Program-made: the position numbers and the translations under genes
Source of the DNA: Escherichia coli
Lineage (GTDB): Bacteria; Pseudomonadota; Gammaproteobacteria; Enterobacterales; Enterobacteriaceae
Strand: one strand, 5' to 3'
Length of the DNA: 64,000 nt
Assembly: GCF_003334815.1 (NCBI RefSeq)
Contig: NZ_QOWO01000006.1
Notes under the pieces: model-generated
The model's input: only the letters and a program-made list of their open reading frames with translations
The model's database searches: none
What the model was told of the DNA's origin: nothing
Part shown: in pieces, positions 1-64,000 of the stretch
Layout: every line of letters begins with the position of its first letter
How positions within the stretch are numbered: position 1 is the first letter of the stretch

Positions 1-14185: not shown

Positions 14186-15247
14186 ATGCTCGAAATGTTG
14201 ATGCAATGGTATCGCCGCCGTTTTAGCGACCCGGAAGCGATTGCCTTGCTGGTTATTTTAGTTGCCGGATTTGGCATTATCTTTTTCTTTAGTGGCCTGC
14301 TTGCTCCGTTGCTGGTGGCTATTGTGCTGGCCTATTTGCTGGAATGGCCAACCGTGCGTCTGCAATCTATTGGCTGCTCCCGCCGCTGGGCGACGTCGAT
14401 TGTATTGGTGGTTTTCGTCGGTATATTGCTACTGATGGCGTTCGTGGTACTGCCTATCGCCTGGCAACAGGGCATCTACTTAATCCGCGATATGCCGGGG
14501 ATGCTCAATAAGCTTTCTGACTTTGCCGCCACGTTGCCGCGCCGCTATCCGGCGTTAATGGACGCGGGCATTATTGATGCAATGGCCGAAAATATGCGCA
14601 GTCGGATGCTGACCATGGGCGATTCGGTGGTGAAAATTTCCCTCGCCTCGCTGGTCGGTTTGCTGACCATAGCCGTCTATCTGGTGCTGGTGCCATTGAT
14701 GGTCTTCTTCCTGCTGAAAGACAAAGAGCAGATGCTGAACGCCGTTCGCCGGGTGCTGCCGCGTAACCGTGGGCTGGCAGGACAGGTGTGGAAGGAGATG
14801 AATCAACAAATCACCAACTATATCCGCGGCAAAGTGCTGGAGATGATCGTGGTGGGGATCGCCACCTGGCTGGGGTTCTTGCTCTTCGGGCTGAACTATT
14901 CGCTGCTGCTGGCAGTGCTGGTCGGCTTCTCGGTTCTTATTCCGTACATTGGCGCATTTGTGGTGACCATTCCGGTGGTTGGCGTGGCGCTATTCCAGTT
15001 TGGCGCAGGTACTGAATTCTGGAGCTGCTTCGCGGTGTATCTGATTATTCAGGCGCTGGACGGCAACCTGTTAGTGCCGGTGTTGTTCTCCGAAGCGGTT
15101 AACCTGCATCCGCTGGTGATTATTTTATCGGTGGTGATCTTCGGTGGTTTGTGGGGATTCTGGGGCGTATTCTTCGCCATTCCGTTGGCGACGCTGATCA
15201 AAGCCGTGATTCATGCCTGGCCCGATGGGCAAATCGCGCAAGAATAA
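14186..15247 (+). CDS. perM: AI-2E/PerM-family inner-membrane permease
   Basis: 353 aa polytopic membrane ORF; recognised as YfgO/PerM. Confidence 0.9.
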   Translation: MLEMLMQWYRRRFSDPEAIALLVILVAGFGIIFFFSGLLAPLLVAIVLAYLLEWPTVRLQSIGCSRRWATSIVLVVFVGILLLMAFVVLPIAWQQGIYLIRDMPGMLNKLSDFAATLPRRYPALMDAGIIDAMAENMRSRMLTMGDSVVKISLASLVGLLTIAVYLVLVPLMVFFLLKDKEQMLNAVRRVLPRNRGLAGQVWKEMNQQITNYIRGKVLEMIVVGIATWLGFLLFGLNYSLLLAVLVGFSVLIPYIGAFVVTIPVVGVALFQFGAGTEFWSCFAVYLIIQALDGNLLVPVLFSEAVNLHPLVIILSVVIFGGLWGFWGVFFAIPLATLIKAVIHAWPDGQIAQE

Positions 15248-15251
15248 TCTT

Positions 15252-15285
15252 CAGCCCGACGAACTGTTTCGCCGGGCTGATTTTT
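15252..15285. terminator. Hairpin terminator between convergent perM and focB
   Basis: CAGCCCG-acgaactgtttcgc-CGGGCTG followed by ATTTTT; the T-tract overlaps the focB stop codon. Confidence 0.55.
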
Positions 15286-16133
15286 CAGGGTTCCTGACGT
15301 AAATAAATAGCCCGATAACACATACTCACCAGCACCGCACCGCCGATAATATTACCCAGCATCACCGGGAGCAGATTGGCGGTAATAAAATGGCTGACCG
15401 TCAGTGCCGGAAAATTGTCTGCGCTACTGTGCGCCAGCTGCCAGAAGGGGGGAGGGGCGAAATGGCGAATGGCAATGGCGAACGGAATCACAAACAAATT
15501 GGCGATACAGTGCTCAAAGCCACTGGCGACAAACAGGGTGATGGGCAAAATCATGGCGACGATTTTGTCGCATAACGAACGCCCGCAATAACTCATCCAC
15601 AGCGCCAGGCAAACCATCAGATTGCACATAATGCCGAGGCTGACAGATTCAGTAAATGTATGATGCATTTTGCCCTCGGCGCAGTGTAAAACCGCGACTC
15701 CCCACATCGCGTTTTCACTCATCACCAGCCCGGAAAACCAGATTAACAAACTGAAACAGGCAATACCTGCCAGATTACCGCAGGCCACCAGAAGTGCGTT
15801 AATCAGCCAAGTTCGCCAACTAATAACGCCCCGACTTTTTGCCATCACCGTCATTACCGACGAGGTGAACAGGCTGGTGCCGCAAACCGCCAGCAAAATA
15901 AAGCCGAGTGTAAAGCAAAGGCCGCCCACCAGATGGGTTAATGCCTGTGAAGACGGGGCATCGGCGATAACGGAAAGGTAAAAAGTAAATCCGATCGCCA
16001 TAAACACGCCAGCGGACATCGCCATTAAAAAGACCGACACTTTACTGCGGGCAATTTTATGGGCGGCAATCCGTTCAGCGATTGCCGCTTTTCTGGCGCT
16101 CAACTGCAAGTCGAAAGAGAGTTTGTTTCTCAT
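15285..16133 (-). CDS. focB: Formate channel FocB (FNT family)
   Basis: 282 aa membrane protein; last gene of the hyf cluster by position. Confidence 0.92.
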   Translation of the reverse strand: MRNKLSFDLQLSARKAAIAERIAAHKIARSKVSVFLMAMSAGVFMAIGFTFYLSVIADAPSSQALTHLVGGLCFTLGFILLAVCGTSLFTSSVMTVMAKSRGVISWRTWLINALLVACGNLAGIACFSLLIWFSGLVMSENAMWGVAVLHCAEGKMHHTFTESVSLGIMCNLMVCLALWMSYCGRSLCDKIVAMILPITLFVASGFEHCIANLFVIPFAIAIRHFAPPPFWQLAHSSADNFPALTVSHFITANLLPVMLGNIIGGAVLVSMCYRAIYLRQEP

Positions 16134-16154
16134 GCATACTCCTGCAAAAGCAGA

Positions 16155-18167
16155 TTACAACACCTCGCGAACCGAGATCCCCAGCCGCTGCATTCGTGAC
16201 AGCAGCGTGGTGCGCTTCATCCCTAATCGCGTCGCTGCGCCACGGGGCCCGGCAACAATGCCATTGGTTTCTCGCAATACCTGAACAATGCGCTGACGTT
16301 CTTCTTCGTCATTCTCTGGCGTCGTCGGGTGCAGTAACTGCGCCATTGAACTGCGAAGCGCTGAATCTTCATTTAGCGTCGGCAGTAAACGGCTTTGTCG
16401 GACATTTAGATGTAAATTCAGACTGTTACCACGAGTCAACAGTACCGCCCGCTCAATCACGTTTTCCAGCTCGCGCACGTTGCCCGGCCAATCCCACGAC
16501 ATCAACTGGCGTAGTGCCTCGGTCGGGATGGCGTCAATTGCGCGATTCATATGGCGCGCCATTTTTTGCGTGAAATGTTTTGCTAAAAGAGGGATATCTT
16601 CCGGACGGTCGCGTAGCGGCGGCAATTCCAGTGGGAAGACATTCAGGCGATAAAAGAGATCGCTGCGAAACTGGCGATCTTCAACCATTTGCCACAAATC
16701 ACGGTTGGTGGCGGCAATGACTCTGACATTCACCGGGATCGTTCTACTCCCGCCGAGACGCTCAATCTCCCGCTCCTGCAATACGCGCAGCAGTTTAGGC
16801 TGAAGTTCTAACGGCAGATCGCCAATTTCATCGAGAAACAACGTGCCGCCATCGGCAATTTCAAAACGACCACGATGGGTATTAATCGCACCAGTAAACG
16901 CCCCTTTGTCATGACCGAATAACTCACTTTCCAGAAGACTGGCGGGGATGGCAGCGCAGTTGATTTTGACCAGCGGCTTGTCGCGTCGCGGGCTAAGTTG
17001 ATGGATCGCTCTGGCGATCACCTCTTTGCCAGTTCCGGTTTCACCACAAATCAACACCGTACTGTCGCTCTTCGCCACAATATCTACCTGCTGGAGCAGG
17101 TCTTCCATTGCCTGGCTTTGATAGATAATGTCACCGATGCCCAGATTCGAAAGGAGCTGCTCGCTAAGCTGGTGGTTTTCTTGCTGCAAACTTTCCTGCA
17201 AATCGGTCATGCTACGCCAGGCATCGGCATTGCCAACGGCAATAGCGATGCGATCGGCTATGTGTTGTAGTAGCTGGCAGTTTTCCTCACTAAAGAGAGT
17301 GGAAGAGGTATGCGCCAGCAACAATGCACCCGGTGTATGGTTGCCAAAGGTAAGCGGTATAAGGAGCGCAGATTCGCAGCCGTTAGATGCAAGTAAGAGT
17401 AATAACGGGTCGCGTTGCCAGAGAAACAGATCATCTGCACGGTGCGTCAAGGTCGGTTGTCGGGTTTGTAGCGTTTGTGTCAGCAATACACTTTCGCCAG
17501 GCATACAGCGTGGCAGACACGCACAATGTGAGGCAGAAAGATCGCTGCACCACAGGCTGAACTTCTCGTTCTTTCGATGATCGCCCAGTACCATACTGAC
17601 TGAAGCCAGACCGAAAAAATGATGGATCTCACGAGCGACGTCAGCGATCAGATCGTCGAGATCAAGATGTGACAGCACTGCATTAGTAATATCAACCAGT
17701 ACCCGATGATGATCGCGATCTTTCTCCAGCAAACGCAGCGCCACCTGCTGTTCTTCATCATTGAGCCATGATTGCAGAACCGGGGTGATTATCCGCGCCA
17801 GCCAGTTAAACAGTGTGCAATCCTGGGAAGTAAAACGACTGCCGTGGGTGCGAATAAAGCGTAGCTCCGCCATTCCACTACTGCCGAGAAGGACGGCGTG
17901 ACGCGAATAATCGACCATCTCGCCCTGATACTCTGTTGTTGCCGTCACATCGCTGCCATCATCATGGTAGCGGTAATAGAAGTTGCTTTTGAGAACATGC
18001 AGTTCAATAAGTTGTACCGGGCTGAACGGCGGCGGCAGCGGGATGAAGGCGCGTAATAAAGACGCCTTGCCGTGTTTCTGTGCTAACCGCTCCGCGAGCA
18101 TTCCGTTTACCGCTTCAATTGTTATTCCTTGTGGCGGGGCAAACATCGCCTCGTCTGACATAGCCAT
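16155..18167 (-). CDS. hyfR: Sigma54-dependent transcriptional activator HyfR (FhlA-like)
   Basis: 670 aa from ATG 18167; AAA+ sigma54-interaction domain (GETGTGKE Walker A, GAFTGA motif), C-terminal HTH. Confidence 0.92.
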
Positions 18168-18196
18168 CAACAGTCCTTATTAATGAGAAATCCTTC

Positions 18197-18610
18197 TCAC
18201 GCAATTTTTCTGGCCATCAGATAGATGGCCGGTTCCTGCACAATTTCATCCAACAGATGAATGAATTGAATGCTACGCGCCTGCCACACAGACGTCGCGT
18301 CATCCGCCAGTGGCGCGAATGCCCGGGTCAACAGGGCGGTGTGGCTGGCGTCAATAACAATCTCACCAAAAGTCATCACCCCCAGCATCTTACGTCGGGC
18401 TTGCTCCTCTTCGACCAGTGCAAGCCAATCTTCGTATTCCGTCAGTGGGCAGCGGAAGGCGACATTCAGACAATCAATCACGCCAACGTGATGGCCGATA
18501 GCTAGCGAGTAATACATTACCTGAGAGCTGTGTTCCGGCATCTCGTCGCTACTGGCGACAAACTTTTTTCGCAGCGTCCAGAAAACAATTTCCCCGCACA
18601 CTTCAGTCAT
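18197..18610 (-). CDS. hyfJ: Hydrogenase-4 maturation/assembly factor HyfJ (HycH-like)
   Basis: Track ORF 18197..18673; start taken at internal ATG ([17 protein letters not shown]...) giving 137 aa; overlaps hyfI stop by 8 nt. Confidence 0.85.
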
Positions 18611-19361
18611 GTAACCCCCGGAGTACGCGAAAGAGTTGCTGAACGATACTATTGAGACGTGGATCGTCGGCATCGCGCAACCAGGTGTTAACCCGATTTC
18701 CTGTAGGATCGTCGCTTAAATGGCGCAGGAGCCGATCGCAAATTTCTCGCCCCTGACGATAGCCCGCCAGCCGCCGCGCTTCTCGCTCAATGGCGATACG
18801 CTGTGATGGCGGGATCTGCGGCCACAACGGTTGCATAGTCACCCCGGTGGGATCGCGATAATCCACAGCGTGAATCTTCTGTTGCAGCAAACCGAGCGCC
18901 ACGGCGAAACCGTGAATGGTGGCGGCCGGTGTTGGCGGGCAGCCGGGGATCCAAACATCAATGGGGACAATGGTGTCGCTACCGCCCCAGACGCTGTAGA
19001 GATCGTGGAAAATACCGCCGCCGACACCGCACGCGCCGTAGGAAACACAAATTTTATGATCGGGGGCAGACTCATACGCCCGAAGTGCAGGCATACGCAT
19101 CGCCCGGGTGACTGCGCCAGTAAATAACAAAATATCGGCGTGACGCGGTGATGAAACAACCTTAATGCCAAAACGTTCTGCGTCGAATACTGGTGTAATG
19201 GCAGCAAAAATTTCGATTTCACAGGCGTTGCAGCCGCCGCAATCGACGCGATAAACGTAAGCCGAGCGACGGATATCCTGTAGCAAATGCCGCTTCATCT
19301 TTTGCGTTTGCTCGTCCAGCGTGATGGGCTGGCTGACATGTTGTGTAAGCACTGGACTCAT
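18603..19361 (-). CDS. hyfI: Hydrogenase-4 small subunit HyfI (NuoB-like)
   Basis: 252 aa; NuoB-type Fe-S cysteine pattern ([10 protein letters not shown] ... GCPP). Confidence 0.93.
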
Positions 19362-19903
19362 AGCTGCTCCTTAGCCACCAGCAGTACATCTGTATCGTCG
19401 TTGATCAGCGTCGCGCGTTGTTTGCATTCCGGGCAGACGCTCGCTTGCGCCCACAACATTTCGCGGTTTTGTGGCGCATTTTGTTGCTGTGCTAACAATT
19501 CAGCAGCCAGTGCGATGGTTTTTTGCGGGGCAAACGGGCGTTCGCAACGGCTGCAACGTTGTAGATGGAACGTCGCGCGGGTATAGAGATCGGCTTTATT
19601 GGTGACGGTCAGTTCAAAGTTATTGGTAAGCTGGATGGCTCTGGTCGGGCACACTTCTTCACAACGTCCGCAGTAAATACAACGCCCCAGATAGAGCTGC
19701 CAGGTGCGCGAATTTTGCTGGTCGTCGGTCTGGATAGTCAGCGCATTTGCCGGACAAGCACAGGCGCAGGCACCGCAGGCAATACATTGGCTGGGCATCA
19801 GGTCCGGTTTTCCGCGAAAGCCAGGGCTGACCTCCAGTGGCGCGAAGGGATATTTCACCGTCGCGGTTCCGGCGCGCATAATAGTTTTCAGTAACTTCAG
19901 CAT
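19358..19903 (-). CDS. hyfH: Hydrogenase-4 ferredoxin-type subunit HyfH (2x[4Fe-4S])
   Basis: 181 aa; two CxxCxxCxxxCP ferredoxin motifs ([24 protein letters not shown]). Confidence 0.93.
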
Positions 19904-19912
19904 CTTCTGTCC

Positions 19913-21580
19913 TTACTTCAGCGGCGAACGGTTACGATCAATGCCGTAGCGTTCGATCTCTTTATACGGCACGGTTTTTGACTGGCGCTTGCGCACATCT
20001 ACCAGCGTCACACGGTCGGCACAGGAGTAGCAGGGATCAAGGCTACCGATAATCAGCGGTGCGTCAGAAACGGTATTGCCGCGCAGCATGTAACGCAACA
20101 CCGGCCAGTTGGCGTAGGTGGCGGCACGGCAGCGCCAGCGGAACAATTTTTGGTTATCACCGAGCATGCTCCAGTGCACGTCTTCACCGCGTGGCGCTTC
20201 AACAAAGCCCAGCGCGAATGCGTGAGGTTTATAGCTAAAGCCTTCGGTCAGCAGTGGGGTATCCGGCATGTTGTCGAGGGCAAATTCCAGCATTGCCAGC
20301 GAATCAAACGTCTCTTTGACACGGACCATCACGCGGGAGAAAACATCGCCGCCGGTAAAGGTAAACAGTGTTTTTGGAATATTGCCGTAGTCGGCGTAGG
20401 GGTGATCAAAGCGCAAATCACGGGCGATTTGTCGGTCGAGAATGCCAATGCCCTGAGTGCGTTGTTCCATATTCGGCGTAGCAAGCAGCATCTCTACCAG
20501 CTCCGACACGTCGGCGCGCATCTCGCGCACCAGTTTCAGCGTTTGCAGACGTTGCTCTTTGAGAATATCGCGGCGAACACCACCAATCAGATTCAGACCG
20601 TAGGTTTTACGCGACCCGATCAGCAATTCCGCCATCGTCATCGACTTTTCCCGCACGCGGAAAAATTGCATAAAGCCGGTATCAAAACCAACGAAATGGC
20701 AGGAGAGGCCAAGGTTAAGCAAATGACTGTGTAGCCGTTCGACTTCCAGCAGAATCGAGCGAATAGTATGTGCTCGTTGCGGCACCTCAATCCCCAGTGC
20801 ATTTTCAACCGAATTGGTATAGGCCACACTGTGGGCAAAACCGCAAATCCCACACACGCGGTCCGATAAGAAGGTCACTTCGTTGTAGCCCATCCGCGTT
20901 TCTGCCAGTTTCTCCATGCCGCGATGGACATAAAACAGGCGGTAATCAGCATCGACAATTTGCTCGCCATCCACAAACAAGCGGAAGTGACCCGGTTCAT
21001 CGGAGGTGATATGCAGCGGGCCGACAGGGATCACCCGCGCATCGCTGTTGCCCTCATTGATAAACGGATACGTTTCGGAATCAGTCGTCGGTTCAGGGCG
21101 CAGTCGATAATCCATCGCATCTTTGCGCAGCGGATGCATATCTTCCGGCCAGTCATCGGGCAACACCAGGCGACGCTGATCCGGCAGGCCAACCGGAATC
21201 AGCCCGTACATATCGCGAATTTCTCGCTCGCCCCAGACCGCGGCAGGGACGCGCGGTGTGACTGACGGAAACTCCCGACTGTCGGCATCGACCAGCGCCT
21301 TCACCACAATCCAGCATTTTTCGGCCCCTTCCATTGAAAGGGCATAATAAACCGCGTAATGACCGTTAAGTGTCCGCTCGTCGTTGCCAAACAGGACCGG
21401 AAGCCAGCCATCATGTTGATAATAAAGATACTGTACAACGTCAGGCAGCAGATTGATTTTCACCGTAATGGTGACCTGTTCAGGCGTTTGTCGCTCTTCA
21501 TCCAGCACCGCGCCGGGGAACTGCGTTTTCAGGGCGGCGAGAATCGCTTCGCCACGATTTGACGATGAATTAACGTTCAC
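19913..21580 (-). CDS. hyfG: Hydrogenase-4 [NiFe] large subunit HyfG
   Basis: Track ORF 19913..21625; start assigned to GTG at 21580-21578 giving (M)[17 protein letters not shown]..., 555 aa; [11 protein letters not shown] Ni-binding N-terminal motif and C-terminal DPCYSC. Confidence 0.92.
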
Positions 21581-23150
21581 TGTGTTTCTCCGAAACAGAT
21601 GCGGTGCCTGAAGGCAAAAAATCATGCCAGGTGCTACGTTGTGCAGGCAGATCGTGCGTCCCTGAGAGGACTATAGTGGAAGCGCCCGCCAGGATCCTGA
21701 TGACAGGTTGTGGAATATGCGTTCCCATCGCCAGCATCATGACCAGCAGAATCACCATTGGCGAGGTGGTCAACCAGCCGAGATCACCCCGGTTAACGGC
21801 CTGCGGCGGTTTCGCCATTAACACCCGCGCAGCCATCCGTACCAGGCCCGCCAGCACCAGCGTTAACAGCAATAACAGCAGGACGATAATCAGCAGGTGA
21901 TTACGTGCCAGTCCGGCGGTAATGGTCATAAATTCGCTAAGAAAAATGTTGAAGGGCGGCATCCCTGCCAGCGCCAGCGCACCGCCGCCAAACAGCACGG
22001 CGGTAAATGGCATGATTTTGAGCATCCCACAGACGACGTTGAGATCGCGCGTGCCGTACTTGAGCAGTACATTGCCGGAACCGCAGAACAGCAGCGTTTT
22101 TGCCAGACTGTGGTTTAAGATGTGCAGCAGCGCGGCAAAAATTCCCAGCGGCCCGCCAATGCCTAGCTCCACCGCGACCAGCCCCATGTTCTCCACGCTG
22201 GAGTACGCCAGCAGACGCTTAATGTCCCGCTGTACCAGAATGAAAAATGCCGCCACGGCAACCGACAACATGCCGAAGATGAGCAACAACCGGTTGGGGA
22301 AATCGCTGCCGATGGCTTGGCAAATAATGATGTAATAGCGAATCAGCACCAACAGCGCGCAGTTCAGCAATACGGCGGAGAGCAGGGCGCTGACCGGACT
22401 CGGCGCTTCACTGTGAGCATCCGGCAGCCAGGCGTGCATGGGAAATAGCCCGGTTTTGGTACCAAAGCCAATTAGCAAAAACACAAAGGCCAACAGCATT
22501 AATGTTGGGTCAAGCAAGGACGATTGCTTAAGAACCTCGCTCCAGAATATCGCCATTTCTGCCTGCGGCATAACGCTGGCGGCGTTGGCGTATACCAGCA
22601 CGGTACCGAACAGACCAAAAGCGACACCAACAGTACAAATAATGATGTACTTCCATGCAGCTTCCAGCGATGAACGCTGACCGTAAATGCCTACCAGAAA
22701 CGCCGAGCTTAAGGTGGTGGCTTCGATCGCCGCCCACATCACAATCAGGTTATTGCTGGTAACAACCAGCAGCATGGTGAACAAAAACAGATGGAAGAAA
22801 CCGTAGTAATCGCACAGCGTAACGGGTGAAAGCTCGCCGTGTGCCACTTCATGACGCATGTAGCCAATCGAGTAAATACCGGTGAGAAAGCCAATCACAC
22901 CAAGAATGGCGAGGAACAAACCGCCCAGACCATCAATATGAAGCCACAGTCCCGCAGCGAATATTTCTCCTGCATCAGCGGCAGTTTGGACCACCCAGAG
23001 TGCCAGAATCAGCAGCAGTGTGATCCCTAAGCTATGTAATACGGTCACCGTGCGAGTCGCAGAAAGTCTCCGTTTCCGGCAGGCAAAACAGAGCAGCGAA
23101 AAAAGCAGCGGCGTGAGCAGGAGTAAAGCGAACATCACAGAATAACTCAT
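21570..23150 (-). CDS. hyfF: Hydrogenase-4 membrane subunit HyfF (NuoL/M/N antiporter-like)
   Basis: 526 aa polytopic membrane ORF. Confidence 0.93.
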
Positions 23151-23154
23151 CTCA

Positions 23155-23805
23155 TTATCCCTTCAGCGCGGTCAAGTTGTTCACGTCCAGCGTGCCGTGG
23201 GTACGCCATATTTTTCTTGCCAGTAACACCATCACAATGACGGCGAAGATGGCGTCGGTAGCGATACCTATTTCCACCAGTTCCGGTGCTCGCCAGGCAA
23301 GAAGCGCCAGCACCAGATGGGAGCCGTTTTCCATCAGGCAGTAACCAAAAATTTGCCGCAGGATATTGCGCTGGCTGACAATGCACAGCAGGCCAAGCAG
23401 AAAATGACCTAACGCTACCGCCAGCGCCGGTTTCAGCCCGGTAGCCATCGGTAGCTTCACGGGCTGAACGACAAATGCGCAAAGCAGGACAATTAACGCC
23501 GCGAGCAGTGCCATCATTGCCGGACCGAATAACGCTTTTTCCGGGATGTTCTGGGGAATATTTCGTGCAGCGTAAGTCATGATTAACGGTACCAGCAGCA
23601 CTTTGGTGATAAAGGCGCTGGCGGACCAGATCAGCAGTTGCTCTGCGGCGAACAGGCACGAGAGAGTGGCGAAAATAGACACCAGCACCAGTGACTGGCA
23701 GGCGTAAAATCCGCATGACAGGCGATAGCTTTTGACGCTAATCACAAACAGCGATGTCAGCATCATCAGTCCCGCCAGATTATTTACGATCATAGAACCG
23801 GTCAT
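23155..23805 (-). CDS. hyfE: Hydrogenase-4 membrane subunit HyfE
   Basis: 216 aa hydrophobic ORF. Confidence 0.92.
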
Positions 23806-23816
23806 TCATCATCTCC

Positions 23817-25256
23817 TTACTGCAACCAGGTCGCGGCGATTACGCTGGAAATCAGCGACATCACAATCAGTACAATCAACACCAGGCGCATTGATCCTGG
23901 CAGCGGTGCGGCATCGGCGACGGCCTCGCTCGGTTTGCCAGGCACAACGCGACCAAACCAGCGAATAAACCAGGCGAAACTGGCGACCGATTCAATCATC
24001 AGAAGAATCATGGCGGGCAGCAGGATCCAGTACTCCACTGACAACGCAAAACCGGCAGCAAACAGCGGGAATTTACTGAAGAAGCCGTTGAACGGCGGCA
24101 CGCCGGTAATCGCCAGCGCTGCCACGCAGAAACCCACGCCTGGCAACGGCAGGGTGTGCAATACGCCACGCAGACGCGGCAACAAGCGCGTGCCGCAGCT
24201 GTAACTCAGCGCACCTGCTACAAGGAAAAACAGGCTTTTAGCGAACGCGTGGTTGACGATGTAGGCGATGCTGCCCTCCAGCGCCAGCCGCGAGCCGAAG
24301 ATGGAGAGCGACAAGCCGAAGAACATCCAGCCAAGTTGAGTGATGGTCGACCAGGCTAGCAACCGCTTCATATCCTGCTGTGGCAAATACATCAGAAAGC
24401 CATAAAGAATGGTGACCAGTGCCATGACCATGCCAACGCCGCCAATCACATGCGGGATATTGCCGCCGTCGATAATAGCGCGGGCAAAAATGTAAACGCC
24501 CACTTTCACCATCGATGCGGCGTGGAGATAGGCGCTGATCGGTGTTGGCGCTTCCATTGCGTCCGGTAGCCACGCTTGCATCGGTAGCTGGGCCGATTTC
24601 CCCCACGCGGCAAACAGGATGCCGCCATAAACCAGATAACGTGCGTCGCCGTGTAACTCGCTCATCGCGCTAAGCGCAAACGTTCCGGTCTGCAAAAACA
24701 GCGTGGCGGCGGCAAGATACAACCCCAACGAGCCGATATGAGTGATAAGTAACGCTTTTAGTGCTGAACGCTGCGCTTTATCGCTCTGGTAATAACTGAT
24801 CAACGCCCAGGAGCAGCCGCCTGTAATTTCAAAAAACAACAACTGACCGAGCAGCGTCGAGGAGAGTACCAGTCCCGCCATCGCGCCGATAAACACCAGT
24901 AAAAATGCGTAATAACGATTCGTGCCGTTATGCGGGTGTTCGCGATTTTTATCCGTCAGATAACCCGTGGAGTAGATCGTGACCAGCAAACCGAGAAACA
25001 CCACCACAAACAGAATCAGCGTACTCACGCGATCAATGACCAGGCCAAACAACGCCACATCCCCCACGTTGACCAACGTCAACGTGACGGCAACTTTATC
25101 GGCCTGATAAAACGCGGAGATCAGTGACAACATGCACAGCGTGGTCAGCGCGGCGAACAAAACCCCCCATTCGGCGGCCCGACGTTGTGGCGAAAACGAA
25201 ACGACCAGTGCGCCGATAAAAGGCAGCAATAACGTCGTCAGAGCAAGATTTTCCAT
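23817..25256 (-). CDS. hyfD: Hydrogenase-4 membrane subunit HyfD (NuoL/M/N antiporter-like)
   Basis: 479 aa polytopic membrane ORF. Confidence 0.93.
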   Translation of the reverse strand: MENLALTTLLLPFIGALVVSFSPQRRAAEWGVLFAALTTLCMLSLISAFYQADKVAVTLTLVNVGDVALFGLVIDRVSTLILFVVVFLGLLVTIYSTGYLTDKNREHPHNGTNRYYAFLLVFIGAMAGLVLSSTLLGQLLFFEITGGCSWALISYYQSDKAQRSALKALLITHIGSLGLYLAAATLFLQTGTFALSAMSELHGDARYLVYGGILFAAWGKSAQLPMQAWLPDAMEAPTPISAYLHAASMVKVGVYIFARAIIDGGNIPHVIGGVGMVMALVTILYGFLMYLPQQDMKRLLAWSTITQLGWMFFGLSLSIFGSRLALEGSIAYIVNHAFAKSLFFLVAGALSYSCGTRLLPRLRGVLHTLPLPGVGFCVAALAITGVPPFNGFFSKFPLFAAGFALSVEYWILLPAMILLMIESVASFAWFIRWFGRVVPGKPSEAVADAAPLPGSMRLVLIVLIVMSLISSVIAATWLQ

Positions 25257-25272
25257 ATTCCGTCAGTGCTCC

Positions 25273-26220
25273 TTACAGACCGGTTAACCAGAAGACCCAT
25301 GCAAGCGCAGCAAGGCTGAAGCCAAGCCAGGTCACATGGTGAATGAGTAAAAAACGCCCGCGTGCCAGCGTGTTTTCTGCGATTGAGGCCAGTACAAAAA
25401 TCAGCAAAACCTTGAGCAGCGTAACGACAAGTGAAGTCAGCAGGCAGGCGAGAGAAAGTTCTTGCGCGCGCCCAAAGGGCAGAAACAGGGCCACAAACAG
25501 TGATGCCATCACGACCTGTTTCAGCCCCAGCCCCCATTTCGCTAGCGCCAGCCCGGCACCGGAATATTCGGTCAGCGGGCCTTCCTGTAATTCCTGTTCT
25601 GCTTCAGCAACATCAAAGGGAATTTTTCCCATCTCAATGAAGCAGGCAAAACCACAGGCCAGTAACGCCAGTACGGTGGTTAGCGGCGAGTTCCAGCCCA
25701 TCGCCAGCGTATTGCTGATCATCTCGATATGCGTGGAACCTGCTATCAGCGCCAATACCAGCAGTGAGAGAATAAGCATTGGTTCGACCAGAATGCCGAG
25801 CGTCAACTCGCGACTGGCACCGACTCCCGCAAACGGACTTCCGGTATCCAGCCCGGAAAGAGCAAAGAAAAAACGAAACAGGGCAAGAAGATAGATAAGG
25901 GTGATCAGATCGCCGCCGCCCGCAAAAGGGGAAACGGTAATAAACAGTGGTAAGGCCATCGCCAGCACCAGCATGCTGCTGATTAATACCCACGGCATCA
26001 GGCGGAACATCAGACCTGAAGATGTCGGCGCAACTTCCTGGCGTTTAAACAGTTTGTGGATATCGCGATAATCCTGCCAGATCCCCGGCCCGCGGCGGGA
26101 GTGCATACGCGCGCGTATCTGCCGGGAAATACCCGTAAAAAGTGGGGTTAGCATCAGCAGAATCACGGCCTGTGCTAACGCAAAAATGACCAGATATCCG
26201 TCGCAAAGAGTTTGTCTCAT
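25273..26220 (-). CDS. hyfC: Hydrogenase-4 membrane subunit HyfC (NuoH-like)
   Basis: Track ORF 25273..26241; start taken at ATG 26220 (MRQTLCDGYLVIFALAQ...) giving 315 aa. Confidence 0.9.
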   Translation of the reverse strand: MRQTLCDGYLVIFALAQAVILLMLTPLFTGISRQIRARMHSRRGPGIWQDYRDIHKLFKRQEVAPTSSGLMFRLMPWVLISSMLVLAMALPLFITVSPFAGGGDLITLIYLLALFRFFFALSGLDTGSPFAGVGASRELTLGILVEPMLILSLLVLALIAGSTHIEMISNTLAMGWNSPLTTVLALLACGFACFIEMGKIPFDVAEAEQELQEGPLTEYSGAGLALAKWGLGLKQVVMASLFVALFLPFGRAQELSLACLLTSLVVTLLKVLLIFVLASIAENTLARGRFLLIHHVTWLGFSLAALAWVFWLTGL

Positions 26221-26230
26221 GGTGATTTCC

Positions 26231-28249
26231 TTAGACGGCAATAGCGATTAGCAGCACAACCAGTGCGGCGACCACATACAGGCAATAGAGACGAAAGTCG
26301 CCGCTTTGCAGATGCTGTATTTCTTTGGCCAGCCGTTGGGTGGCGCTCACGATGGGGCGGATCACCCGCTCATCCCAGAAGGGTTCTGTGCTCTGAGCCC
26401 TGGCGGTGACGTGCGCAAGACCTTTATTTAGCCTCAGCGTAGGGTCGAGCTGTTGTCGTAGACGAAATAGCGCAGAAAAGACCACACGCAGCGGCTGCAT
26501 CACGCCATTGCCTGACGGGGCCATCGCATTTTCCCAGCCGTAGCCGCATGCCCAGGCATCTCCTGTGCGACGAAACGCTGCGCGGCGCGAACGACACCAC
26601 AGCCAGTAAAGGCCAGGCAGCAAAGGCATCGCCAGTAGTAACAGCAACAGTAATGAGGGGGTGACCTGTGTATGAAACGTGCCGGGTACAAGTGCTATTC
26701 CGCTGGCGACAGTGGCGGGAGGGGTATTGGTAAACGCATGGGCAATATGCATTATCTTCGGTGCCAGCCAACTGGCACTAAGCGCAATTAATACGCAGAG
26801 TGCCGCGAGCAGTAGCATGGCGACGATCATCGTATTTGGCACTTCCTGTGCCTCTTCAGCGTGTGTACTGCGCGGCGCACCACAGAAAGTAATACCGTAC
26901 ATTTTTACGAAGCACATTACTGCCAGCCCACCAGTGACTGCCAGCATTACCATAGCAATAGGACCCGCAAGTTGTAGCGCTACGGCTTCCACACGACTTA
27001 GTGAGAACAGCGACTGCCAGGTGTACCATTCGCTGATAAAACCATTCAGCGGAGGAATGGCTGATATCGCGAGGCAACCAATCAGGCATGCTGCGGCTGT
27101 CCACGGCATCCGTTTCGCTAGTGCCCCCATTTTTTCCATGTCGTGGGTATGCAAACGCGAAATAATCGCTCCCGCGCCGAGAAATAGCAGCCCTTTGAAC
27201 AGCGCATGGTTGAGCAGATGAAACAGTGCGCCGAGCAGTCCAACCACGGTGAGCAGCGGGTCGTGCAGTGACAGACCGACCATCGCCACACCGACTGCCA
27301 GCAAAATAATGCCGACGTTTTCGACGGTACTCCAGGCCAGCAGCCGTTTGATATCCTGTTCCGCCAGCGCATATAGCACGCCCAGGAGCGCGGAGATTGC
27401 GCCGATCGCCATCACCAGAATGCCCCACCACAGAGGCAAACCCGTTTGCGCCAGCAGATCCATCGCTACTTTCAGGATGCCGAAAATACCTATTTTGACC
27501 ATTACGCCAGACATCAACGCCGAAGCGTGCGATGGTGCGGCAGGGTGAGCGCGCGGCAACCAGCTGTGCAACGGCATCATCCCGGCTTTCGCGCCAAAAC
27601 CGAAAAAGGCCAGCAGGAACACCGCCGACGCCAGCCCCGGAGAAAGTGAAAGCGTGCGGAAACTGGCAAAATCGAGGCTGCCGCTTTCGCGCCCCATCAG
27701 CAAGAAGGCGATCATTATCAGCACCGATCCGGCGTGGGCGATAAAAAAGTAGAGCATGCCAGCGTTGATCGACGTTTTATCCTGCCTGGCAATGACCAGA
27801 AACCAGGAAGACAGCGACATCATTTCAAACAGCACGATGAACCAAAAAGCGTTGTCCATCACCAGCAGGGCAACCATCGATGCGATGAAAATATTCATAA
27901 AGAAGCCCATCGCCGCCGCGCCTTTGCCCTCGTATTCGCGCATATAAGTCAATGAATAGAGAGAACAAACCACCACCAGCAAGGAGATAACCAGCACCAT
28001 AAATGCCGAGAGGCTATCCATTCGCAGGGTTAAATCGGCAAATTCAAAAGGGGTGGCAAAACGGGCGACTAAAGTTACACCAGCATGTAATTGCGTAATT
28101 CCGCTGATGATGCCAATCACGCCGCCCACCAGCGATGTGATGCCGGAAAGCTTAATAGCCAGTCTGTCCAGACCGAGTAAAAACAGCGAAGCCAGACTAG
28201 CAAACAGATAGAGAATCAGCGACCAGGTTAATAATTGCAGGGCATCCAT
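26231..28249 (-). CDS. hyfB: Hydrogenase-4 membrane subunit HyfB (NuoL/M/N antiporter-like)
   Basis: 672 aa polytopic membrane ORF. Confidence 0.93.
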   Translation of the reverse strand: MDALQLLTWSLILYLFASLASLFLLGLDRLAIKLSGITSLVGGVIGIISGITQLHAGVTLVARFATPFEFADLTLRMDSLSAFMVLVISLLVVVCSLYSLTYMREYEGKGAAAMGFFMNIFIASMVALLVMDNAFWFIVLFEMMSLSSWFLVIARQDKTSINAGMLYFFIAHAGSVLIMIAFLLMGRESGSLDFASFRTLSLSPGLASAVFLLAFFGFGAKAGMMPLHSWLPRAHPAAPSHASALMSGVMVKIGIFGILKVAMDLLAQTGLPLWWGILVMAIGAISALLGVLYALAEQDIKRLLAWSTVENVGIILLAVGVAMVGLSLHDPLLTVVGLLGALFHLLNHALFKGLLFLGAGAIISRLHTHDMEKMGALAKRMPWTAAACLIGCLAISAIPPLNGFISEWYTWQSLFSLSRVEAVALQLAGPIAMVMLAVTGGLAVMCFVKMYGITFCGAPRSTHAEEAQEVPNTMIVAMLLLAALCVLIALSASWLAPKIMHIAHAFTNTPPATVASGIALVPGTFHTQVTPSLLLLLLLAMPLLPGLYWLWCRSRRAAFRRTGDAWACGYGWENAMAPSGNGVMQPLRVVFSALFRLRQQLDPTLRLNKGLAHVTARAQSTEPFWDERVIRPIVSATQRLAKEIQHLQSGDFRLYCLYVVAALVVLLIAIAV

Positions 28250-28866
28250 TAGCGTTGCTCCTGAGTGAGGGAAAGGGGATCCTCCCCGCCATTGGCAAAC
28301 CAGCTTGCGGCAAGGCGCTGTTTTTCTTTCATCTGACGTTGCAGGCTATCACCGGTGATCAGCCGTAACGCCTGATTCGGGCAAGCGCGAACGCAGGCCG
28401 GACCTTCTGGCAAGAAATCACACAGGTCGCATTTCACCGCGACGGTCTGGACACCAGGTTCCCAGCGCAGCAAAGCATGTTGTGTTGGCGCGTTTTCTTC
28501 GCCGTCTTTGAGTGAGCCTTCAGCCTGAAAAACATATTGCGCATGGGCATTCACCGGACGGCTTCCTGAAGCGCTGATTGCGCCAAATGGGCAGACCACG
28601 GCGCAAAGCTTGCAGCCAATACAGAGGCTTTCGTTGAGTTGGATCGCATCATCCCTCTGAGAGATGGCATTGACCGGGCAGACCTGCAGGCAAGGGGCTT
28701 CCTCACAGTGATGACACACGACAGGGGCAGTGATTGTTGACGTCTTCGCCAGGGCCAGGCGCGGGTGTTGCTGTAAACCTTGCGTTTTATGCACGTCCGA
28801 ACAGGCAGCGAGACAGGTATTACATCCTGTACACCACAGTGGTTCGGCCACCACAAAGCGGTTCAT
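28249..28866 (-). CDS. hyfA: Hydrogenase-4 Fe-S subunit HyfA (4x[4Fe-4S] ferredoxin)
   Basis: Track ORF 28249..28905; start taken at ATG 28866 (MNRFVVAEPLWCTGCNTCLAACS...) giving 205 aa; AAGGAG 8 nt upstream. Confidence 0.9.
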   Translation of the reverse strand: MNRFVVAEPLWCTGCNTCLAACSDVHKTQGLQQHPRLALAKTSTITAPVVCHHCEEAPCLQVCPVNAISQRDDAIQLNESLCIGCKLCAVVCPFGAISASGSRPVNAHAQYVFQAEGSLKDGEENAPTQHALLRWEPGVQTVAVKCDLCDFLPEGPACVRACPNQALRLITGDSLQRQMKEKQRLAASWFANGGEDPLSLTQEQR

Positions 28867-28906
28867 GTCGGCTCCTTGAAAATGATATGAAACATTGCAT
28901 TTCATA

Positions 28907-28923
28907 TTGCATAAAGGATGCCA
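28907..28923 (-). promoter_or_regulatory. Sigma54 (-24/-12) promoter of the hyf operon
   Basis: Minus strand reads TGGCAT-CCTTT-ATGCA (consensus TGGCAC-N5-TTGCA; GG and GC correctly spaced, 2 mismatches), 41-57 nt upstream of the hyfA ATG; HyfR (sigma54 activator) is encoded in the same cluster. Confidence 0.6.
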
Positions 28924-29048
28924 TTCTGATTAACTCAATATATTCAATAAGTTATGTATTAACTGGATTCTGAACGGTACAAAAATGATGGTCATTAACG
29001 TTCAGCAAAAAATGGATTCGACACCCGTGTCGCAGGGGAAAGCGAGAA

Positions 29049-29064
29049 TGTGATCTTGATCACG
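29049..29064. promoter_or_regulatory. CRP-like palindrome TGTGATC-TT-GATCACg upstream of hyf promoter
   Basis: TGTGA-N6-TCAC arrangement, near-perfect dyad, ~185 bp upstream of hyfA ATG in the bcp-hyfA intergenic region. Confidence 0.4.
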
Positions 29065-29118
29065 AGAAGTGAGGTATGCTGGCCGCAAGCGCAGCCAGCA
29101 CGGAATGGAGCAAAGTAA

Positions 29119-29589
29119 TCAGGCGTGTTCTTTCAGCCAGTTCAGCACAACGTCGTGGTGATTGCTGGTTTTGAAATCGTCAAAGACATGTTCGATTTTG
29201 CCATCAGCGTCAATCAGGAAGCTGATGCGATGAATGCCATCGTAGGTTTTGCCCATGAAGGACTTTTCACCCCAGACGCCGAATTGTTCGCACACCTGGT
29301 GGTCCTCATCAGACAGGAGCGTAAAGTTAAGCAGCTCTTTTTCCGCAAAACGGGAGAGTTTTTCGGGTTTATCGGTGCTGATACCCAGCACATCAACGCC
29401 CGCTTTTTTCAACTCATCCATGTTATCGCGTAAGCCGCAGGCCTGTACGGTACAGCCGGGGGTCATGGCTTTCGGGTAGAAATAAACCAGAACACGCTGT
29501 CCCTGGAAGTCGGTCAAATTAACTTGTTCTCCGTCTTGATCCGGCAAGCTAAATTTCGGTGCGATATCACCGGCTTTCAGTGGATTCAT
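29119..29589 (-). CDS. bcp: Thiol peroxidase Bcp (peroxiredoxin)
   Basis: 156 aa, MNPLKAGDIAPKFSLPDQDGEQVNL...FYPKAMTPGCTVQAC (peroxidatic Cys). Confidence 0.95.
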   Translation of the reverse strand: MNPLKAGDIAPKFSLPDQDGEQVNLTDFQGQRVLVYFYPKAMTPGCTVQACGLRDNMDELKKAGVDVLGISTDKPEKLSRFAEKELLNFTLLSDEDHQVCEQFGVWGEKSFMGKTYDGIHRISFLIDADGKIEHVFDDFKTSNHHDVVLNWLKEHA

Positions 29590-30161
29590 TACTTAACTCC
29601 ATCCTGTTCATCATGTTGGGAATAATTGACGACGTTAATACTGCCTTGTGCATTGAGTTCTGTACATAGGGCTTTGAACGCTTGCTCAATATTTGCTGCG
29701 TCCGCAGATGCGGGGCTGTGGGCGGTTATCTGAATATGCAACTGCGCAGCCCGTTCATTTTCAGCAGGTTGCGTGCGCGACACCAGCTCCGCAATGTTCA
29801 TATGATGCGCGTCGAAAAGTGCTGTGAAGCGTTCAATTAAATGCGGGGAGTCTGCCACATCGACCTGAACCCAGACAGATGCTGGCATTGGCGGACGCGG
29901 ACGCGCCGTCGTGCGCTTCATCACGATTAAAAGATCCAGTTCGGCACCTTTCAACGGTAACGTTGATTCAATCAGAGTAATGGCATTCCATGAACCGGAA
30001 AGCAGCATAATAAACGTGAACTCTTCTCCCAGCATCGCCAGGCGACTGTCTTCAATATTACAGCCGCAACTACTGACATGACGGGTGATGGTGTTCACAA
30101 TTCCAGGGCGATCGGCACCCAACGCAGTGATCACCAGATAATGTTGCGATGACAGTGTCAA
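29589..30161 (-). CDS. gcvR: Glycine cleavage system transcriptional repressor GcvR; TTG start
   Basis: Track ORF 29589..30227; start assigned to TTG at 30161-30159 giving (M)TLSSQHYLVITALGADRPGIVN..., 190 aa; stop TAA overlaps bcp ATG as TAATG. Confidence 0.85.
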   Translation of the reverse strand: MTLSSQHYLVITALGADRPGIVNTITRHVSSCGCNIEDSRLAMLGEEFTFIMLLSGSWNAITLIESTLPLKGAELDLLIVMKRTTARPRPPMPASVWVQVDVADSPHLIERFTALFDAHHMNIAELVSRTQPAENERAAQLHIQITAHSPASADAANIEQAFKALCTELNAQGSINVVNYSQHDEQDGVK

Positions 30162-30306
30162 ACTGGTTATTCCTTTAAGGGGTGAGTTGTTCTTAAGGAA
30201 AGCATAAAAAAAACATGCATACAACAATCAGAACGGTTCTGTCTGCTTGCTTTTAATGCCATACCAAACGTACCATTGAGACACTTGTTTGCACAGAGGA
30301 TGGCCC

Positions 30307-31185
30307 ATGTTCACGGGAAGTATTGTCGCGATTGTTACTCCGATGGATGAAAAAGGTAATGTCTGTCGGGCTAGCTTGAAAAAACTGATTGATTATCATG
30401 TCGCCAGCGGTACTTCGGCGATCGTTTCTGTTGGCACCACTGGCGAGTCCGCTACCTTAAATCATGACGAACATGCTGATGTGGTGATGATGACGCTGGA
30501 TCTGGCTGATGGGCGCATTCCGGTAATTGCCGGGACCGGCGCTAACGCTACTGCGGAAGCCATTAGCCTGACGCAGCGCTTCAATGACAGTGGTATCGTC
30601 GGCTGCCTGACGGTAACCCCTTACTACAATCGTCCGTCGCAAGAAGGTTTGTATCAGCATTTCAAAGCCATCGCTGAGCATACTGACCTGCCGCAAATTC
30701 TGTATAATGTGCCGTCCCGTACTGGCTGCGATCTGCTCCCGGAAACGGTGGGCCGTCTGGCGAAAGTAAAAAATATTATCGGAATCAAAGAGGCAACAGG
30801 GAACTTAACGCGTGTAAACCAGATCAAAGAGCTGGTTTCAGATGATTTTGTTCTGCTGAGCGGCGATGATGCGAGCGCGCTGGACTTCATGCAATTGGGC
30901 GGTCATGGGGTTATTTCCGTTACGGCTAACGTCGCAGCGCGTGATATGGCCCAGATGTGCAAACTGGCAGCAGAAGGGCATTTTGCCGAGGCACGCGTTA
31001 TTAATCAGCGTCTGATGCCATTACACAACAAACTATTTGTCGAACCCAATCCAATCCCGGTGAAATGGGCATGTAAGGAACTGGGTCTTGTGGCGACCGA
31101 TACGCTGCGCCTGCCAATGACACCAATCACCGACAGTGGTCGTGAGACGGTCAGAGCGGCGCTTAAGCATGCCGGTTTGCTGTAA
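30307..31185 (+). CDS. dapA: 4-hydroxy-tetrahydrodipicolinate synthase
   Basis: ATG 30307, [19 protein letters not shown]..., 292 aa. Confidence 0.95.
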
Positions 31186-31201
31186 AGTTTAGGGAGATTT
31201 G

Positions 31202-32236
31202 ATGGCTTACTCTGTTCAAAAGTCGCGCCTGGCAAAGGTTGCGGGTGTTTCGCTTGTTTTATTACTCGCTGCCTGTAGTTCTGACTCACGCTATAAGCGT
31301 CAGGTCAGTGGTGATGAAGCCTACCTGGAAGCGGCACCGCTTGCGGAGCTTCATGCCCCGGCTGGAATGATTTTGCCGGTGACCTCCGGTGATTATGCAA
31401 TCCCGGTGACCAACGGTAGTGGTGCTGTCGGTAAGGCGCTGGACATTCGTCCACCAGCCCAGCCGCTGGCACTGGTTTCTGGCGCGCGTACCCAGTTCAC
31501 GGGCGATACCGCTTCATTGCTGGTGGAAAATGGTCGTGGCAATACTCTGTGGCCGCAGGTGGTTAGCGTGCTGCAGGCGAAAAACTACACCATCACCCAA
31601 CGTGATGATGCTGGTCAGACACTGACCACCGATTGGGTACAATGGAACCGTCTGGACGAAGACGAGCAGTATCGTGGTCGTTATCAAATCTCTGTTAAGC
31701 CGCAGGGTTATCAGCAGGCGGTTACGGTTAAACTGCTGAACCTGGAACAGGCGGGCAAACCGGTTGCAGACGCGGCTTCCATGCAGCGTTACAGCACGGA
31801 GATGATGAACGTTATTTCCGCCGGTCTGGATAAATCTGCCACTGACGCCGCGAACGCTGCGCAAAATCGTGCCTCCACCACTATGGACGTACAAAGTGCA
31901 GCTGATGACACCGGTTTACCAATGCTGGTCGTACGCGGGCCGTTCAATGTGGTTTGGCAACGTCTGCCAGCGGCGCTGGAAAAAGTGGGCATGAAAGTGA
32001 CCGACAGCACCCGTTCGCAGGGCAACATGGCCGTAACTTATAAGCCGCTGTCTGACAGCGACTGGCAGGAACTGGGCGCGAGCGATCCAGGCCTGGCATC
32101 CGGTGACTATAAACTGCAGGTTGGCGATTTAGATAACCGCAGCAGCCTACAGTTCATCGATCCGAAAGGTCATACTCTGACTCAGAGTCAGAACGACGCG
32201 CTGGTAGCTGTCTTCCAGGCTGCGTTTAGCAAGTAA
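31202..32236 (+). CDS. bamC: Outer-membrane protein assembly lipoprotein BamC (NlpB)
   Basis: ATG 31202 preceded by AGGGAG; [27 protein letters not shown] (lipobox LAAC), 344 aa. Confidence 0.93.
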
Positions 32237-32243
32237 AAATACA

Positions 32244-32270
32244 GGGCTGGAATCATCCGGCCCTTTTTTC
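32244..32270 (+). terminator. Rho-independent terminator after bamC
   Basis: GGGCTGG-aatcat-CCGGCCC followed by TTTTTT, 8 nt after the bamC stop. Confidence 0.65.
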
Positions 32271-32279
32271 TGATATGAT

Positions 32280-32295
32280 ACGCAAACGTGTGCGT
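32280..32295. promoter_or_regulatory. PurR operator (PUR box) of purC
   Basis: ACGCAAACGTGTGCGT, 15/16 match to the palindromic PUR box ACGCAAACGTTTGCGT, ~155 bp upstream of the purC ATG. Confidence 0.65.
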
Positions 32296-32340
32296 CTGCA
32301 GGAAAACGCGATTTTAGCGGTAATTCGCACGAAATTTGTT

Positions 32341-32385
<45 letters not shown>

Positions 32386-32448
32386 ACATCCGGCACACCA
32401 GACAGCAAAAGATTTTAAAACGTTAATTCACACCCAGGAGTGATAAAG

Positions 32449-33162
32449 ATGCAAAAGCAAGCTGAGTTGTATCGTGGTAAAGCGAAAACCGTATACAGCA
32501 CGGAAAACCCGGACCTGTTGGTGCTCGAATTCCGCAATGATACGTCAGCAGGGGATGGCGCGCGCATTGAGCAGTTTGATCGCAAAGGTATGGTGAACAA
32601 CAAGTTCAACTACTTCATTATGAGCAAACTGGCTGAAGCGGGTATCCCGACTCAAATGGAGCGTCTGCTCTCCGATACCGAATGTCTGGTGAAAAAGCTG
32701 GATATGGTGCCGGTTGAGTGTGTCGTGCGTAACCGTGCTGCTGGCTCTCTGGTGAAACGTCTTGGAATCGAAGAAGGTATTGAGCTGAACCCGCCGCTGT
32801 TCGATCTGTTCCTGAAAAACGACGCCATGCACGATCCGATGGTCAACGAATCTTACTGCGAAACCTTTGGCTGGGTGAGCAAAGAGAACCTGGCGCGTAT
32901 GAAAGAGCTGACCTACAAAGCGAACGACGTGCTGAAAAAACTGTTCGATGATGCTGGTCTGATTCTGGTCGACTTCAAGCTGGAATTTGGTCTGTACAAA
33001 GGCGAAGTGGTACTGGGTGATGAGTTCTCCCCGGACGGTAGCCGCCTGTGGGACAAAGAAACGCTGGAGAAAATGGACAAAGACCGTTTCCGCCAGAGCC
33101 TCGGTGGCCTGATCGAAGCCTATGAAGCCGTCGCCCGCCGCCTGGGTGTACAGCTGGACTGA
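32449..33162 (+). CDS. purC: SAICAR synthetase
   Basis: ATG 32449, [28 protein letters not shown]..., 237 aa. Confidence 0.95.
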
Positions 33163-33329
33163 TTTTTCTGTTCATCATCTTGCCGTGCAGCTGGCACGGC
33201 AAGACAACCGCTCTCGGAATATATGCATTGAACGCTCATTCCTCCGCCATTTCATCCCGCTTTCCTGTGGTAATCTTCCTCTGAACCACCTACGATCATT
33301 TCTATAATGAATATATTGTTGAGGTATCT

Positions 33330-34193
33330 ATGCGTTGGCAAGGGCGACGTGAAAGTGACAATGTTGAAGACAGGCGCAACAGCTCTGGTGGTCCATCTAT
33401 GGGCGGTCCCGGTTTTCGCCTGCCAAGCGGTAAAGGCGGGCTGATTTTACTGATAGTCGTGCTGGTTGCAGGCTACTATGGTGTTGATTTAACCGGGTTG
33501 ATGACCGGGCAGCCGGTTTCCCAACAACAATCAACGCGGTCAATTAGCCCAAATGAAGACGAAGCCGCAAAATTCACCTCGGTGATTCTGGCAACCACGG
33601 AAGACACCTGGGGACAACAGTTCGAGAAGATGGGTAAGACCTATCAGCAACCGAAGCTGGTCATGTACCGTGGAATGACGCGTACCGGCTGCGGGGCGGG
33701 CCAGTCCATAATGGGGCCGTTCTATTGCCCGGCGGATGGCACGGTTTATATCGATCTCTCCTTCTATGATGACATGAAAGACAAACTTGGCGCGGATGGC
33801 GATTTTGCCCAGGGGTACGTTATCGCCCATGAAGTCGGTCATCATGTGCAGAAACTGTTAGGCATCGAGCCGAAAGTTCGTCAACTGCAACAAAACGCGA
33901 CGCAGGCGGAAGTAAACCGCTTATCTGTGCGTATGGAACTCCAGGCCGACTGTTTTGCCGGTGTCTGGGGGCATAGTATGCAGCAGCAAGGCGTTCTGGA
34001 AACCGGCGATCTGGAAGAGGCGCTGAACGCGGCGCAGGCCATCGGCGATGACCGTTTACAACAGCAAAGTCAGGGGCGAGTAGTACCAGACAGTTTCACT
34101 CATGGCACTTCTCAGCAACGCTACAGCTGGTTTAAACGTGGTTTCGACAGCGGCGATCCGGCACAATGCAATACTTTTGGTAAAAGCATTTAA
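33330..34193 (+). CDS. ypfJ: Putative zinc metallopeptidase YpfJ (HExxH; function unknown)
   Basis: 287 aa; N-terminal TM helix ([16 protein letters not shown]); HExxH in [10 protein letters not shown]. Confidence 0.9.
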
Positions 34194-34207
34194 CTTCCGG
34201 GGCAGGG

Positions 34208-36223
34208 ATGGCTGAACTGACTGCGCTTCACACATTAACAGCGCAAATGAAACGTGAAGGGATCCGCCGCTTGCTGGTGTTGAGCGGGGAAGAGGGTTGG
34301 TGTTTTGAGCATACTCTTAAGTTGCGTGATGCCTTACCTGGCGACTGGCTGTGGATTTCGCCGCGGCCAGATGCTGAAAACCACTGTTCTCCCTCGGCAC
34401 TACAAACTTTACTTGGGCGCGAGTTCCGGCATGCGGTATTCGACGCCCGCCACGGCTTTGATGCCGCTGCCTTTGCCGCACTTAGCGGAACGTTGAAAGC
34501 GGGAAGCTGGCTGGTTTTGTTACTCCCTGTATGGGAAGAGTGGGAAAACCAACCTGATGCCGACTCGCTGCGCTGGAGTGATTGCCCTGACCCTATTGCG
34601 ACGCCGCATTTTGTCCAGCATCTCAAACGCGTACTTACGGCGGATAACGAGGCTATCCTCTGGCGGCAAAACCAGCCATTCTCGTTGGCGCATTTTACTC
34701 CCCGTACTGACTGGTACCCCGCGACTGGCGCACCACAACCAGAACAACAGCAACTCTTAAAGCAGCTAATGACCATGCCGCCGGGCGTGGCAGCGGTAAC
34801 GGCTGCGCGTGGGCGCGGTAAGTCGGCGTTGGCAGGGCAACTCATTTCTCGTATTGCGGGCAGAGCGATTGTCACCGCGCCCGCAAAAGCGTCAACGGAT
34901 GTACTGGCACAATTTGCGGGCGAGAAGTTTCGCTTTATTGCGCCGGATGCCTTGTTAGCCAGCGATGAGCAAGCCGACTGGCTGGTGGTCGATGAAGCCG
35001 CAGCCATACCTGCGCCATTGTTGCATCAACTGGTATCGCGTTTTCCTCGAACGTTGTTAACCACTACGGTGCAGGGCTACGAAGGCACCGGACGTGGTTT
35101 TTTGCTGAAATTTTGCGCTCGCTTTCCGCATTTACACCGTTTTGAACTGCAACAGCCGATCCGCTGGGCGCAGGGATGCCCGCTGGAAAAAATGGTCAGC
35201 GAGGCACTGGTTTTTGACGATGAAAACTTCACCCATACACCACAAGGCAATATTGTCATTTCCGCATTTGAACAGACGTTATGGCAAAGCGATCCAGAAA
35301 CGCCGTTAAAGGTTTATCAGCTCTTGTCTGGTGCGCACTATCGGACTTCGCCGCTGGATTTACGCCGGATGATGGATGCACCAGGGCAACATTTTTTACA
35401 GGCGGCTGGCGAAAACGAGATTGCCGGGGCGCTGTGGCTGGTGGATGAGGGTGGATTATCTCAACAACTCAGTCAGGCGGTATGGGCAGGTTTTCGTCGC
35501 CCGCGGGGTAATCTGGTGGCCCAGTCGCTGGCGGCGCACGGCAACAATCCACTGGCGGCGACATTGCGTGGACGGCGGGTCAGCCGGATAGCAGTTCATC
35601 CGGCTCGTCAGCGGGAAGGCACAGGGCGGCAACTTATTGCTGGTGCTTTGCAATATACGCAAGACCTCGACTATCTTTCGGTGAGTTTTGGTTACACCGG
35701 GGAGTTATGGCGTTTCTGGCAACGCTGCGGTTTTGTGCTGGTGCGGATGGGTAATCATCGGGAAGCCAGCAGCGGTTGCTATACGGCGATGGCGCTGTTA
35801 CCGATGAGTGATGCGGGTAAACAGCTGGCTGAACGTGAGCATTACCGTTTACGTCGCGATGCGCAAGCTCTCGCGCAGTGGAATGGCGAAACGCTTCCTG
35901 TTGATCCACTAAACGATGCCGTCCTTTCTGACGACGACTGGCTTGAACTGGCCGGTTTTGCTTTCGCTCATCGTCCGCTATTAACGTCGTTAGGTTGCTT
36001 ATTGCGTCTGTTACAAACCAGTGAACTGGCATTACCGGCGCTGCGTGGGCGTTTACAGAAAAACGCCAGTGATGCGCAGTTATGTACCACACTTAAACTT
36101 TCAGGCCGCAAGATGTTACTGGTCCGTCAGCGGGAAGAGGCCGCGCAGGCGCTGTTCGCACTTAATGATGTTCGCACTGAGCGTCTGCGCGATCGCATAA
36201 CGCAATGGCAATTATTTCACTGA
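34208..36223 (+). CDS. tmcA: tRNA(Met) cytidine acetyltransferase TmcA
   Basis: 671 aa; helicase-like P-loop (TAARGRGKSA) plus C-terminal GNAT-like region. Confidence 0.92.
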   Translation: MAELTALHTLTAQMKREGIRRLLVLSGEEGWCFEHTLKLRDALPGDWLWISPRPDAENHCSPSALQTLLGREFRHAVFDARHGFDAAAFAALSGTLKAGSWLVLLLPVWEEWENQPDADSLRWSDCPDPIATPHFVQHLKRVLTADNEAILWRQNQPFSLAHFTPRTDWYPATGAPQPEQQQLLKQLMTMPPGVAAVTAARGRGKSALAGQLISRIAGRAIVTAPAKASTDVLAQFAGEKFRFIAPDALLASDEQADWLVVDEAAAIPAPLLHQLVSRFPRTLLTTTVQGYEGTGRGFLLKFCARFPHLHRFELQQPIRWAQGCPLEKMVSEALVFDDENFTHTPQGNIVISAFEQTLWQSDPETPLKVYQLLSGAHYRTSPLDLRRMMDAPGQHFLQAAGENEIAGALWLVDEGGLSQQLSQAVWAGFRRPRGNLVAQSLAAHGNNPLAATLRGRRVSRIAVHPARQREGTGRQLIAGALQYTQDLDYLSVSFGYTGELWRFWQRCGFVLVRMGNHREASSGCYTAMALLPMSDAGKQLAEREHYRLRRDAQALAQWNGETLPVDPLNDAVLSDDDWLELAGFAFAHRPLLTSLGCLLRLLQTSELALPALRGRLQKNASDAQLCTTLKLSGRKMLLVRQREEAAQALFALNDVRTERLRDRITQWQLFH

Positions 36224-36296
36224 CTCCTTCAATTTTATCTCATGGTCATTGTGAGTCAGCGGCGTAAAATTAATGACATCAGTTAAGGAGTTCGCC

Positions 36297-36995
36297 ATGA
36301 AACATGACCATTTTGTTGTTCAAAGCCCGGATAAACCTGCGCAACAGTTGTTACTGCTTTTCCACGGTGTCGGGGATAACCCGGTGGCAATGGGGGAAAT
36401 AGGCAACTGGTTTGCACCGCTGTTTCCTGATGCGCTGGTGGTGAGTGTCGGTGGCGCGGAGCCGAGCGGTAATCCGGCGGGGCGTCAGTGGTTTTCGGTG
36501 CAGGGTATTACGGAAGATAATCGCCAGGCGCGTGTGGATGCGATCATGCCGACGTTTATTGAAACGGTGCGCTACTGGCAGAAACAGAGCGGAGTAGGGG
36601 CTAACGCCACGGCGCTCATCGGTTTCTCTCAAGGCGCGATTATGGTGCTGGAGAGCATTAAAGCCGAACCGGGCCTTGCTTCACGCGTCATTGCTTTTAA
36701 CGGACGCTATGCGAGCCTGCCGGAAACTGCGTCTACAGCCACGACAATTCACCTGATTCATGGCGGTGAAGATCCGGTTATCGATCTGGCGCATGCGGTT
36801 GCGGCGCAGGAAGCGTTAATCAGTGCCGGTGGTGACGTGACGCTGGATATCGTGGAGGATTTAGGCCATGCGATCGACAATCGCAGTATGCAATTTGCCC
36901 TGGATCACTTGCGTTATACCATTCCGAAACATTATTTCGACGAAGCGCTAAGTGGCGGTAAGCCTGGCGATGATGATGTGATTGAAATGATGTAA
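36297..36995 (+). CDS. ypfH: Alpha/beta-hydrolase esterase YpfH
   Basis: ATG 36297 preceded by AAGGAG; MKHDHFVVQSPDKPAQQLLLLFHGVGDN...; GFSQG nucleophile elbow; 232 aa. Confidence 0.9.
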   Translation: MKHDHFVVQSPDKPAQQLLLLFHGVGDNPVAMGEIGNWFAPLFPDALVVSVGGAEPSGNPAGRQWFSVQGITEDNRQARVDAIMPTFIETVRYWQKQSGVGANATALIGFSQGAIMVLESIKAEPGLASRVIAFNGRYASLPETASTATTIHLIHGGEDPVIDLAHAVAAQEALISAGGDVTLDIVEDLGHAIDNRSMQFALDHLRYTIPKHYFDEALSGGKPGDDDVIEMM

Positions 36996-37010
36996 AAGAC
37001 AGATTACCTG

Positions 37011-37089
37011 GCCTGATAAGACGCGTGAGCGTCGCATCAGGCATCGTTCACCATTGCCGGATGCGGCGTTAACGCCTTATCCGGCCTAC
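37011..37089. repeat. REP elements (pair) between ypfH and ypfN
   Basis: GCCTGATAAGACGCGTGAGCGTCGCATCAGGC and GCCGGATGCGGCGTTAACGCCTTATCCGGCCTAC. Confidence 0.8.
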
Positions 37090-37104
37090 GGTTGAGCACT
37101 CAGC

Positions 37105-37305
37105 TTACTTCTTCGGTTGATCCTTTTTCGGCCAGTCGTCGTCATCGTCCCACTTATCGTTGAAATCACGATGCGGGGGAAGCTCCGGCTTGTTGGCGAG
37201 AAATTTCTTATGGTCGACGCGCTTGAGATCTTTAATCACGTTCAGCAGGACGCCTACCAAAAAGACAATCACCAGAATCCACCAATATTTAGCCAGCCAG
37301 TCCAT
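37105..37305 (-). CDS. ypfN: Small membrane protein YpfN (66 aa)
   Basis: Track ORF 37105..37329; start taken at ATG 37305 ([23 protein letters not shown]...), one TM helix, acidic/lysine-rich tail. Confidence 0.85.
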
Positions 37306-37332
37306 GCTTATTTCCTCTTGCAGAACCACTCA

Positions 37333-38460
37333 TCAGGCGACGAGCTGTTCCATGATACGTTGATACATACGGGCAAGTAGCTGCAGGTCGGCAGCGTTCA
37401 CACATTCATTAATTTTATGAATAGTGGCATTGACCGGCCCGAGTTCCACCACCTGCGCCCCCATGCGGGCAATAAAGCGCCCGTCGGACGTTCCGCCTGT
37501 GGTCAGTAGCTGCGGTTTAATTTCATTATAGTGCTCAACCGCGTTAACGACCGCATCCACCAGTTTACCGCGCGCGGTCAAAAATGGCTGCCCGGAAAGC
37601 CACCAATCCACCGTATAGCGCAGTTGATGTTTTTCAAGCAGGGCAAGCACCTGCGCTTTGATCATCTCATCAGTCAGTTCGGTGCTGAAGCGGAAGTTAA
37701 ACTGCACAAACAGTTCACCCGGAATAACGTTGTTACTGCCCGTTCCCGCCTGAATATTGGCAATCTGCATACTGGTCGCCGGGAAGAATTCATTGCCCTG
37801 ATCCCACTCAATAGCCACTAATTCATTAAGGAAAGGTGCTGCGCGATGTACCGGATTGTCAGCCAGATGTGGGTAGGCAACATGCCCCTGAACGCCATGA
37901 ATGGTAAGGTTGCAGGTTAATGATCCGCGACGACCATTTTTCACCACATCACCTACCACTTCGATACTCGACGGTTCGCCAACCAGGCAGTAATCGAGAC
38001 GCTCATTACGTGCCATTAACGCTTCGACGACTTTTACCGTACCGTTGTGGGCACTGGCTTCTTCATCAGAGGTGATCAGAAATGCCAGTCGCCCCGTATG
38101 GTTGGGATGTTGTGCGACAAAACGTTCTGCCGCCACCACCATCGCCGCCAGCGAGCCTTTCATATCTGCCGCACCGCGCCCGAATAACATGCCGTCACGA
38201 ATGGTGGGTTCAAACGGGGGATTGATCCAACGATCGGCGTCGCCAGGCGGCACCACGTCGGTATGCCCGGCAAAGGCTAACGTTTCACCCTGCCCACGCC
38301 ATGCCCAAAAATTCTGCGTATCGGCAAAGTCCATGCGTTCAACGGTAAAACCGATCGCCTGCAAACGTTCAATCAACAAAGCCTGGCATCCTGCATCATC
38401 AGGACTCAGGGAAGGGCGGCGAATAAGCTGTTGTGTCAGCTCAATAACCGGGCACGACAT
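37333..38460 (-). CDS. dapE: Succinyl-diaminopimelate desuccinylase
   Basis: 375 aa, [26 protein letters not shown]...; M20 peptidase family. Confidence 0.95.
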
Positions 38461-38463
38461 AGA

Positions 38464-38838
<375 letters not shown>

Positions 38839-39200
38839 TTATGAGAATAAATACTCATTTAAGGGTGAAAACATTTTGCCTGCAAATGATTATCAGGAAA
38901 TATAACATTATCGAAGTATTCAAATTAACAACTATTAAATAATATTAAACATTTTTAACGTAAACATTAAGAATATTCATCTTGTTATCTGTCTGTATTT
39001 TAACCAGAATTAAATCAGTATTAGATGCCGTATGAATATCTCGAAATGTTGCTGTGTATCACATACAAATCATCACCGCAGGACCATAGTATTTACATAA
39101 GATTTGTCCCCCGGAGGTAGTCATCGCAGCAATCGAGTAAATTAGCTTCACCACGGTATATTGTTTCCGTAGAATACCCATAATTATAAGAGAGGTTGTT

Positions 39201-39260
39201 ATGATTGAACGTGAACTGGGGAACTGGAAAGACTTTATCGAAGTTATGCTTCGTAAGTAA
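39201..39260 (+). CDS. ypfM: Micro-protein YpfM (19 aa)
   Basis: ATG ATT GAA CGT GAA CTG GGG AAC TGG AAA GAC TTT ATC GAA GTT ATG CTT CGT AAG TAA = MIERELGNWKDFIEVMLRK; AGAGG 6 nt upstream; terminator hairpin downstream; not in the ORF track (too short). Confidence 0.75.
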   Translation: MIERELGNWKDFIEVMLRK

Positions 39261-39324
39261 TTCCTGAGACAAAGTACAAACAGCAAGAACCCGCTGAGCA
39301 GGTTCTTAATCGGAAAGTTGAAAA

Positions 39325-39353
39325 AGGCGACACATTGGCATGTCGCCTTTTTT
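39325..39353. terminator. Bidirectional terminator between ypfM and acrD
   Basis: A5-GGCGACA-cattggca-TGTCGCC-T6: stem flanked by an A-tract on one side and a T-tract on the other. Confidence 0.7.
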
Positions 39354-39358
39354 ATTGC

Positions 39359-42300
39359 TTATTCCGGGCGCGGCTTCAGCGGGAAGCGGCGGCGCACCAG
39401 CACAAAGAACAGCGGCACGAAGTAAATAGCCAGAATAGTGGCCGAAATCATCCCGCCCATTACGCCAGTACCCACCGCATGCTGACCACCGGAACCGGCA
39501 CCCGTGCTGGTTGCCATTGGCAATACGCCGAAGATAAATGCCAGCGAGGTCATCAGAATCGGGCGTAAACGCTGACGGCAGGCGTGGAGCGTCGCTTCAA
39601 ACAGGTCGTGGCCTTTTTGGTTCATCTCGTTAGCAAACTCGACGATCAGGATGGCGTTTTTCGCCGATAAACCAATGACCGTTAACAGGCCCACCTGGAA
39701 GTAAACGTCGTTTTCCAGCCCGCGCATCCAGGTTGCCAGCAGCGCGCCGATTACCCCCAGCGGCACGACCAGCATTACCGAGAACGGCACCGACCAGCTT
39801 TCATACAACGCAGCCAGACACAGGAATACCACCAGCAAGGAAATGGCGTACAGCGCCGGAGCCTGCGCGCCGGAAAGCCGCTCCTGATACGACATCGCCG
39901 TCCACTCCAGACCAAAGCCGTTTGGCAGCTGCTTCACTAACGATTCCATAATATCCATCGCCGTACCGGTACTGACCCCCGGTGCGGCTTCCCCAACAAT
40001 CTCAACCGCAGAATAACCGTTATAGCGTTCCAGACGCGGCGAGCCTGTTTCCCAGCGTGAGGTCGCGAAAGCAGAGAAGGGCACCATGCCGCCATCTTTA
40101 TTTCGGACATACCAGAGATTGATGTCATCTGGCAGCATGCGATACGGCGCAGCTGCCTGCACATAGACTTTCTTCACGCGACCGCGATCCATAAAGTCAT
40201 TCACATAGCTCGAACCCCAGGCGGTTTGCAGTGTGTCGTTAATATCGTCGATAGCAACGCCCAGCGCCTGAGCTTTACGCTGGTCGATATCAATCTGCAA
40301 CTGCGGACTGTCGTCGAGGCCGTTATGGCGCACACGGGTTAGCTCCGGGTTTTCCGCCGCCAGCGCCAGCAACTGATTACGTGCTGCCATCAGCGCATCG
40401 TGACCCGCTCCAGCGTGGTCCTGCAACTCCATATCAAAACCTGCAGAACTACCAAGACCGCTAATTGCTGGCGGGCTGCTGGCGATAACGCGAGCTTCTT
40501 TAATTTGGTTAAACGCCTTCGTTGCACGCTCGATAATGGCAAACGAGGTGCCGGTCTTACTGTCGCGTTCGCTCCAGTCTTTCAGGCGGATAAACATTCG
40601 CGCCACGTTTTGCCCGTTACCCCCAGGGCCAGAACCAACGGTGGCAAACACCGACATGATGTTGTCTTTTTCATGGGTGAAGTAGTATTTCTCGATTTGC
40701 TCAACGACTTTCAGGGTCTGTTGTTGCGTTGAACCGCTGGGCAACTGTACCGAGGTAGTAAACATGCCACGGTCTTCCAGCGGTAAGAACGACGTCGGCA
40801 AACGCAGGAACAGGAACACCATGCCGCCAAGCAGCAGGACATAAATCACAATCCAGCGCAGGCTACGGTGGAGAATTTTCGCCACCCCTTTTTCGTAGCG
40901 TTCGGCGTTGCGGTTAAACATCTGGTTAAACCAGGCAAAAAAGCCTTTTTGCCCATGATGCTCACCTTTTTTCAGTGGCTTAAGTAGTGTGGCACACAGA
41001 GCCGGAGTGAGGATCATCGCTACCAGTACTGACAGCACCATCGCCGCAACAATGGTAATAGAGAACTGGCGATAGATGGCACCGGTGGTGCCGCCGAAGA
41101 AGGCCATTGGTACAAATACCGCCGAAAGAACCATCGCAATCCCGACCAGTGCCCCCTGGATCTGCCCCATCGATTTACGTGTGGCTTCGCGAGGAGTGAG
41201 TCCTTCCTCACTCATAATACGTTCGACGTTTTCCACCACCACGATGGCGTCATCCACCAGCAGACCGATCGCCAGCACCATCGCGAACATGGTTAAGGTG
41301 TTGACGCTGTAACCGAAGGCGTAAAGTACGGAGAAGGTTCCCATCAACACCACCGGCACGGCGATAGTGGGTATCAGCGTGGCGCGGAAGTTTTGCAGGA
41401 ACAGATACATAACGAGGAAAACCAGAGCGATAGCTTCCAGCAGCGTTTTCACCACGTCTTCAATGGAGGCTTTAACAAACGAGGTGGTTTCATACGCCAC
41501 CTTGTATTCCAGTCCATGCGGGAAATACTGCGCCAGCTCGTCGAGACGATTGAGCACCAGCTCCGCTGTCGCCATTTCGTTAGCGCCGGAGGCCAGTTTT
41601 ACCCCCAGCCCGGAGGCTGGCTTACCATTGAAGCGGCTAAGATAATCGTATTTCTCCGCCCCCATTTCGACGGTGGCGACATCGCCCAGCCTTACCTCTG
41701 AGCCGTCCTGATTGACCCGCAAGGTGATATCGCGGAACTGTTCTGGTGTTTGCAGCAGTGACTGGGCGTTAATGGTGGCGTTGAGCGCCTGCTTATCGAC
41801 GGAAGGTGTACCACCAAGTTGCCCAACCGCAATCTGCGCGTTCTGTGACTCAATGGCATCAGTGACATCTTTAGCCGTCATCTGGAAACTGTTGAGTTTC
41901 GCCGGGTCCAGCCAGATACGCATGGAATATTGCGAACCATAGGCATCGATATCCCCGACGCCATTCACGCGGCTTAACGGGTCCTGAATATTACTGGCAA
42001 CATAATCAGCAATATCCTGTTTATCCATCGAACCATCGGTAGAGACGAAGGCAATGGTCAGAATGTTGGTATCGCCGGTTTTACGCACCGTCACGCCCTG
42101 ATTTTGCACCGCCTGCGGTAACTTTCGCATGGCTGATTGCAGCTGGTTTTGTACTTGCTGCACGGCTTCGTCCGGATCGGTGCCTGCTTTAAAACTTAAA
42201 GTGACAGATGCCTGACCGGTGCCACTGCTCTGAGATGACATATACATGAGATTATCGAGGCCGGTCATATTTTGCTCGATAACCTGGGTCACGGTGTTTT

Positions 42301-42472
42301 CCAGCGTCTGGGCCGATGCGCCGGGATAGTTAGCGGTCACTCGCACATTCGGTGGCGCGAGATCGGGGTATTGTTCAACGGGCAATGAAAAAATCGCCAG
42401 GGTACCTGTCAGACACAACAGGATTGCCAGCACCCAGGCAAAAATGGGGCGATCAATAAAGAAATTCGCCAT
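39359..42472 (-). CDS. acrD: RND multidrug/aminoglycoside efflux pump AcrD
   Basis: 1037 aa, [41 protein letters not shown]...; RND transporter. Confidence 0.95.
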
Positions 42473-42635
42473 TAAAAGAGGACCTCGTGTTTCTGCGTAT
42501 CGTTGTAGGCTTGACTTGCTTCACTGTAGCGGCAAGGTACGAGCCAATCGTGGAGAAAAAAAGGAGTTAATGTAAATTATCATGCCCTTTTATACTGAAC
42601 CTTAAGTGCAAGTATTCTTTGGTCAGTAGGAGGCA

Positions 42636-44336
42636 TTACATTAACTGACTTTCCTCACCCTCCGCAGAGCGAAAGCTAATACTCACTAACGTGCCGCCGC
42701 CGGAAGGTTGTGAAAAAGTCAGCGTCCCACCTAGCCGTTCCGCGCGTTCGCGCATGATATTCAGACCATAATGACCTTCGGGTTCTTTCGGTTCACCGAT
42801 ACCAATCCCGTTATCACGGATATAAACCGTGTGATTGCCGTCCGGCGCGGTGACGCAACTGACGGCGATTTCGCTGGCGTTGGCGTGCTTCATCGCATTC
42901 AGCACCGCTTCGCGAATAATTTGCAACAAATGCACCTGCATTTGCGCATCCAGTGCCAGGGTTGGCAGACGGCAGTCGAGGGTCAGTTTGGCGCTGGTTT
43001 GATTTTGTAACGTATCCAGCATTTCCCTCAATGCGGAGGGGAGATCCGCCTGCTGCAGCGTCAGGCGGAAAGTAGTCAACAGCTCGCGTAACTGCCGATA
43101 AGCATCATTCAACGCCTGGGAAAAATCGGCCATGATACTTTGTGCGGTGGCGTTATCTTCCGGTATCGAACGCTTCAGTAACGTCAACTGGATACGTAAG
43201 TAAGAAAGTACCTGAGCCAGCGAGTCGTGCAATTCGCGGGCGATGGTCGCACGTTCTTCCATCAACAATAATTGCTGAAAATGCTTCTGCGCCTGATTAA
43301 AGTACAAACCGCGTCCCAGCATCGACGAAACGCTGTTAAGCAGCGGTTCTGATGATGAAACGTGACTATTTTGCCAGTGCAGTTCGCCGTAAACCGTCTC
43401 TTGCATTGTCACCGGTAAAATCTGCATCGGCAATTCCGGGTTTGGTTGCCCTTCGCTAATCCGCCAGTTTTCACCGACATTTAACTCCAGATATTCAGCC
43501 GCTTCATTGTCGCGAACAATCTGCAAAATATGGCGGAAACAATGCACATCAATCTGGCTAGTGTTCAGCGCCTGCGAACACTGATACAACACCTCCAGAC
43601 GACGCTTGGCCTCGTGGAGATCGCGGGTCTTTTCTTCTACTGACGCTTCCAGCGAACGGTACAATTTATGCAGCTCGCTCGACATCTGGTTAAAGGTTTT
43701 TGCAAGCAGACCAAGCTCATTCGGCAGGTTGGTATCCAGCGGCGGCGAGTCGAACTGCCCGTGTTCAATACGCTGACTGGCGGTAACCAGCTGATTCAGC
43801 GGGGCAACCACCTGATGGCGTATGCGGCGCAAAGTAAAAAAGACCAGCGTGAAAATACCGATGCCGCCAGCCAGGGAAATCGCCACCACCAGCAGCATTT
43901 TGCGTTCAGCGTAGTGCTGTAAAGCCAGTACGAACAGGTCTATCTGATTAACATAATTATTAATATTGGCCTGATACCACGGCAAATCGCCCTTGCTGAG
44001 CCGATTATTCATCTCCAGCCAGTTGGCATTCAGATGCGCATAGCGAGTTTTTACTGCTTCTGGCACATACCAGACGTTGAGGTTGGTTAATACCGGTGAA
44101 TGCAGTGCCTGCTGAAATAACTGGCGATGTGCATTGAGTTGTGGACTGCCACTTTGCAAGTCGTAGCCCAGGCGGTAACTCTGCATACGCAGCGATCCGG
44201 CAATATTGATAGCCTCAGCGTCGCGCAAACTGCTCGCCAGAGTTAGCAGAGCGATACCCGTGGAAAGAATCGACAGCAGCACAATGTAAAAAAAGGCCCG
44301 GGCCAGACTGGCCGAGACGGGTCGTTTAACAATCAC
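42636..44336 (-). CDS. narQ: Nitrate/nitrite sensor histidine kinase NarQ
   Basis: Track ORF 42636..44360; start assigned to GTG 44336-44334 giving (M)IVKRPVSASLARAFFYIVLL..., 566 aa; conserved His in ELHDSLAQ. Confidence 0.9.
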   Translation of the reverse strand: MIVKRPVSASLARAFFYIVLLSILSTGIALLTLASSLRDAEAINIAGSLRMQSYRLGYDLQSGSPQLNAHRQLFQQALHSPVLTNLNVWYVPEAVKTRYAHLNANWLEMNNRLSKGDLPWYQANINNYVNQIDLFVLALQHYAERKMLLVVAISLAGGIGIFTLVFFTLRRIRHQVVAPLNQLVTASQRIEHGQFDSPPLDTNLPNELGLLAKTFNQMSSELHKLYRSLEASVEEKTRDLHEAKRRLEVLYQCSQALNTSQIDVHCFRHILQIVRDNEAAEYLELNVGENWRISEGQPNPELPMQILPVTMQETVYGELHWQNSHVSSSEPLLNSVSSMLGRGLYFNQAQKHFQQLLLMEERATIARELHDSLAQVLSYLRIQLTLLKRSIPEDNATAQSIMADFSQALNDAYRQLRELLTTFRLTLQQADLPSALREMLDTLQNQTSAKLTLDCRLPTLALDAQMQVHLLQIIREAVLNAMKHANASEIAVSCVTAPDGNHTVYIRDNGIGIGEPKEPEGHYGLNIMRERAERLGGTLTFSQPSGGGTLVSISFRSAEGEESQLM

Positions 44337-44540
44337 ACGCGTCTTCTCCACAAAAATCATTAATGTTCCAGTTCGCTGAAACGCAATTTAGTCAGTGATG
44401 GGATTATTTGATCTGCCACAGTTTATAGCGAAATAGTTACTTATTCTGGGCACATGAACATTGCCGATTCCCCTGTAAGTCGGGTAATAACAACACTCAT
44501 ATAAAGAATAAGGTTTTTACAACCAAAAAAGAAGGTCGTT

Positions 44541-46520
44541 ATGAATCGTTTTATTATGGCCAACAGTCAGCAATGTCTGGGTTGTCATGCTTGTGAAATC
44601 GCCTGTGTCATGGCTCACAATGATGAGCAACATGTCCTGAGCCAACACCATTTTCATCCCCGAATTACGGTTATCAAACATCAACAGCAACGTAGTGCAG
44701 TGACCTGTCACCATTGTGAAGATGCGCCCTGCGCCCGTAGCTGCCCTAATGGCGCAATCAGCCACGTTGATGACAGCATTCAGGTCAATCAGCAAAAGTG
44801 TATTGGCTGTAAATCCTGCGTGGTGGCCTGTCCTTTTGGTACGATGCAAATCGTCCTGACACCCGTCGCGGCAGGAAAAGTAAAAGCCACGGCGCATAAA
44901 TGCGACCTTTGTGCGGGGCGCGAAAACGGTCCTGCCTGTGTTGAGAATTGCCCGGCGGACGCGCTGCAACTGGTCACTGACGTCGCACTCTCCGGCATGG
45001 CGAAATCCCGCCGCTTGCGCACCGCGCGTCAGGAACATCAACCGTGGCATGCCAGTACCGCGGCGCAAGAAATGCCGGTAATGAGTAAAGTCGAACAAAT
45101 GCAGGCAACGCCCGCGCGTGGCGAGCCGGATAAACTGGCGATTGAAGCGCGCAAAACCGGTTTTGATGAAATTTATCTGCCATTTCGCGCCGACCAGGCA
45201 CAACGGGAAGCCTCGCGCTGCCTTAAGTGCGGCGAGCACAGCGTTTGTGAATGGACCTGCCCGCTGCATAACCATATACCGCAGTGGATTGAACTGGTGA
45301 AAGCCGGAAACATCGACGCCGCCGTCGAGCTTTCTCACCAGACCAACACCCTGCCGGAAATTACCGGACGCGTTTGTCCGCAAGACCGTTTGTGTGAAGG
45401 TGCCTGTACTATTCGCGATGAGCACGGCGCGGTAACTATCGGCAACATTGAACGCTACATTTCAGATCAGGCGTTGGCGAAAGGTTGGCGTCCTGACTTA
45501 AGCCATGTCACCAAAGTGGACAAGCGGGTGGCGATTATCGGTGCAGGTCCGGCAGGGCTGGCCTGTGCGGATGTTCTGACCCGCAATGGCGTGGGGGTGA
45601 CGGTGTACGATCGCCATCCAGAAATCGGTGGCTTGCTCACTTTCGGCATTCCTTCTTTCAAACTGGATAAATCCCTGCTGGCACGCCGTCGGGAAATCTT
45701 CAGCGCGATGGGGATTCACTTCGAACTCAATTGTGAAGTGGGTAAAGATGTCTCTTTGGATTCGCTTTTGGAACAATACGACGCGGTCTTCGTTGGCGTA
45801 GGCACTTACCGTTCCATGAAAGCGGGTTTACCCAATGAAGATGCGCCGGGCGTTTATGACGCGCTGCCGTTCCTCATTGCCAACACTAAACAGGTGATGG
45901 GGCTCGAAGAGCTACCGGAAGAGCCGTTTATCAATACCGCCGGACTTAACGTCGTGGTACTGGGCGGCGGCGACACCGCGATGGACTGTGTGCGTACCGC
46001 ACTGCGCCACGGCGCGAGTAACGTCACCTGCGCTTATCGTCGTGATGAAGCTAACATGCCAGGCTCGAAGAAAGAAGTGAAGAACGCCCGCGAAGAGGGG
46101 GCCAACTTCGAATTTAACGTCCAGCCGGTGGCGCTTGAGCTGAATGAACAAGGTCACGTCTGCGGGATTCGTTTCCTGCGCACGCGTCTTGGAGAGCCGG
46201 ATGCCCAGGGGCGTCGGCGTCCAGTGCCGGTGGAAGGCAGTGAATTTGTCATGCCAGCCGACGCGGTGATTATGGCGTTTGGCTTCAATCCGCACGGGAT
46301 GCCGTGGCTGGAGTCGCACGGTGTAACGGTAGACAAATGGGGCCGCATCATCGCGGATGTGGAAAGCCAGTACCGTTACCAGACCACCAATCCGAAAATC
46401 TTCGCTGGTGGTGACGCCGTGCGTGGTGCGGATCTGGTGGTTACCGCAATGGCAGAAGGACGTCATGCGGCACAGGGGATTATTGACTGGCTGGGGGTAA
46501 AATCAGTCAAATCTCACTGA
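44541..46520 (+). CDS. aegA: Fe-S/FAD-NAD(P) oxidoreductase AegA (ferredoxin-like N-terminus fused to GltD-like domain)
   Basis: 659 aa; N-terminal 4x Cys clusters (CLGCHACEIAC, CHHCEDAPC, CIGCKSCVVACP, CDLCAGRENGPACVENCP); GltD-like C-terminal half with GAGPAG dinucleotide motif. Confidence 0.93.
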   Translation: MNRFIMANSQQCLGCHACEIACVMAHNDEQHVLSQHHFHPRITVIKHQQQRSAVTCHHCEDAPCARSCPNGAISHVDDSIQVNQQKCIGCKSCVVACPFGTMQIVLTPVAAGKVKATAHKCDLCAGRENGPACVENCPADALQLVTDVALSGMAKSRRLRTARQEHQPWHASTAAQEMPVMSKVEQMQATPARGEPDKLAIEARKTGFDEIYLPFRADQAQREASRCLKCGEHSVCEWTCPLHNHIPQWIELVKAGNIDAAVELSHQTNTLPEITGRVCPQDRLCEGACTIRDEHGAVTIGNIERYISDQALAKGWRPDLSHVTKVDKRVAIIGAGPAGLACADVLTRNGVGVTVYDRHPEIGGLLTFGIPSFKLDKSLLARRREIFSAMGIHFELNCEVGKDVSLDSLLEQYDAVFVGVGTYRSMKAGLPNEDAPGVYDALPFLIANTKQVMGLEELPEEPFINTAGLNVVVLGGGDTAMDCVRTALRHGASNVTCAYRRDEANMPGSKKEVKNAREEGANFEFNVQPVALELNEQGHVCGIRFLRTRLGEPDAQGRRRPVPVEGSEFVMPADAVIMAFGFNPHGMPWLESHGVTVDKWGRIIADVESQYRYQTTNPKIFAGGDAVRGADLVVTAMAEGRHAAQGIIDWLGVKSVKSH

Positions 46521-46587
46521 TAGCCTGCGCAGACAAACCCGACTTCACAGCGTAAGATAATTGTTCATTTCGCGCTGTGGAGTCGGT

Positions 46588-47163
46588 ATGACGCAACAAA
46601 TCACCCTCATTAAAGACAAAATTCTCTCCGATAACTATTTCACCCTGCACAACATTACTTACGATCTCACGCGCAAAGACGGCGAAGTTATCCGCCATAA
46701 ACGTGAAGTGTACGATCGCGGCAATGGTGCGACGATCCTCCTGTACAACACGAAGAAAAAGACCGTGGTTCTGATTCGTCAGTTCCGTGTCGCTACCTGG
46801 GTTAATGGCAATGAAAGCGGGCAGCTGATTGAAAGCTGCGCCGGGCTGCTGGATAACGACGAACCGGAAGTGTGTATTCGCAAAGAAGCGATTGAAGAGA
46901 CGGGCTATGAAGTGGGTGAAGTGCGCAAATTATTTGAACTGTATATGTCGCCAGGCGGTGTGACTGAGCTAATCCACTTTTTTATCGCCGAATACAGTGA
47001 CAATCAGCGCGCTAACGCCGGTGGCGGTGTCGAAGATGAAGATATTGAAGTGCTCGAGCTGCCGTTCAGCCAGGCGCTGGAGATGATCAAAACCGGCGAG
47101 ATACGTGACGGTAAGACGGTGTTATTGCTTAACTATTTGCAAACGTCACATTTAATGGACTGA
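46588..47163 (+). CDS. nudK: Nudix GDP-mannose pyrophosphatase NudK
   Basis: ATG 46588, [26 protein letters not shown]...; Nudix box region [21 protein letters not shown]; 191 aa. Confidence 0.9.
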
Positions 47164-47288
47164 AAAATAACAATAATATTTCGTTGTTTATTATTGGCTC
47201 AATCCGACAAATCCGATTGAGCCGCGCTACCTGCGCAACGAAGATACGACTTGTGCTGTTTGTTTGAACTTCTGGGGTCGTACCGTCC

Positions 47289-48332
47289 ATGCGCTATCGC
47301 ATTTTCCTTCTCTTTTTTTTCGCTTTGTTGCCGACGTCTTTGGTGTGGGCGGCACCAGCGCAACGGGCGTTTTCCGACTGGCAGGTCACCTGTAATAACC
47401 AAAATTTCTGCGTGGCGCGTAATACGGGCGATCATAATGGACTGGTGATGACCCTGAGCCGCAGCGCCGGGGCGCATACCGATGCCGTTTTACGTATTGA
47501 GCGCGGCGGATTGAAGTCGCCGGAGGCGTCAGAAGGGGAGATAGCGCCACGGCTGCTGTTAGATGGCGAGCCGTTGGCGTTAAGTGGTGACAAGTGGCGG
47601 ATTTCACCATGGTTATTAGTAACCGATGATACGGCAACCATCACCGCGTTTTTGCAGATGATTCAGGAAGGGAAGGCAATCACCTTACGCGATGGCGATC
47701 AGACCATTTCTCTGAGTGGCTTAAAAGCAGCGTTGTTGTTTATTGATGCTCAGCAAAAGCGCGTTGGCAGTGAAACCGCGTGGATCAAGAAAGGGGACGA
47801 ACCGCCGCTCAGCGTACCGCCCGCGCCTGCGCTGAAAGAGGTCGCGGTGGTTAACCCAACGCCGACGCCACTCTCACTCGAAGAACGCAACGATTTGCTG
47901 GATTATGGAAACTGGCGGATGAATGGTCTGCGCTGCTCGCTTGATCCATTGCGTCGTGAGGTGAATGTCACTGCGCTGACTGATGATAAAGCGCTGATGA
48001 TGATTAGCTGTGAGGCAGGGGCCTATAACACCATTGATTTGGCATGGATTGTGTCGCGTAAAAAGCCACTAGCTTCGCGCCCGGTTCGGTTGCGTTTGCC
48101 GTTCAACAACGGTCAGGAGACGAATGAACTGGAACTGATGAACGCAACATTTGATGAGAAATCGCGTGAACTGGTGACCTTAGCGAAAGGGCGCGGATTA
48201 AGCGATTGTGGCATTCAGGCGCGCTGGCGCTTTGACGGTCAGCGTTTTCGCCTGGTGCGTTACGCCGCAGAACCCACCTGCGATAACTGGCATGGGCCAG
48301 ACGCCTGGCCCACGTTGTGGATCACCCGTTAA
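47289..48332 (+). CDS. ypfG: DUF1176-type periplasmic protein YpfG
   Basis: 347 aa with signal peptide (MRYRIFLLFFFALLPTSLVWAAPAQ); function unknown. Confidence 0.88.
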   Translation: MRYRIFLLFFFALLPTSLVWAAPAQRAFSDWQVTCNNQNFCVARNTGDHNGLVMTLSRSAGAHTDAVLRIERGGLKSPEASEGEIAPRLLLDGEPLALSGDKWRISPWLLVTDDTATITAFLQMIQEGKAITLRDGDQTISLSGLKAALLFIDAQQKRVGSETAWIKKGDEPPLSVPPAPALKEVAVVNPTPTPLSLEERNDLLDYGNWRMNGLRCSLDPLRREVNVTALTDDKALMMISCEAGAYNTIDLAWIVSRKKPLASRPVRLRLPFNNGQETNELELMNATFDEKSRELVTLAKGRGLSDCGIQARWRFDGQRFRLVRYAAEPTCDNWHGPDAWPTLWITR

Positions 48333-48347
48333 ACAAAATGGCGGGAC

Positions 48348-48420
48348 ATGTAGGCCGGATAAGACGCTGTAGGCCGGATAAGACGCGTCAGCGTCGCATC
48401 CGGCAATCAGCATCCGGCAA
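48348..48420. repeat. REP cluster between ypfG and tktB
   Basis: Tandem GTAGGCCGGATAAGACGC units followed by GTCAGCGTCGCATCCGGCAATCAGCATCCGGCA. Confidence 0.8.
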
Positions 48421-48426
48421 TCACCA

Positions 48427-50430
48427 TCAGGCACCTTTCACTCCCAGCACCTTATGCGCTTTTGCCACAATATTCTCGGCGGTAAAGCCAAAGAACGGGA
48501 ACAGCTTATCCGCCGGAGCAGATTCCCCGTAACCCGTCATCCCGACAATTGCCCCTTTCAGACCAACATACTTGTACCAGTAATCGGCAATACCTGCTTC
48601 CACCGCCACGCGAGCCGCAACGTTAGAAGGCAACACCGACTCCCGATATTCCTCATCCTGGGCGTCGAAAATATCGGTCGAGGGCAGGGAAACTACGCGT
48701 ACATTGCGACCTTCTCCTGCTAATTTCTCTGCCGCTTGCAGGGTAATTTCCATCTCTGAACCGGTGGCAATCAGAATAATATCTGGCTTACCGCCGCTGT
48801 CTTTCAGCACATAACCGCCACGAGCAATCTCTTTAACCTGATCCGGCGTACGTTCCACCTGGGCCAGATTCTGCCTTGAGAGGATCAGTGCCGTCGGTCC
48901 GTTGTGGCGCTCAACCGCCAGCTTCCAGCCCACCGCCGCTTCCACCTGATCGCACGGTCGCCAGGTGCTGAAATTTGGCGTTAAGCGCAGGCTGGCCAGT
49001 TGCTCAACAGCCTGGTGCGTCGGACCATCTTCGCCCAGGCCAATTGAGTCGTGGGTATAAACCATAATCTGCCGCGCTTTCATCAGTGCCGCCATCCGCG
49101 CGGCGTTACGGGCGTATTCAACAAACATCAGGAACGTCGCGGTATACGGCACAAAGCCGCCGTGGTGCGCGATGCCGTTGGCGATAGCGGTCATGCCAAA
49201 TTCACGCACCCCGTAGTGAATGTAGTTGCCCGCTGGATCTTCCTTCAGCGAAACAGAACCTTTCCAGATGGTCAGGTTGCTGGGAGCCAGATCCGCCGAA
49301 CCGCCGAGCAACTCAGGCAGCATCGGCCCGTAAGCGTTAAGCGTATTTTGCGAAGCCTTACGGGTAGCGATTTTCGCCGGATTTGCCTGTAACTCATTGA
49401 TATATTTCTGAGTCGTTTTCTCCCAGTCCTTCGGTAAACCACCGCTCATCCGTCGGGTAAACTCTTCTGCCAGTTGCGGATGAGCCTTTTTATAGGCGGC
49501 AAACTTCTCATTCCAGCTCTGCTGCGCTTTTTCGCCTTTTTCACGGGCATCCCAGGCGTGATAAATCTCTTTAGGGATCTCAAATGGCGGATGGTGCCAG
49601 CCCAGTTTTTGCCGTGCCAGCGCCACTTCTTCTTCCCCCAGTGGTGCGCCGTGCGCCTCTTCCTTACCTGCTTTATTCGGCGAACCAAAGCCAATCACCG
49701 TACGGCAGATAATCAGCGACGGCTTATCTTTCACGCTTTGCGCTTCAAGGATCGCTTCCTTCACCGCCTGCGGATCGTGACCGTCGATTTCATGGATCAC
49801 ATGCCAGTGATAGGCTTCAAAACGTTTTGCCGTATCGTCGGTAAACCAGCCTTCTGTTTCACCGTCGATGGAAATACCGTTGTGATCGTAAAAACCAATC
49901 AGCTTGCCCAGTCCCAGCGTGCCTGCCAGCGAACAGACTTCGTGGGAAATACCTTCCATCAGGCAGCCGTCGCCCATAAACACATAGGTGAAGTGATCGA
50001 CGATCTCATGGTCTGGCTGGTTAAACTGCGCCGCCAGTGTACGCTCTGCTATCGCCAGCCCGACGGCGTTCGCCAAACCTTGTCCAAGCGGGCCGGTGGT
50101 GGTTTCAACGCCTGGCGTATAGCCAATCTCCGGGTGGCCTGGGGTTTTCGAATGCAACTGACGGAAGTTCTTCAGTTCTTCCAGCGGCAGGTCGTAACCG
50201 GTCAGATGTAGCAAACTGTAGAGCAGCATCGACGCGTGACCGTTGGAAAGAATAAAGCGGTCGCGATCATACCAGGTTGGGTCGGTAGGGTTATGTTTAA
50301 GAAAATCGTTCCACAGCACTTCGGCAATATCAGCCATGCCCATCGGCGCGCCGGGATGACCAGAGTTGGCTTTTTGTACCGCATCCATACTGAGTGCGCG
50401 AATCGCATTGGCAAGGTCTTTTCGGGACAT
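48427..50430 (-). CDS. tktB: Transketolase 2
   Basis: Track ORF 48427..50493; start taken at ATG 50430 ([32 protein letters not shown]...) giving 667 aa. Confidence 0.95.
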
Positions 50431-50449
50431 ATAACACTCCGTGGCTGGT

Positions 50450-51400
50450 TTATAGTTTGGCGGCAAGAAGATCTTCCAGTTTGCGTTGATCAACGGCGAA
50501 CAGACGAATGCCTTCAGACAGTTTTTCTACCGCCATCGCATCCTGATTGTGCTCCCAACGGAACTCCGCTTCGCTCATGGGAGCTGGGCGTGGGAACGTC
50601 TGAGAAGGTGGGATTAATTTACGTACCACTGGCGAAACTTTTTCCTGCAGCTCCTTCAGTAAATTCGGTGCGATAGTCAGTCGATCGCAGCCGGTTAAGG
50701 CGAGGATTTGTTCGGTGCGACGGAAGCTCGCGCCCATCACAATGGTTTCATAGTGGTGTTGCTTATAGTAGTCGTAGATATTGCGCACCGATTTAACGCC
50801 CGGATCTTCTTCCACCACATACGGGTCCATCGGCTTGCGTGCCTGATACCAGTCATAAATACGCCCGACAAACGGCGAAATCAGAAAAACGCCTGCTTCC
50901 GCACAGGCCCGTGCCTGTGCAAAAGAAAACAGCAGCGTCAGGTTGCAGTTAATACCTTCTTTTTCCAGCTCTTCTGCCGCGCGAATTCCTTCCCAGGTCG
51001 AAGCCAGCTTGATCAGAATGCGTGATTTCTCAACGCCTTGTTGCTGATACAAGTCCACCAGATGGCGCGCCTTCTCAATACTCTTTTCTTTATCAAAAGA
51101 GAGGCGTGCATCAACTTCTGTTGACACGCGACCGGGTACGATTTTGAGGATTTCAGCACCGAAATTGACCGCCAGTTTGTCACACGCTGCGACCACCTGT
51201 TGTTCCTGGGTCTTGCCATTTTTTTTACCCCAGGCGATAGCATCGTCTATTAAATGCTCATATTGTGATAATCCGGCAGCTTTGAGTAACAGCGAAGGAT
51301 TGGTGGTGGCATCCTGGGGATGATAATGGCGAATGGACTCAATATCGCCGCTGTCTGCCACGACAGTGGTGAACTGTTTGATGCCGTCTAACTCGTTCAT
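50450..51400 (-). CDS. talA: Transaldolase A
   Basis: 316 aa, [41 protein letters not shown]...; 19 nt upstream of tktB, operon-like. Confidence 0.95.
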
Positions 51401-51688
51401 AGGAAATACTCCTTGAAAAGTAAAGTGTTAGATGAGTGCGTTAATTCACACTTCTGAGAAATTTCGCTAAACGCATCAAAAAAGCATAGCAGACAGGCAT
51501 GGTATTGCTGGATTAAGCAGGTAACATCAGTGTTATAGGATTATTACCAAAACATTATATTAATGGTGAGAGTTTGGACTTGCTCAAAGTCTGTAGACTC
51601 CGGCAGGGTAATAATGTGCGCCACGTTGTGGGCAGGGGCTGTTGCCCACACACTTTATTTGTGAACGTTACGTGAAAGGAACAACCAA

Positions 51689-53968
51689 ATGGATGACCAG
51701 TTAAAACAAAGTGCACTTGATTTCCATGAATTTCCAGTTCCAGGGAAAATCCAGGTTTCTCCAACCAAGCCTCTGGCAACACAGCGCGATCTGGCGCTGG
51801 CCTACTCACCAGGCGTTGCCGCACCTTGTCTTGAAATCGAAAAAGACCCGTTAAAAGCCTACAAATATACCGCCCGCGGTAACCTGGTGGCGGTGATCTC
51901 TAACGGTACGGCGGTGCTGGGGTTAGGCAACATTGGCGCGCTGGCAGGCAAACCGGTGATGGAAGGCAAGGGCGTTCTGTTTAAGAAATTCGCCGGGATT
52001 GATGTATTTGACATTGAAGTTGACGAACTCGACCCGGACAAATTTATTGAAGTTGTCGCCGCGCTCGAACCAACCTTCGGCGGCATCAACCTCGAAGACA
52101 TTAAAGCGCCAGAATGTTTCTATATTGAACAGAAACTGCGCGAGCGGATGAATATTCCGGTATTCCACGACGATCAGCACGGCACGGCAATTATCAGCAC
52201 TGCCGCCATCCTCAACGGCTTGCGCGTGGTGGAGAAAAACATCTCCGACGTGCGGATGGTGGTTTCCGGCGCGGGTGCCGCAGCAATCGCCTGTATGAAC
52301 CTGCTGGTAGCGCTGGGTCTGCAAAAACATAACATCGTGGTTTGCGATTCAAAAGGCGTTATCTATCAGGGCCGTGAGCCAAACATGGCGGAAACCAAAG
52401 CCGCATATGCGGTGGTGGATGACGGCAAACGTACCCTCGATGATGTGATTGAAGGCGCGGATATTTTCCTGGGCTGTTCCGGCCCGAAAGTGCTGACCCA
52501 GGAAATGGTGAAGAAAATGGCTCGTGCGCCAATGATCCTGGCGCTGGCGAACCCGGAACCGGAAATTCTGCCGCCGCTGGCGAAAGAAGTGCGTCCGGAT
52601 GCCATCATTTGCACCGGTCGTTCTGACTATCCGAACCAGGTGAACAACGTCCTGTGCTTCCCGTTCATCTTCCGTGGCGCGCTGGACGTTGGCGCAACCG
52701 CCATCAACGAAGAGATGAAACTGGCGGCGGTACGTGCGATTGCAGAACTCGCCCATGCGGAACAGAGCGAAGTGGTGGCTTCAGCGTATGGCGATCAGGA
52801 TCTGAGCTTTGGTCCGGAATACATCATTCCAAAACCGTTTGATCCGCGCTTGATCGTTAAGATCGCTCCTGCGGTCGCTAAAGCCGCGATGGAGTCGGGC
52901 GTGGCGACTCGTCCGATTGCTGATTTCGACGTCTACATCGACAAGCTGACTGAGTTCGTTTACAAAACCAACCTGTTTATGAAGCCGATTTTCTCCCAGG
53001 CTCGCAAAGCGCCGAAGCGCGTTGTTCTGCCGGAAGGGGAAGAGGCGCGCGTTCTGCATGCCACTCAGGAACTGGTAACGCTGGGACTGGCGAAACCGAT
53101 CCTTATCGGTCGTCCGAACGTGATCGAAATGCGCATTCAGAAACTGGGCTTGCAGATCAAAGCGGGCGTTGATTTTGAGATCGTCAATAACGAATCCGAT
53201 CCGCGCTTTAAAGAGTACTGGACCGAATACTTCCAGATCATGAAGCGTCGCGGCGTCACTCAGGAACAGGCGCAGCGGGCGCTGATCAGTAACCCGACAG
53301 TGATCGGCGCGATCATGGTTCAGCGTGGGGAAGCCGATGCAATGATTTGCGGTACGGTGGGTGATTATCATGAACATTTTAGCGTGGTGAAAAATGTCTT
53401 TGGTTATCGCGATGGCGTTCACACCGCAGGTGCCATGAACGCGCTGCTGCTGCCGAGTGGTAACACCTTTATTGCCGATACATATGTTAATGATGAACCG
53501 GATGCAGAAGAGCTGGCGGAGATCACCTTGATGGCGGCAGAAACTGTCCGTCGTTTTGGTATTGAGCCGCGCGTTGCTTTGTTGTCGCACTCCAACTTTG
53601 GTTCTTCTGACTGCCCGTCGTCGAGCAAAATGCGTCAGGCGCTGGAACTGGTCAGGGAACGTGCACCAGAACTGATGATTGATGGTGAAATGCACGGCGA
53701 TGCAGCGCTGGTGGAAGCGATTCGCAACGACCGTATGCCGGACAGCTCTTTGAAAGGTTCCGCCAATATTCTGGTGATGCCGAACATGGAAGCTGCCCGC
53801 ATTAGTTACAACTTACTGCGTGTTTCCAGCTCGGAAGGTGTGACTGTCGGCCCGGTGCTGATGGGTGTGGCGAAACCGGTTCACGTGTTAACGCCGATCG
53901 CATCGGTGCGTCGTATCGTCAACATGGTGGCGCTGGCCGTGGTAGAAGCGCAAACCCAACCGCTGTAA
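51689..53968 (+). CDS. maeB: NADP-dependent malic enzyme (malic enzyme fused to PTA-like domain)
   Basis: 759 aa, [35 protein letters not shown].... Confidence 0.95.
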
Positions 53969-53986
53969 TTTTTTTTAACTCTCACG

Positions 53987-54010
53987 CTTACCCTGAATAT
54001 TCAGGGTAAG
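53987..54010. promoter_or_regulatory. Perfect 24-bp palindrome between maeB and eutS (hairpin or dimeric-regulator site)
   Basis: CTTACCCTGAATATTCAGGGTAAG is its own reverse complement; sits 19 nt after the maeB stop, at the upstream edge of the AT-rich eut promoter region; no strong T-tract follows. Confidence 0.4.
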
Positions 54011-54260
54011 CAGTTTAGCTGCAATATATTAGTAAAGCTTATTACTGAGTTTGCGAATAATAAAAAAAAGCAGTCTATATAATATCTCGATATTATTTTA
54101 TTTATATTCATGCGTTGCATATGAAAGTTTATGCACCACAGCGAATATCTCTCCATTCTTAGTGATCTACCTCACCTTTTAAACGCGCTTGCCGAATTTT
54201 GTTATTTACTCTGACGAAAAATTGTCACGATACACGAAAGTTTTTCACAGGCGGCGACTC

Positions 54261-54596
54261 ATGGATAAAGAACGCATCATTCAGGAATTTGTGCCCGGCA
54301 AACAGGTCACACTGGCGCATCTCATCGCGCATCCCGGTGAGGAACTGGCGAAGAAAATCGGCGTTCCGGATGCGGGCGCAATTGGCATTATGACGCTAAC
54401 TCCCGGCGAAACGGCGATGATCGCCGGTGATTTAGCGCTGAAAGCCGCTGATGTGCATATCGGTTTTCTCGACCGATTCAGCGGTGCATTGGTGATTTAT
54501 GGCTCGGTGGGCGCAGTAGAAGAAGCGTTATCACAAACCGTCAGCGGTTTAGGTCGCTTATTAAATTATACGCTTTGTGAAATGACCAAAAGTTAA
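54261..54596 (+). CDS. eutS: Ethanolamine microcompartment shell protein EutS (permuted BMC domain)
   Basis: Track ORF 54189..54596; start taken at ATG 54261 ([32 protein letters not shown]...) giving 111 aa. Confidence 0.9.
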
Positions 54597-54608
54597 TACG
54601 AGGCATTC

Positions 54609-55088
54609 ATGAAACGAATTGCGTTTGTGGGTAGCGTCGGGGCAGGAAAAACAACGTTATTTAATGCGTTGCAGGGGAATTATACCCTCGCCAGAAAAAC
54701 ACAGGCCGTGGAATTTAATGATAAGGGCGATATTGATACGCCGGGTGAATATTTTAACCATCCCCGCTGGTATCACGCCTTAATTACCACGCTACAGGAT
54801 GTAGACATGCTGATCTTTGTCCATGGCGCAAATGACCCGGAAAGTCGGTTGCCTGCCGGGTTGCTGGATATTGGCGTCAGCAAACGGCAAATCGCCGTCA
54901 TCAGTAAAACGGACATGCCAGATGCTGACGTCGCCGCAACGCGAAAGTTATTGCTTGAGACGGGCTTCGAAGAGCCGATTTTCGAGCTAAACAGCCACGA
55001 CCCGCAAAGCGTGCAGCAACTGGTGGATTATCTGGCATCTCTCACCAAACAGGAGGAAGCAGGTGAAAAAACTCATCACAGCGAATGA
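54609..55088 (+). CDS. eutP: EutP/PduV-family GTPase (acetate-kinase-like)
   Basis: 159 aa; P-loop GSVGAGKTT. Confidence 0.92.
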   Translation: MKRIAFVGSVGAGKTTLFNALQGNYTLARKTQAVEFNDKGDIDTPGEYFNHPRWYHALITTLQDVDMLIFVHGANDPESRLPAGLLDIGVSKRQIAVISKTDMPDADVAATRKLLLETGFEEPIFELNSHDPQSVQQLVDYLASLTKQEEAGEKTHHSE

Positions 55089-55764
55089 TATTCGTGAAGC
55101 ACACGCGCGCGGCGAACAGGCAATGTCCGTGGTTCTGCGCGCCAGCATTATTACCCCGGAAGCCCGTGAAGTGGCGGATCTACTGGGTTTTACCATCACC
55201 GAATGTGATGAATCGATCCCGGTAACGGCGTCCGTGCCCGCCAGCGTGCCAGCCGACAAAACCGAAAGCCAGCGCATCCGCGAAACCATCATTGCCCAGC
55301 TGCCGGAAGGCCAGTTTACCGAAAGCCTGGTCGCACAGCTGATGGAAAAAGTGATGAAGGAAAAACAGTCGCTGGAGCAGGGCGCAATGCAGCCGAGCTT
55401 CAAATCGGTGACCGGCAAAGGCGGCATCAAAGTGATTGATGGCAGTAGCGTCAAGTTTGGTCGTTTCGACGGCGCAGAGCCGCATTGCGTGGGCTTGACT
55501 GATCTTGTGACCGGAGACGACGGCAGCAGCATGGCCGCCGGTTTTATGCAGTGGGAGAACGCATTCTTCCCGTGGACCCTGAACTACGACGAAATCGACA
55601 TGGTGCTGGAAGGGGAGCTGCATGTTCGCCACGAAGGCCAAACCATGATCGCCAAAGCAGGCGACGTGATGTTTATCCCGAAAGGCTCCAGCATCGAATT
55701 TGGTACGACATCCAGCGTGAAATTCCTGTATGTCGCCTGGCCGGCTAACTGGCAATCCCTATGA
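55063..55764 (+). CDS. eutQ: Cupin-fold ethanolamine utilisation protein EutQ
   Basis: 233 aa; GTG start at 55063 overlapping the eutP 3' end by 26 nt; MKKLITANDIREAHARGEQ.... Confidence 0.92.
   Translation: MKKLITANDIREAHARGEQAMSVVLRASIITPEAREVADLLGFTITECDESIPVTASVPASVPADKTESQRIRETIIAQLPEGQFTESLVAQLMEKVMKEKQSLEQGAMQPSFKSVTGKGGIKVIDGSSVKFGRFDGAEPHCVGLTDLVTGDDGSSMAAGFMQWENAFFPWTLNYDEIDMVLEGELHVRHEGQTMIAKAGDVMFIPKGSSIEFGTTSSVKFLYVAWPANWQSL

Positions 55765-64000: not shown

Follow-up and report, generated by a model that had tools for sequence, protein, structure and literature searches.

The closest described relative of the locus analyzed here is the hydrogenase-4 (FHL-2) operon of Escherichia coli K-12 MG1655, hyfABCDEFGHIJR-focB (b2481-b2492; Andrews et al. 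1997, as cited in PMC7654741). H2 evolution has been demonstrated for the FHL-2 systems of Trabulsiella guamensis and Pectobacterium atrosepticum (PMC7384014; 10.1101/563510); the T. guamensis FHL-2 depends on FdhH (10.1101/563510), and the P. atrosepticum HyfG needs HycI-type processing (PMC7654741). For K-12, constructs that had the Phyc or T5 promoters ahead of hyfA, a swapped HycE tail and additional HycI/HyfK produced no H2, and the authors refer to "additional, unknown, biosynthetic problems" (PMC7654741); a hycE mutant of BW25113 likewise produced no H2 in any assay (PMC10758574), yet several papers report phenotypes of hyf mutants derived from K-12 and regard FHL-2 as active during the stationary phase (PMC10758574; PMC11841067). 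The FHL-1 complex, which is encoded by the hyc operon and has been resolved by cryo-EM (7Z0S/7Z0T), contains two membrane subunits compared to five in Hyf, and HycE, its counterpart of HyfG, shares with the latter the Ni motifs, the canopy arginine and an assembly peptide at the C terminus.

The window (the 64,000-nucleotide stretch of E. coli DNA analyzed here, from NZ_QOWO01000006.1) carries hyfABCDEFGHIJ-hyfR-focB on the minus strand, at positions 15285-28866, with bcp and yfgO as flanks; all hyf and focB coordinates below refer to this strand. The gene set, order, lengths, overlaps and flanks are identical to those of MG1655, down to the same 48-bp deletion in hyfG. The hyf locus differs from that of MG1655 by 3 nucleotides across 18.5 kb and thus is already known; several E. 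coli chromosomes, for example, that of strain M217, are 100% identical to it. The region is a real, annotated operon, with a chance pattern excluded, namely, the hyf operon from the chromosome of an E. coli that resembles phylogroup A and is nearly identical to K-12. The T. guamensis and P. atrosepticum systems share the hyfA-J core order and the five membrane subunits with the window, whereas in each of them the operon provides a protease of its own, HyfK, and that of T. guamensis lacks focB; protein identities between the window and the Trabulsiella (L024) and Pectobacterium peruviense (L046) loci are in the range of 48 to 83%.

None of the twelve open reading frames contains an internal stop, and their lengths (205, 672, 315, 479, 216, 526 and 555 amino acids (aa) for HyfA through HyfG, and 181, 252, 137, 670 and 282 aa for HyfH, HyfI, HyfJ, HyfR and FocB, respectively) are those of MG1655. 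A first-pass annotation made from the sequence alone had placed all twelve frames correctly to the base, and its assignment of the cluster and of the gene content is borne out by the database annotation, the comparison with MG1655 and the protein family models. The overlaps that it listed (hyfI/hyfJ, 8 nt; hyfF/hyfG, 11 nt; hyfA/hyfB, 1 nt) and the tight spacing hold as well; hyfH and hyfI additionally overlap by 4 nt, and the remaining intergenic gaps are 4-29 nt long. The strongest terminator-like site of the region is a hairpin with a 13-bp stem on the minus strand at 15251..15280, 4 nt past the focB stop and common to the convergent yfgO gene. A single transcription unit would fit the tight spacing, the predicted sigma54 promoter 5' of hyfA and this strong hairpin 3' of focB.

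The encoded complex can be predicted to consist of a soluble arm (HyfA, HyfG, HyfH and HyfI), which would pass electrons from formate dehydrogenase-H to the [NiFe] site of HyfG where protons would be reduced, and a complex-I-like membrane arm (HyfB, HyfC, HyfD, HyfE and HyfF) that includes three antiporter-like subunits; the other products are HyfJ, a chaperone similar to HycH, the regulator HyfR and FocB, which would serve as the formate channel. The antiporter-like subunits HyfB (672 aa, 26231-28249; NF005086, 977 bits with the cut-off at 667), HyfD (full length, 479 aa, 23817-25256; NF005097, 811 bits against 430) and HyfF (526 aa, 21570-23150; NF005041, 1177 bits against 951) were correctly recognized in the first-pass annotation as proteins of the NuoL/M/N type: each matches its own NCBIfam profile over the full length, with strong secondary matches to NuoL, NuoM, NuoN and MrpA/D. 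The channel residues, namely, a glutamate in TM5, a lysine in TM7 and a lysine or glutamate in TM12, are retained in all three (E142/K221/E407 in HyfB, E143/K220/K395 in HyfD and E143/K232/E406 in HyfF) and align with E144/K229/K399 of NuoL, E144/K234/E407 of NuoM and E133/K217/K395 of NuoN. Together with HyfE, the FHL-2-specific small membrane subunit (216 aa, 23155-23805; NF008556, 369 bits against 136), these three proteins make up the membrane arm specific to FHL-2. The fifth membrane subunit, the NuoH-like HyfC (315 aa, 25273-26220), matches NuoH models below their cut-offs (E = 3.5e-28) and is annotated as HyfC in RefSeq. The Hyf membrane arm is a putative site of ion translocation coupled to catalysis.

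The small soluble subunits are also in place. HyfA (205 aa, 28249-28866) is a poly-ferredoxin of the HycB/HydN type, with HydN/AegA-type matches and 16 cysteines arranged in four cluster motifs; HyfH (181 aa, 19358-19903; NF006076, 362 bits against 270) is a 2x[4Fe-4S] ferredoxin-like protein of the NuoI/HycF type with two CxxCxxCxxxC motifs; and the NuoB-like small subunit HyfI (252 aa, 18603-19361) exceeds the cut-off of the NuoB subfamily NF005012 (121.6 bits against 116) and contains Cys41/44/47/105/111/141. The HycH-like maturation protein HyfJ (137 aa, 18197-18610; NF011664, 208 bits against 145) carries a substitution derived in the window, E4V (codon 18599-18601); each of the 16 other E. 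coli alleles included in the comparison has E4.

The catalytic subunit departs from this pattern of completeness. The hyfG gene (19913-21580) encodes a [NiFe] large subunit of the NuoC-NuoD fusion type that aligns end to end with HycE (PDB 7z0s_E, E = 7.6e-279), with one 16-residue gap. Here and in K-12, 16 codons, those for ARDYSPVGPLIRGSGF, are gone from hyfG, resulting in a 555-aa protein, compared to the 571-aa product of the long allele found in E. coli O157:H7, MRSN346638 and FCI48. Long-allele loci (for example, those of O157:H7 strain 7636, AR_0137, M21170 and 23CRST011) have the same location and gene order as the window and 98-99% nucleotide identity to it but, unlike the window, encode a 571-aa HyfG that contains ARDYSPVGPLIRGSGF as well as T321. 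In the long allele, two perfect 10-bp repeat copies 48 bp apart enclose the codons for ARDYSPVGPLIRGSGF, and the window retains a single copy, GCCCGTGATT, as the deletion scar (20416..20425). The deletion arose via recombination or slippage between these direct repeats. Among 5426 complete E. coli genomes, 2007 (~37%) contain the undeleted segment, and 2115 (39%), including those of MG1655 and DH5alpha, contain the deletion junction. We found no mention of the 48-bp deletion in the literature that could be searched. The first-pass annotation described the cluster as complete and intact, which holds for the reading frames but not for hyfG, and the proposed check for frameshifts and stops against reference HyfA-J is passed only because the K-12 reference itself carries the identical lesion. 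When the 12 genes are compared to their counterparts in 40 operons from other species, hyfG alone shows a consistent indel.

The missing segment is strongly conserved outside this allele. It is present in HycE (PDB 7Z0S), in P. furiosus MbhL and in the HyfG proteins of T. guamensis and P. atrosepticum; none of 80 homologues from other species shows a gap at this site, where 10 residues out of 16 do not vary. Among 119 distant family representatives, taken from clusters at 50% identity, 118 have no gap, with Gly393 retained in all 119 and Arg397 in 118. The HyfG of the window thus lacks the conserved segment ARD-x-S-x-VGP-xx-R-x-SG along with its proton-pathway arginine: Arg397 of the long form corresponds to Arg395 of HycE, which the window HyfG lacks together with the surrounding segment, and to R297 of NDUFS2, and the cryo-EM study of FHL-1 assigned this residue to the conserved pathway that leads protons to the [NiFe] site (PMC9474812). 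In AlphaFold models, the segment of long HyfG, a well-ordered helix-loop-turn, has pLDDT of 97 throughout; for short HyfG, the overall fold is still predicted, with the local confidence falling from 97 to 80.

The remaining hallmarks of a group 4a [NiFe] large subunit are present in HyfG: the nickel-iron ligand motifs RxCGxCxxxH (at 241) and DPCxxCxxR (as DPCYSCADR at 515), followed by an assembly peptide of 32 residues at the C terminus, and the canopy arginine in EAPRG at 461, equivalent to HycE Arg478, for which this role has been described (PMC9474812). In the second ligand motif, however, an invariant threonine is replaced by alanine (codon 521, GCC, at 20018..20020). This substitution, T521A, adjoins the Ni ligand Cys520 and lies two residues ahead of the cleavage-site Arg523; Thr521 is found in MG1655, 15 other E. 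coli alleles and 81 of 81 homologues, and alanine occurs only in the window among the alleles compared. Another substitution, T321I, is carried by the deletion lineage, with T321 kept in the long alleles; both positions are invariant across 80-81 homologues. Relative to MG1655, the changes derived in the window are HyfG T521A and HyfJ E4V, and HyfB T66P is derived in MG1655. The hyfG deletion, T321I and T521A jointly suggest that the operon, which had been considered largely silent in the first-pass annotation, is probably not merely transcriptionally silent but encodes a catalytic subunit that is itself probably defective. A defective HyfG would explain the published lack of hydrogenase-4 activity in K-12 despite forced expression.

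Across E. coli, the hyf operon is decaying. The whole cluster is missing in 1134 of the 5426 complete genomes (21%), and 863 (16%) have a 208-bp deletion in hyfD, in a segment that is undeleted in the window (24292-24499). In the deletion-allele lineages, frameshifts, stops and IS insertions accumulate: focB, hyfR, hyfB, hyfC, hyfD, hyfF and hyfI are frameshifted or stopped in other strains with this allele, and further pseudogenes were detected in 8 of 10 sampled deletion-allele loci compared to 2 of 8 long-allele loci (the 12 genes are intact in the other 6), a statistically weak contrast (Fisher p = 0.054) among non-independent genomes. For hyfG, the pN/pS ratio of the deletion alleles is 0.30, compared to 0.05 for the long alleles, a difference that is exaggerated because the former have diverged little from each other. 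Substitutions at conserved sites are numerous in every E. coli allele, including the long ones (22 in HyfB), and hence the hyfG deletion may be neither the only nor the first defect. The window cluster would represent an early stage of a decay that is further along in most other E. coli lineages.

Considering these observations, although the cluster is complete in its reading frames, the hydrogenase-4 that it encodes is probably either non-functional or severely impaired, presumably through loss of catalytic activity or assembly. A more specific proposal, which we put forward tentatively as it seems possible but falls short of even odds, is that the 48-bp deletion is the main reason for the persistent failure to demonstrate FHL-2 in laboratory strains of E. 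coli, that the 571-aa strains, such as O157:H7, encode an active, possibly energy-conserving FHL-2, and that repair of the 48 bp would switch the K-12 enzyme on. It is exceedingly improbable that the 48-bp difference results from an artefact of assembly or sequencing, or from a duplication in the long allele: short direct repeats flank the event, and artefacts and duplications can also arise at such sites, but the identical junction recurs in the 2115 independent complete genomes, and the additional 16 residues, rather than duplicating adjacent sequence, can be aligned one by one with HycE, MbhL and the other homologues, so that the conservation in the 80 and 119 homologues and the recurrent junction jointly refute this explanation.

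Part of the literature and the first-pass annotation favor a fully functional, conditionally expressed, ion-translocating FHL-2; the loss of 16 residues would then be tolerated, and the enzyme would be expressed rarely, at low pH, with formate or in the stationary phase. The twelve open, tightly coupled frames, the conserved regulatory region, the presence of the CxxC pairs that bind Ni, of the canopy PRG and of the antiporter residues, the global fold kept in the AlphaFold model, the hyfG-mutant phenotypes in BW25113 (PMC10758574) and recent reviews that treat FHL-2 as active are all compatible with this scenario; nevertheless, we consider it unlikely given that the lost segment, with its invariant glycine and proton-pathway arginine, is conserved in 80/80 and 118/119 homologues, that neither forced expression in K-12 (PMC7654741) nor hycE mutants (PMC10758574) yielded H2, and that lesions build up in the deletion-allele lineages. 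The fact that all 12 frames are still open in the K-12-like lineage is a counterpoint to impairment, and their products could still be selected. Conceivably, the hydrogenase was lost and parts of the operon were kept for another role, for example, FocB as a formate channel, HyfR in cross-talk with the FhlA regulon, or the membrane arm in proton/potassium fluxes without H2 catalysis, and such a role would account for the open frames of the K-12-like lineage. The products of focB and hyfR, two genes identical to those of K-12 MG1655, pass their family tests, the key charged residues are preserved in the membrane subunits, and the phenotypes reported for hyfG and focB mutants concern DCCD sensitivity and ion fluxes, not H2 yield (PMC10758574; PMC12396580). 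However, no part of the operon is consistently protected, given the lesions in other deletion-allele strains, 21% of E. coli genomes manage without the cluster, and, in a single recent lineage, frames may still be open simply because the time was too short for decay, so that we regard retention for another role as quite unlikely. Impairment of hydrogenase-4 remains our preferred interpretation.

The regulatory and transport genes agree with their first-pass identification as a sigma54 activator and a formate channel. HyfR (670 aa, 16155-18167) contains the GAF (169-311), Sigma54_activat (347-513) and HTH_8 (621-661) domains typical of an enhancer-binding protein, with the Walker A motif GETGTGKE at 375 and GAFTGA at 422. 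It scores under the FhlA equivalog cut-off (NF011958, 642 bits against 830), with the match starting at residue 101, and therefore is a paralogue of FhlA rather than FhlA itself. FocB (282 aa, 15285-16133), a full-length member of the formate/nitrite transporter (FNT) family, is predicted to be a formate channel, with 649 bits against the FocB model NF007261 (cut-off 499) and 321 bits against that of FocA.

Upstream of hyfA, on the minus strand, a sigma54 -24/-12 element, TGGCATCCTTTATGCA (28908..28923), shows the TGG..A/TGC pattern conserved in 13 taxa, with the -24 GG and -12 GC at the right distance and accompanied by upstream boxes; the predicted transcription start is at ~28897, ~31 nt ahead of the hyfA ATG, and a Shine-Dalgarno sequence, AAGGAG, is located at 28872-28877. 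Across the whole window, the sigma54 pattern is not found above chance (50 occurrences compared to 48.6 expected), so the promoter call relies on position, conservation and gSELEX, in which the strongest RpoN-holoenzyme peak falls in the bcp-hyfA spacer (PMC8743547). FhlA and the operon-encoded HyfR, both formate-responsive activators, would bind upstream sites and, together with an IHF-type bend, open this promoter to produce one long transcript. The candidate HyfR/FhlA upstream activating site is the palindrome CGACACGGGTGTCG (29019..29032), which shows GACAC-N4-TGxCG in 13 taxa and is located ~125-135 bp upstream of the predicted start; another candidate activator site is the box TGACCATCATTTTTGT (28979..28994), with conservation that extends from E. 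coli as far as Phytobacter. The interval from the upstream sites to the promoter contains a candidate box, CATAACTTATTGAAT (28942..28956), which is partly conserved in the same 13 taxa and resembles what we take to be the IHF consensus. Finally, a partly conserved palindrome, CGTGATCAAGATCACA (29049..29064), appears CRP-like from its sequence.

The cluster is the hyf operon, which was known before; this identification is certain, and as a locus it is ordinary. The twelve genes that the first-pass annotation placed on the minus strand at 15285-28866 were recovered there, with the same composition, from the ORF list, from the RefSeq annotation of E. coli M217 (a strain whose chromosome is 100% identical over the region) and from a base-by-base comparison with MG1655 over 18.5 kb. 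Along the window, the order of these minus-strand genes is focB, hyfR, hyfJ, hyfI, hyfH, hyfG, hyfF, hyfE, hyfD, hyfC, hyfB, hyfA, flanked by bepA-yfgO on one side and by bcp-gcvR-dapA on the other side, as in K-12. The overlaps described previously are borne out for hyfI/hyfJ (8 nt), hyfF/hyfG (11 nt) and hyfA/hyfB (1 nt); hyfH and hyfI overlap as well (4 nt), and the other intergenic gaps are 4-29 nt long. The description of the cluster as intact stands for the reading frames, which contain no internal stops and encode all 12 products at the MG1655 length, but not for hyfG, which is a deletion allele.

The curated NCBIfam cut-offs are passed by HyfB, HyfD, HyfE, HyfF, HyfH, HyfJ (HycH family) and FocB, and HyfI scores above the cut-off for the NuoB subfamily model only; HyfA, HyfC and HyfG match HydN/HycB, NuoH and NuoC-NuoD relatives, respectively, in each case below the cut-offs of those models. 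HyfR combines GAF, Sigma54_activat, AAA-lid and HTH_8 domains, with a Walker A motif and GAFTGA, and scores below the FhlA equivalog cut-off, and is therefore an FhlA paralogue. HyfA contains 16 cysteines arranged in four cluster motifs, and HyfH contains two CxxCxxCxxxC motifs. When HyfB, HyfD and HyfF were aligned with E. coli NuoL, NuoM and NuoN, the TM5 glutamate, the TM7 lysine and the TM12 lysine/glutamate proved to be kept in all three, so that the earlier proposal of three antiporter-like subunits holds at the level of the key charged residues.

The hyfG gene is annotated as 1716 bp in O157:H7 strain 7636, MRSN346638 and FCI48, and as 1668 bp in the window and in K-12. The sole length difference in the protein alignment is the absence from the window HyfG of ARDYSPVGPLIRGSGF after Ile385; in the DNA, GCCCGTGATTATAGCCCTGTAGGGCCGCTGATCCGCGGCAGTGGTTTT, which follows hyfG nt 1155, has no counterpart in the window allele. 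In the long allele, GCCCGTGATT occurs twice without a mismatch at a spacing of 48 bp, and in the window it occurs once (20416-20425), a hallmark of recombination or slippage that deletes the DNA between short direct repeats. HycE from the FHL-1 structure 7Z0S and Pyrococcus MbhL align gaplessly with the long allele, and a 16-residue gap opens when either is aligned with the window HyfG. In 80 loci fetched from other species, one per species, with HyfG/HycE 73-92% identical, these 16 columns are free of gaps throughout, and 10 of the 16 positions are invariant. More distant homologues, 119 representatives of 50%-identity clusters spanning the region (30-74% identical to HyfG), are gapless over the segment in 118 cases, with Gly393 present in all 119 and Arg397 in 118. 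Because all these groups of relatives keep the segment, the direction of the change is settled: there is certainly a deletion in the allele shared by the window and K-12. A sequencing artefact and an insertion in the long allele are both ruled out by the 80 and 119 homologues and by the occurrence of the junction in 2115 genomes. Set against 40 operons from other species, the cluster shows a consistent indel in hyfG and in none of the other eleven genes, and HyfG here fails one defining feature of its family, the conserved 16-residue segment. Two fetched loci, labelled Chryseobacterium sp. 18061 (L030) and Desulfovibrio desulfuricans MAG (L080), carry hyfG genes of the enterobacterial type (84% and 74% identity, respectively), and those assemblies are likely contaminated or mislabelled.

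The counterpart of Arg397 in HycE is Arg395. According to the FHL-1 structure paper, Arg395, His284 and Glu437 of HycE form the proton pathway that reaches the canopy residues at the [NiFe] site, a pathway shared by FHL, MBH, soluble hydrogenases and complex I, where NDUFS2 R297 is the equivalent residue (PMC9474812). In the AlphaFold model of the long HyfG, the segment is ordered (pLDDT 97) and runs from the last part of a helix through a loop into a short helix bearing the arginine; in the model of the short form, the global fold is kept and the local confidence drops to 80, but the prediction is alignment-driven, so the pair of models tells nothing about the stability of the short form. We infer that the function of HyfG is lost. 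Judging from the comparative evidence, the most likely state of the locus, and one that we consider probable, would be that of an FHL-2 locus complete in its ORFs and catalytically dead, at an early stage of a decay that extends across E. coli. The main rival explanation, namely that HyfG remains functional in its short form and that the operon is simply seldom expressed, would fit the twelve open reading frames; it appears unlikely in view of the conservation of the missing segment and of the promoter replacements discussed below.

The hyf operon is the classic candidate for a formate hydrogenlyase that resembles complex I and may conserve energy, and, to our knowledge, Hyd-4 activity has never been demonstrated in about 25 years of work on K-12; Trabulsiella and Pectobacterium are now the field's models for FHL-2. 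In recent reviews, the E. coli FHL-2 is still described as a possibly energy-conserving complex. In the work of Finney et al., derivatives of MG1655 and MC4100 received the hyc or T5 promoter in place of the native one, a HyfG with the HycE tail, and additional HycI or HyfK, and none of the strains was H2-positive (PMC7654741). The alignment figure in that work covers only the last 93 residues and would therefore miss a gap that lies some 170 residues before the C-terminus. The Hyf-type enzymes of Trabulsiella guamensis (10.1101/563510) and Pectobacterium atrosepticum (PMC7384014) are active; the 16-residue segment is kept in T. guamensis (locus L024) and in Pectobacterium peruviense (locus L046), in contrast to the window HyfG. 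Mutants of hyfG in BW25113 are reported to show indirect phenotypes, and a hycE mutant produces no H2 at all (PMC10758574). A full-text literature search found no paper describing K-12 hyfG as a natural deletion allele; the gap may have been noticed earlier, in Andrews et al. 1997 or in one of several reviews outside that search. If the K-12 reference allele is disabled by the hyfG deletion, the failed attempts to obtain activity would be explained, conclusions about physiology drawn from hyfG mutants of K-12 would need re-reading, and E. coli strains with the undeleted allele would be the natural place for tests of FHL-2 function. What makes the locus of interest is that a question open since 1997 can be tested concretely and cheaply. 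The hyfG case also illustrates that a match to the reference genome does not prove a gene intact.

The distribution of the cluster was analyzed in 5426 complete E. coli genomes, all of which have matching flanks. At least 80% of the cluster is present in 4292 genomes (79%), and the whole cluster is absent from 1134 (21%), among them the type strain ATCC 11775, with only 98 bp separating bcp and yfgO in these genomes. Both ends of the missing stretch fall at a TTCAGC hexamer (window 15250-15255 and 29001-29006). Since the gcvR-bcp-hyf-yfgO-bepA synteny is also found in Citrobacter, Kosakonia, Enterobacter and Phytobacter, the absence represents loss, which is consistent with the reported loss of hyf in the F/G/B2 lineage (PMC6896753). 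The missing unit, examined in locus L005 (2748-2847), is 13.75 kb long and includes the promoter; in the cluster-less genomes, the 80 bp adjoining bcp are alignable but diverged and lack the palindromes.

The undeleted hyfG segment was detected in 2007 genomes (37%), the hyfG deletion junction in 2115 (39%) and a 208-bp frameshifting deletion in hyfD in 863 (16%). The latter, equivalent to window 24292-24499 (codons 253-321) and flanked by a GCG triplet, occurs on both hyfG backgrounds, as judged from match lengths. In several of the closest chromosomes (e.g. 52F4, locus L002, 13750-15114), the IS4-like element IS421 separates hyfB from a hyfA of reduced length; the window lacks IS421 at its hyfA/hyfB junction (28249). 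Among the annotations sampled, 8 of the 10 deletion-allele loci carry further frameshifts, stops or IS elements, and all frames are open only in the K-12-like pair (the window sequence and MG1655). Six of the eight long-allele loci are fully intact, and the other two, of the 55989 type, have lesions in hyfC, hyfD or focB; thus, a full-length hyfG is no guarantee of an intact operon. In these two (L091 and L092), hyfD and focB are frameshifted, an internal hyfC stop is found in 55989 only, and hyfH is 6 bp shorter (540 bp vs 546 bp). The association of the deletion with further pseudogenes gives a Fisher p of 0.054 for these 18 loci, which are not independent samples. For hyfG, pN/pS calculated over pairs of alleles is 0.30 within the deletion group and 0.05 within the long group, a contrast that is only suggestive because the deletion alleles diverge little.

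The window and MG1655 differ at three positions in the 18.5 kb, and each of the three differences is non-synonymous. Comparison with 15 further E. coli alleles shows that HyfB T66P (window 28054) is derived in MG1655 only, and that HyfG T521A (20020) and HyfJ E4V (18600) are derived in the window lineage. Every Hyf protein was also scanned for departures from residues that are at least 95% conserved in homologues from other species. The T521A change affects an invariant position of the nickel motif, between the nickel ligand Cys520 and the cleavage-site Arg523, and is confined to the window lineage, with threonine in 81 of 81 homologues and in each of the 16 E. coli alleles set beside it. HyfG T321I accompanies the deletion in every deletion allele and is absent from the long alleles. 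Substitutions at conserved sites that are common to all E. coli alleles number 22 in HyfB, 7 in HyfD, 4 in HyfA and 4 in HyfR, and of the five in HyfF, only S74G is present in all alleles. Examples of the shared changes, relative to about 70 homologues from other species, are H298Q, H307S and Y411W in HyfB, and G53D and Y432R in HyfD. The E. coli Hyf proteins are 58-89% identical to their nearest relatives, in Citrobacter, and the syntenic Bcp, GcvR, YfgO and BepA are 93-95% identical, suggesting that the whole operon may have undergone accelerated evolution in Escherichia.

A predicted sigma54 element, TGGCATCCTTTATGCA (28908-28923), lies at the right distance from the first gene, hyfA, with a predicted start about 31 nt before the ATG. 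The pattern used, which served only to locate the hyfA site, occurs at the chance level over the whole window (50 found vs 48.6 expected), so the assignment rests on position, conservation and gSELEX, where the bcp-hyfA spacer is the top RpoN-holoenzyme peak of the K-12 genome (PMC8743547). Alignment of the hyfA upstream region from 13 taxa, drawn from E. coli, Citrobacter, Klebsiella indica, Kosakonia, Enterobacter, Phytobacter, Trabulsiella, Atlantibacter and Pectobacterium, revealed four conserved features: the TGG..A/TGC element, an IHF-site-like box (28942-28956), the box TGACCATCATTTTTGT (28979-28994) and the palindrome GACAC-N4-TGxCG (29019-29032). An Rfam scan of 14000-30500 (E <= 1) detected no RNA family. 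Sigma70-like promoters within the operon are below the chance level (7 found vs 9.5 expected), leaving internal promoters unsupported; a weak hyfR promoter has been reported in the literature. A hairpin with a 13-bp stem (15251-15280) lies 3' of focB. Between 14900 and 29300, terminator-like sites combining a hairpin and a T-run are about twice as numerous as in shuffled sequence (42 found vs 18 expected), and the surplus, located mostly on the coding strand inside genes for membrane proteins, is probably an effect of codon composition (Phe/Leu-rich T runs) rather than a set of real terminators.

Follow-up and report, generated by a model that had tools for sequence, protein, structure and literature searches.

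Does an AT-rich inverted repeat across the start of hyfA transcription help to explain the poor expression of the hyf operon in E. coli? The repeat lies in a 64-kb stretch of E. coli DNA (hereafter the window), in the 252-bp spacer between two genes annotated as bcp (thiol peroxidase; the neighboring gene at 29589-29119, minus strand) and hyfA (hydrogenase 4 subunit; 28249..28866, minus strand, 205 aa, with the A of the ATG at 28866). A 501-nt query around the site matches many E. coli strains, K-12 MG1655 among them, at 100% identity.

The promoter with which the repeat is associated is well supported. The sigma54 -24/-12 element TGGCATCCTTTATGCA (PhyfA; 28908..28923, minus strand) has its GG at 28922-28921 and its GC at 28910-28909, with the correct GG-N10-GC spacing, and lies ahead of the hyfA ATG at a distance of 57 to 42 nt. 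The original prediction had placed a sigma54 match with this spacing on the minus strand, 41-57 nt upstream of hyfA; it is present there, and ChIP-seq, gSELEX and conservation agree with it. The score of the motif says less. We scored both strands of the 64-kb window with the RpoN matrix of 186 promoters printed in PMC7658346. The hyfA site scored 12.1 bits and ranked seventh among all positions on both strands, and shuffled windows contained a mean of 3.5 sites scoring at least as high. On sequence score alone, the motif is not beyond chance in 64 kb. We take the site to be real on the strength of its position, its conservation and the published binding data, and not of its motif score. Several sequences outscore the real promoter, at 13.0-13.6 bits: three are intragenic in the hyf operon on the minus strand (24420-24435, 17728-17743 and 16330-16345), and one is antisense within hyfA on the plus strand (28757-28772).

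Two genome-wide studies detected binding at this promoter. In the ChIP-seq study of Bonocora et al. (2015), hyfA is the sole hyf gene named in the main text, and peak OS23, with the motif ATGGCATCCTTTATGCA, is assigned to hyfA and carries the flag 'C', for experimentally confirmed in EcoCyc as relayed by those authors; its score is 16, compared to 91-201 for hycA, hypA and glmY (PMC4591121). In the gSELEX study of Shimada et al. (2021), the bcp-hyfA spacer reached 92% of the top E-sigma54 peak, and 100% with NtrC (PMC8743547). The element is also conserved. A strong sigma54 site is found upstream of hyfA in about 30 of 45 hyfA-like loci from other species. As in E. coli, the ATG follows at 38-42 nt in Citrobacter, in Kosakonia and in five further loci (L062, L063, L064, L068 and L070), and in Citrobacter, L062 and L063 the element is identical at 15-16 of 16 positions at an equal distance from the ATG. 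The published hyf promoter has the same sequence and position as TGGCATCCTTTATGCA, with no difference in the -24/-12 element. Thus, TGGCATCCTTTATGCA is the published hyfA sigma54 promoter, one of about 20 experimentally confirmed sigma54 promoters in E. coli; it is established knowledge, and nothing about it is new. The original work on the hyf promoter, by Skibinski et al. in 2002 (J Bacteriol 184:6642), is widely cited.

The start of transcription is predicted to be at 28896..28897 on the minus strand. According to the rule of Bonocora et al., the start is 19 bp downstream of the motif centre, which for hyfA predicts a start 31 nt upstream of the gene, at 28897 (PMC4591121). This position falls within the spacer of the dyad and within a conserved AAYGTT block. 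A primer-extension start, reportedly 30 nt upstream of hyfA, would be at 28896. The mechanically defined hyfA open reading frame has an in-frame ATG at 28903-28905, 39 nt 5' of the annotated start, which would add 13 codons and give a protein of 218 aa. N-terminally extended versions of HyfA are found in some database entries (for example, proteins P0001, 237 aa, and P0014, 218 aa). These starts are probably mis-called, since the ATG at 28905 precedes the point where sigma54 transcription starts and lacks a Shine-Dalgarno sequence.

Several blocks upstream of the promoter are also conserved. We aligned orthologous bcp-hyfA spacers, that is, spacers from loci with the gene order dapA-gcvR-bcp-hyfA-hyfB. 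The conserved blocks are a CRP site, a CGACAC palindrome, a 25-nt block, the sigma54 core, AAYGTT at the start and the Shine-Dalgarno sequence. The CRP site, CGTGATCAAGATCACA (29049..29064, centre about -159.5), is a conserved palindrome, and ChIP-seq of CRP in ETEC H10407 gave the same sequence as a target for hyfA (PMC4287617). Myers et al. predicted a 'silent' FNR site that is probably this one. The palindrome CGACAC-GG-GTGTCG (29019..29032, centre about -128.5) has CGACAC..TG.CG invariant across genera and was also flagged as terminator-like. The 25-nt block, GAACGTTAATGACCATCATTTTTGT (28979..29003, minus strand, about -106 to -82), is conserved among relatives at 23 of 25 columns, at two of which E. 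coli differs, and 10 E. coli alleles have a single SNP over alignment columns 86-159, the region of this block. It is thus almost invariant both within E. coli and from E. coli to Kosakonia. We found no factor assigned to it. A 'constitutive sigma70 promoter', ATGACC-17-CAGAAT, was proposed from RpoD gSELEX (PMC3946193); the 25-nt block overlaps this sequence and contains ATGACC, its proposed -35.

From their conservation, we infer that the palindrome is a candidate HyfR/FhlA enhancer site and that the 25-nt block is a candidate second activator site of the same kind. An FhlA matrix built from 13 sites (PMC7658346), which is weak, does not single out the palindrome or the block TGACCATCAYTTTTGT; the palindrome scores 5.6 bits, and the best match in the spacer is the CRP site. 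An IHF-like core, ATTCAATAAGTTA (28942..28954, plus strand), differs from WATCAANNNNTTR by one mismatch; it is a consensus match only, and sits in a variable AT-rich stretch between the enhancer and the promoter. At PhyfA, the established sigma54-dependent promoter of the hyfABCDEFGHIJR-focB operon, E-sigma54 occupies TGGCAT (-24) and ATGCA (-12) in a closed complex and depends on an enhancer-binding ATPase, either FhlA or HyfR, which the operon itself encodes. The activator presumably acts at the conserved palindromes further upstream, with CRP at its own site, centred about -159.5. Transcription is predicted to begin at about 28897/28896, 30-31 nt ahead of hyfA.

PhyfA is closely comparable to the formate-regulon promoters that are controlled by FhlA (hycA, hypA, hydN-hypF and fdhF). 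They are alike in sigma factor, activator family, upstream enhancer sites and function in formate hydrogenlyase. It differs from these promoters in that hyf has an activator gene of its own, hyfR, within the operon, a CRP site centred about -159.5 and a weaker sigma54 ChIP signal (16, compared to 91 and 201).

The dyad is as described in the original prediction, which reported an inverted repeat spanning the presumptive start and a repeated ATGCAAT immediately downstream of the sigma54 element on the same strand. We found a perfect repeat, ATATGAAA-N7-TTTCATAT (28885..28907, minus strand, about -10 to +13), with 8-nt arms at 28907-28900 and 28892-28885 and the predicted start at 28897 inside the 7-nt spacer. 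The two copies of ATGCAAT (28894..28912, minus strand) are at 28912-28906 and 28900-28894, with a 12-nt period. The dyad is the sole perfect inverted repeat with 8-bp arms (spacer of 0-12) in the 252-bp bcp-hyfA spacer. It is no more than mildly unusual: the probability of its occurrence by chance is about 0.04-0.05 in shuffles of the spacer or of its AT-rich core and 0.02 in a 40-nt local test, and about 12.5 perfect repeats with 8-bp arms are expected per shuffled 64 kb. For the 7-mer direct repeat, P is about 0.13. The dyad segment is 25-33% GC. Its hairpin has a predicted energy of -5.3 to -6.0 kcal/mol as RNA (z -2.75) and of -4.6 as DNA (z -3.3). We rejected an intrinsic terminator as a reading of the dyad; the scan was negative, only one of the pairs in the stem is G-C, and CATTTTC follows as the tail.

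How old is the dyad? In a protein search with HyfA (window 28252-28866), identity is at least 97% in E. coli and Shigella and then falls straight to about 71% or less in all other taxa, including contigs labelled E. fergusonii and Salmonella that have the gene order dapA-gcvR-bcp-hyfA-hyfB. The search found no lineage of intermediate identity, a scan of genome contigs gave no Escherichia, and the age of the dyad can therefore be resolved only as E. coli versus the rest. Compared by eye with C. amalonaticus, in which the spacing is equal, about 10 of 23 dyad positions are identical (2 of 8 in the left arm and 5 of 8 in the right arm), versus 15 of 16 in the sigma54 core. The relatives agree with one another at 19 of the 23 dyad columns, which indicates that the segment is constrained in these organisms. 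Where the relatives agree, E. coli departs from them at 9 of 19 columns in the dyad, compared to 0 of 15 in the sigma54 core, 2 of 23 in the 25-nt block and 1 of 12 in the CRP site. The dyad is missing from this place in hyfA sigma54 promoters that are more distant, in which the median best arm is 4 bp.

The relatives nevertheless keep a weaker, partial dyad in the same register (e.g., AACAAGA...TTTTGTT in L063). At three pairs of the dyad, E. coli differs on both sides and yet stays complementary, and L068 and L070 have a hairpin at the same place that is spelled quite differently. Position 28907, the first base of the left arm, is T in all of the close relatives (L062, L063 and Citrobacter). 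Where K-12 has its first copy of ATGCAAT, O157-type alleles have ATGCATT and the relatives TGCATA. Since 28907 is T in both the close relatives and the O157-type alleles, the eighth pair of the dyad and the first copy of ATGCAAT are states that arose within E. coli. A separate case is found in Atlantibacter-type loci (L007-L010), which have an unrelated GC-rich hairpin, CTGCTG-N7-CAGCAG, shortly after the -12 element and across the predicted hyfA sigma54 start (local P about 0.02-0.03).

Variation within E. coli adds to this picture. The promoter region is present in 4,298 of 5,426 complete E. coli genomes. In the remaining 1,128, the match is confined to the bcp end and covers the 56-61 nt that follow bcp. 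A single ST131 genome was inspected (L071); in it, yfgO comes directly after bcp, and the whole hyf operon is absent. Alleles were counted over 79 nt, from 28945 to 28867. The allele identical to that of K-12 is found in 2,541 genomes. An O157-type allele, in which 28907 A is changed to T and TTATGAAA stands in place of ATATGAAA, is found in 185, and the same allele with TGACAT in place of TGGCAT in 139. Thus, 28907 is T in at least 324 E. coli genomes, and the outer pair of the dyad is broken in at least 7.5% of the hyf-bearing genomes. TGACAT is also found on the K-12 allele, in 83 genomes, and one strain, APEC20/16, has TAGCAT at -24. Altogether, the GG of the -24 element (28921-28922) is mutated in at least 222 of the 4,298 hyf-bearing complete genomes (among the loci, in L046, L052, L053 and L057), and has been lost independently at least three times: as TGACAT on a K-12-like and on an O157-like background, and as TAGCAT.

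The segment downstream of the element hardly varies. Among 18 sampled E. coli alleles, there is no SNP from 28906 to the ATG, and a single SNP in the 41-nt segment that begins with the dyad and ends at the ATG. By contrast, E. coli is highly polymorphic in the AT-rich stretch that immediately precedes -24. Two rare slippage variants were aligned to window positions 28895-28920. L060 (GF4-3) has a 5-bp duplication of AATGC that lengthens the dyad spacer from 7 to 12, and in L061 (Res13-Lact-EB12-05) a tandem duplication of CATCCTTTATGCAA, 14 bp long, leaves one -24/-12 element intact and places the dyad 14 bp further downstream.

The locus is the known sigma54 promoter PhyfA, and we consider it probable that the dyad is not a protein operator but a lineage-specific spelling of a hairpin-prone segment. 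The dyad, at about -10 to +13, would comprise the DNA that is melted at initiation and the first transcribed bases. It would be an E. coli-specific, AT-rich version of a segment that is prone to form a hairpin throughout the clade, and its perfection in K-12 is recent. One set of observations runs counter to this reading: the near-invariance of the dyad and the changes on both sides of its pairs are unexpected from pure drift, and some constraint acts on the segment from the dyad to the ATG.

Could the dyad be bound by a protein? The original prediction had suggested a repressor or roadblock site, and an E. coli protein might indeed use the dyad as its operator, either to occlude E-sigma54 or to prevent formation of the open complex, and so add to the silence of hyf. 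The symmetry is perfect exactly over -10 to +13, the dyad is locally unusual (P 0.02 to 0.05) and near-invariant within E. coli, and the segment has diverged specifically on the E. coli branch. However, the half-site sequence is common to no relative, and changes on both sides of a pair that keep it complementary favor pairing over base-specific recognition. The broken state of the outer pair, still carried by the O157-type genomes counted above, is the ancestral one. The studies of CRP, FNR and sigma54 and the SELEX studies that we covered place no factor at the dyad. We found no report of protein binding at the dyad in the literature searched, which included genome-wide binding studies and did not reach the original hyf promoter papers, and no discussion in that literature of a dyad at the hyfA start. 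An operator here thus seems to us very unlikely. The nearest relatives keep the other regulatory blocks but not the arms, the outer pair is derived and the binding studies covered report no factor there, and the repressor or roadblock reading of the dyad is unsupported.

Resemblances to known sites did not help this reading. The half-site core of NsrR is ATGCA, which ATGCAAT resembles. The ATGCAAT copies are direct repeats with a 12-nt spacing, off register for an 11-1-11 NsrR site, and a literature search for hyfA and NsrR gave nothing relevant. None of the consensus sequences for PurR, OmpR, TorR, PhoP, Fur, ModE, FNR and CRP fits the dyad; the resemblances to NsrR, PurR, OmpR, TorR and PhoP failed on spacing or key bases. 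We judge such consensus matching in DNA of 25% GC to be uninformative.

Promoter replacement also argues against a role for the dyad in hyf silence. Finney et al. (2020) replaced the native chromosomal hyf promoter with Phyc or T5 and still found no Hyd-4-dependent hydrogen (PMC7654741). The suggestion that the dyad helps to explain the poor expression of hyf finds no support here, as exchange of the whole promoter for either of these two does not rescue Hyd-4 activity. We infer that there is no dedicated repressor. Skibinski 2002 and Self 2004 reportedly found that the hyf promoter fires with HyfR provided in trans, which would point to a limiting activator rather than to a dominant repressor. 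The dyad is lineage-specific and partly recent, and promoter replacement does not revive hydrogenase 4; the dyad should therefore not be cited to explain the silence of hyf.

Alternatively, the sequence might act simply as DNA. An AT-rich dyad, easily distorted just downstream of the GC at -12, could alter the kinetics of sigma54, either through a tight closed or fork-junction complex (strong binding with low unactivated output) or through easier melting once the promoter is activated. Such an effect would fit with the top or near-top E-sigma54 gSELEX peak of hyfA, which was obtained despite a middling motif score, with the low GC content of the segment (25-33%) and with a DNA hairpin that is unusually stable for its composition (z -3.3). 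However, occupancy in ChIP-seq is moderate (16, compared to 91-201 for hycA, hypA and glmY), the corresponding segment in the relatives is less AT-rich and has a significant DNA hairpin only in L068, and the idea is purely inferential. We give both the kinetic effect and easy distortion next to the -12 GC a low probability, about that of an operator.

A further reading concerns RNA. The Shine-Dalgarno sequence of hyfA, AAGGAG (28872..28877, minus strand), is part of a strand, AAGGAGCC (28877-28870), that is complementary to GGCATCCTT (28922-28914). The dyad could form the inner of two helices in an RNA fold. The outer helix would join GGCAUCCUU, from the -24 element, to the Shine-Dalgarno strand AAGGAGCC, and the dyad hairpin would stabilize that pairing. 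Since the sigma54 start is in the loop of the hairpin, such a fold would be possible only in RNA from upstream, made by read-through from bcp or from a weak sigma70 promoter in the spacer. Translation of hyfA would be blocked on these RNAs, perhaps with subsequent termination by Rho, and RNA from the sigma54 promoter would start in the loop and lack both 5' strands. We consider this fold unlikely to operate as described. It is a speculative rival to our main reading of PhyfA.

Calculated folds give this idea some substance. The E. coli 62-mer has a predicted energy of -16.2 kcal/mol (z -2.70), with 0 of 200 shuffles as good, and the same architecture, with z from -2.0 to -3.5, is predicted in about 10 of 13 clade sequences (about seven lineages), although it is absent from L064 and Kosakonia. 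The inner stem is spelled in at least four ways. RNAalifold recovers both helices unaided, with a consensus energy of only -5.6 kcal/mol and a covariation term of -0.48. We compared pairing in 13 distinct but related sequences in the E. coli register with pairing when the partner strand was slid by 1-3 columns, counting G·U pairs. For the inner helix, 76% of cells are paired, versus 44-63% in the slid registers, with double changes at four pairs and a covariation score of 0.34, versus at most 0.20; 0 of 500 shuffles reach the observed values. For the outer helix, 90% are paired in register, versus 30-61%, and one pair covaries, from U-A to C-G. However, there are other reasons for the conservation of the two outer strands (binding of sigma54 and of the ribosome), E. 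coli was the source of the structure, the independent events are few, and most of the double changes are on the single E. coli branch. The dyad may be part of a weakly conserved hairpin. The fold between -24 and the ATG does not simply come with any sigma54 site that lies beside a ribosome-binding site, since 22 more distant hyfA sigma54 promoters have a mean z of -0.49 and none below -2. The fold has no match in Rfam.

The expected consequence for translation is less clear. If the fold worked as an on/off switch, the Shine-Dalgarno sequence should be masked in read-through RNA and free in sigma54 RNA. Its predicted probability of being unpaired is about 0 in read-through RNA, and in RNA from +1 it is also largely paired (unpaired probability 0.01-0.39); the contrast is thus not clean. 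The expectation is weakly borne out in K-12 (0.39 in sigma54 RNA versus 0.00), and several relatives show no contrast.

The need for an insulator would depend on termination after bcp. Just 3' of the bcp stop, a GC-rich hairpin, GTGCTGGC-N10-GCCAGCAT (29076..29101, minus strand), lacks a T-run in E. coli, a point in favor of the proposed fold, and was not scored as a terminator. A GC hairpin with a T-run is found at this place in Citrobacter, Kosakonia and the other relatives (L001-L006, L062 and L063). Judging from these sequences, more read-through from bcp may reach the hyf promoter in E. coli than in the relatives with T-run terminators. However, the canonical bcp terminators of the relatives lessen the need for an insulator there, and the literature search found no data on bcp-hyfA read-through or termination.

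The predicted arrangement at hyf would resemble known upstream insulators, those with an anti-Shine-Dalgarno strand or with overlap of a terminator and a promoter, in that a 5' strand pairs with the Shine-Dalgarno sequence, or a hairpin forms, only in upstream RNA. In contrast to the anti-Shine-Dalgarno insulators, the pairing strand at hyf would be the -24 element itself, the hairpin is AU-rich and unlike a canonical terminator, and the hyf arrangement is a prediction. In its full form, the proposal would be that throughout the bcp-hyfA clade the sigma54 promoter doubles as RNA, with -24 pairing with the hyfA ribosome-binding site and the dyad hairpin supporting it; only sigma54-initiated RNA would be translatable, and the promoter would be insulated against read-through. 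We regard this as unlikely.

We continue to favor a known sigma54 promoter whose start region is prone to form a hairpin. The useful outcome of the analysis is a negative one: there is no support for the dyad as an explanation for the silence of hyf. The segment from -24 to the ATG has a clade-specific, unusually stable predicted fold that would be cheap to test. The repeated losses of the -24 GG suggest relaxed selection on hyf expression in E. coli, and these knock-outs, together with the absence of the promoter region from a fifth of the complete genomes, fit an operon under relaxed selection.

Follow-up and report, generated by a model that had tools for sequence, protein, structure and literature searches.

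A cAMP-CRP site far upstream of the sigma54 promoter of the hydrogenase-4 (hyf) operon in Escherichia coli

The bcp-hyfA region

The stretch of DNA analysed here (64,000 nucleotides of Escherichia coli, RefSeq assembly GCF_003334815.1, contig NZ_QOWO01000006.1; hereafter the window) contains the gcvR-bcp-hyfA-hyfB region on its reverse strand. In thousands of E. coli genomes, the RefSeq labels that flank the identical sequence are hydrogenase 4 subunit HyfA and bcp. The following features were located in and around the spacer between these two genes (window coordinates; centres are given relative to the hyfA transcription start):

28249..28866, minus strand: hyfA coding sequence, the first gene of the regulated operon (205 aa, MNRFVV..., ATG at 28866), with hyfB next
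28908..28923, minus strand: sigma54 -24/-12 element of hyfA, TGGCATCCTTTATGCA, kept in orthologues
28979..28994, minus strand: second conserved block, TGACCATCATTTTTGT, recognised by its conservation, centre at -90.5
29019..29032, minus strand: inverted repeat CGACACGGGTGTCG, a probable FhlA/HyfR upstream activating sequence (UAS), centre at -129.5, 31 bp promoter-proximal to the centre of the CRP site
29049..29064, minus strand: very probable cAMP-CRP site of the hyf promoter, CGTGATCAAGATCACA on the hyf strand, centre at -160.5
29076..29101, minus strand: bcp 3' hairpin with an 11-bp stem and a GCUU loop (-20.9 kcal/mol, z = -4.47, 0 of 200 shuffled sequences as stable)
29119..29589, minus strand: bcp coding sequence (thiol peroxidase), the upstream neighbour, from the open reading frame and the RefSeq annotation

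The start of hyfA transcription is placed 30 nt ahead of the ATG, at about 28896; this start is supported by the independent reproduction of the centre at -160.5 that RegulonDB gives for the CRP site. The bcp>/>hyfA spacer also holds a strong SELEX peak of the RpoN holoenzyme, which reached 92% with the holoenzyme alone and was the highest peak with NtrC (PMC8743547).

The palindrome TGTGATCTTGATCACG was read directly from the plus strand at 29049..29064. The first-pass annotation, made from the letters of the window, had described it as near-perfect. Of its 16 bases, 12 form a perfect dyad (GTGATC / GATCAC), and the outer pair (T/G) and the central TT are asymmetric. In the frame of a CRP site it reads TGTGA-N6-TCACg, with 9 of 10 core positions matched. 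Its centre (29056.5) is 135 bp from the GG of the -24 element and 147.5 bp from the C of the -12 element, in line with the distance of about 140 bp to the sigma54 element given earlier; the end of bcp had likewise been placed correctly at 29119 (minus strand, stop codon 29119-29121). Within the CRP box, the Dam methylation sequence GATC occurs twice, at 29052-29055 and at 29058-29061, with a spacing of 6 bp. The half-site GATC is present in the boxes of E. coli and C. amalonaticus, and the two sites are not both kept in the other orthologues.

Read from bcp towards hyfA, the conserved elements follow each other in the order bcp hairpin, CRP box (-160.5), CGACAC-N3-TGYCG (-129.5), TGACCATCAYTTTTGT (-90.5), an AT-rich stretch, the sigma54 box, and the Shine-Dalgarno sequence with the ATG. 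The CGACAC-N3-TGYCG block is common to all seven loci compared (7/7), and in these its distance from the CRP box is fixed at 31.0 bp, while the 16 nt between the two are not conserved. Because the K-12 hycA-hypA spacer, where FhlA acts, is built up of TGTCG/CGACA repeats, the block is, judged by its sequence, most likely the HyfR/FhlA enhancer. The palindrome itself contains no element of the types that occur in the activator regions of hyc/hyp and fdhF (CGACA/TGTCG or CGTCA/TGACG); one such element is found at 29019-29032, at a distance of 31 bp. CRP, moreover, lacks an AAA+ domain. On these two grounds the palindrome is probably accessory to the enhancer rather than the enhancer itself. Its earlier description as an enhancer-type input is only loosely apt: CRP is no sigma54 enhancer-binding ATPase, and the role of true enhancer most likely falls to the neighbouring CGACA/TGTCG block.

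The inverted repeat CGACACGGGTGTCG, which a scan had flagged as terminator-like, was rejected as a terminator: it folds at -4.9 kcal/mol, 129 of 200 shuffled sequences fold equally well, and the DNA is kept in Citrobacter and Kosakonia although the pairing of the stem is lost there (TGCCG). At the -90.5 block, 15 of 16 positions (TGACCATCAYTTTTGT) are invariant across E. coli, Citrobacter and Kosakonia, and the block does not vary within E. coli; it may be a second activator element. A partial resemblance was also seen between this block and CGACATCAT of the hyc/hyp spacer (FhlA region).

CRP binding and conservation of the palindrome

The bare CRP core pattern with at most one mismatch occurs four times in the window (1.84 expected), which is not significant alone; a weight-matrix test was therefore used. 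The matrix was derived from the CRP ChIP-seq study of ETEC H10407 (PMC4287617), whose Table 1 supplied 106 site sequences; the hyfA entry was omitted. The CRP-like character ascribed to the palindrome on first reading was borne out by the scan: with 19.0 bits it ranked first among the 63,985 positions of the window, 4.7 bits over the second-best position, and exceeded 97% of the ChIP-bound training sites. In random first-order Markov sequence, 0.0067 matches with at least this score are expected per 64 kb. The next matches, at 23731-23746, 10785-10800, 54161-54176 and 30084-30099 (14.3, 14.0, 13.8 and 13.2 bits, respectively), score at about the median of the ChIP-bound sites; of these four, the first falls within the hyf operon and the last within the 5' portion of gcvR.

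The identical sequence is listed in RegulonDB as a CRP activator site of hyfABCDEFGHIJR-focB with its centre at -160.5. The RegulonDB/EcoCyc site of hyfAp and the palindrome share the 16-mer, the flanks, the position and the operon, and the sole contrast is that the window presents the region on the reverse strand. Genomic SELEX recovered hyfA among the known cAMP-CRP targets (Shimada et al. 2011; PMC3105977), and the SELEX-chip data, obtained by binding in vitro, give TGTGATCTTGATCACG for the bcp>/>hyfA spacer (Table S3; PMC3105977). Binding in vivo was reported for ETEC H10407, where a high-confidence CRP ChIP-seq peak (2810983) with the sequence CGTGATCAAGATCACA was assigned to hyfA (Haycocks et al. 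2015; PMC4287617).

Variation within the species was drawn from the E. coli genome collection, as the species-level scan gave no Escherichia loci. The E. coli alleles that diverge most in the sample (95.9-97.4% identity over 266 nt) are all identical in a 22-bp stretch around the CRP box, with substitutions directly to either side of this stretch; the sigma54 box, the CGACA block and the TGACCATCA block do not vary among them either. The full bcp-hyfA spacer is present in 4,298 of 5,426 complete E. coli genomes, and a 44-mer search of all 4,298 genomes yielded identity classes consistent with those flanking variants.

Outside E. coli, only six bcp-linked hyfA loci were found (four in Citrobacter and two in Kosakonia), and exactly these six have a strong CRP box, which scores 15.8-18.7 bits and is positioned at -186 to -191 relative to the ATG. 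Over the 500 bp that precede hyfA, no CRP box was found in Morganella, Providencia, Dickeya, Pectobacterium, Serratia and other distant hyf-type operons; with neither a CRP box nor a bcp neighbour, these operons were left out of the footprinting. In the alignment of E. coli, Citrobacter and Kosakonia, 7 of the 8 core half-site positions are invariant, compared with 1 of 6 positions in the spacer of the box and 72 of 241 positions in the intergenic region. This is the footprint of a dimer site, with both half-sites kept, the spacer free to vary and the distance from hyfA the same.

RegulonDB, SELEX-chip, ChIP-seq, matrix score and conservation thus agree on a far-upstream input of the CRP class to the sigma54 promoter of hyf, through which catabolite control is exerted, as the first-pass annotation had suggested. 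The palindrome is almost certainly the cAMP-CRP operator of the hydrogenase-4 (hyf) operon. The site explains the tie of hydrogenase-4 expression to carbon status; it is already catalogued in the databases, so that the finding is correct but not new and adds no new biology.

Action of CRP at the hyf promoter

CRP-cAMP is reportedly required for optimal HyfR-driven expression of hyf-lacZ. A direct positive role in hyf transcription is likely for CRP at the palindrome, and the explanation as a whole, a CRP operator that activates hyf, with a tentative co-activator step, is held with high confidence. In the absence of glucose, with cAMP at a high level, a CRP dimer would bind TGTGA-N6-TCACg at -160.5 and raise hyf transcription, and catabolite control would be added to the formate, low-pH and anaerobic control that acts through the enhancer-binding ATPases HyfR and FhlA. 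The anatomy of the region suggests that opening of the sigma54 promoter would be beyond CRP alone. From its position beyond the CGACAC-N3-TGYCG block, exactly three helical turns (31 bp) further from the promoter, CRP could serve as a stereospecific co-activator which, by bending the DNA, by direct contact or by both, would stabilise the assembly of the activator on the enhancer; the activator assembly would then loop across the AT-rich stretch to the sigma54 holoenzyme at -24/-12. The AT-rich stretch overlaps a published IHF-enriched region.

That CRP stabilises the HyfR/FhlA assembly at hyf as a stereospecific co-activator is a plausible but tentative proposal, drawn from the arrangement of the elements. 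It is the most economical model for a protein that is without an AAA+ motor and is positioned distal to the enhancer. The stronger proposal, that CRP forms a dedicated, helix-face-specific complex with HyfR/FhlA and acts as a positive co-activator of sigma54 transcription, is rather unlikely; it is kept as a possibility because the 31 bp spacing is maintained across three genera while the intervening DNA is unconserved, and because the order of elements at fdhF is similar. We know of no dissection of a co-activation mechanism of CRP with HyfR/FhlA. Against the model, CRP is bound on the far side of the enhancer as seen from the promoter, and from there its bend cannot help looping in the way that IHF does. 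Wild-type K-12 hardly expresses hyf, which makes the physiological weight of the CRP site uncertain.

For many CRP sites bound in ChIP, no regulatory effect can be measured, and CRP might also be bound at the palindrome with an effect on hyf that is indirect or neutral, acting via the supply of formate, via the activator genes, or mainly by countering nucleoid proteins such as Fis or H-NS in place of cooperation with HyfR/FhlA. Such an effect would fit the usually inhibitory action of CRP at sigma54 promoters and the enrichment of Fis and IHF that overlaps the palindrome (Myers 2013, Table S6; PMC3688515), and we found no mutation of the CRP box itself in the accessible literature. It is nonetheless unlikely: the half-sites are conserved while the spacer is variable, the strict distance of 31 bp to the neighbouring block in three genera argues for a position-specific function, and the site is curated in RegulonDB as that of an activator.

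The arrangement proposed for direct activation of hyf by CRP has a parallel at fdhF (formate dehydrogenase-H), which is sigma54/FhlA-dependent and shows the same order of a CRP box, about three helical turns, a UAS and a sigma54 promoter. The fdhF box, CGTGATGGCTGTCACG, is bound by CRP in ETEC according to ChIP-seq (PMC4287617). In the K-12 upstream region (minus strand; 199-214 of the reverse-complemented locus) it is situated 33 bp distal to the UAS palindrome GTCAAAACTGAC, compared with 31 bp at hyf, and 125.5 bp from the C of the -12 element, compared with 147.5 bp at hyf. The fdhF box is weaker (13.3 bits) than that of hyf (19.0 bits), and the UAS elements are CGTCA/TGACG at fdhF but CGACA/TGTCG at hyf. 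No CRP box was found in the hycA-hypA spacer, where the best score was 5.3 bits.

At glnAp2, dctA and Pu, as at hyf, cAMP-CRP modulates an enhancer-dependent sigma54 promoter and links it to carbon status. CRP is inhibitory at these three promoters, whereas the hyf site is curated as activating; activation at hyf is thus atypical. In the inhibitory cases, CRP acts near the core promoter (at glnAp2, for example, AR1 and the alpha-CTD recruit it to -51.5) or does so in the absence of any strong site; unlike at glnAp2, dctA and Pu, the CRP site of hyf is near-consensus, far upstream and distal to the enhancer. If co-activation is the true mechanism, CRP would be positive at the sigma54 promoter of hyf, in contrast to its inhibitory action at glnAp2, dctA and Pu. 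The fixed spacing of 31 bp together with the parallel at fdhF provides a handle for testing how CRP might help a sigma54 promoter from a position distal to the enhancer.

FNR, sigma70 and bcp as alternative partners

CRP sites (GTGA) and FNR sites (TTGA) are distinguished by a single position, which is G in the former and T in the latter. At this discriminating position, the palindrome has a G in place of the T in both half-sites (GTGAT...ATCAC), and these are its only two mismatches to TTGAT-N4-ATCAA, with which it agrees at 8 of 10 positions. It is very improbable that the palindrome is a site for FNR, or for both CRP and FNR, from which the anaerobic induction of hyf arises, an input that the first-pass annotation had also envisaged. 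The 14-mer GTGATCAAGATCAC does exceed the permissive threshold of the FNR matrix (PatSer 13.04), and earlier evidence for FNR regulation of hyfA is mentioned in the same study, yet the entry (2599026, GTGATCAAGATCAC, hyfA) is marked as not at an FNR ChIP-seq peak (Myers 2013, Table S6; PMC3688515). In the orthologues, moreover, the promoter-proximal half-site is always TCACA and never TCAA, and the protein found on the palindrome both in vitro and in vivo is CRP.

A perfect FNR consensus, TTGATATATATCAA, is present elsewhere in the window, at 988-1001, about 130 bp upstream of a 747-aa GGDEF/EAL-type open reading frame (1129-3372, YfgF/PdeF-like) and between this frame and a divergent one of 63 aa (586-777). 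This site is already known (2627088, yfgF/yfgG) and is bound in FNR ChIP-seq (Myers 2013, Table S6; PMC3688515). It resembles the palindrome in protein superfamily, dyad architecture and overlapping consensus but differs in being bound by FNR, whereas the palindrome lacks the discriminating T and has no recorded FNR peak. An FNR-like box inside the hyf operon, TTGACCAACGTCAA at 25069-25082, corresponds to the Table S6 entry 2603007 'within hyfD', which is predicted and has no FNR ChIP-seq peak (PMC3688515).

It is even less probable that the CRP box belongs to an overlooked sigma70 promoter of class I at a distance of about 70 bp, directed towards hyfA or antisense into bcp. Hexamers that match a -10 element at four of six positions do occur near the -71.5 distance (GTTAAT towards hyfA and AGTAAT towards bcp), but no match was found at the -41.5 or -61.5 distances, and a consensus scan of 28700-29300 gave no sigma70 promoter. 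The hexamer GTTAAT is not conserved in three of the four Citrobacter loci or in Kosakonia (GGTATT, ACGCTG), while the box is kept. There is also no Rfam RNA in the region; the Rfam scan of 28700-29300 returned only a sub-threshold match to PhrS, which falls inside bcp.

The assignment of the palindrome to the CRP control of hyf also agrees with the genomes that lack the operon. Of the 5,426 complete E. coli genomes, 1,128 (about 21%) match only the first 56-61 nt of the spacer query, and hyf is absent from them. In two hyf-less genomes that were examined (one of them ST131), bcp is directly followed by yfgO; homology to the window extends across the bcp hairpin as far as the outer edge of the CRP box and is picked up again at position 15255 beside yfgO. 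Because the homology to hyf-less strains stops at the edge of the CRP box, the palindrome is the outermost element of the hyf module and not part of bcp. That it is a bcp 3' element, either a terminator hairpin or the bcp-proximal regulatory site considered earlier, can be dismissed with near certainty: it is palindromic and located 55 bp past the bcp stop codon, but its RNA folds at only -3.9 kcal/mol (34 of 200 shuffled sequences as good) with no U tract after it, the strong hairpin at 29076-29101 already accounts for the 3' end of bcp, and hyf-less strains retain bcp and this hairpin but not the palindrome.

The segment absent from the hyf-less genomes (window 15256-29063) comprises the whole of hyf-focB; in the two examined, its other junction is 8 nt past the stop codon of yfgO. 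At the hyf-less junction, about 31 nt match neither flank (1508-1604 region of the two loci). The Citrobacter hairpin at the 3' end of bcp has a clear T tract after it and forms a canonical intrinsic terminator (at about 1235-1290 of the loci). The E. coli hairpin at 29076-29101 is without a T tract, and for this reason bcp transcripts of E. coli might read through towards the hyf control region.

Follow-up and report, generated by a model that had tools for sequence, protein, structure and literature searches.

The gcvR–bcp gene pair of Escherichia coli: the conserved TTG start codon of gcvR and its one-base overlap with bcp

UUG is the start codon of about 3% of E. coli genes (Hecht et al., preprint). 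Initiation from AUG, GUG and UUG was reported in the same preprint at 10-100% of the AUG level, with UUG being weaker than AUG. gcvR resembles other bacterial genes of this type in that UUG is combined with a normal Shine-Dalgarno (SD) sequence, here for a low-abundance regulator, and differs from them in the unusual stability of its TTG, which was present in 80/80 Enterobacteriaceae sequences and in four other families. The gene product is the glycine cleavage system transcriptional repressor, a protein with tandem ACT domains. The transcription start of gcvR has reportedly been mapped 27 bp before the UUG initiation codon, and expression of the gene is said to be constitutive and low. In the literature, GcvR is described as binding GcvA and glycine and as repressing gcvTHP (Ghrist et al., 2001; Heil et al., 2002). 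The closest solved structure is that of the GcvR-like protein of Vibrio cholerae (PDB 1U8S; 192 aa, tandem ACT domains, about 40% identity), which was aligned over residues 6-183 (E = 3.7e-39). Residue 4 of this protein aligns to residue 6 of E. coli GcvR, and its N-terminus is thus short as well. In the relatives of about 40% identity recovered in the analysis, the start codon is ATG and a spacer is found before bcp. Neighbouring genes of bacterial operons may be joined by overlapping junctions of the types TAATG, TGATG and ATGA, and the gcvR/bcp junction belongs to the same one-base type as hyfA/hyfB and purM/purN. Classical translationally coupled pairs are known for matched outputs or for an unmasking of the downstream start. 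The gcvR/bcp pair differs from these, since the two outputs are about 7-9-fold apart and no masking is predicted.

The window analysed here is the whole stretch of 64,000 nt of E. coli DNA (contig NZ_QOWO01000006.1 of assembly GCF_003334815.1). According to the RefSeq annotation, the local order on the E. coli chromosome is hyf – bcp – gcvR <> dapA – bamC. gcvR and bcp are both on the minus strand, and features of the two genes are given on that strand below. The coding sequence of gcvR occupies positions 29589-30161 (573 nt, 190 aa plus stop), and RefSeq WP_000176187.1 maps to it exactly. The first-pass annotation had given 29586 as the lower coordinate of its entry on gcvR and bcp. This position belongs to the second codon of bcp, past the bcp ATG, and the gcvR coding sequence was found to end at 29589. 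GcvR scored 398.4 bits (cut-off 267) against the NCBIfam equivalog NF008612, with residues 1-189 falling on profile positions 1-189. The tandem ACT domains were supported by the presence of PF13740, PF01842 and PF13291 in homologues, and by an end-to-end alignment with 1U8S. bcp, at positions 29119-29589, encodes a thioredoxin-dependent thiol peroxidase of 156 aa (RefSeq WP_001068682.1). Its product matched NCBIfam NF006960 (Bcp / PrxQ peroxiredoxin) over the full length with 309.9 bits (cut-off 140), and the peroxidatic cysteine was present in a PGCT motif (...AMTPGCTVQAC...). Many complete E. coli genomes matched a 1.4-kb query around gcvR/bcp with 100% identity, and the query was found in 5,426/5,426. 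E. coli K-12 gcvR (b2479, UniProt P0A9I3) and bcp (b2480, P0AE52) have the same sequence and the same coordinates, with no difference. The gene pair is the well-known gcvR-bcp pair of E. coli and nothing in it departs from known biology; gcvR, its TTG start and the neighbouring bcp are textbook annotation and already known. Elsewhere in the window, hyfB (26231-28249, minus strand) is intact with 672 aa. In the record of strain ER1709 the gene carries a frameshift flag, and beyond hyfB the window and this record are therefore offset by 1 nt. No Rfam families were found in the gcvR region. The only RNA family matches in the window were to the REP-type repeat naRNA4, at 37010-37086 and 61797-61878.

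The initiation codon of gcvR is TTG at 30161-30159 (minus strand). The N-terminal sequence T L S S Q claimed for this start was confirmed, as the TTG is followed by ACA CTG TCA TCG CAA. That it is the real start of gcvR was likewise borne out by the agreement of the RefSeq/PGAP start, conservation, the SD sequence and the mapped transcription start. The TTG at 30161 is a strongly supported start codon and already accepted annotation, not a new one. For the comparison, 80 loci were fetched from different Enterobacteriaceae species. One was not alignable, and with the window included 80 sequences were analysed. The homologous start codon was TTG in all of them (79 other species and the window). 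In the same 80 sequences, gcvR has 14 invariant internal leucine columns, each encoded by three to six synonymous codons, with TTG making up 0-30%. Since TTG is held at the start position while the internal leucine codons drift, this codon does not behave as a sense codon, and its invariance in the alignment is clearly non-random. Furthermore, 26 of the 80 sequences lack any in-frame ATG, GTG or TTG as far as the next upstream stop, which is 7-31 codons away, and in these the TTG is therefore the sole possible start. Erwinia, Dickeya, a Yersiniaceae member and Edwardsiella, representing four other families of the Enterobacterales, likewise have TTG preceded by the SD sequence ACAGGAAG. Farther out, a relative of 68% identity has a GTG start, and relatives of about 40% and 32% identity have ATG starts. 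Initiation from a non-AUG codon is thus stably maintained in the Enterobacterales.

The SD sequence of gcvR, AAAGGAA at 30170-30176 (minus strand), is located 8-9 nt before the TTG and was kept as AAAGGAA or ACAGGAAG in all aligned relatives. The predicted anti-SD duplex has an energy of -5.6 kcal/mol, which is within the best 12% or so of the background (11.7% reach -5 kcal/mol or better). Among the three candidate starts, TTG 30161, TTG 30227 and TTG 30224, only the first has an SD sequence. The short form also agrees with the equivalog model NF008612 (189 positions), which begins at its residue 1. RNA around the gcvR start was predicted to fold no better than shuffled sequence. No entry for gcvR was found in the supplements of TRAINSPOTTER, of the tetracycline ribosome profiling study or of the Salmonella riboproteogenomics paper. 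A full-text literature search on the start codon of gcvR returned nothing relevant. A second and rarer non-AUG start is present in the window. For hda (DnaA inactivator, 233 aa), RefSeq places the start at CTG 11291-11293 (plus strand), which is followed by N-T-P-A-Q, and the maximal open reading frame begins 15 codons upstream, at 11246. The non-AUG start of hda has already been described in the literature.

At the junction of the two genes, the sequence TAATG (29587-29591, minus strand) contains the gcvR stop codon TAA at 29591-29589 and the bcp ATG at 29589-29587. One A, at 29589, is shared. The overlap of stop and start reported in the first-pass annotation is thus real, and the RefSeq limits of both genes agree with it. 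TAATG was the junction in 57/80 Enterobacteriaceae sequences, TGATG in 5/80 and ATGA in 3/80, with a 2-nt gap in 8/80 and a 3-nt gap in 7/80. In none of the 80 sequences was the distance between gcvR and bcp outside the range of -4 to +3 nt. In Dickeya and the Yersiniaceae member the two genes are separated by a 2-nt gap, in Edwardsiella by a gap of 19 nt, and in Erwinia they overlap by 23 nt. The gcvR frame of Erwinia (locus L082, 1769-1791) runs 23 nt into bcp and gives the protein the C-terminal tail ...KMESCDESTESR. This tail is the 5' end of bcp read in another frame, as the usual gcvR stop has apparently been lost. Two relatives of about 43-44% identity have spacers of 48-75 nt before bcp with synteny kept, in a relative of 37% identity bcp is preceded by about 1 kb, and in a relative of 32% identity the downstream gene is not bcp. 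The gene order dapA <> gcvR – bcp predates the overlap. Overlaps of this kind are not restricted to gcvR and bcp. In the RefSeq annotation of the window, other 1-nt overlaps are found for hyfA/hyfB and purM/purN, and 4-nt overlaps for eutA/eutH, pta/eutT, eutT/eutQ and hyfH/hyfI. With gcvR/bcp counted, seven out of about 42 neighbouring pairs on the same strand have 1- or 4-nt overlaps. An overlap of stop and start by 1 nt is commonplace and not special in itself. No terminator-like site was found between gcvR and bcp, the only ones on the minus strand being inside or after bcp.

bcp was found to have a ribosome binding site of its own. The SD sequence GGAG at 29597-29600 (minus strand) falls in the final codons of gcvR, 7 nt upstream of the bcp ATG, and the 80 loci share the motif GATGGAG. 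The downstream gene of a coupled pair is expected to have a weak or masked ribosome binding site. The bcp site, with its ATG start and a predicted anti-SD duplex of -6.5 kcal/mol (among roughly the best 6% of the background), was not weak, and no RNA structure masking the bcp start was found, as the junction folds no better than shuffled sequences (z = 0.14). In Dataset EV9 of Mori et al. (2021), Bcp makes up a mass fraction of about 6.0e-4 and GcvR one of about 8.7e-5, and the Bcp/GcvR ratios in two further proteome data sets were similar. In molar terms, Bcp is present at steady state at about 7-9 times the level of GcvR, a ratio to which differing protein stability could contribute. Most bcp initiations therefore cannot be due to ribosomes handed on from gcvR, and the excess argues against a 1:1 hand-over.

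The excess of Bcp could also be due to transcription. bcp might be expressed largely from its own promoter or promoters inside gcvR, the overlap being of little bearing on expression, a possibility which we regard as rather doubtful. Three transcription starts within gcvR are assigned to bcp in Table S1 of Kim et al. (2012). Those at 2598090 and 2598170 (positions 29999 and 29919 of the window) have 5 and 6 reads, respectively, and the third, at 2598487 (+) with 11 reads, corresponds to position 29602 (minus strand) of the window, only 13 nt before the bcp ATG. A possible promoter for this candidate start is located at the right distance, with TTAACG at 29638-29633 and CATGAT at 29615-29610 separated by a 17-nt spacer. 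The hexamers did not, however, reach the threshold set in the promoter scan, the read counts are low in a table with many low-count internal sites, and a 13-nt leader beginning just before the SD sequence would be unusually short. In addition, a difference in translation between TTG and ATG can account for the Bcp/GcvR ratio without a second promoter. The internal 5' ends, with 5-11 reads, may represent weak internal promoters or processing sites.

Translational coupling of the two genes, as proposed in the first-pass annotation, was found to be less probable still. If bcp were truly coupled, ribosomes ending at the TAA would re-initiate at the ATG, and bcp output would depend on the translation of gcvR. 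The geometric part of the proposal stood. The genes are on the same strand, their stop and start are within a few nucleotides of each other in all 80 sequences, and the absence of a terminator between them agrees with the co-transcription expected of a coupled pair. A dependence of bcp on gcvR goes beyond this geometry. bcp has a good SD sequence and an ATG of its own which are not hidden by stable structure, and the 7-9-fold excess limits hand-overs to a small share of bcp initiations at most. The 19-nt gap in Edwardsiella and the 48-75-nt spacers of more distant relatives, where synteny is retained, as well as the frequency of such overlaps in the window, also speak against true coupling, which we regard as unlikely. 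Re-initiation is permitted by the overlap, and dependence of bcp on gcvR is not demonstrated by it. At most, coupling could plausibly make a minor contribution to bcp expression.

The main transcription start of gcvR is at 30188 (minus strand) and results in a 5' UTR of 27 nt. It is listed as 2597901 (+) with 27 reads in Table S1 of Kim et al. (2012), where the coding sequence begins at 2597928, and the published upstream sequence, ending in ...CCTTAAGAACA, was mapped to position 30188 of the window. A weaker start of the same table, at 2597829 (+) with 17 reads, corresponds to 30260 (minus strand) and to a 5' UTR of 99 nt. The main 5' end is thus located between TTG 30161 and the two upstream TTG codons, and the 99-nt leader includes the latter. 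Since mRNA starting at 30260 contains TTG 30227, the transcript map by itself is compatible with upstream initiation as well.

A near-invariant block extending from GTTGTATGC to GTTTTTTTTATGCTTTCCT, at 30196-30225 (minus strand), was shared by 69 distinct upstream sequences and was kept in other families of the Enterobacterales. Judged by its conservation and position, this block is the probable core promoter of gcvR. The promoter hexamers are tentatively assigned as TTGTAT (30224-30219) and TTTCCT (30201-30196) with a spacer of 17 nt, a geometry which fits the published transcription start at 30188. The assignment is tentative because TTTCCT is a poor match to a -10 element. Between the putative -35 and -10 hexamers, the spacer contains an invariant run of eight T at 30207-30214 (minus strand). 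A 1-bp deletion in the gcvR promoter was reported for two endpoint strains in a laboratory-evolution survey (PMC7382830). A homopolymer such as the T8 run would be a likely site for a deletion of this kind. The promoter predicted by Shimada (2014), TTAAAA-18-TCTGAT, was rejected, as its second hexamer is not conserved and it fits neither of the mapped transcription starts. A generic promoter scan of the gcvR strand in the intergenic region found nothing. On the opposite strand, the dapA transcription start of Kim et al. (2012) fits a conserved TTGCTT-18-TACCAT. The promoter sequences of the weaker gcvR start (30260) and of the dapA start overlap in back-to-back orientation at 30260-30307. The conserved block of these overlapping promoters is CTCAATGGTACGTTTGG, in which ATGGTA on one strand corresponds to TACCAT on the opposite one.

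The region directly upstream of gcvR (30162-30227, minus strand) is read by ORF finders as an extension of 22 codons and is a non-coding 5' region. In the first-pass annotation the frame was extended by these 22 codons to an ATG at 30227, considered as probably unused. The 22 further codons (66 nt) reaching 30227 were confirmed. The first codon, at 30227-30225, is however TTG, and an ATG at 30227 does not exist. An in-frame TGA (30230-30228) directly precedes this codon, and a second TTG is found at 30224. The nearest ATGs, at 30220-30218 and 30205-30203, are not in the frame of gcvR. They open a frame of 18 codons (17 sense codons and a stop) which ends with TAA at 30169-30167. A regulatory upstream frame starting at these ATGs was rejected, as its length and stop vary among genera (Citrobacter and Kluyvera stop after 3-4 codons) and both ATGs are upstream of the main transcription start.

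That the extension is probably unused was upheld by several lines of evidence. No SD sequence was found before the upstream candidates, with duplex energies of 0.0 kcal/mol for TTG 30227 and +0.2 kcal/mol for TTG 30224, and the addition of the 22 codons did not increase the NF008612 score (397 bits with and 398 bits without them). The reading frame is not kept either, as upstream indels are not multiples of three, even within Escherichia. The C-run of the gcvR leader (30182-30179, minus strand) has four C in the window, five in the representatives of two other Escherichia species and eight in E. albertii. In these Escherichia, the altered length of the C-run shifts the out-of-frame ATGs into the gcvR frame, which would mislead ORF callers. 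A 12-nt insert upstream of gcvR was observed in the Pseudescherichia vulneris group (L036, L065, L070). A GcvR of 211-212 aa initiated at TTG 30227 or 30224 is highly improbable, despite the open frame, the minor transcript containing both codons and the long forms annotated in databases for Salmonella, Klebsiella oxytoca and others, since both codons lack an SD sequence and precede the main transcription start, relatives without any upstream start and non-triplet indels break with such a form, the annotated long forms use three frames of the same DNA without a gain in family score, and TTG 30161 would be an ordinary leucine codon and yet is TTG in every sequence.

N-terminal extensions of 2-55 residues were found in 30/116 GcvR cluster representatives of the protein database. 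The extended entries include P0002, P0006-P0010 and P0061 and come from Salmonella, Klebsiella oxytoca, Kluyvera, Kosakonia, Serratia and others. Among the extended entries, the conserved promoter block is read in three frames, as ...LYAGFFYAFL..., MPVFFMLSL... and MFFLCFPY..., and 29/30 have leucine at the TTG position. The near-invariance of the block, the non-triplet indels and the use of three reading frames together indicate conserved regulatory DNA and not coding sequence. By this comparison, the extensions are probably mis-annotations of the start site, in which promoter DNA has been called as coding. A different kind of gene model was observed for protein P0030, a 331-aa 'hypothetical protein' attributed to the fungus Astraeus odoratus, which combines GcvR (89% identity) with AhpC-TSA/Redoxin domains. 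The entry resembles contaminating enterobacterial DNA, with gcvR and the overlapping bcp fused in a single gene model.

The locus is very probably best explained as the known gcvR-bcp pair, with GcvR made from TTG 30161, bcp translated mostly through its own GGAG and ATG, and the overlap being compact packing. The gcvR mRNA would begin mainly 27 nt before the TTG, and the GcvR protein of 190 aa would be initiated there by means of the AAGGA SD sequence 9 nt upstream. The 22 upstream open codons would be promoter and leader DNA without coding function. Across the Enterobacterales the weak TTG has been held fixed, likely to keep the repressor GcvR low. bcp would be carried on the gcvR transcript, its ATG overlapping the gcvR stop by one base, and would be translated mostly by ribosomes binding at its own site, possibly also from short internal transcripts. 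Initiation at this site could result in the roughly 7-9-fold higher level of Bcp compared to GcvR. Some re-initiation at the overlap may occur and would not be the main determinant of bcp output.

A further reading, which could equally well be right or wrong, is that the TTG is a selected dosage setter, keeping GcvR scarce relative to GcvA, and that the overlapping, independently initiated bcp is made in about eight times the amount from the same transcript. By this reading, an ATG start and a spacer before bcp would have been replaced by GTG or TTG and an abutting bcp, and the change would be placed at the base of the Enterobacterales.

For the organism, the finding is of little discovery value, as the gene, its TTG start and the neighbouring bcp are all standard. 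A stop/start overlap is not proof of coupled translation, as is seen from GcvR and Bcp, which differ about 7-9-fold. For the family, roughly a quarter of the database GcvR entries (30/116 cluster representatives) carry extensions which are almost certainly mis-called promoter DNA.

Follow-up and report, generated by a model that had tools for sequence, protein, structure and literature searches.

The 16-base palindrome between bamC and purC is the PurR operator of Escherichia coli purC

The 16-base palindrome ACGCAAACGTGTGCGT, located at positions 32280-32295 of the window (the whole stretch of 64,000 nucleotides of E. coli DNA that was analysed), is the operator of the purine repressor PurR at purC, and it almost certainly represses this gene by steric exclusion of RNA polymerase (RNAP) at an extended -10 promoter. 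This assignment draws on the sequence of the element, the mapped position of the transcription start site (TSS), the occupancy of the site by PurR in vivo, the rise in RNAP in cells that lack PurR, and phylogenetic conservation. The operator is already known from the literature since 1990 and from genome-wide PurR maps, and it was a showcase of an occupancy study published in 2021; as thoroughly documented textbook biology, it has little weight as a discovery. What is gained here is a geometry fixed to the single base (terminator end at 32270, -10 element at 32271-32279, operator at 32280-32295 and +1 at 32286), the reason why a standard -35/-10 scan misses the purC promoter, and the recognition that the long leader bearing a REP element is a lineage-specific insertion and not part of the control logic. 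Two minor new points are proposed from sequence comparison: how the REP insertion probably arose, and that the -10 element apparently moved around a fixed operator between genera.

The segment 32200-32460 was 100% identical to that of E. coli K-12 MG1655 and was found in all 5,426 complete E. coli genomes, where it is intergenic between bamC and purC. The gene order in the window (bcp, gcvR, dapA, bamC, purC, ypfJ, tmcA) corresponds to NC_000913.3 2593844-2600948 in reversed orientation. Published coordinates were transferred to window positions (w) with a map anchored on the purC ATG at 32449 and verified against three published motifs (NC_000913.3 = 2630067 - w; U00096.2 = NC_000913.3 value minus 1978). 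The features between bamC and purC are as follows:

32234-32236, plus strand: stop codon TAA of bamC (ORF 31199-32236; bamC annotation in E. coli genomes)
32243-32270, plus strand: intrinsic terminator of bamC (9-bp stem and 4-nt loop at 32243-32264, T-run at 32264-32269, 3' end at 32270)
32271-32279, plus strand: extended -10 element of purC, TGaTATGAT (TG at 32271-32272, one base, TATGAT at 32274-32279)
32280-32295, no strand assigned: PUR box, the PurR operator of purC, ACGCAAACGTGTGCGT (-6 to +10, centre at +2.5)
32286, plus strand: transcription start site of purC, an A and the seventh base of the box (two independent genome-wide TSS maps)
32286-32448, plus strand: 5' untranslated leader of purC, 163 nt (mapped TSS to the ATG at 32449)
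32436-32440, plus strand: Shine-Dalgarno sequence AGGAG, 8 nt before the ATG and kept across genera
32449-33162, plus strand: purC coding sequence, SAICAR synthetase, 237 aa (ORF; RefSeq annotation b2476)

Of the 16 positions of the window 16-mer acgcaaacgtgtgcgt, 15 agreed with the perfect PUR-box palindrome ACGCAAACGTTTGCGT; the sole difference was a T-to-G change at position 11, and the central CG step was intact. Within the 64-kb window it was the single match to ACGCAAACGTTTGCGT at no more than one mismatch; matches of this quality appeared in none of 100 dinucleotide shuffles, and the analytic expectation under uniform composition was 0.0015. Relaxing the scan to three mismatches yielded two further matches in the window (8934-8949 and 11818-11833), 3-mismatch matches being expected by chance at 0.64 per window. 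Further, the purC motif listed in a PurR ChIP-chip study (Cho 2011, Table 1, PMC3159470; ACGCACACGTTTGCGT, U00096.2 2595794-2595809) corresponds in reverse complement to the window 16-mer, and its coordinates convert precisely to those of the box. The first-pass annotation had named the element a PUR box one mismatch away from the ideal palindrome, which both the 15/16 match and the coincidence with the published motif confirm, and had located it downstream of the bamC terminator, ahead of purC and of a REP element, in agreement with the ORFs, the terminator scan and the REP coordinates. Its heading also had the box overlapping the REP region, and this part did not hold, given that 45 nt lie between the two (32295 to 32341).

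The position of the operator relative to the promoter was taken from two published TSS maps. Kim 2012 (PMC3415461, supplementary file 2) reported a single purC TSS at U00096.2 2595803 with a 5' UTR of 163 nt; the upstream sequence listed there ends in ...TGATACGCAAA, also given as ...CTGATATGATACGCAAA, and the start falls on window position 32286, also by direct sequence match. In the SMRT-Cappable-seq data of Yan 2018 (PMC6131387), the b2476 transcript starts at NC_000913.3 2597781 and ends at 2596861, its start converting to the same base as that of Kim 2012. With the mapped +1 at base 7 of the box, the operator extends from -6 to +10, and 10 bp out of its 16 lie in the transcribed region.

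The -10 hexamer ended 7 nt before the mapped TSS, and the operator began at the base directly after it. TGn directly ahead of the hexamer, a start 7 nt after it (within the 6-8 nt of this class) and the absence of a -35 element point to an extended -10 sigma-70 promoter. No -35 element was found for purC, the candidates AATCAT, ATCATC and GAATCA matching TTGACA at 0-2 of 6 positions and falling inside the bamC terminator, in its loop and 3' arm. A standard sigma-70 -35/-10 scan did not find the purC promoter, a two-hexamer search missing it because it has an extended -10 element and lacks a -35. To take the empty scan as proof that a promoter is absent was rejected, since the two TSS maps agree on the start.

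On the upstream side, Yan 2018 (PMC6131387) placed the 3' end of the dapA-bamC transcript, labelled 'terminator b2477', at NC_000913.3 2597797. This is window position 32270, the base before the TG and 16 nt upstream of the purC +1. Because this end adjoins the TG, terminator, promoter, operator and start are packed without spacers in 32243-32295. It had been proposed from the sequence that the operator lies within or near the transcribed leader rather than upstream of the promoter. The start at 32286, inside the box and upstream of the REP (+56 to +99), bears this out with one nuance: the operator overlaps the core promoter and the +1, and it is neither a pure leader operator nor a pure roadblock operator.

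The bamC terminator hairpin and its T-run were kept across genera in the alignment of purC loci. Within E. coli, coverage of the terminator/promoter segment was reduced in about 20 of the 5,426 genomes. In strain ETEC1701 (locus L083, NZ_CP122938.1 1349049-1349395), a copy of IS200C lay in the bamC terminator, at the equivalent of about 32243-32264, replacing the hairpin that directly precedes the T-run and the purC -10 element; both the -10 element and the box were intact.

Published in vivo data could be matched to the window by coordinate. In the ChIP-chip study, log2 enrichment at purC was 2.08 with adenine and 1.52 without it, which is among the strongest sites, and purC was counted among the repressed genes of the IMP pathway (Cho 2011, PMC3159470). 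The purC promoter was also the worked example of the IPOD-HR study (Freddolino 2021, PMC8282354, Fig 1C), in which the site was occupied in rich medium and the occupancy was lost in a ΔpurR strain or in minimal medium, while RNAP occupancy at purC was substantially higher in ΔpurR. Occupancy at this site in vivo is therefore dependent on purines and on purR, and the site, at -6 to +10 of purC, overlaps the promoter of a purine-metabolism gene. Reviews list purC among the PurR-repressed genes and describe PurR sites as mostly promoter-overlapping. Both Cho 2011 and a review credit the repression of purC by PurR to He 1990 and Meng 1990, and binding of PurR at purC in vitro goes back to work from 1990 (He, Meng, Tiedeman) that is represented here by its citations in later papers.

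PurR, a repressor of the LacI family, binds the 16-bp operator when loaded with hypoxanthine or guanine and thereby turns off purC, whose product, SAICAR synthetase, catalyses step 7 of the de novo pathway to purines. In the proposed mechanism, a PurR dimer seated on -6 to +10 would cover DNA needed by RNAP for contact and melting. Because the dimer would occupy DNA that RNAP must bind and melt, repression would take place by steric exclusion at initiation, and it is this that the reciprocal occupancy of PurR and RNAP in the published data most likely reflects. The exact step that is blocked, formation of the closed or of the open complex, is the part of the mechanism that we infer.

To follow the operator in relatives, 80 purC loci were compared, one genome per species, with purC orthologues that were 69-100% identical. 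A box with no more than one mismatch was present at 27 of the 80 loci, and 25 of these boxes had every base of the E. coli 16-mer, the off-consensus G11 among them. The identical 16-mer was found in Escherichia, Citrobacter, Pseudocitrobacter, Enterobacter, Leclercia, Kluyvera, Pluralibacter, Phytobacter, Cedecea, Siccibacter, Pseudescherichia and others. Boxes with two or three mismatches occurred at 16 more loci (Erwinia, Mixta, Serratia, Providencia, Morganella, Edwardsiella, Tatumella, Rosenbergiella, Shimwellia and Pantoea sp.). All box-bearing loci (up to three mismatches) belonged to Enterobacterales; the operator is conserved at the orthologous locus of related species. No box was detected within 300 bp in the remaining 38 loci, which included Gilliamella, Pseudomonas and Alteromonadales as well as some Enterobacterales (Photorhabdus, Yersinia, Budvicia), and the box was absent from the fetched loci of Orbales, Alteromonadales and Pseudomonas.

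The off-consensus G at 32290 (box position 11) was kept in about a dozen genera, and the perfect PUR palindrome was found at none of the loci fetched. Two Enterobacter sp. loci (L021 and L064) carried the mirror-image box ACGCACACGTTTGCGT, as if one mismatch had been maintained or the 6-bp centre had been flipped. Within E. coli, identity of a 74-nt promoter segment went down to about 92-95%. In five divergent strains that were sampled, differences were confined to 32251, in the terminator loop, and to 32296-32302, while 32265-32295, comprising the -10 element and the box, was invariant; the extended -10 element was also invariant in Citrobacter, Pseudocitrobacter and Pluralibacter. The variants at 32296-32302, directly 3' of the box, read CTGCAGG, CGGCAGA, AGGCAGA and CGACAGA.

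Nothing of substance was found against reading the box as the PurR operator of purC, the minor irregularities being its one off-consensus base (G11) and its location just downstream of the -10, a small departure from the interval between -35 and -10 that Cho 2011 give as general. Other readings were weighed against the same data. It is unlikely that the box serves mainly as a roadblock to polymerases that start at the dapA and bamC promoters and pass the bamC terminator, as happens at purB and purR, where PurR roadblocks are documented. Some polymerases do cross the box, as shown by read-through operon variants in the SMRT-Cappable-seq data (b2477-b2476, b2477-b2476-b2475 and b2478-b2477-b2476-b2475; Yan 2018, PMC6131387), which cover bamC-purC, bamC-purC-ypfJ and dapA-bamC-purC-ypfJ. 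However, the purC-specific transcript starts inside the box, so that, at the main promoter, operator and RNAP binding site overlap and the former is not downstream of the latter. Operators of the roadblock class lie well downstream of +1 and outside the initiation footprint of RNAP, whereas the purC box is at -6 to +10. Moreover, the bamC terminator is efficient enough to be called the end of the dapA-bamC transcript, and roadblocking could possibly be a secondary effect only. Three readings that go beyond present knowledge, namely that the promoter shifted around a fixed operator, that the REP insertion lengthened the leader and that the PurR site also roadblocks read-through, are conceivable, and we entertain them only tentatively.

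The palindrome could also be viewed as an RNA element, either a 5'-terminal stem-loop in the purC mRNA or a hairpin that assists the bamC terminator, as it is a near-perfect inverted repeat and ACGCA/UGCGU pairing would be possible in read-through RNA. This is highly improbable: the purC mRNA begins at the seventh base of the box, which leaves the left arm untranscribed, the dapA-bamC transcript stops short of the box, at 32270, and the 16-mer is conserved base for base across genera with no compensatory changes, as is expected for a protein site. An RNA-hairpin role was excluded on these grounds, and in addition no Rfam family matched and PurR occupancy has been demonstrated by ChIP-chip and IPOD-HR. 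That the box is a palindrome that arose by chance and has no function hardly deserves any credence. Short palindromes are generally frequent and 3-mismatch matches do arise by chance (0.64 expected), but a match at no more than one mismatch was reached in 0/100 shuffles (expectation 0.0015), the site is bound in vivo, and it is kept across roughly a dozen genera while its flanks diverge.

With the box taken as the PurR operator of purC, the location of the promoter around it was compared between genera, the -10 elements being predicted as the best consensus-matching hexamers. A predicted -10 abutted the box upstream (TATGAT or TATAGT) in Escherichia, Citrobacter, Pluralibacter and Kluyvera. 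In Enterobacter, Leclercia, Pseudescherichia and Edwardsiella, it was located 2-5 nt downstream of the box (TGgCATAAT, GATAAT, TAAAAT, TATAAT), and in Erwinia mediterraneensis, Mixta, Rosenbergiella and Tatumella it ended 11 nt upstream of the box (TGgCATAAT). The loci with the downstream arrangement were L004-L006, L012, L015, L025, L026 and L061, and those with the 11-nt upstream arrangement were L033, L039, L051, L053 and L059. These predicted positions suggest that the purC promoter was relocated around a fixed PurR operator during enterobacterial evolution.

Downstream of the operator, the leader of purC contained a REP element between two related segments:

32299-32330, plus strand: duplicated leader segment, copy 1, CAGGAAAACGCGATTTTAGCGGTAATTCGCAC (local alignment with copy 2)
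32341-32384, minus strand (consensus strand): single REP, +56 to +99 of the leader, with its core at 32355-32380
32403-32433, plus strand: duplicated leader segment, copy 2, CAGCAAAAGATTTTAAAACGTTAATTCACAC (local alignment with copy 1)

Of 32 positions in the classical REP consensus, 30 were matched by the minus strand of the REP. Its 26-nt core (32355-32380) occurred five times in the window at no more than one mismatch, versus 0 expected, and the median number of places hit per E. coli genome was 6 with the leader as megablast query. It thus showed the imperfect palindrome of about 35 nt, the consensus match, the multicopy occurrence and the extragenic location of REP elements. An Rfam search of the 163-nt leader returned no family above the gathering score, and no riboswitch or known leader RNA; a match to the REP-derived naRNA4 was weak (E = 0.0008, below gathering), and a match to suhB was discarded as spurious. 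The fold of the purC leader had no unusual stability (z = -1.5). A 1990 paper on purC reportedly describes dyad symmetries in the 5' part of its mRNA. Searching the literature for REP in connection with purC returned nothing relevant.

The REP was present in all 5,426 E. coli genomes and in E. albertii, and absent from the other genera aligned. In line with this, the distance from box to ATG was 65-68 nt in most genera, compared with 168-169 nt in E. coli and E. albertii, and the alignment revealed an Escherichia-specific insertion of roughly 100 bp that carries the REP. The two flanking segments aligned locally with a score of 31, versus 13.3 ± 2.8 in shuffles, which was reached by 0 of 1000 shuffles; they shared a 13-nt core repeat 103 nt apart, and both aligned to the single-copy leader of Citrobacter and Pseudocitrobacter. 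The REP is placed between two diverged copies of an ancestral leader segment of about 32 nt. Since the insertion is Escherichia-specific and flanked by the leader duplication, the REP entered the purC leader secondarily and stands outside the operator logic. Judging from the alignment, a REP insertion in Escherichia with a duplication of about 32 nt would have lengthened the purC leader from about 60 to 163 nt, and it may possibly alter mRNA stability or translation. Target duplications of about 32 nt are not usual in REP mobilisation.

Compared with E. coli REP elements in general, that of the purC leader is alike in its consensus match (30/32), its multicopy nature and its extragenic location. 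It differs in lying in a 5' UTR, in contrast to the usual 3' or intercistronic location, and in being a single REP flanked by a target duplication of about 32 nt. Further REP cores with no more than one mismatch to that of the purC leader were located at 12009-12034, 37058-37083, 61800-61825 and 61900-61925. The last two have the same orientation and are 100 nt apart, and so represent direct REP copies and not an inverted BIME pair. Beside the purC-leader REP, a terminator-like hairpin with a T-run was found on the minus strand at 32387-32404, which is probably a by-product of the REP flank because no minus-strand gene lies upstream.

As to known systems, the purC site is itself a catalogued member of the E. 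coli PurR operator set. With the promoter-overlapping operators of purF, purL, purMN, purEK, purHD and purT it shares the 16-bp consensus, the central CpG, the repressor and its corepressors, and the overlap with the core promoter, whereas the purC promoter is set apart by its extended -10 element and lack of a -35. The arrangement at purC may be likened to lac O1, where a dimer of the LacI/GalR family likewise sits on a palindrome overlapping the transcription start, with the difference that PurR needs a corepressor while LacI is released by an inducer. We know of no auxiliary operators or looping at purC. The typical PurR motif lies between -35 and -10 (Cho 2011, PMC3159470), in contrast with the purC box, which is located just downstream of -10 and includes the +1. 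The roadblock operators of purB and purR have the repressor, the motif and a partly transcribed box in common with purC. They are located, however, well downstream of the start, in the reading frame, and block elongation (Cho 2011, PMC3159470), whereas the purC box overlaps the +1 and the polymerase footprint and hence acts on initiation.

Other PUR-like sequences were observed elsewhere in the window. The match at 11818-11833, ACGCGCGCGTTTGCGT, has 3 mismatches to the PUR palindrome, which is within the chance expectation (0.64 per window), and is probably due to chance. The sequence at 14231-14246, CCGGAAGCGATTGCCT, coincides with a weaker ChIP-chip motif of PurR assigned to yfgO/yfgC (Cho 2011, PMC3159470), and is the third published PurR motif of the window. 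The match at 8934-8949, AAGCAAACGTTTGCGA, reverse-complements the purMN operator published for PurR, TCGCAAACGTTTGCTT, and its coordinates map exactly to the purMN entry of the same study (Cho 2011, Table 1, PMC3159470); it is the second bona fide PUR box of the window.

Follow-up and report, generated by a model that had tools for sequence, protein, structure and literature searches.

A purified enzyme closely related to YpfJ has been described in Klebsiella pneumoniae MGH 78578, where the product of KPN_02809 is a Zn-dependent protease active on succinyl-casein and containing 1.2 Zn per molecule (Wong et al., 2012, PMC3269727). Its activity is lost in the mutants H171S and E172D and is inhibited by EDTA, phenanthroline and DTT, PMSF having no effect (Wong et al., 2012). 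The protein was prepared with 1% Triton X-100 and modelled on an M48 template of 11% identity; its hydrophobic segment is nowhere mentioned, and the study did not address localisation, N-terminal tail, hydrophobic helix or natural substrate (Wong et al., 2012). Further HExxH enzymes that serve here for comparison are the M48 peptidases (BepA, HtpX and Ste24; structure 3c37), thermolysin (M4), and neprilysin and PepO (M13). As regards the membrane anchor, the only precedent known to us for an uncleaved N-terminal export signal that leaves the membrane and docks on a periplasmic enzyme is that of the signal-arrest-release (SAR) endolysins P1 Lyz and R21 of phage 21.

The gene ypfJ lies in a window of 64,000 nucleotides of Escherichia coli DNA (contig NZ_QOWO01000006.1), at positions 33330..34193 of the plus strand, which also carries all the other features described below with the exception of bepA. 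The open reading frame, taken from the ORF list and its translation, runs from an ATG start to a TAA stop and encodes 287 aa; its DNA is 100% identical to that of E. coli K-12 MG1655, and the gene is present in 5426/5426 complete E. coli genomes. In a Pfam scan, PF04228 (Zn_peptidase) matched YpfJ with E=9.1e-150, residues 1-283 aligning with positions 1-290 of a model of 290, and the NCBIfam equivalog NF050010 ("KPN_02809 family neutral zinc metallopeptidase", model name Zn_HExGHH_YpfJ) scored 380.2 bits, the cutoff being 250. With such an E-value and score the family match is far beyond chance, and the identity given to this ORF in the sequence-only reading is upheld by the two models and by the RefSeq naming. 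Thus, ypfJ is an already named, conserved E. coli gene of a known zinc protease family, and the earlier statement that it has no assigned function is outdated, since Pfam, NCBIfam and RefSeq all carry a name for the family and the Klebsiella orthologue has been purified as a Zn-dependent protease.

As first posed, the finding of a named gene with an active orthologue and an inherited neighbourhood is of little weight. The family itself, with 10385 PF04228 cluster representatives from many bacterial phyla, is a different matter: a protease family of more than 10,000 sequence clusters has no known natural substrate or phenotype and no solved member structure. In the literature on ypfJ, PF04228 and KPN_02809, data on localisation, substrate or phenotype were not found, and E. 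coli ypfJ appears in screen lists only, with no phenotype pointing to a role. The literature on Rv2575 gave no such data either; this protein and the "neutral zinc metallopeptidase" of S. suis, being of uncertain family membership, were left out of the analysis. Overexpressed ypfJ is on a list from a HOCl-resistance screen, and in Y. pestis a ypfJ insertion left psaA expression unaffected. From the analysis reported here, YpfJ is probably an active, extracytoplasmic, membrane-tethered zinc metalloendopeptidase of the PF04228 family, whose link to the neighbouring tmcA is one of gene order.

The catalytic domain (residues 73-287; 33546..34190) comprises a backing helix, alpha1 (74-100), a five-stranded sheet (109-142), an active-site helix (158-176) and a glutamate helix (192-219). 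The HExxH reported earlier is present at residues 167-171, within HEVGHH (167-172; 33828..33845). Among 106 homologues of 40-92% identity, H171 is invariant and H167, E168, G170 and H172 are conserved in at least 90%. ELQAD (203-207; 33936..33950), the sole ExxxD of the protein, is found 31 residues past H171 in the predicted helix 192-219, and its E203 and D207 are conserved in 97% and 98% of the same homologues. Motif and fold together suggest H167, H171 and, on the next long helix, the ExxxD glutamate E203 as the Zn ligands, with E168 as the putative water activator. The metal ligands are retained also in the variants devoid of the N-terminal motif described below. Loss of metal-binding residues in homologues had been named by the sequence-only reading as the mark of a non-catalytic fold; the homologues show the opposite, with ligands conserved in at least 90% and one of them invariant.

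The Klebsiella orthologue (P0119) is 82% identical to YpfJ, with which it has in common HEVGHH (at residue 171 in its own numbering), four Cys and the family models. A comparison of the numbering makes its residues H171 and E172 equivalent to the His and Glu of HExxH in YpfJ. By analogy with this orthologue, E. coli YpfJ would be a zinc-dependent peptidase, casein being a generic substrate. The probability that YpfJ is a catalytically dead protein with an HExxH fold is negligible: metal ligands and general base are conserved as described, and an orthologue this similar is active and loses its activity when HExxH is mutated.

From a structural perspective, AlphaFold2 predicts for YpfJ a thermolysin-like arrangement of backing helix, mixed sheet, active-site helix and glutamate helix. 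The gluzincin trait, namely HExxH on the active-site helix and a Glu as third ligand on the following helix (ExxxD, as in M4 and M13), can be recognised in the sequence. No solved relative was found in the PDB by sequence search with either the protein or a profile of the 106 sequences, and a Foldseek search of the YpfJ model against the PDB gave no significant match (best E=0.27), identity to solved gluzincins being about 10%. On the basis of the model, YpfJ and its relatives are distant gluzincins (thermolysin-like, clan MA) that form a family apart. Thermolysin and neprilysin/PepO differ from YpfJ in sequence (about 10% identity, no Pfam or sequence-level match) and are not significantly matched by Foldseek; YpfJ is, moreover, much smaller than the M13 enzymes and has features of its own in the N-terminal motif and the C121-C133 hairpin. 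Membership of M48 was considered and rejected, since the Pfam scan gives only PF04228; unlike the M48 enzymes, YpfJ gives no match to PF01435, and it lacks both a TPR domain and a multi-span membrane domain. The sequence-only reading had pointed to bepA as a second HExxH protease in the window, and this gene is indeed there (12510..13973, minus strand, 487 aa, HEISH), but its sequence similarity to YpfJ does not extend beyond the 20 columns around HExxH that hhalign aligned with a probability of 26%.

Upstream of the catalytic domain, the protein begins with an N-terminal tail carrying a conserved motif (residues 1-17; 33330..33380), followed by a Gly/Arg-rich linker (18-35; 33381..33434), whose variable length in the family is seen from the N-termini of homologues and which is modelled with low pLDDT. 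Next come a hydrophobic helix, a candidate signal-anchor (36-54; 33435..33491), and a polar tether (55-72; 33492..33545), 18-69 aa long across the family and with pLDDT 50-70. The helix is the one strongly hydrophobic segment of YpfJ, its 19-mer mean on the Kyte-Doolittle scale being 2.05; a helix reaching at least 1.6 on the same measure was found in 52/54 representatives with the strict motif, and every reliably sequenced motif-bearing protein examined (259/260) has a hydrophobic helix. Its flanks obey the positive-inside rule: Lys and Arg number on average 2.5 in the N flank vs 0.42 in the C flank, with N exceeding C in 118/139 sequences, and the N-side, 18-74 residues long, has a mean net charge of +2.4. 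The single N-terminal TM helix of the sequence-only reading is therefore there as a sequence feature, but the simple bitopic topology that it implies is at odds with the covariation and the AlphaFold2 model presented below. A Tat-type signal was rejected on inspection: between the RR of the tail and the helix there are 1-57 residues, and hydrophobic residues such as come after the RR in Tat motifs are missing.

The compartment of the catalytic domain can be approached through its four Cys (121, 133, 208 and 280). C121 and C133, which delimit a hairpin (33690..33728), are both Cys in 105/106 sequences, the lone exception having neither, and this paired conservation suggests a disulfide. A second disulfide may join C208 (33951..33953) to C280 (34167-34169), which are both Cys in 81 sequences, both absent in 24 and split in only 1, and which form the top covarying pair of 22155 by MI-APC. 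Furthermore, in the relatives of an actinobacterial variant (P0241), a lipoprotein signal with a lipobox replaces the tail and the helix in 100/120 cases. The joint gain and loss of the Cys pairs, the lipoprotein relatives and the charge bias of the helix flanks are indirect evidence for a catalytic domain exposed to an oxidising compartment beyond the cytoplasm, and we infer such a location for that of YpfJ; experimental topology or localisation data for YpfJ were not found in the literature. The enzyme would be tethered to the inner membrane by helix 36-54 and the flexible polar tether.

An alternative is that the whole of YpfJ is cytoplasmic, held by the hydrophobic helix as a monotopic anchor, with the Cys pairs acting as a redox switch. 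Such an arrangement would allow the contact between tail and domain, described in the next paragraph, without any export problem, and the presence of ypfJ in the HOCl-resistance list would agree with it. It is nonetheless very unlikely, in view of the two independent Cys pairs gained or lost as pairs, of the lipoprotein subfamily with the same catalytic domain and of the asymmetric charge bias across the helix; moreover, an unbroken hydrophobic helix of 19-22 residues is expected to span the bilayer.

The extracytoplasmic placement has to be reconciled with the behaviour of the N-terminal tail, whose family consensus, M-[RK]-[WL]-x3-R-x-S-x-N-[VI]-E-D-R-R-G, always starts from Met1 and is well conserved at D14 (97/106), R16 (93/106) and S9 (89/106). 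AlphaFold2 docks residues 1-20 on the catalytic domain, with pLDDT 98/90 and a strand at 12-15, and the same docking is predicted (92/92) in P0188, a homologue of 50% identity with much longer linkers. A face of alpha1 made of K81, V85, A88, E91 and D92 (33570..33605) co-evolves with tail positions 3-8 and 11, pairs between tail and alpha1 taking ranks 2, 4, 5 and 6 of 22155 by MI-APC, just behind the disulfide pair that serves as a control. At positions 8-81, complementary charge pairs outnumber clashes by 67 to 3 (31 +/- 4 of either kind after shuffling), and the orientation has switched independently at least 13 times on the tree; the swap replicates in two separate samples, with 31 vs 0 among genome loci and 35 vs 3 among cluster representatives. 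Among the swapping salt bridges of the whole protein, the top two are 7-92 and 8-81. In subfamilies without the tail, E91 is changed to Q and D92 to a variable residue. A search for catalytic-domain positions conserved only in motif-bearing proteins returned T90 alone, a weak test because many "motif-less" sequences are fragments or have mis-called starts; a clearer signal was obtained from the positions that covary and from the subfamily of actinobacteria. T90 covaries with V169 of HEVGH, and the partners of the tail are on the opposite face of alpha1, so the tail seems to be kept away from the active-site cleft.

Docking in the model and charge-swap covariation are in conflict with a simple single-span topology with N-terminus in and C-terminus out. 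We tentatively propose that residues 1-17 act as a clasp packed on the outer face of alpha1, and that the tail may thus physically dock on the backing helix despite the intervening hydrophobic helix that complies with the positive-inside rule. If so, the co-evolution of tail and domain could reveal an unusual anchoring, release or control of an envelope protease.

One way to obtain this contact is that, in one functional state or more, tail and catalytic domain both face the periplasm, with the helix carried on a long loop. The helix would then be either a releasable signal-anchor of the signal-arrest-release type or a non-spanning or re-entrant anchor, and the docked tail would mark or stabilise that state. 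The docking in YpfJ and P0188, the replicated covariation with its charge swaps, the changes at E91 and D92 in subfamilies without the tail and a hydrophobic segment with 25% Gly across the family all speak for this arrangement, which, provided that the mature protein makes the contact, would amount to an undescribed topology or biogenesis: a SAR-like signal-anchor in a housekeeping protease across phyla, or a loop-borne anchor that does not span the membrane. We regard it as possible but doubtful. The 5-7 Arg/Lys on the N-side, in agreement with the positive-inside rule, argue against translocation of that side, and we know of no pathway by which the two sides of one hydrophobic helix are both exported. 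A second membrane span that would leave the tail outside was considered and rejected, as a second short hydrophobic stretch (11-14 aa) is found in only 13/260 homologues and not in E. coli. Covariation, in addition, indicates a contact in some state but does not give the compartment of that state.

The composition of the helix was also compared with that of a SAR-type anchor, which is marked by a predominance of weakly hydrophobic residues and by a short N-side with few charges, and the likeness is not clear. The helix is strongly hydrophobic, and G/A/S/T/C make up 29% of it in E. coli, with a family median of 40%, vs about 0.6 in SAR domains, a comparator that derives from two sequences. The SAR endolysins differ from YpfJ also in that the helix of the latter is richer in Leu/Ile/Val and is preceded by a long, Arg-rich N-side, the two being unrelated in sequence and chemistry.

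Alternatively, the contact could form in the cytoplasm, as a safety catch or an assembly aid before export or when export fails, and insertion would separate the tail from the domain, thereby gating activity; the tail would be, in this case, a "topology-gated" intramolecular clasp. Covariation, positive-inside bias and periplasmic Cys pairs would all be accommodated in this way, as would the association of motif and hydrophobic helix (259/260) and the absence of the motif from the exported lipoprotein variants. It is, however, improbable: from the faces of alpha1, the tail does not seem to be near the active-site cleft, the purified Klebsiella enzyme was active although its tail was present, and a signal-anchor as hydrophobic as this one is expected to insert co-translationally.

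For the function of the extracytoplasmic enzyme, the likeliest role would be to turn over proteins or peptides of the envelope with broad specificity, and ypfJ is probably a housekeeping gene that stands alone, without a conserved partner. An all-against-all clustering of the ORFs from 80 genome loci returned no neighbour gene conserved across phyla, and the synteny detected was lineage-specific only. A neighbour cluster found in 14 loci was discarded, being a spurious ORF that overlaps ypfJ in antisense in genomes rich in GC.

The downstream neighbour, tmcA (34208..36223), was recognised as an ORF and is annotated by RefSeq as a tRNA cytosine(34) acetyltransferase; it is not part of the protease. 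The sequence-only reading had placed ypfJ 15 nt upstream of tmcA and co-oriented with it: the orientation is right, whereas the spacer (CTTCCGGGGCAGGG; 34194..34207) measures 14 nt. It is purine-rich (GGGGCAGGG) immediately before the ATG of tmcA, and no terminator-like site was found in it. The co-transcription suggested earlier is probable in view of this short gap, but the functional link that it implied is weakened by the distribution of the pair, which is confined to Enterobacterales. In Enterobacterales, tmcA is adjacent to ypfJ in 13/13 loci; elsewhere it was found within 6 kb of the ypfJ homologue in 0/67 loci. The junction measures -1 to 15 nt in Escherichia, Citrobacter, Enterobacter, Superficieibacter and Erwinia; a gene for a 150-aa membrane protein is interposed in Yersinia, Rahnella and Providencia (3 of the 13 loci), with two further ORFs in the last, and the gap is about 490 nt in Acerihabitans. 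Adjacency restricted to Enterobacterales points to inherited gene order and not to a conserved functional link, and ypfJ and tmcA very probably form an operon in Enterobacteriaceae and Erwinia.

A functional coupling of YpfJ to TmcA, through processing, regulation or a shared pathway, would find a basis in the 14-nt spacer devoid of a terminator-like site and in the tight junctions of the five genera. We consider it highly unlikely, as the protease spans many phyla and tmcA is missing near all 67 loci outside Enterobacterales, and as the two genes are separated by other genes or by a wide gap in the four genera just mentioned. In addition, TmcA is a cytoplasmic enzyme with tRNA as its substrate, while the catalytic domain of YpfJ would be on the other side of the membrane.

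As for transcription, nothing was found in the literature on a transcript across the ypfJ-tmcA junction. Upstream of ypfJ, two blocks (33266..33298) are near-invariant in an alignment of 8 enterobacterial sequences (A2): GGTAATC, within 33266-33275, and CCTACGATCA, at 33289-33298, of which no repeat was found elsewhere in the window. From these blocks we infer a promoter, with TGGTAA as the putative -35 and TACGAT as the putative -10 element, 17 nt apart, and with a predicted transcription start near 33303-33305. A consensus promoter scanner gave nothing credible upstream of ypfJ and did not call these hexamers, and the one match from an Rfam scan covering 32200-34400, naRNA4/REP-like and located upstream of purC, was below threshold. 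A read-through variant named "dapA-ypfJ operon" has been reported in SMRT-Cappable-seq papers. The pair ypfJ-tmcA would have its own conserved promoter and would also be reached by read-through from dapA-bamC-purC.

The ypfJ gene (33330..34193, plus strand) runs from an ATG start to a TAA stop and encodes 287 aa. The DNA matches that of E. coli K-12 MG1655 with 100% identity, and 5426 of 5426 complete E. coli genomes carry the region, where the gene bears the annotation ypfJ and is flanked by purC and tmcA. Both features that the sequence-only reading had described in the product are there: the HExxH motif at residues 167-171 of the translation, and a hydrophobic N-proximal helix at residues 36-54, the sole strongly hydrophobic stretch of the protein (Kyte-Doolittle 19-mer mean 2.05). 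The statement that YpfJ has no assigned function is outdated. PF04228 (Pfam) covers the entire protein (E=9e-150), the NCBIfam equivalog NF050010, "KPN_02809 family neutral zinc metallopeptidase", recognizes it with 380 bits (cutoff 250), and the Klebsiella orthologue has been shown to be a Zn-dependent protease. The family comprises 10385 cluster representatives (50% identity clusters, E<=1e-3) and ranges over Gamma-, Beta- and Alphaproteobacteria, Cyanobacteria, Bacteroidota, Planctomycetota, Nitrospirota, Calditrichia and Actinobacteria. One member, P0247 (597 aa), carries a ~370-aa N-terminal extension before the catalytic domain, with motifs that look caspase-like by eye (…YFAGHGIE…LLDACRNNPF…).

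KPN_02809 (P0119) of Klebsiella pneumoniae is 82% identical to YpfJ and has 291 aa, HEVGHH at residue 171 and four Cys. The purified protein hydrolyses succinyl-casein, contains 1.2 Zn per molecule, is inhibited by EDTA, 1,10-phenanthroline and DTT, PMSF being without effect, and loses activity in the mutants H171S and E172D (PMC3269727). With the family named and an orthologue biochemically characterized, the novelty of YpfJ had been overstated; its sequence features are confirmed and, as a finding, are ordinary. The literature found mentions E. coli ypfJ in screen or prediction lists only and gives no natural substrate, as had been supposed, nor a localization or a clear phenotype for the family; in Y. 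pestis, a ypfJ insertion left psaA expression unaffected.

Loss of the metal-binding residues in homologues, which had been named as the sign of a non-catalytic fold, was not found. H171 is invariant in 106 homologues (40-92% identity), conservation at H167, E168, H172, E203 and D207 is 90% or higher in the same set, and these residues are retained in variants with different N-termini; a degenerate fold is thus ruled out. The structure prediction that had been proposed gave a confident AlphaFold2 model from the homologue alignment (pLDDT 87.6, pTM 0.86), with a long backing helix (alpha1, residues 74-100), five strands (109-142), the active-site helix with HEVGH (158-176) and a long helix (192-219) with E203-L-Q-A-D207, the sole ExxxD of the protein. 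The PDB holds no close relative of known structure: sequence and profile searches returned no PDB relatives, and the best Foldseek match to the model reached only E=0.27. H167, H171 and E203 would be the Zn ligands and E168 the general base, and D207 would support a His ligand by analogy with thermolysin, where the Asp of ExxxD has this role; the conserved T257-H258-G259 and R264 are candidate transition-state or substrate contacts. Membership in M48 was rejected at the sequence level, the Pfam scan giving no PF01435 match. The M48-type HExxH protease gene bepA was correctly placed at 12510-13973 and lies on the minus strand; in a profile comparison, YpfJ and this BepA aligned over only 20 columns around HExxH (probability 26%).

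Three indirect lines drawn from sequence, namely Cys pairs, a lipoprotein subfamily and a positive-inside bias, point to a catalytic domain outside the cytoplasm. The four Cys of YpfJ are at positions 121, 133, 208 and 280. C121 and C133 are both present in 105 of 106 sequences, the single exception lacking both, and C208 and C280 are both present in 81, both missing in 24 and mixed in 1, with 208-280 as the top covarying pair of 22155 by the covariation measure MI-APC. Since the members of each pair are kept or lost together and 208-280 covaries, two disulfides would fit. The inhibition of the Klebsiella enzyme by DTT is ambiguous, though consistent with disulfides. In 100 of 120 sequences of an actinobacterial subfamily, which shares the catalytic domain, the N-tail (YpfJ residues 1-17) and the helix give way to a lipoprotein signal peptide and lipobox. 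This subfamily (P0241, P0270-P0388; Pseudonocardiaceae, Streptosporangiaceae, Kutzneria) has a Pro/Ser/Thr-rich tether after the lipoprotein signal. Finally, the hydrophobic segment obeys the positive-inside rule, with a mean K+R of 2.5 in the N flank (15 residues) against 0.42 in the C flank, and more K+R in the N flank in 118 of 139 sequences. The 2012 KPN_02809 paper is uninformative on location: it makes no mention of the hydrophobic segment, and the cells were lysed with 1% Triton X-100 before a spin at 2000 g (PMC3269727).

Nearly all family members open, exactly from Met1, with M-[RK]-[WL]-x3-R-x-S-x-N-[VI]-E-D-R-R-G, in which D14 (97/106), R16 (93/106) and S9 (89/106) are highly conserved; next come a Gly/Arg-rich linker that varies in length, the hydrophobic helix and 18-69 residues of polar tether. 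For residues 1-20 of YpfJ, AlphaFold2 reports a pLDDT of 98/90 and predicts a strand at 12-15, against ~50 for residues 30-70; in a homologue of 50% identity whose linkers are far longer, the N-tail reaches 92/92 with a strand at 13-15. MI-APC, computed on a set of 164 non-redundant sequences, served as a check separate from AlphaFold2. It puts the disulfide control 208-280 in first place (z=13.2), and the next strongest pairs join the N-tail to alpha1: 7-88 (z=10.8), 8-81 (z=9.1), 3-85 (z=9.0) and 6-85 (z=7.9), with further high scores for 13-138, 7-92 and 11-91. The alpha1 partners 81, 85, 88 and 92 share one helix face. At 8-81 the charges swap (E-K 22, E-R 14, R-D 19, R-E 6, K-D 5): 67 pairs are complementary and 3 clash, whereas shuffling yields 31 +/- 4 of each. 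The swap repeats in genome-derived sequences (31 complementary, 0 clashing) and among cluster representatives (35 and 3), and a neighbour-joining tree restricted to columns 101-287 implies at least 13 independent switches of orientation. In a scan of all pairs, 7-92 and 8-81 were the two best swapping salt bridges in YpfJ. Subfamilies devoid of the N-tail, including the actinobacterial lipoproteins, have D-A-Q-x-x-W instead of T-E91-D92-x-W in alpha1. Because T90, which lies on the other side of alpha1, covaries with the HEVGH residue V169, we infer that the N-tail clasps the outer face of this helix and is not a cleft plug.

If a single membrane-spanning helix separates the two, the N-tail cannot be docked on a catalytic domain that lies outside the cytoplasm. 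A further transmembrane segment was considered and rejected, only 13 of 260 homologues having a second, short hydrophobic stretch; a Tat-type signal was also discarded, the N-tail motif not being Tat-like. A possible explanation is a releasable or non-spanning anchor, with the N-tail and the catalytic domain both periplasmic; the helix is Gly-rich (25% across the family), yet less SAR-like than the signal-arrest-release (SAR) domains of phages. Another is a contact made on the cytoplasmic side only, before or without export. A whole enzyme facing the cytoplasm would permit docking, but is less likely given the three lines for an outside location. In a minority of homologues (P0124, P0192, P0200, P0211, P0234 and those of loci L031 and L023), a short hydrophobic stretch that contains an Arg (e.g. 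VGLLLRLLPFLL) is followed by a basic loop and the main helix; this stretch may form an interfacial helix or a weak initial membrane span, and is relevant to the topology question. The residual interest of YpfJ lies in its natural substrate, the absence of a solved structure and this conflict between docking and topology, for which the charge-swap pairs E8/K81 and R7/D92 offer a direct test in E. coli.

tmcA starts at 34208 and, as had been noted, is co-oriented with ypfJ on the plus strand; the spacer is 14 nt (CTTCCGGGGCAGGG) and not 15. Since this gap is purine-rich directly before the tmcA ATG and a scan found no terminator-like site in it, the two genes are very likely co-transcribed in E. 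coli, as a probable operon, in agreement with the earlier suggestion. More had been read into the neighbourhood than it holds. Among 80 genome loci, the order purC-ypfJ-tmcA is retained in 13 of 13 from Enterobacterales, and neither tmcA nor purC lies within 6 kb of the ypfJ homologue in any of the 67 others, Aeromonas and two Pasteurellaceae included; no neighbour gene is conserved across phyla. The adjacency is a lineage-specific gene order and no evidence of shared function. The junction measures -1 to 15 nt in Escherichia, Citrobacter, Enterobacter, Superficieibacter and Erwinia, and ~490 nt in Acerihabitans. A gene for a 150-aa multi-hydrophobic membrane protein (MAALDPTLLILLVLAGLGIISHN...; L012 6986-7438, L015 6994-7446, L013 7824-8276) intervenes in Yersinia, Rahnella and Providencia, with two more ORFs in Providencia, so the tight junction of Enterobacteriaceae may be a derived deletion. 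Elsewhere, a DEAD-box-helicase-like ORF (...TPIQAQAIPV...AQTGTGKT..., by eye) adjoins the ypfJ homologue in 9 non-enterobacterial loci, lying directly downstream in Comamonas sp. (L036, 6984-8399), and a metallophosphatase-like ORF (by eye) recurs nearby in 6 loci; these look like lineage-specific synteny.

In an alignment of eight enterobacterial sequences, the otherwise divergent purC-ypfJ spacer contains two near-invariant blocks, GGTAATC within TGTGGTAATC (33266-33275) and CCTACGATCA (33289-33298), the latter without a further copy in the window. They are a possible promoter (-35 TGGTAA, 17-nt spacer, -10 TACGAT) or regulator site; a consensus promoter scan did not call the TGGTAA/TACGAT pair. 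SMRT-Cappable-seq described a "dapA-ypfJ operon" variant arising from condition-dependent read-through of the dapA-bamC terminator, which is matched in the window by a strong terminator-like hairpin with a T-run directly after bamC (32243-32264). A hairpin with a perfect 11-bp stem (33178-33204; centroid -20 kcal/mol, z=-3.3) lies 16 nt past the purC stop and has no T-run; it occurs in E. coli and E. albertii and not in the aligned Citrobacter and Enterobacter spacers, and may represent either a terminator-like element of purC or a small insertion. In the bamC-purC spacer, a sub-threshold Rfam match to naRNA4 (RF02564) at 32352-32396, scoring 30.9 bits where the gathering score is 59.5, probably reflects a REP-type element.

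Follow-up and report, generated by a model that had tools for sequence, protein, structure and literature searches.

The aegA gene of Escherichia coli: a ferredoxin-GltD fusion protein, its FNR-bound upstream region and its possible route of electrons in formate-dependent urate degradation

The aegA locus and its neighbours

The window analysed here is a stretch of 64,000 nucleotides of Escherichia coli (contig NZ_QOWO01000006.1 of RefSeq assembly GCF_003334815.1). A long open reading frame in it lies divergent to a sensor kinase gene, and the genes and spacer concerned are as follows.

42636-44336, minus strand: narQ, divergent to aegA, for the nitrate/nitrite sensor kinase (566 aa, RefSeq GTG start at 44336)
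44337-44540, no strand: narQ-aegA intergenic region (204 bp; GC 38% versus 56% in aegA)
44541-46520, plus strand: aegA coding sequence, an ATG open reading frame of 659 aa plus stop, with K-12 identity and a match to NF009408
46588-47163, plus strand: nudK, 67 bp 3' of aegA on the same strand

Is the reading frame at 44541-46520 a genuine gene, and is it aegA as first named? Its DNA is 100% identical to the E. coli K-12 records annotated aegA, and the gene was found in 5426 of the 5426 complete E. coli genomes searched. The protein scores 1397 bits against the NCBIfam AegA equivalog NF009408, whose curated cut-off is 1003 bits, with residues 1-659 on profile positions 1-659. Compared with E. 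coli AegA (b2468; NF009408), the window gene is identical and the neighbours are alike, the order acrD-narQ / aegA-nudK-ypfG being that of the K-12 aegA chromosomal locus. A Shine-Dalgarno sequence, GAAGG, precedes the gene at 44531-44535 and is kept in five genera in the sequence alignment. The reading frame is genuine and is the aegA of E. coli K-12, and the name first given to it is correct. RefSeq and NCBIfam give its product as 'formate-dependent uric acid utilization protein AegA'. What the gene is, how it is regulated anaerobically and what it does physiologically have already been published and have entered the RefSeq product name, and the finding of the scan is not new.

The divergence from narQ is as first described, but the 180-bp spacer is not: that length would follow from an upstream narQ ATG at 44360, while the RefSeq GTG start gives 204 bp. 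The narQ calls in other genera, at 564-566 aa, also point to the shorter protein. From one MG1655 record the window departs solely by an A5/A6 homopolymer run in the spacer upstream of aegA, at about 44351-44356, and this difference would shift the upstream narQ ATG out of frame. On the other side, no terminator-like site was predicted between aegA and nudK, and the gene order aegA-nudK-ypfG is retained in Kosakonia, Kluyvera and Citrobacter. A search of Rfam over 42000-48500 gave no RNA element, only a sub-threshold match to the REP-like naRNA4.

Regulatory sites upstream of aegA

The following sites were considered in the spacer.

44408-44421, no strand: FNR-type site TTGATctgcCACAG, left half-site perfect, right half poor
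44438-44444, plus strand: NarL heptamer TACTTAT, a single exact copy 17 bp downstream of the FNR site
44447-44465, no strand: conserved upstream block CTGGGCAnATGnACATTGCC, invariant bar two positions in five genera
44497-44513, plus strand: conserved block TCATATAAAGAATAAGG, containing a TATAAA hexamer resembling a -10 element at 44500-44505

Anaerobic regulation had been guessed at in the preliminary description. A published FNR ChIP-chip target lies at aegA/narQ; its sequence maps to 44404-44427, and the site reported in it is the reverse complement of TTGATctgcCACAG. In vivo binding of FNR upstream, as given by this target, places aegA in the FNR regulon. Five genera share the part TTGATCTGC(C/T)ACA of the site without change, and one of these loci has no narQ. 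The ChIP-chip target in the spacer and the invariance of the site in five genera bear the guess out. On the reading favoured here, aegA is expressed under anaerobic conditions, from a promoter region that is bound by FNR and depends on an activator.

Which promoter could this be? The transcription start of aegA is listed as unknown in the FNR ChIP paper, and a consensus sigma-70 scan of the plus strand of the spacer gave no promoter. A class II FNR promoter, with the site at -41.5, was considered and fits poorly: it needs a -10 element near 44444-44449, where TTCTGG is not -10-like and the TATTCT of E. coli is not conserved. For sigma-54, no GG-N10-GC (-24/-12) element was matched in the spacer at up to three mismatches, so the spacer is not classed as a sigma-54 promoter region. 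The block at 44447-44465 was also tried as such a promoter and dismissed, because the spacing from GGCAC to TTGC is two bases too long and no ChIP-seq site lies there; the only sigma-54 site reported near aegA is 869 bp upstream, within narQ.

There is a further question of what the adjacency of narQ means. It had been taken as evidence for regulation, and it fails as such: aegA of Kluyvera, which has no narQ beside it, keeps the upstream footprint, and a distant orthologue is found at another locus. The divergent narQ would also imply a role of AegA in nitrate or nitrite respiration, which we regard as very improbable. All that speaks for it is the adjacency itself, the title of a 1996 paper, which implies that the regulation responds to nitrate, and the one NarL heptamer. 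The heptamer (TACYYMT, typically paired) occurs once in the spacer, outside any 7-2-7 pair, and is not conserved outside E. coli, which makes it weak evidence. Going by the abstract of the 1996 aegA study, the gene is reportedly repressed, not induced, by nitrate. Against the role, the adjacency is lost in Kluyvera and at the distant orthologue, AegA shows no two-hybrid interaction with FdnH or NarH, aegA is dispensable for an anaerobic NO-scavenging activity, and no aegA mutant with a nitrate- or nitrite-dependent phenotype has been reported.

Domain architecture and relatives of AegA

AegA consists of a ferredoxin domain fused to a flavoprotein module, and the coding sequence divides as follows.

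44541-45029, plus strand: HydN/HycB-like ferredoxin domain (residues 1-163; 16 Cys in four motifs)
45153-45485, plus strand: Fe-S subdomain of GltD/DPD type, Pfam Fer4_20 (residues 205-315; 9e-38; 7 Cys)
45525-46460, plus strand: FAD/NAD(P)H-binding domain, Pyr_redox_2 (residues 329-640; 2e-23)

Four N-terminal Fe-S cysteine clusters had been noticed from the start, and they hold. The motifs are CxxCxxCxxxC (residues 12-22), CxxCx4Cx3C (56-68), CxxCxxCxxxC (87-97) and CxxCx8Cx3C (121-137), and the 16 Cys are invariant in 120 orthologues. Judged by sequence, the 16 Cys of residues 12-137 would suffice for four [4Fe-4S] clusters, and with its four motifs of the CxxCxxCxxxC type the domain has the four-cluster, 16-Cys pattern of the HycB/HydN-type ferredoxin fold. 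HycB (7z0s_B) matches it at 2.3e-34, and the HydN model (NF007658) aligns on residues 1-163 with 175 bits. HydN is a free protein of about 180 aa and its equivalog cut-off is 260 bits; at 175 bits the domain is not HydN proper, and it is taken as a homologous domain instead. The 16-Cys pattern and the sequence similarity are common to AegA and the HydN, HycB, YsaA and HyfA ferredoxins of the formate hydrogenlyase network, where HycB is the Fe-S subunit paired with formate dehydrogenase H (FDH-H). These ferredoxins are free subunits, while in AegA the equivalent unit is a fused domain.

The fusion to a GltD-like FAD/NAD(P) domain is likewise confirmed, by Pfam, TIGR01318 and the structure of GltD. 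The GltD family matches about 470 C-terminal residues, and its E-values are so low that a chance match is ruled out. The score on TIGR01318 is 878 bits against a cut-off of 483, and GltD of A. brasilense (6s6s_G) matches at 4.7e-120, end-to-end over residues ~190-651. Together with this score, both dinucleotide motifs of a GltD-like module are present: the FAD motif G334-A-G-P-A-G339, and the NAD(P)H motif G475-G-G-D-T-A480, with Y499-R500-R501 after it. In the alignment to A. brasilense GltD, which is NADPH-dependent, AYRRDEANMPGS stands opposite CLYRRDRKNMPGS, and the GGGDTA...YRR pattern is the same in both. The seven Fe-S Cys of the module (227, 230, 236, 240, 279, 285 and 289), the FAD motif and the NADPH-type motif are all invariant in the 120 orthologues. 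These seven Cys at residues 227-289, which would stand for two more clusters, had been left uncounted before. Two [4Fe-4S] clusters take eight Cys; AegA has seven plus Thr275 at the eighth position of GltD, in residue alignments to the GltD and NfnB structures. The same Thr is found in NfnI-L of P. furiosus.

What kind of enzyme does this module make? GltD (A. brasilense 6s6s/2vdc) shares with AegA the motifs for both FAD and NADPH, and also seven of its eight Fe-S Cys. Unlike GltD, AegA has no GltB partner, carries an extra four-cluster ferredoxin domain and has Thr275 for the eighth Cys. No gltB-like gene was found in the neighbourhood of aegA to make a GltBD pair, and AegA is not filed as a glutamate synthase. 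NfnB/NfnI-L, the large subunit of NADH-dependent ferredoxin:NADP+ oxidoreductase, likewise has a GltD-like fold, with two [4Fe-4S] clusters, FAD and NADPH. Unlike it, AegA has the HydN-like domain and no adjacent gene for an NfnA-type small subunit. Such a subunit (DHODB_Fe-S_bind/FAD) is absent at the aegA loci examined, so AegA is not classed as an NfnAB-type transhydrogenase, while true Nfn-like relatives have the NfnA-like subunit beside them or fused. An apparent fusion of GltD and formate dehydrogenase, suggested by 8oh5_C ('Formate dehydrogenase-O major subunit') and 9bov_A ('Molybdopterin oxidoreductase'), was rejected, as these are actually Stn and NfnABC transhydrogenase subunits.

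AegA itself may also be asked to reduce uric acid or a purine intermediate. Iwadate and Kato, in what citing papers relate, left open a transfer 'directly to uric acid'. However, apart from its FAD/NAD(P)H and Fe-S parts AegA lacks any redox domain that would bind a substrate, a Pfam search found no FMN/DHODH-like or molybdopterin substrate domain in it, and the urate pathway has been reconstituted with XdhD-YgfM and YgfK-SsnA. We give this reading hardly any credence.

Relatives of AegA were sought in two ways. A protein search by word index returned orthologues of at least 78% identity only, and among the best 150 of a search against 50%-identity representatives there was one full-length AegA-type protein. 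A distant orthologue, 57% identical and scoring 1101 bits against the AegA model, lies at another locus, with no narQ beside it, and is followed by a separate gene for a HydN-like ferredoxin. In Pectobacterium a HydN-like ferredoxin gene has likewise been reported after the AegA orthologue. The separate HydN-like gene in both cases fits a partner that relays electrons as a ferredoxin. Other long GltD-like fusions say little on the partner of AegA, because their N-terminal modules and their partners differ.

Electron flow and urate degradation

The genetic requirement for aegA in urate degradation is published. According to papers citing Iwadate and Kato (2019), the degradation needs formate, FDH-H, and aegA or ygfT, AegA and its paralogue YgfT being genetically redundant; one citing paper adds that, in their proposal, formate dehydrogenase would pass electrons to NADP+ or directly to urate. 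The substrate was called unknown in the preliminary description. Physiologically this no longer stands, given the formate- and FDH-H-dependent urate degradation, while biochemically it does, for the direct pair of donor and acceptor. A 2021 review describes the mechanism as still pending experiment, and a 2025 paper labels AegA 'uncharacterized'.

YgfT (UacF), encoded in the xdh/yge/ygf urate cluster, has the two-module architecture of AegA; its model gives 873 bits on AegA over the full length, below the YgfT equivalog cut-off of 1154. The ygfT gene lies within the cluster, with a sigma-54 binding site upstream and strong induction by urate, whereas aegA lies outside it, with an FNR site and modest induction. 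In rich anaerobic medium urate induces aegA only modestly, and ygfT and ygfK strongly; the authors of that study concluded that aegA probably plays no part there.

Which proteins does AegA meet? In bacterial two-hybrid assays it interacts strongly with HycB, HydN, YsaA and HyfA. The pair AegA-FdhF gave 164 and 511 Miller units, at or below the threshold, and deletion of aegA left the benzyl-viologen activity of FDH-H and the production of H2 unchanged. Because of these two results, direct contact between FdhF and AegA is unsupported.

On balance, it seems somewhat probable that AegA is a cytoplasmic Fe-S flavoprotein which, with YgfT, carries formate-derived electrons through an Fe-S chain and FAD to NAD(P)+ for urate degradation. 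For this we infer which way the electrons run, which nucleotide takes them up and which protein is the physical partner. The four [4Fe-4S] clusters of the HydN/HycB-like domain would stand in series with the GltD-like module, with its two Fe-S clusters, its FAD and its NAD(P)H site. Together AegA and YgfT support the anaerobic and microaerobic degradation of uric acid, for which both formate and FdhF, the formate dehydrogenase H, are required. Formate would be oxidised at FdhF and its electrons would enter the ferredoxin domain, either directly or via HydN, YsaA or HycB-type ferredoxins. From the cluster chain they would move on to FAD and then to NAD(P)+, with NADP+ the probable form. The NAD(P)H so made would feed XdhD-YgfM (urate to isoxanthine) and YgfK-SsnA (dearomatisation). 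In the 2025 reconstitution XdhD-YgfM ran with NADH and YgfK-SsnA with NAD(P)H, both without AegA. AegA is thus not needed for the purine chemistry itself, which fits a role in supplying reductant.

Could the electrons flow the other way? Against the proposed direction, the GltD-like module of glutamate synthase and DPD, as described in the 2021 review, runs from NAD(P)H to Fe-S. AegA, being GltD-like, might then pass electrons from NAD(P)H through its FAD and out along the six Fe-S clusters to some partner reductase, such as a molybdoenzyme or an enzyme that depends on ferredoxin. Besides this working of the module in glutamate synthase and dihydropyrimidine dehydrogenase, it is favoured by a related GltD-like fusion (55% identity in the GltD part) whose operon also encodes a Mo-bisPGD reductase, a DmsB-like protein, a TorD-like chaperone and a membrane anchor of the NrfD/DmsC type. 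However, the requirement for formate and FDH-H would be left unexplained, and the urate-reducing enzymes have NAD(P)H entry sites of their own (YgfM, the FAD domain of YgfK) and run without AegA. We consider this polarity unlikely.

Another explanation, raised as a possibility in the 2021 review, is that AegA passes low-potential formate electrons directly to XdhD, YgfK or another acceptor, with the FAD/NAD(P)H site confurcating or bifurcating as in NfnB. After GltD, the nearest solved relatives are indeed the bifurcating NfnB/NfnI-L (5jca_L, 2e-93; 4ylf_B, 7e-86), and Thr for Cys at residue 275 is as in P. furiosus NfnI-L. Yet an NfnA-like partner ([2Fe-2S]/FAD, DHODB_Fe-S_bind), which true Nfn-type relatives have, is absent beside aegA here and at orthologous loci, and in vitro NAD(P)H alone suffices for the two urate reductions. 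This explanation appears improbable.

To return to the transfer of formate electrons to NAD(P)+, it is conceivable, though short of probable, that AegA, and YgfT likewise, joins FdhF and a ferredoxin of HydN/YsaA type in a soluble enterobacterial formate:NADP+ oxidoreductase, or else that AegA is an NfnB module of a new kind that confurcates electrons. As a hypothesis, the formate:NADP+ oxidoreductase is already in the literature. Now that XdhD-YgfM and YgfK-SsnA have been reconstituted, the question of the partner of AegA is open to a direct test with purified proteins. The donor and acceptor of AegA bear on the disposal of urate by gut microbes, a matter of gout and hyperuricaemia, and its partner also bears on how enterobacteria use reducing power derived from formate. 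If true, the FdhF-AegA route from formate to NADP+ would be a general path by which formate from fermentation yields NADPH, for urate reduction and perhaps also for further anaerobic reactions of reductive or stress-defence kind.

Identity and surroundings of aegA

The open reading frame at exactly 44541-46520 begins with ATG and has 659 codons. E. coli K-12-derived chromosomes are 100% identical to the window over the 3 kb around aegA, and this stretch was found in all complete E. coli genomes searched (5426/5426). The matching K-12 records annotate narQ, aegA and nudK, with the product 'formate-dependent uric acid utilization protein AegA', and the protein's score against the NCBIfam equivalog model for AegA is 1397 bits (cut-off 1003). 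Thus the window holds the acrD-narQ-aegA-nudK-ypfG-tktB region of E. coli K-12, and the assignment of this frame to aegA in the preliminary description is borne out. The feature is already known, and the interpretation offered there as a whole is supported in part only.

Features of the region (window positions)
About 15286-28866, minus strand: hyfABCDEFGHIJR-focB operon (hydrogenase 4 / formate hydrogenlyase 2 and formate channel), about 16 kb from aegA
44336, minus strand: RefSeq start of narQ (GTG, 566 aa)
44531-44535: Shine-Dalgarno sequence GAAGG, upstream of the aegA ATG
44541-46520, plus strand: aegA
47289-48332, plus strand: ypfG (DUF1176, 347 aa)
48372-48414, between ypfG and tktB: sub-threshold Rfam match to naRNA4 (REP-like; 37.5 bits, gathering score 59.5)

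How long is the spacer? The narQ gene is divergent from aegA, as had been described, but a spacer of 180 bp follows only if narQ is taken as its longest frame, from the upstream ATG at 44360; the RefSeq start gives 204 bp. The short form is favoured by the RefSeq annotation itself, by orthologous narQ calls of 564-566 aa, and by a run of five A at about 44351-44356 against six in the MG1655 record NZ_CP032667.1, which would break the frame of an extended narQ. Depending on the narQ start, this difference belongs to the spacer or to the opening codons of the over-extended frame; it could be a true polymorphism or an artefact of sequencing.

In Kluyvera (locus L007, 1560-6983) acrD is the immediate upstream neighbour of aegA, and there is no narQ at this place. 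A distant orthologue with 57% identity (locus L002, 8001-10544) passes the AegA cut-off at a different locus, not near narQ, and is followed by a separate gene for a 170-aa HydN-like ferredoxin; the same arrangement has been reported in Pectobacterium. Downstream, ypfG adjoins nudK in three other genera too and has no match among NCBIfam models. In the hyf operon, whose closeness to aegA is probably coincidental, hyfB is intact (672 aa); it is frameshifted in ER1709.

Upstream region of aegA

The spacer is AT-rich (38% GC vs 56% for aegA), and no consensus sigma-70 promoter was found on its aegA strand, as is usual where a promoter depends on an activator. Read as its reverse complement, window 44404-44427 is the published FNR ChIP-chip target of 'aegA/narQ', ATAAACTGTGGCAGATCAAATAAT. 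When upstream regions of E. coli, Citrobacter, a Salmonella-like contig, Kosakonia and Kluyvera were aligned, TTGATCTGC(C/T)ACA was invariant.

Sites upstream of aegA (window positions; blocks from the five-genus alignment)
Near 44378: conserved block CTGAAAC
44408-44421: FNR site core TTGATctgcCACAG
44447-44465: conserved block CTGGGCAnATGnACATTGCC, almost invariant
44497-44513: conserved block TCATATAAAGAATAAGG

Kluyvera keeps this footprint though narQ does not adjoin aegA there, and the distant orthologue lies elsewhere. The anaerobic link suggested earlier therefore stands, resting on the FNR site and published work and not on adjacency to narQ. A single exact NarL heptamer (44438-44444) is not conserved across the genera aligned. 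Expression of aegA reportedly rises about tenfold anaerobically, with nitrate repressing it via Fnr, NarX/NarQ and NarL. A nitrate-linked role for AegA itself is very improbable.

The CTGGGCAnATGnACATTGCC block holds a GGCAA-N7-TTGCC inverted repeat in genera other than E. coli. As a sigma-54 -24/-12 element, which it resembles, the block was rejected, since its spacing exceeds the required length by two bases. The published AtoC ChIP-positive motif GTGATGGGATTATTTGATCT lies at 44395-44414, overlapping the FNR site in its left half. The sigma-54 ChIP-seq site IA19, ACGGTACAATTTATGCA, matches exactly at 43656-43672 (plus strand) within narQ, antisense to it and pointing towards aegA, with its end 869 bp upstream of the aegA ATG; sigma-54 sites are known directly upstream of the paralogue ygfT and of the urate genes xdhA, ygeW and ygfK.

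Protein architecture

Residues 12-137 of AegA contain 16 Cys in four motifs, and the N-terminal ~163 residues match the four-cluster ferredoxins HydN (175 bits) and, from formate hydrogenlyase, HycB (7z0s_B, 2.3e-34); the fold is the same, yet the domain is not HydN. A short linker follows, and residues ~190-653 then align over their whole length with GltD, the glutamate synthase small subunit (6s6s_G, 4.7e-120), and also with NfnB/NfnI-L. The fusion of four N-terminal clusters to a GltD-like FAD/NAD(P) domain had thus been described correctly, omitting only two extra clusters within the GltD-like part.

Features of AegA (residues)
Cys motif 1: C12xxCxxCxxxC22
Cys motif 2: C56xxCx4Cx3C68
Cys motif 3: C87xxCxxCxxxC97
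Cys motif 4: C121xxCx8Cx3C137
205-315: Fer4_20 (Pfam)
227, 230, 236, 240, 279, 285, 289: seven Fe-S Cys of the GltD-like module
329-640: Pyr_redox_2 (Pfam)
G334-G339: FAD motif
G475-A480, then Y499-R500-R501: NAD(P)H motif

All 23 Cys and both nucleotide motifs are invariant among 120 orthologues, with identity down to 57%. The eighth Cys position of GltD is Thr275 in AegA (window 45363-45365), kept in 119/120 orthologues and Cys in one; Thr likewise stands at this position in P. furiosus NfnI-L. By alignment, this implies that the fourth ligand of one cluster would be non-Cys or missing. In the alignment, AYRRDEANMPGS falls opposite CLYRRDRKNMPGS of the A. brasilense enzyme, which is NADPH-dependent, and the YRR motif suggests NADP+ as the likely nucleotide.

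Electron flow and family relationships

What, then, does AegA reduce? Iwadate & Kato 2019 is reported by citing papers to have found that anaerobic urate degradation by E. coli requires formate and involves aegA and ygfT, and to have proposed that both proteins pass formate dehydrogenase electrons to NADP+ or urate; in vivo, both formate and FDH-H are needed. A 2025 study reconstituted the reductive pathway, with XdhD-YgfM converting urate to isoxanthine with NADH and YgfK-SsnA performing dearomatisation and ring opening with NAD(P)H, so that the purine-reducing steps proceed on NAD(P)H without AegA. It calls AegA and UacF (YgfT) 'uncharacterized oxidoreductases', and our literature search found no later AegA biochemistry. 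Pfam gives AegA no substrate-reducing domain beyond its Fe-S clusters plus its FAD/NAD(P)H site; direct purine reduction, though among the 2019 proposals, is hardly credible. Taken together, the missing domain, the AegA-free purine steps and the need for formate and FDH-H would fit AegA as an NAD(P)H source. The simplest reading, which we favour with some reserve, is that AegA uses low-potential electrons from formate to make NAD(P)H.

In this scheme FdhF would be the electron source, passing electrons to the four-cluster domain, possibly through a HydN/YsaA/HycB-type relay; from there they would run to the two GltD-type clusters, FAD and NAD(P)+. With formate/CO2 at about -430 mV and NADP+/NADPH at -320 mV, both textbook potentials, transfer from formate to NADP+ is thermodynamically downhill. 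Electron flow in the opposite sense, the polarity known from glutamate synthase and DPD, is unlikely; a direct wire or Nfn-like bifurcation is somewhat less likely again, AegA being similar to NfnB but without the NfnA partner, while the Nfn-like relatives examined do have NfnA-like domains. AegA has the GltD-family module but, lacking GltB, is not a glutamate synthase.

In the two-hybrid assays of Pinske 2018, AegA interacted strongly with HycB, HydN, YsaA and HyfA, and AegA-FdhF was at or below threshold; aegA deletion left FDH-H dye-linked activity and H2 production unaffected. In a 2022 preprint, urate in rich medium induced aegA only modestly, unlike ygfT and ygfK. Which proteins are AegA's direct redox partners is a question already posed in the literature.

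AegA scores 873 bits on the model of its paralogue YgfT, under the cut-off of 1154. When 1.84 billion protein representatives (50% identity clusters) were searched, the best 150 matches included just one further full-length protein of this architecture. Other long GltD-like fusions differ in modules and partners, with a Mo-bisPGD reductase operon, multihaem cytochromes or NfnA-like domains. The GltD-like unit is an NAD(P)H/Fe-S module reused widely, and proteins of the AegA/YgfT form seem to make up a narrow family, mainly in enterobacteria.

Follow-up and report, generated by a model that had tools for sequence, protein, structure and literature searches.

A palindrome just past maeB in Escherichia coli is probably the 3'-terminal stem-loop of the maeB mRNA

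The intergenic region between maeB and eutS of Escherichia coli carries a perfect palindrome that is real, statistically exceptional, specific to this locus and under constraint. Of several explanations for this element, we favour one where the palindrome forms a stem-loop at the very 3' end of the maeB mRNA, so that it would act as RNA and not as a site on the DNA, and we consider this to be probably correct. As far as comparison of sequences can tell, the position of the element and the contrast in conservation with its surroundings carry the main weight of this interpretation, with the evidence on the strand being supportive. It would be nothing out of the ordinary but one more representative of a known class, the U-tract-less 3' stem-loop which ends a transcription unit.

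Within the window (the whole 64-kb stretch of DNA that was analysed), the 24-mer CTTACCCTGAATATTCAGGGTAAG at positions 53987-54010 reads as perfectly self-complementary. The symmetry had been described as 24 bp in a sequence-only reading and is in fact slightly longer, as one base more on each side is included in K-12, giving 26 bp of perfect self-complementarity (53986-54011, GCTTACCC..GGGTAAGC). At position 54012, most other E. coli have a G where K-12 has an A, and the G results in a 28-bp perfect palindrome (CGCTTACCCTGAATATTCAGGGTAAGCG). The element is the longest perfect palindrome of the window, the runner-up being 14 bp, and its length exceeds the maximum (22 bp) found in 200 simulated Markov-1 windows. 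When up to three mismatches are allowed, the 24-mer still has its sole match in the window at this position, and none of 100 shuffles contained a match. The window is K-12 DNA, and its region from 53900 to 54300 matches W3110 and other K-12 records with 100% identity; in NC_000913.3, where the genes are on the minus strand, the 24-mer occupies 2,576,056-2,576,079 (the coordinate there being 2,630,066 minus the window coordinate). The A at 54012, which reduces the palindrome from 28 to 26 bp, is found in about 1,200 of 5,411 records (K-12-type strains). A separate difference was seen at 53969-53976, where K-12-type strains have a T8 run and the other E. coli sequences examined have TTCTTTTTT.

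The palindrome is not a repeated element. A 36-mer centred on it was searched by BLAST against 5,426 complete E. coli genomes and was present in 5,410 of them, at one site in each; in 5,399 of 5,411 E. coli records it shows at most one mismatch. The median of "2 places" per genome arises because a palindrome scores on both strands at the same site, as seen in the window as control. That the motif might occur many times in the genome, and so belong to a generic repeat family, had been raised together with its description; the genome-wide search in these 5,426 genomes answers this, the 24-mer site being single-copy. Repeat families (REP/BIME and similar) were rejected on this ground and for want of a REP consensus. 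A mobile-element origin was likewise rejected: neither the palindrome nor the Escherichia-specific segment to which it belongs had a match in the phage collection, no genuine match was found on plasmids (those obtained being mislabelled chromosomes or a likely contaminant), and the flanks of the segment show neither terminal repeats nor target duplications. In Rfam 15 nothing came near a gathering threshold, the best matches having E values of 1.6-9 and scores far below gathering, so that a known RNA family was also rejected. A literature search with the palindrome sequence gave no match. Among the plasmid records, NZ_CP069915.1 of PLSDB (a 19.7-kb Klebsiella oxytoca "plasmid") is 100% identical to the K-12 maeB-eutS spacer at 3189-3354, which is probably due to contamination or misassembly, and several further records labelled as plasmids, 1.4-4.9 Mb in size, are clearly chromosomes.

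The position of the palindrome relative to maeB is precise. The maeB coding sequence (759 aa) occupies 51689-53968 on the plus strand, with its TAA stop at 53966-53968 according to the list of open reading frames and the RefSeq annotation of the W3110 record, and eutS begins with an ATG at 54261 on the same strand; the end of maeB and the start of eutS both match the RefSeq annotation of K-12 W3110. On this strand the stop is followed by a linker of 17 nt (53969-53985, TTTTTTTTAACTCTCAC), delimited from the sequence and by comparison across genera, which holds the motif TTTAA(C/T)T common to E. coli, Citrobacter and Klebsiella. The 5' arm of the stem (GCTTACCCTGA, 53986-53996) thus starts 18 nt past the stop in the sense strand of maeB, and in most E. 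coli one base earlier, from C53985. It is followed by the loop ATAT (53997-54000), itself self-complementary in E. coli, by the 3' arm (TCAGGGTAAGC, 54001-54011), as defined by sequence and fold, and by a degenerate tail (AGTTTAGCT, 54012-54020) with only 3 consecutive U. From 54013 to 54145 the sequence is an AT-rich, untranslated spacer (about 27% GC) specific to Escherichia, which may be the zone where transcripts reading through the hairpin come to an end.

That the transcript would form a stable hairpin just 3' of maeB, and that this hairpin lacks a U-tract, had both been proposed from the sequence; the first agrees with the predicted fold and the second is correct. The RNA is predicted to fold into a stem of 11-12 bp with a 4-nt loop, at -18.0 kcal/mol for K-12 and -20.4 kcal/mol for the 28-mer form. 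The tail which follows the stem is AGTTTAGC; in K-12 it reads AGUUUAGC (AGUUUAG) and in most E. coli GUUUAGCU (GGUUUAG), with GGTTTAGC, GGTTTGGC, GGTTTTCC and GGTCCAGC as variants among E. coli. Better tails are present in E. whittamii (ATTTTTAT, or AUUUUUAU as RNA) and in Escherichia sp. MOD1-EC7003 (GTTTTATT). Stem and loop are those of an intrinsic terminator (stem of about 5-14 bp, loop of 3-8 nt, located 3' of the stop), and the U-tract of such terminators, at least 5 U within about 8 nt of the stem, is missing.

A scan of 53800-54400 returned no terminator-like site on either strand, and a scan of the d-score over the whole maeB-eutS intergenic region gave negative values everywhere, for which reasons a canonical terminator was rejected. 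The Escherichia hairpin has a T-score of 0.9-1.6, compared with 4.5-5.3 in the sister genera. Its d-score (of the d'Aubenton-Carafa 1990 type, combined with modern energies, so that values are relative only) is -33 in K-12, -18 in the common E. coli form, -21 in MOD1-EC7003 and -3.5 in E. whittamii; these values are negative because no more than three or four U are present in the tail. Further downstream, at 54114-54135, TGCATA-N8-TATGCA forms a second hairpin, which is placed by MAFFT against the terminators of other genera; we do not claim it as the old terminator, as it is not conserved as a hairpin among Escherichia.

The sister genera differ in what follows maeB. The DNA past the stop was read at 80 Enterobacteriaceae loci among the matches listed, which were fetched via the MaeB C-terminus, and in many of these Enterobacteriaceae maeB and eutS are adjacent and co-oriented. 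Citrobacter, the K. oxytoca group, Yokenella and Pseudocitrobacter have eutS as the next gene and a GC-rich hairpin with a T-run starting 19-21 nt past the maeB stop (for example GGCGCGGGTTTCTCCCGCGCC-TTTTTATTTT). Hairpins of this kind, GC-rich and with a T-run, also start at +21 in Salmonella and between +15 and +19 in Serratia. On the relative scale given above, the d-scores of these sister-genus terminators are about +30 to +63. The start of the Escherichia hairpin (+18) is therefore approximately at the position of the sister-genus maeB terminator, 15-21 nt past the stop. Compared with Citrobacter, Escherichia has about 130 nt more between the two genes, and the surplus consists of the hairpin and the spacer with 27% GC.

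Other arrangements were also seen at the end of maeB. In Enterobacter, Leclercia and related genera (L035, L038, L053, L054, L065, L069, L071 and L073), REP-like palindromes are repeated 3' of maeB, within the first 120 nt past the stop (CCCTCTCCC..GGGAGAGGG and GCCGGATAAGCG..CATCCGGC), and in loci of this type a convergent gene, not eut, comes next. A Klebsiella pneumoniae locus (L037, 3566-3630) has a U-tract-less hairpin (CGCGCGGA..TCCGCGCG) at +20 and a second hairpin, a canonical terminator (GGCAGGC..GCCTGCC followed by T5), at +51 to +84, a layout which is unlike both E. coli and K. oxytoca. Insertions of 120-270 nt between the terminator hairpin and the eutS block are found in Salmonella enterica (L101/L102, 2085-2500) and in Citrobacter (L026 and L029), where they take away the T-run. 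The junction after the maeB terminator is a hot spot of insertion in several lineages (Salmonella, C. amalonaticus S646 and Citrobacter MGH106).

Conservation within the genus was analysed in 21 Escherichia sequences, comprising 16 E. coli, a divergent "E. coli" species representative, E. ruysiae, an E. albertii-labelled locus, MOD1-EC7003 and E. whittamii. Variable columns number 8 of 28 in the hairpin, 108 of 133 in the spacer and 19 of 115 in the eut block, the difference between hairpin and spacer being highly significant (Fisher p = 1.3e-7). Within E. coli alone the contrast goes in the same direction without being significant (1 of 28 vs 23 of 133, p = 0.08), and the 24-mer core is unchanged in all 16 sequences. 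At one locus (L009), identity to K-12 amounts to 96% for the hairpin and 34% for the spacer.

The changes that do occur in the hairpin tend to preserve its pairing. In the E. albertii-labelled locus (CGTTTACCC...GGGTAAACG), stem pair 3 is changed from C-G to U-A, a compensatory change after which the palindrome is still perfect. Three one-sided changes, in MOD1-EC7003 and E. whittamii, all result in G·U on the maeB-sense strand and in A·C on the opposite one. The sole exception that is compatible with an antisense RNA is the outermost pair of K-12, a C·A in sense, so that the tally is 3 vs 1, which are small numbers. Summed over the alignment, 83 of 84 cells are paired for the plus strand and 80 of 84 for the minus strand. 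Predicted folds of the plus and minus strand have -16.3 vs -7.5 kcal/mol in MOD1-EC7003 and -19.6 vs -15.6 kcal/mol in E. whittamii. Shuffle controls for pairing, based on an alignment of 7 sequences, were not significant (75 of 500). The strand asymmetry may be taken to favour an RNA of maeB sense, as supportive but not decisive evidence.

A relic without function is an alternative explanation, and the palindrome would then be the end of an AT-rich segment inserted in an Escherichia ancestor and kept palindromic by template-switch correction. Hairpin and spacer (about 130 nt, 27% GC) are indeed specific to Escherichia, other lineages also have a hot spot of insertion just past the maeB terminator, and the conservation contrast inside E. 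coli is not significant. A symmetric double change can result from a single template-switch event on a quasi-palindrome, so that the change in the E. albertii-labelled locus is explicable without selection. Against this, the hairpin has changed far less than the spacer within the genus as a whole and at L009. Also, template switching predicts perfect palindromes, and not the persistent asymmetries of G·U type found in two lineages, and searches of the phage collection and of genuine plasmids gave no homologue of the segment. We regard a relic as unlikely, while according it some small probability.

The dyad symmetry itself invites a different interpretation, that a dimeric regulator (of TetR, MerR or Xre type, or EutR) binds the palindrome as a DNA operator, either to control eut or to serve as a roadblock or insulator on the DNA. 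Operators of the AcrR/TetR type are 24-bp palindromes of dimeric repressors, and the perfect dyad of 24-28 bp between maeB and eutS resembles them. In E. coli, E. ruysiae and the E. albertii-labelled locus, the dyad is perfect over 26-28 bp including the self-complementary loop, the change in the latter being symmetric, and the site is single-copy, locus-specific and upstream of eutS. The symmetry is lost, however, in two Escherichia lineages: MOD1-EC7003 has 3 arm changes and a non-palindromic loop of 5 nt, and E. whittamii also has asymmetric arm changes and a 5-nt loop, yet both keep the RNA pairing. Symmetry is thus not conserved across the Escherichia lineages compared. No variants of the MOD1-EC7003 or whittamii type were found among the E. 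coli RefSeq genomes.

The distance to eut argues against an operator as well. The palindrome follows the end of a gene, and about 250 bp separate it from the eutS ATG, which lies downstream. The eutS control block, which is conserved across genera, is also far off, beginning at about 54146 and so about 135 bp further downstream. In other genera this block directly follows the T-run of the terminator, and in Citrobacter, Klebsiella, Yokenella and Salmonella it is present without the palindrome, which does not travel with the promoter that it would control. Being absent from the orthologous eut blocks and about 135 bp away, the palindrome lies outside the conserved eut control region. The half-site spacing is not known to fit the consensus of the ARG box, of Cra/LacI-type sites, CRP, FNR or LexA, or the promoter geometry of MerR-type regulators. 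EutR, an AraC-type protein, belongs to a type not expected at perfect palindromes. EutR has been reported to bind immediately upstream of eutS and thus elsewhere than at the palindrome (PMC4643982). The literature search with the palindrome sequence was likewise without a match. That the palindrome is an ideal site for a dimeric regulator where the eut promoter begins, as the sequence-only reading had put it, is not supported by the comparison, with the site about 135 bp from the block, not travelling with it, and broken in its dyad. We consider an operator to be highly improbable.

Several observations concern the eutS control block and the spacer before it. At 54161-54176, inside the block, there is a CRP-like sequence (AGTGA-TCTACC-TCACC), the half-sites of which are kept in Escherichia, Citrobacter, Klebsiella, Yokenella and Pseudocitrobacter while its 6-nt spacer varies; presumably it fits the reported catabolite control of eut. 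Two direct repeats, ACGAAAAATTGTCAC (54214-54228) and ACGAAAGTTTTTCAC (54234-54248), are 20 nt apart and just before the eutS start codon, and could be a pair of half-sites for an AraC-type protein (EutR) or a feature of the 5'-UTR. The spacer (54013-54145) is fast-evolving, in addition to being AT-rich and restricted to Escherichia. A genomic-SELEX peak of the RpoS holoenzyme has been reported in the eutS-maeB spacer (Shimada 2017; PMC5493296). In one 90%-identity cluster, a 111-aa EutS is placed together with 159-aa EutP sequences, the representative having the length of EutP, an oddity that perhaps stems from a fused gene call.

How the two transcription units are kept apart is suggested by proteomic data for W3110, in which the amount of MaeB could be measured and did not change, and Eut proteins could hardly be detected unless ethanolamine and B12 were supplied (PMC11334477). 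These data imply that constitutive maeB transcription yields no Eut proteins. As MaeB is present, Eut proteins are nearly absent and no other terminator-like site lies between the genes in K-12, some barrier exists. The insulation seen in the proteome could also come from elsewhere, for instance from translation or from silencing of the AT-rich spacer.

The reverse has to be considered too, namely an attenuator by which a condition-dependent share of maeB transcription continues into eutS, so coupling malic enzyme and ethanolamine catabolism in a conserved EUT1 locus. The two genes are co-oriented neighbours in many Enterobacteriaceae, E. coli has no strong terminator between them, and a possible metabolic link was raised in the mSystems paper (PMC11334477). 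The proteomic data argue against coupling, as the MaeB level is unchanged upon induction of eut and hardly any Eut protein is seen in the presence of MaeB (PMC11334477). The strong canonical terminator between the genes in the sister genera points to insulation rather than coupling, and no alternative-pairing partner (antiterminator) conserved with the hairpin was seen in the flanks, which evolve fast. An attenuator is, in our opinion, very unlikely indeed. It is also quite improbable, though slightly less so, that Escherichia swapped a canonical maeB terminator for a U-tract-less palindromic hairpin which is maintained by selection for something beyond the reach of a normal terminator, for instance the combination of an RNA 3' cap with a DNA roadblock or operator for a dimeric protein, or a tunable leak of maeB transcription into eut under certain conditions.

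For the 3'-terminal stem-loop that we favour, the following sequence of events can be envisaged. The stem-loop would form in the nascent maeB transcript, where a tail with UUU only should cause inefficient termination at best. Polymerases that proceed past the hairpin would transcribe about 250 nt of untranslated RNA, in the course of which Rho would most likely halt them. The RNA would then be trimmed back by 3'-to-5' exonucleases as far as the hairpin, which would thus set and shield the 3' end of the maeB mRNA, with constitutive transcription of maeB being kept from the inducible eut operon. Within this explanation we lean towards the hairpin being mainly a barrier to exonucleases after termination further downstream, and a function mainly as a leaky intrinsic terminator is somewhat less probable, although it is favoured by the fact that E. 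whittamii and MOD1-EC7003 have better U-tracts. With respect to the roles that had been suggested for the palindrome, a hairpin which stabilises the maeB 3' end or insulates it agrees with the position, the conservation and the variants that preserve pairing, and a regulator site does not.

Concerning annotation, the palindrome probably marks where the maeB transcription unit ends and is not to be considered part of the eut promoter. The locus is also a small example of terminator turnover, with an unrelated hairpin in Escherichia that has lost the U-tract and is at nearly the same position relative to the gene as the canonical terminator of other genera. If termination by Rho followed by trimming applies, this adds one more case to the class of U-tract-less 3' stem-loops and explains how, in K-12, constitutive maeB transcription does not enter the eut operon, which is under tight induction. 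A specialist would find nothing surprising here.

Among known systems, REP/BIME-type palindromes that stabilise the upstream mRNA are similar in being intergenic hairpins at the 3' end of a gene, but the E. coli hairpin differs from them in being single-copy and without the REP consensus. The canonical intrinsic terminators that follow maeB in Citrobacter, Klebsiella, Salmonella and Serratia occur at nearly the same position and on the same strand, and the Escherichia stem is of comparable or greater length and stability. It is, however, unrelated to these and less GC-rich, with 3 U in place of 5-7 and with negative d-scores in place of +30 to +63 (relative values).

The closest likeness is to the stem-loops described by Dar & Sorek (2018). 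E. coli transcripts subject to Rho-dependent termination are reported there to end right after stable stem-loops that lack a U-rich sequence, to be protected by these against PNPase and RNase II, and to have rut sites placed immediately downstream (PMC6061677). The last point is where the maeB hairpin fits the class less clearly: the first 90 nt or so past it are C-poor (9-12% C), and a stretch with more C than G starts only from about 54104, roughly 90 nt later (the C/G ratio in 78-nt windows is 0.6-1.0 for starts at 53984-54059 and 1.9-2.6 for starts at 54104-54149). In its other sequence features the hairpin conforms to the class, as it is stable (-18 to -20 kcal/mol), is located after the gene at the end of a transcription unit, is followed neither by a U-rich stretch nor by a canonical terminator, and precedes an untranslated region where Rho could act.
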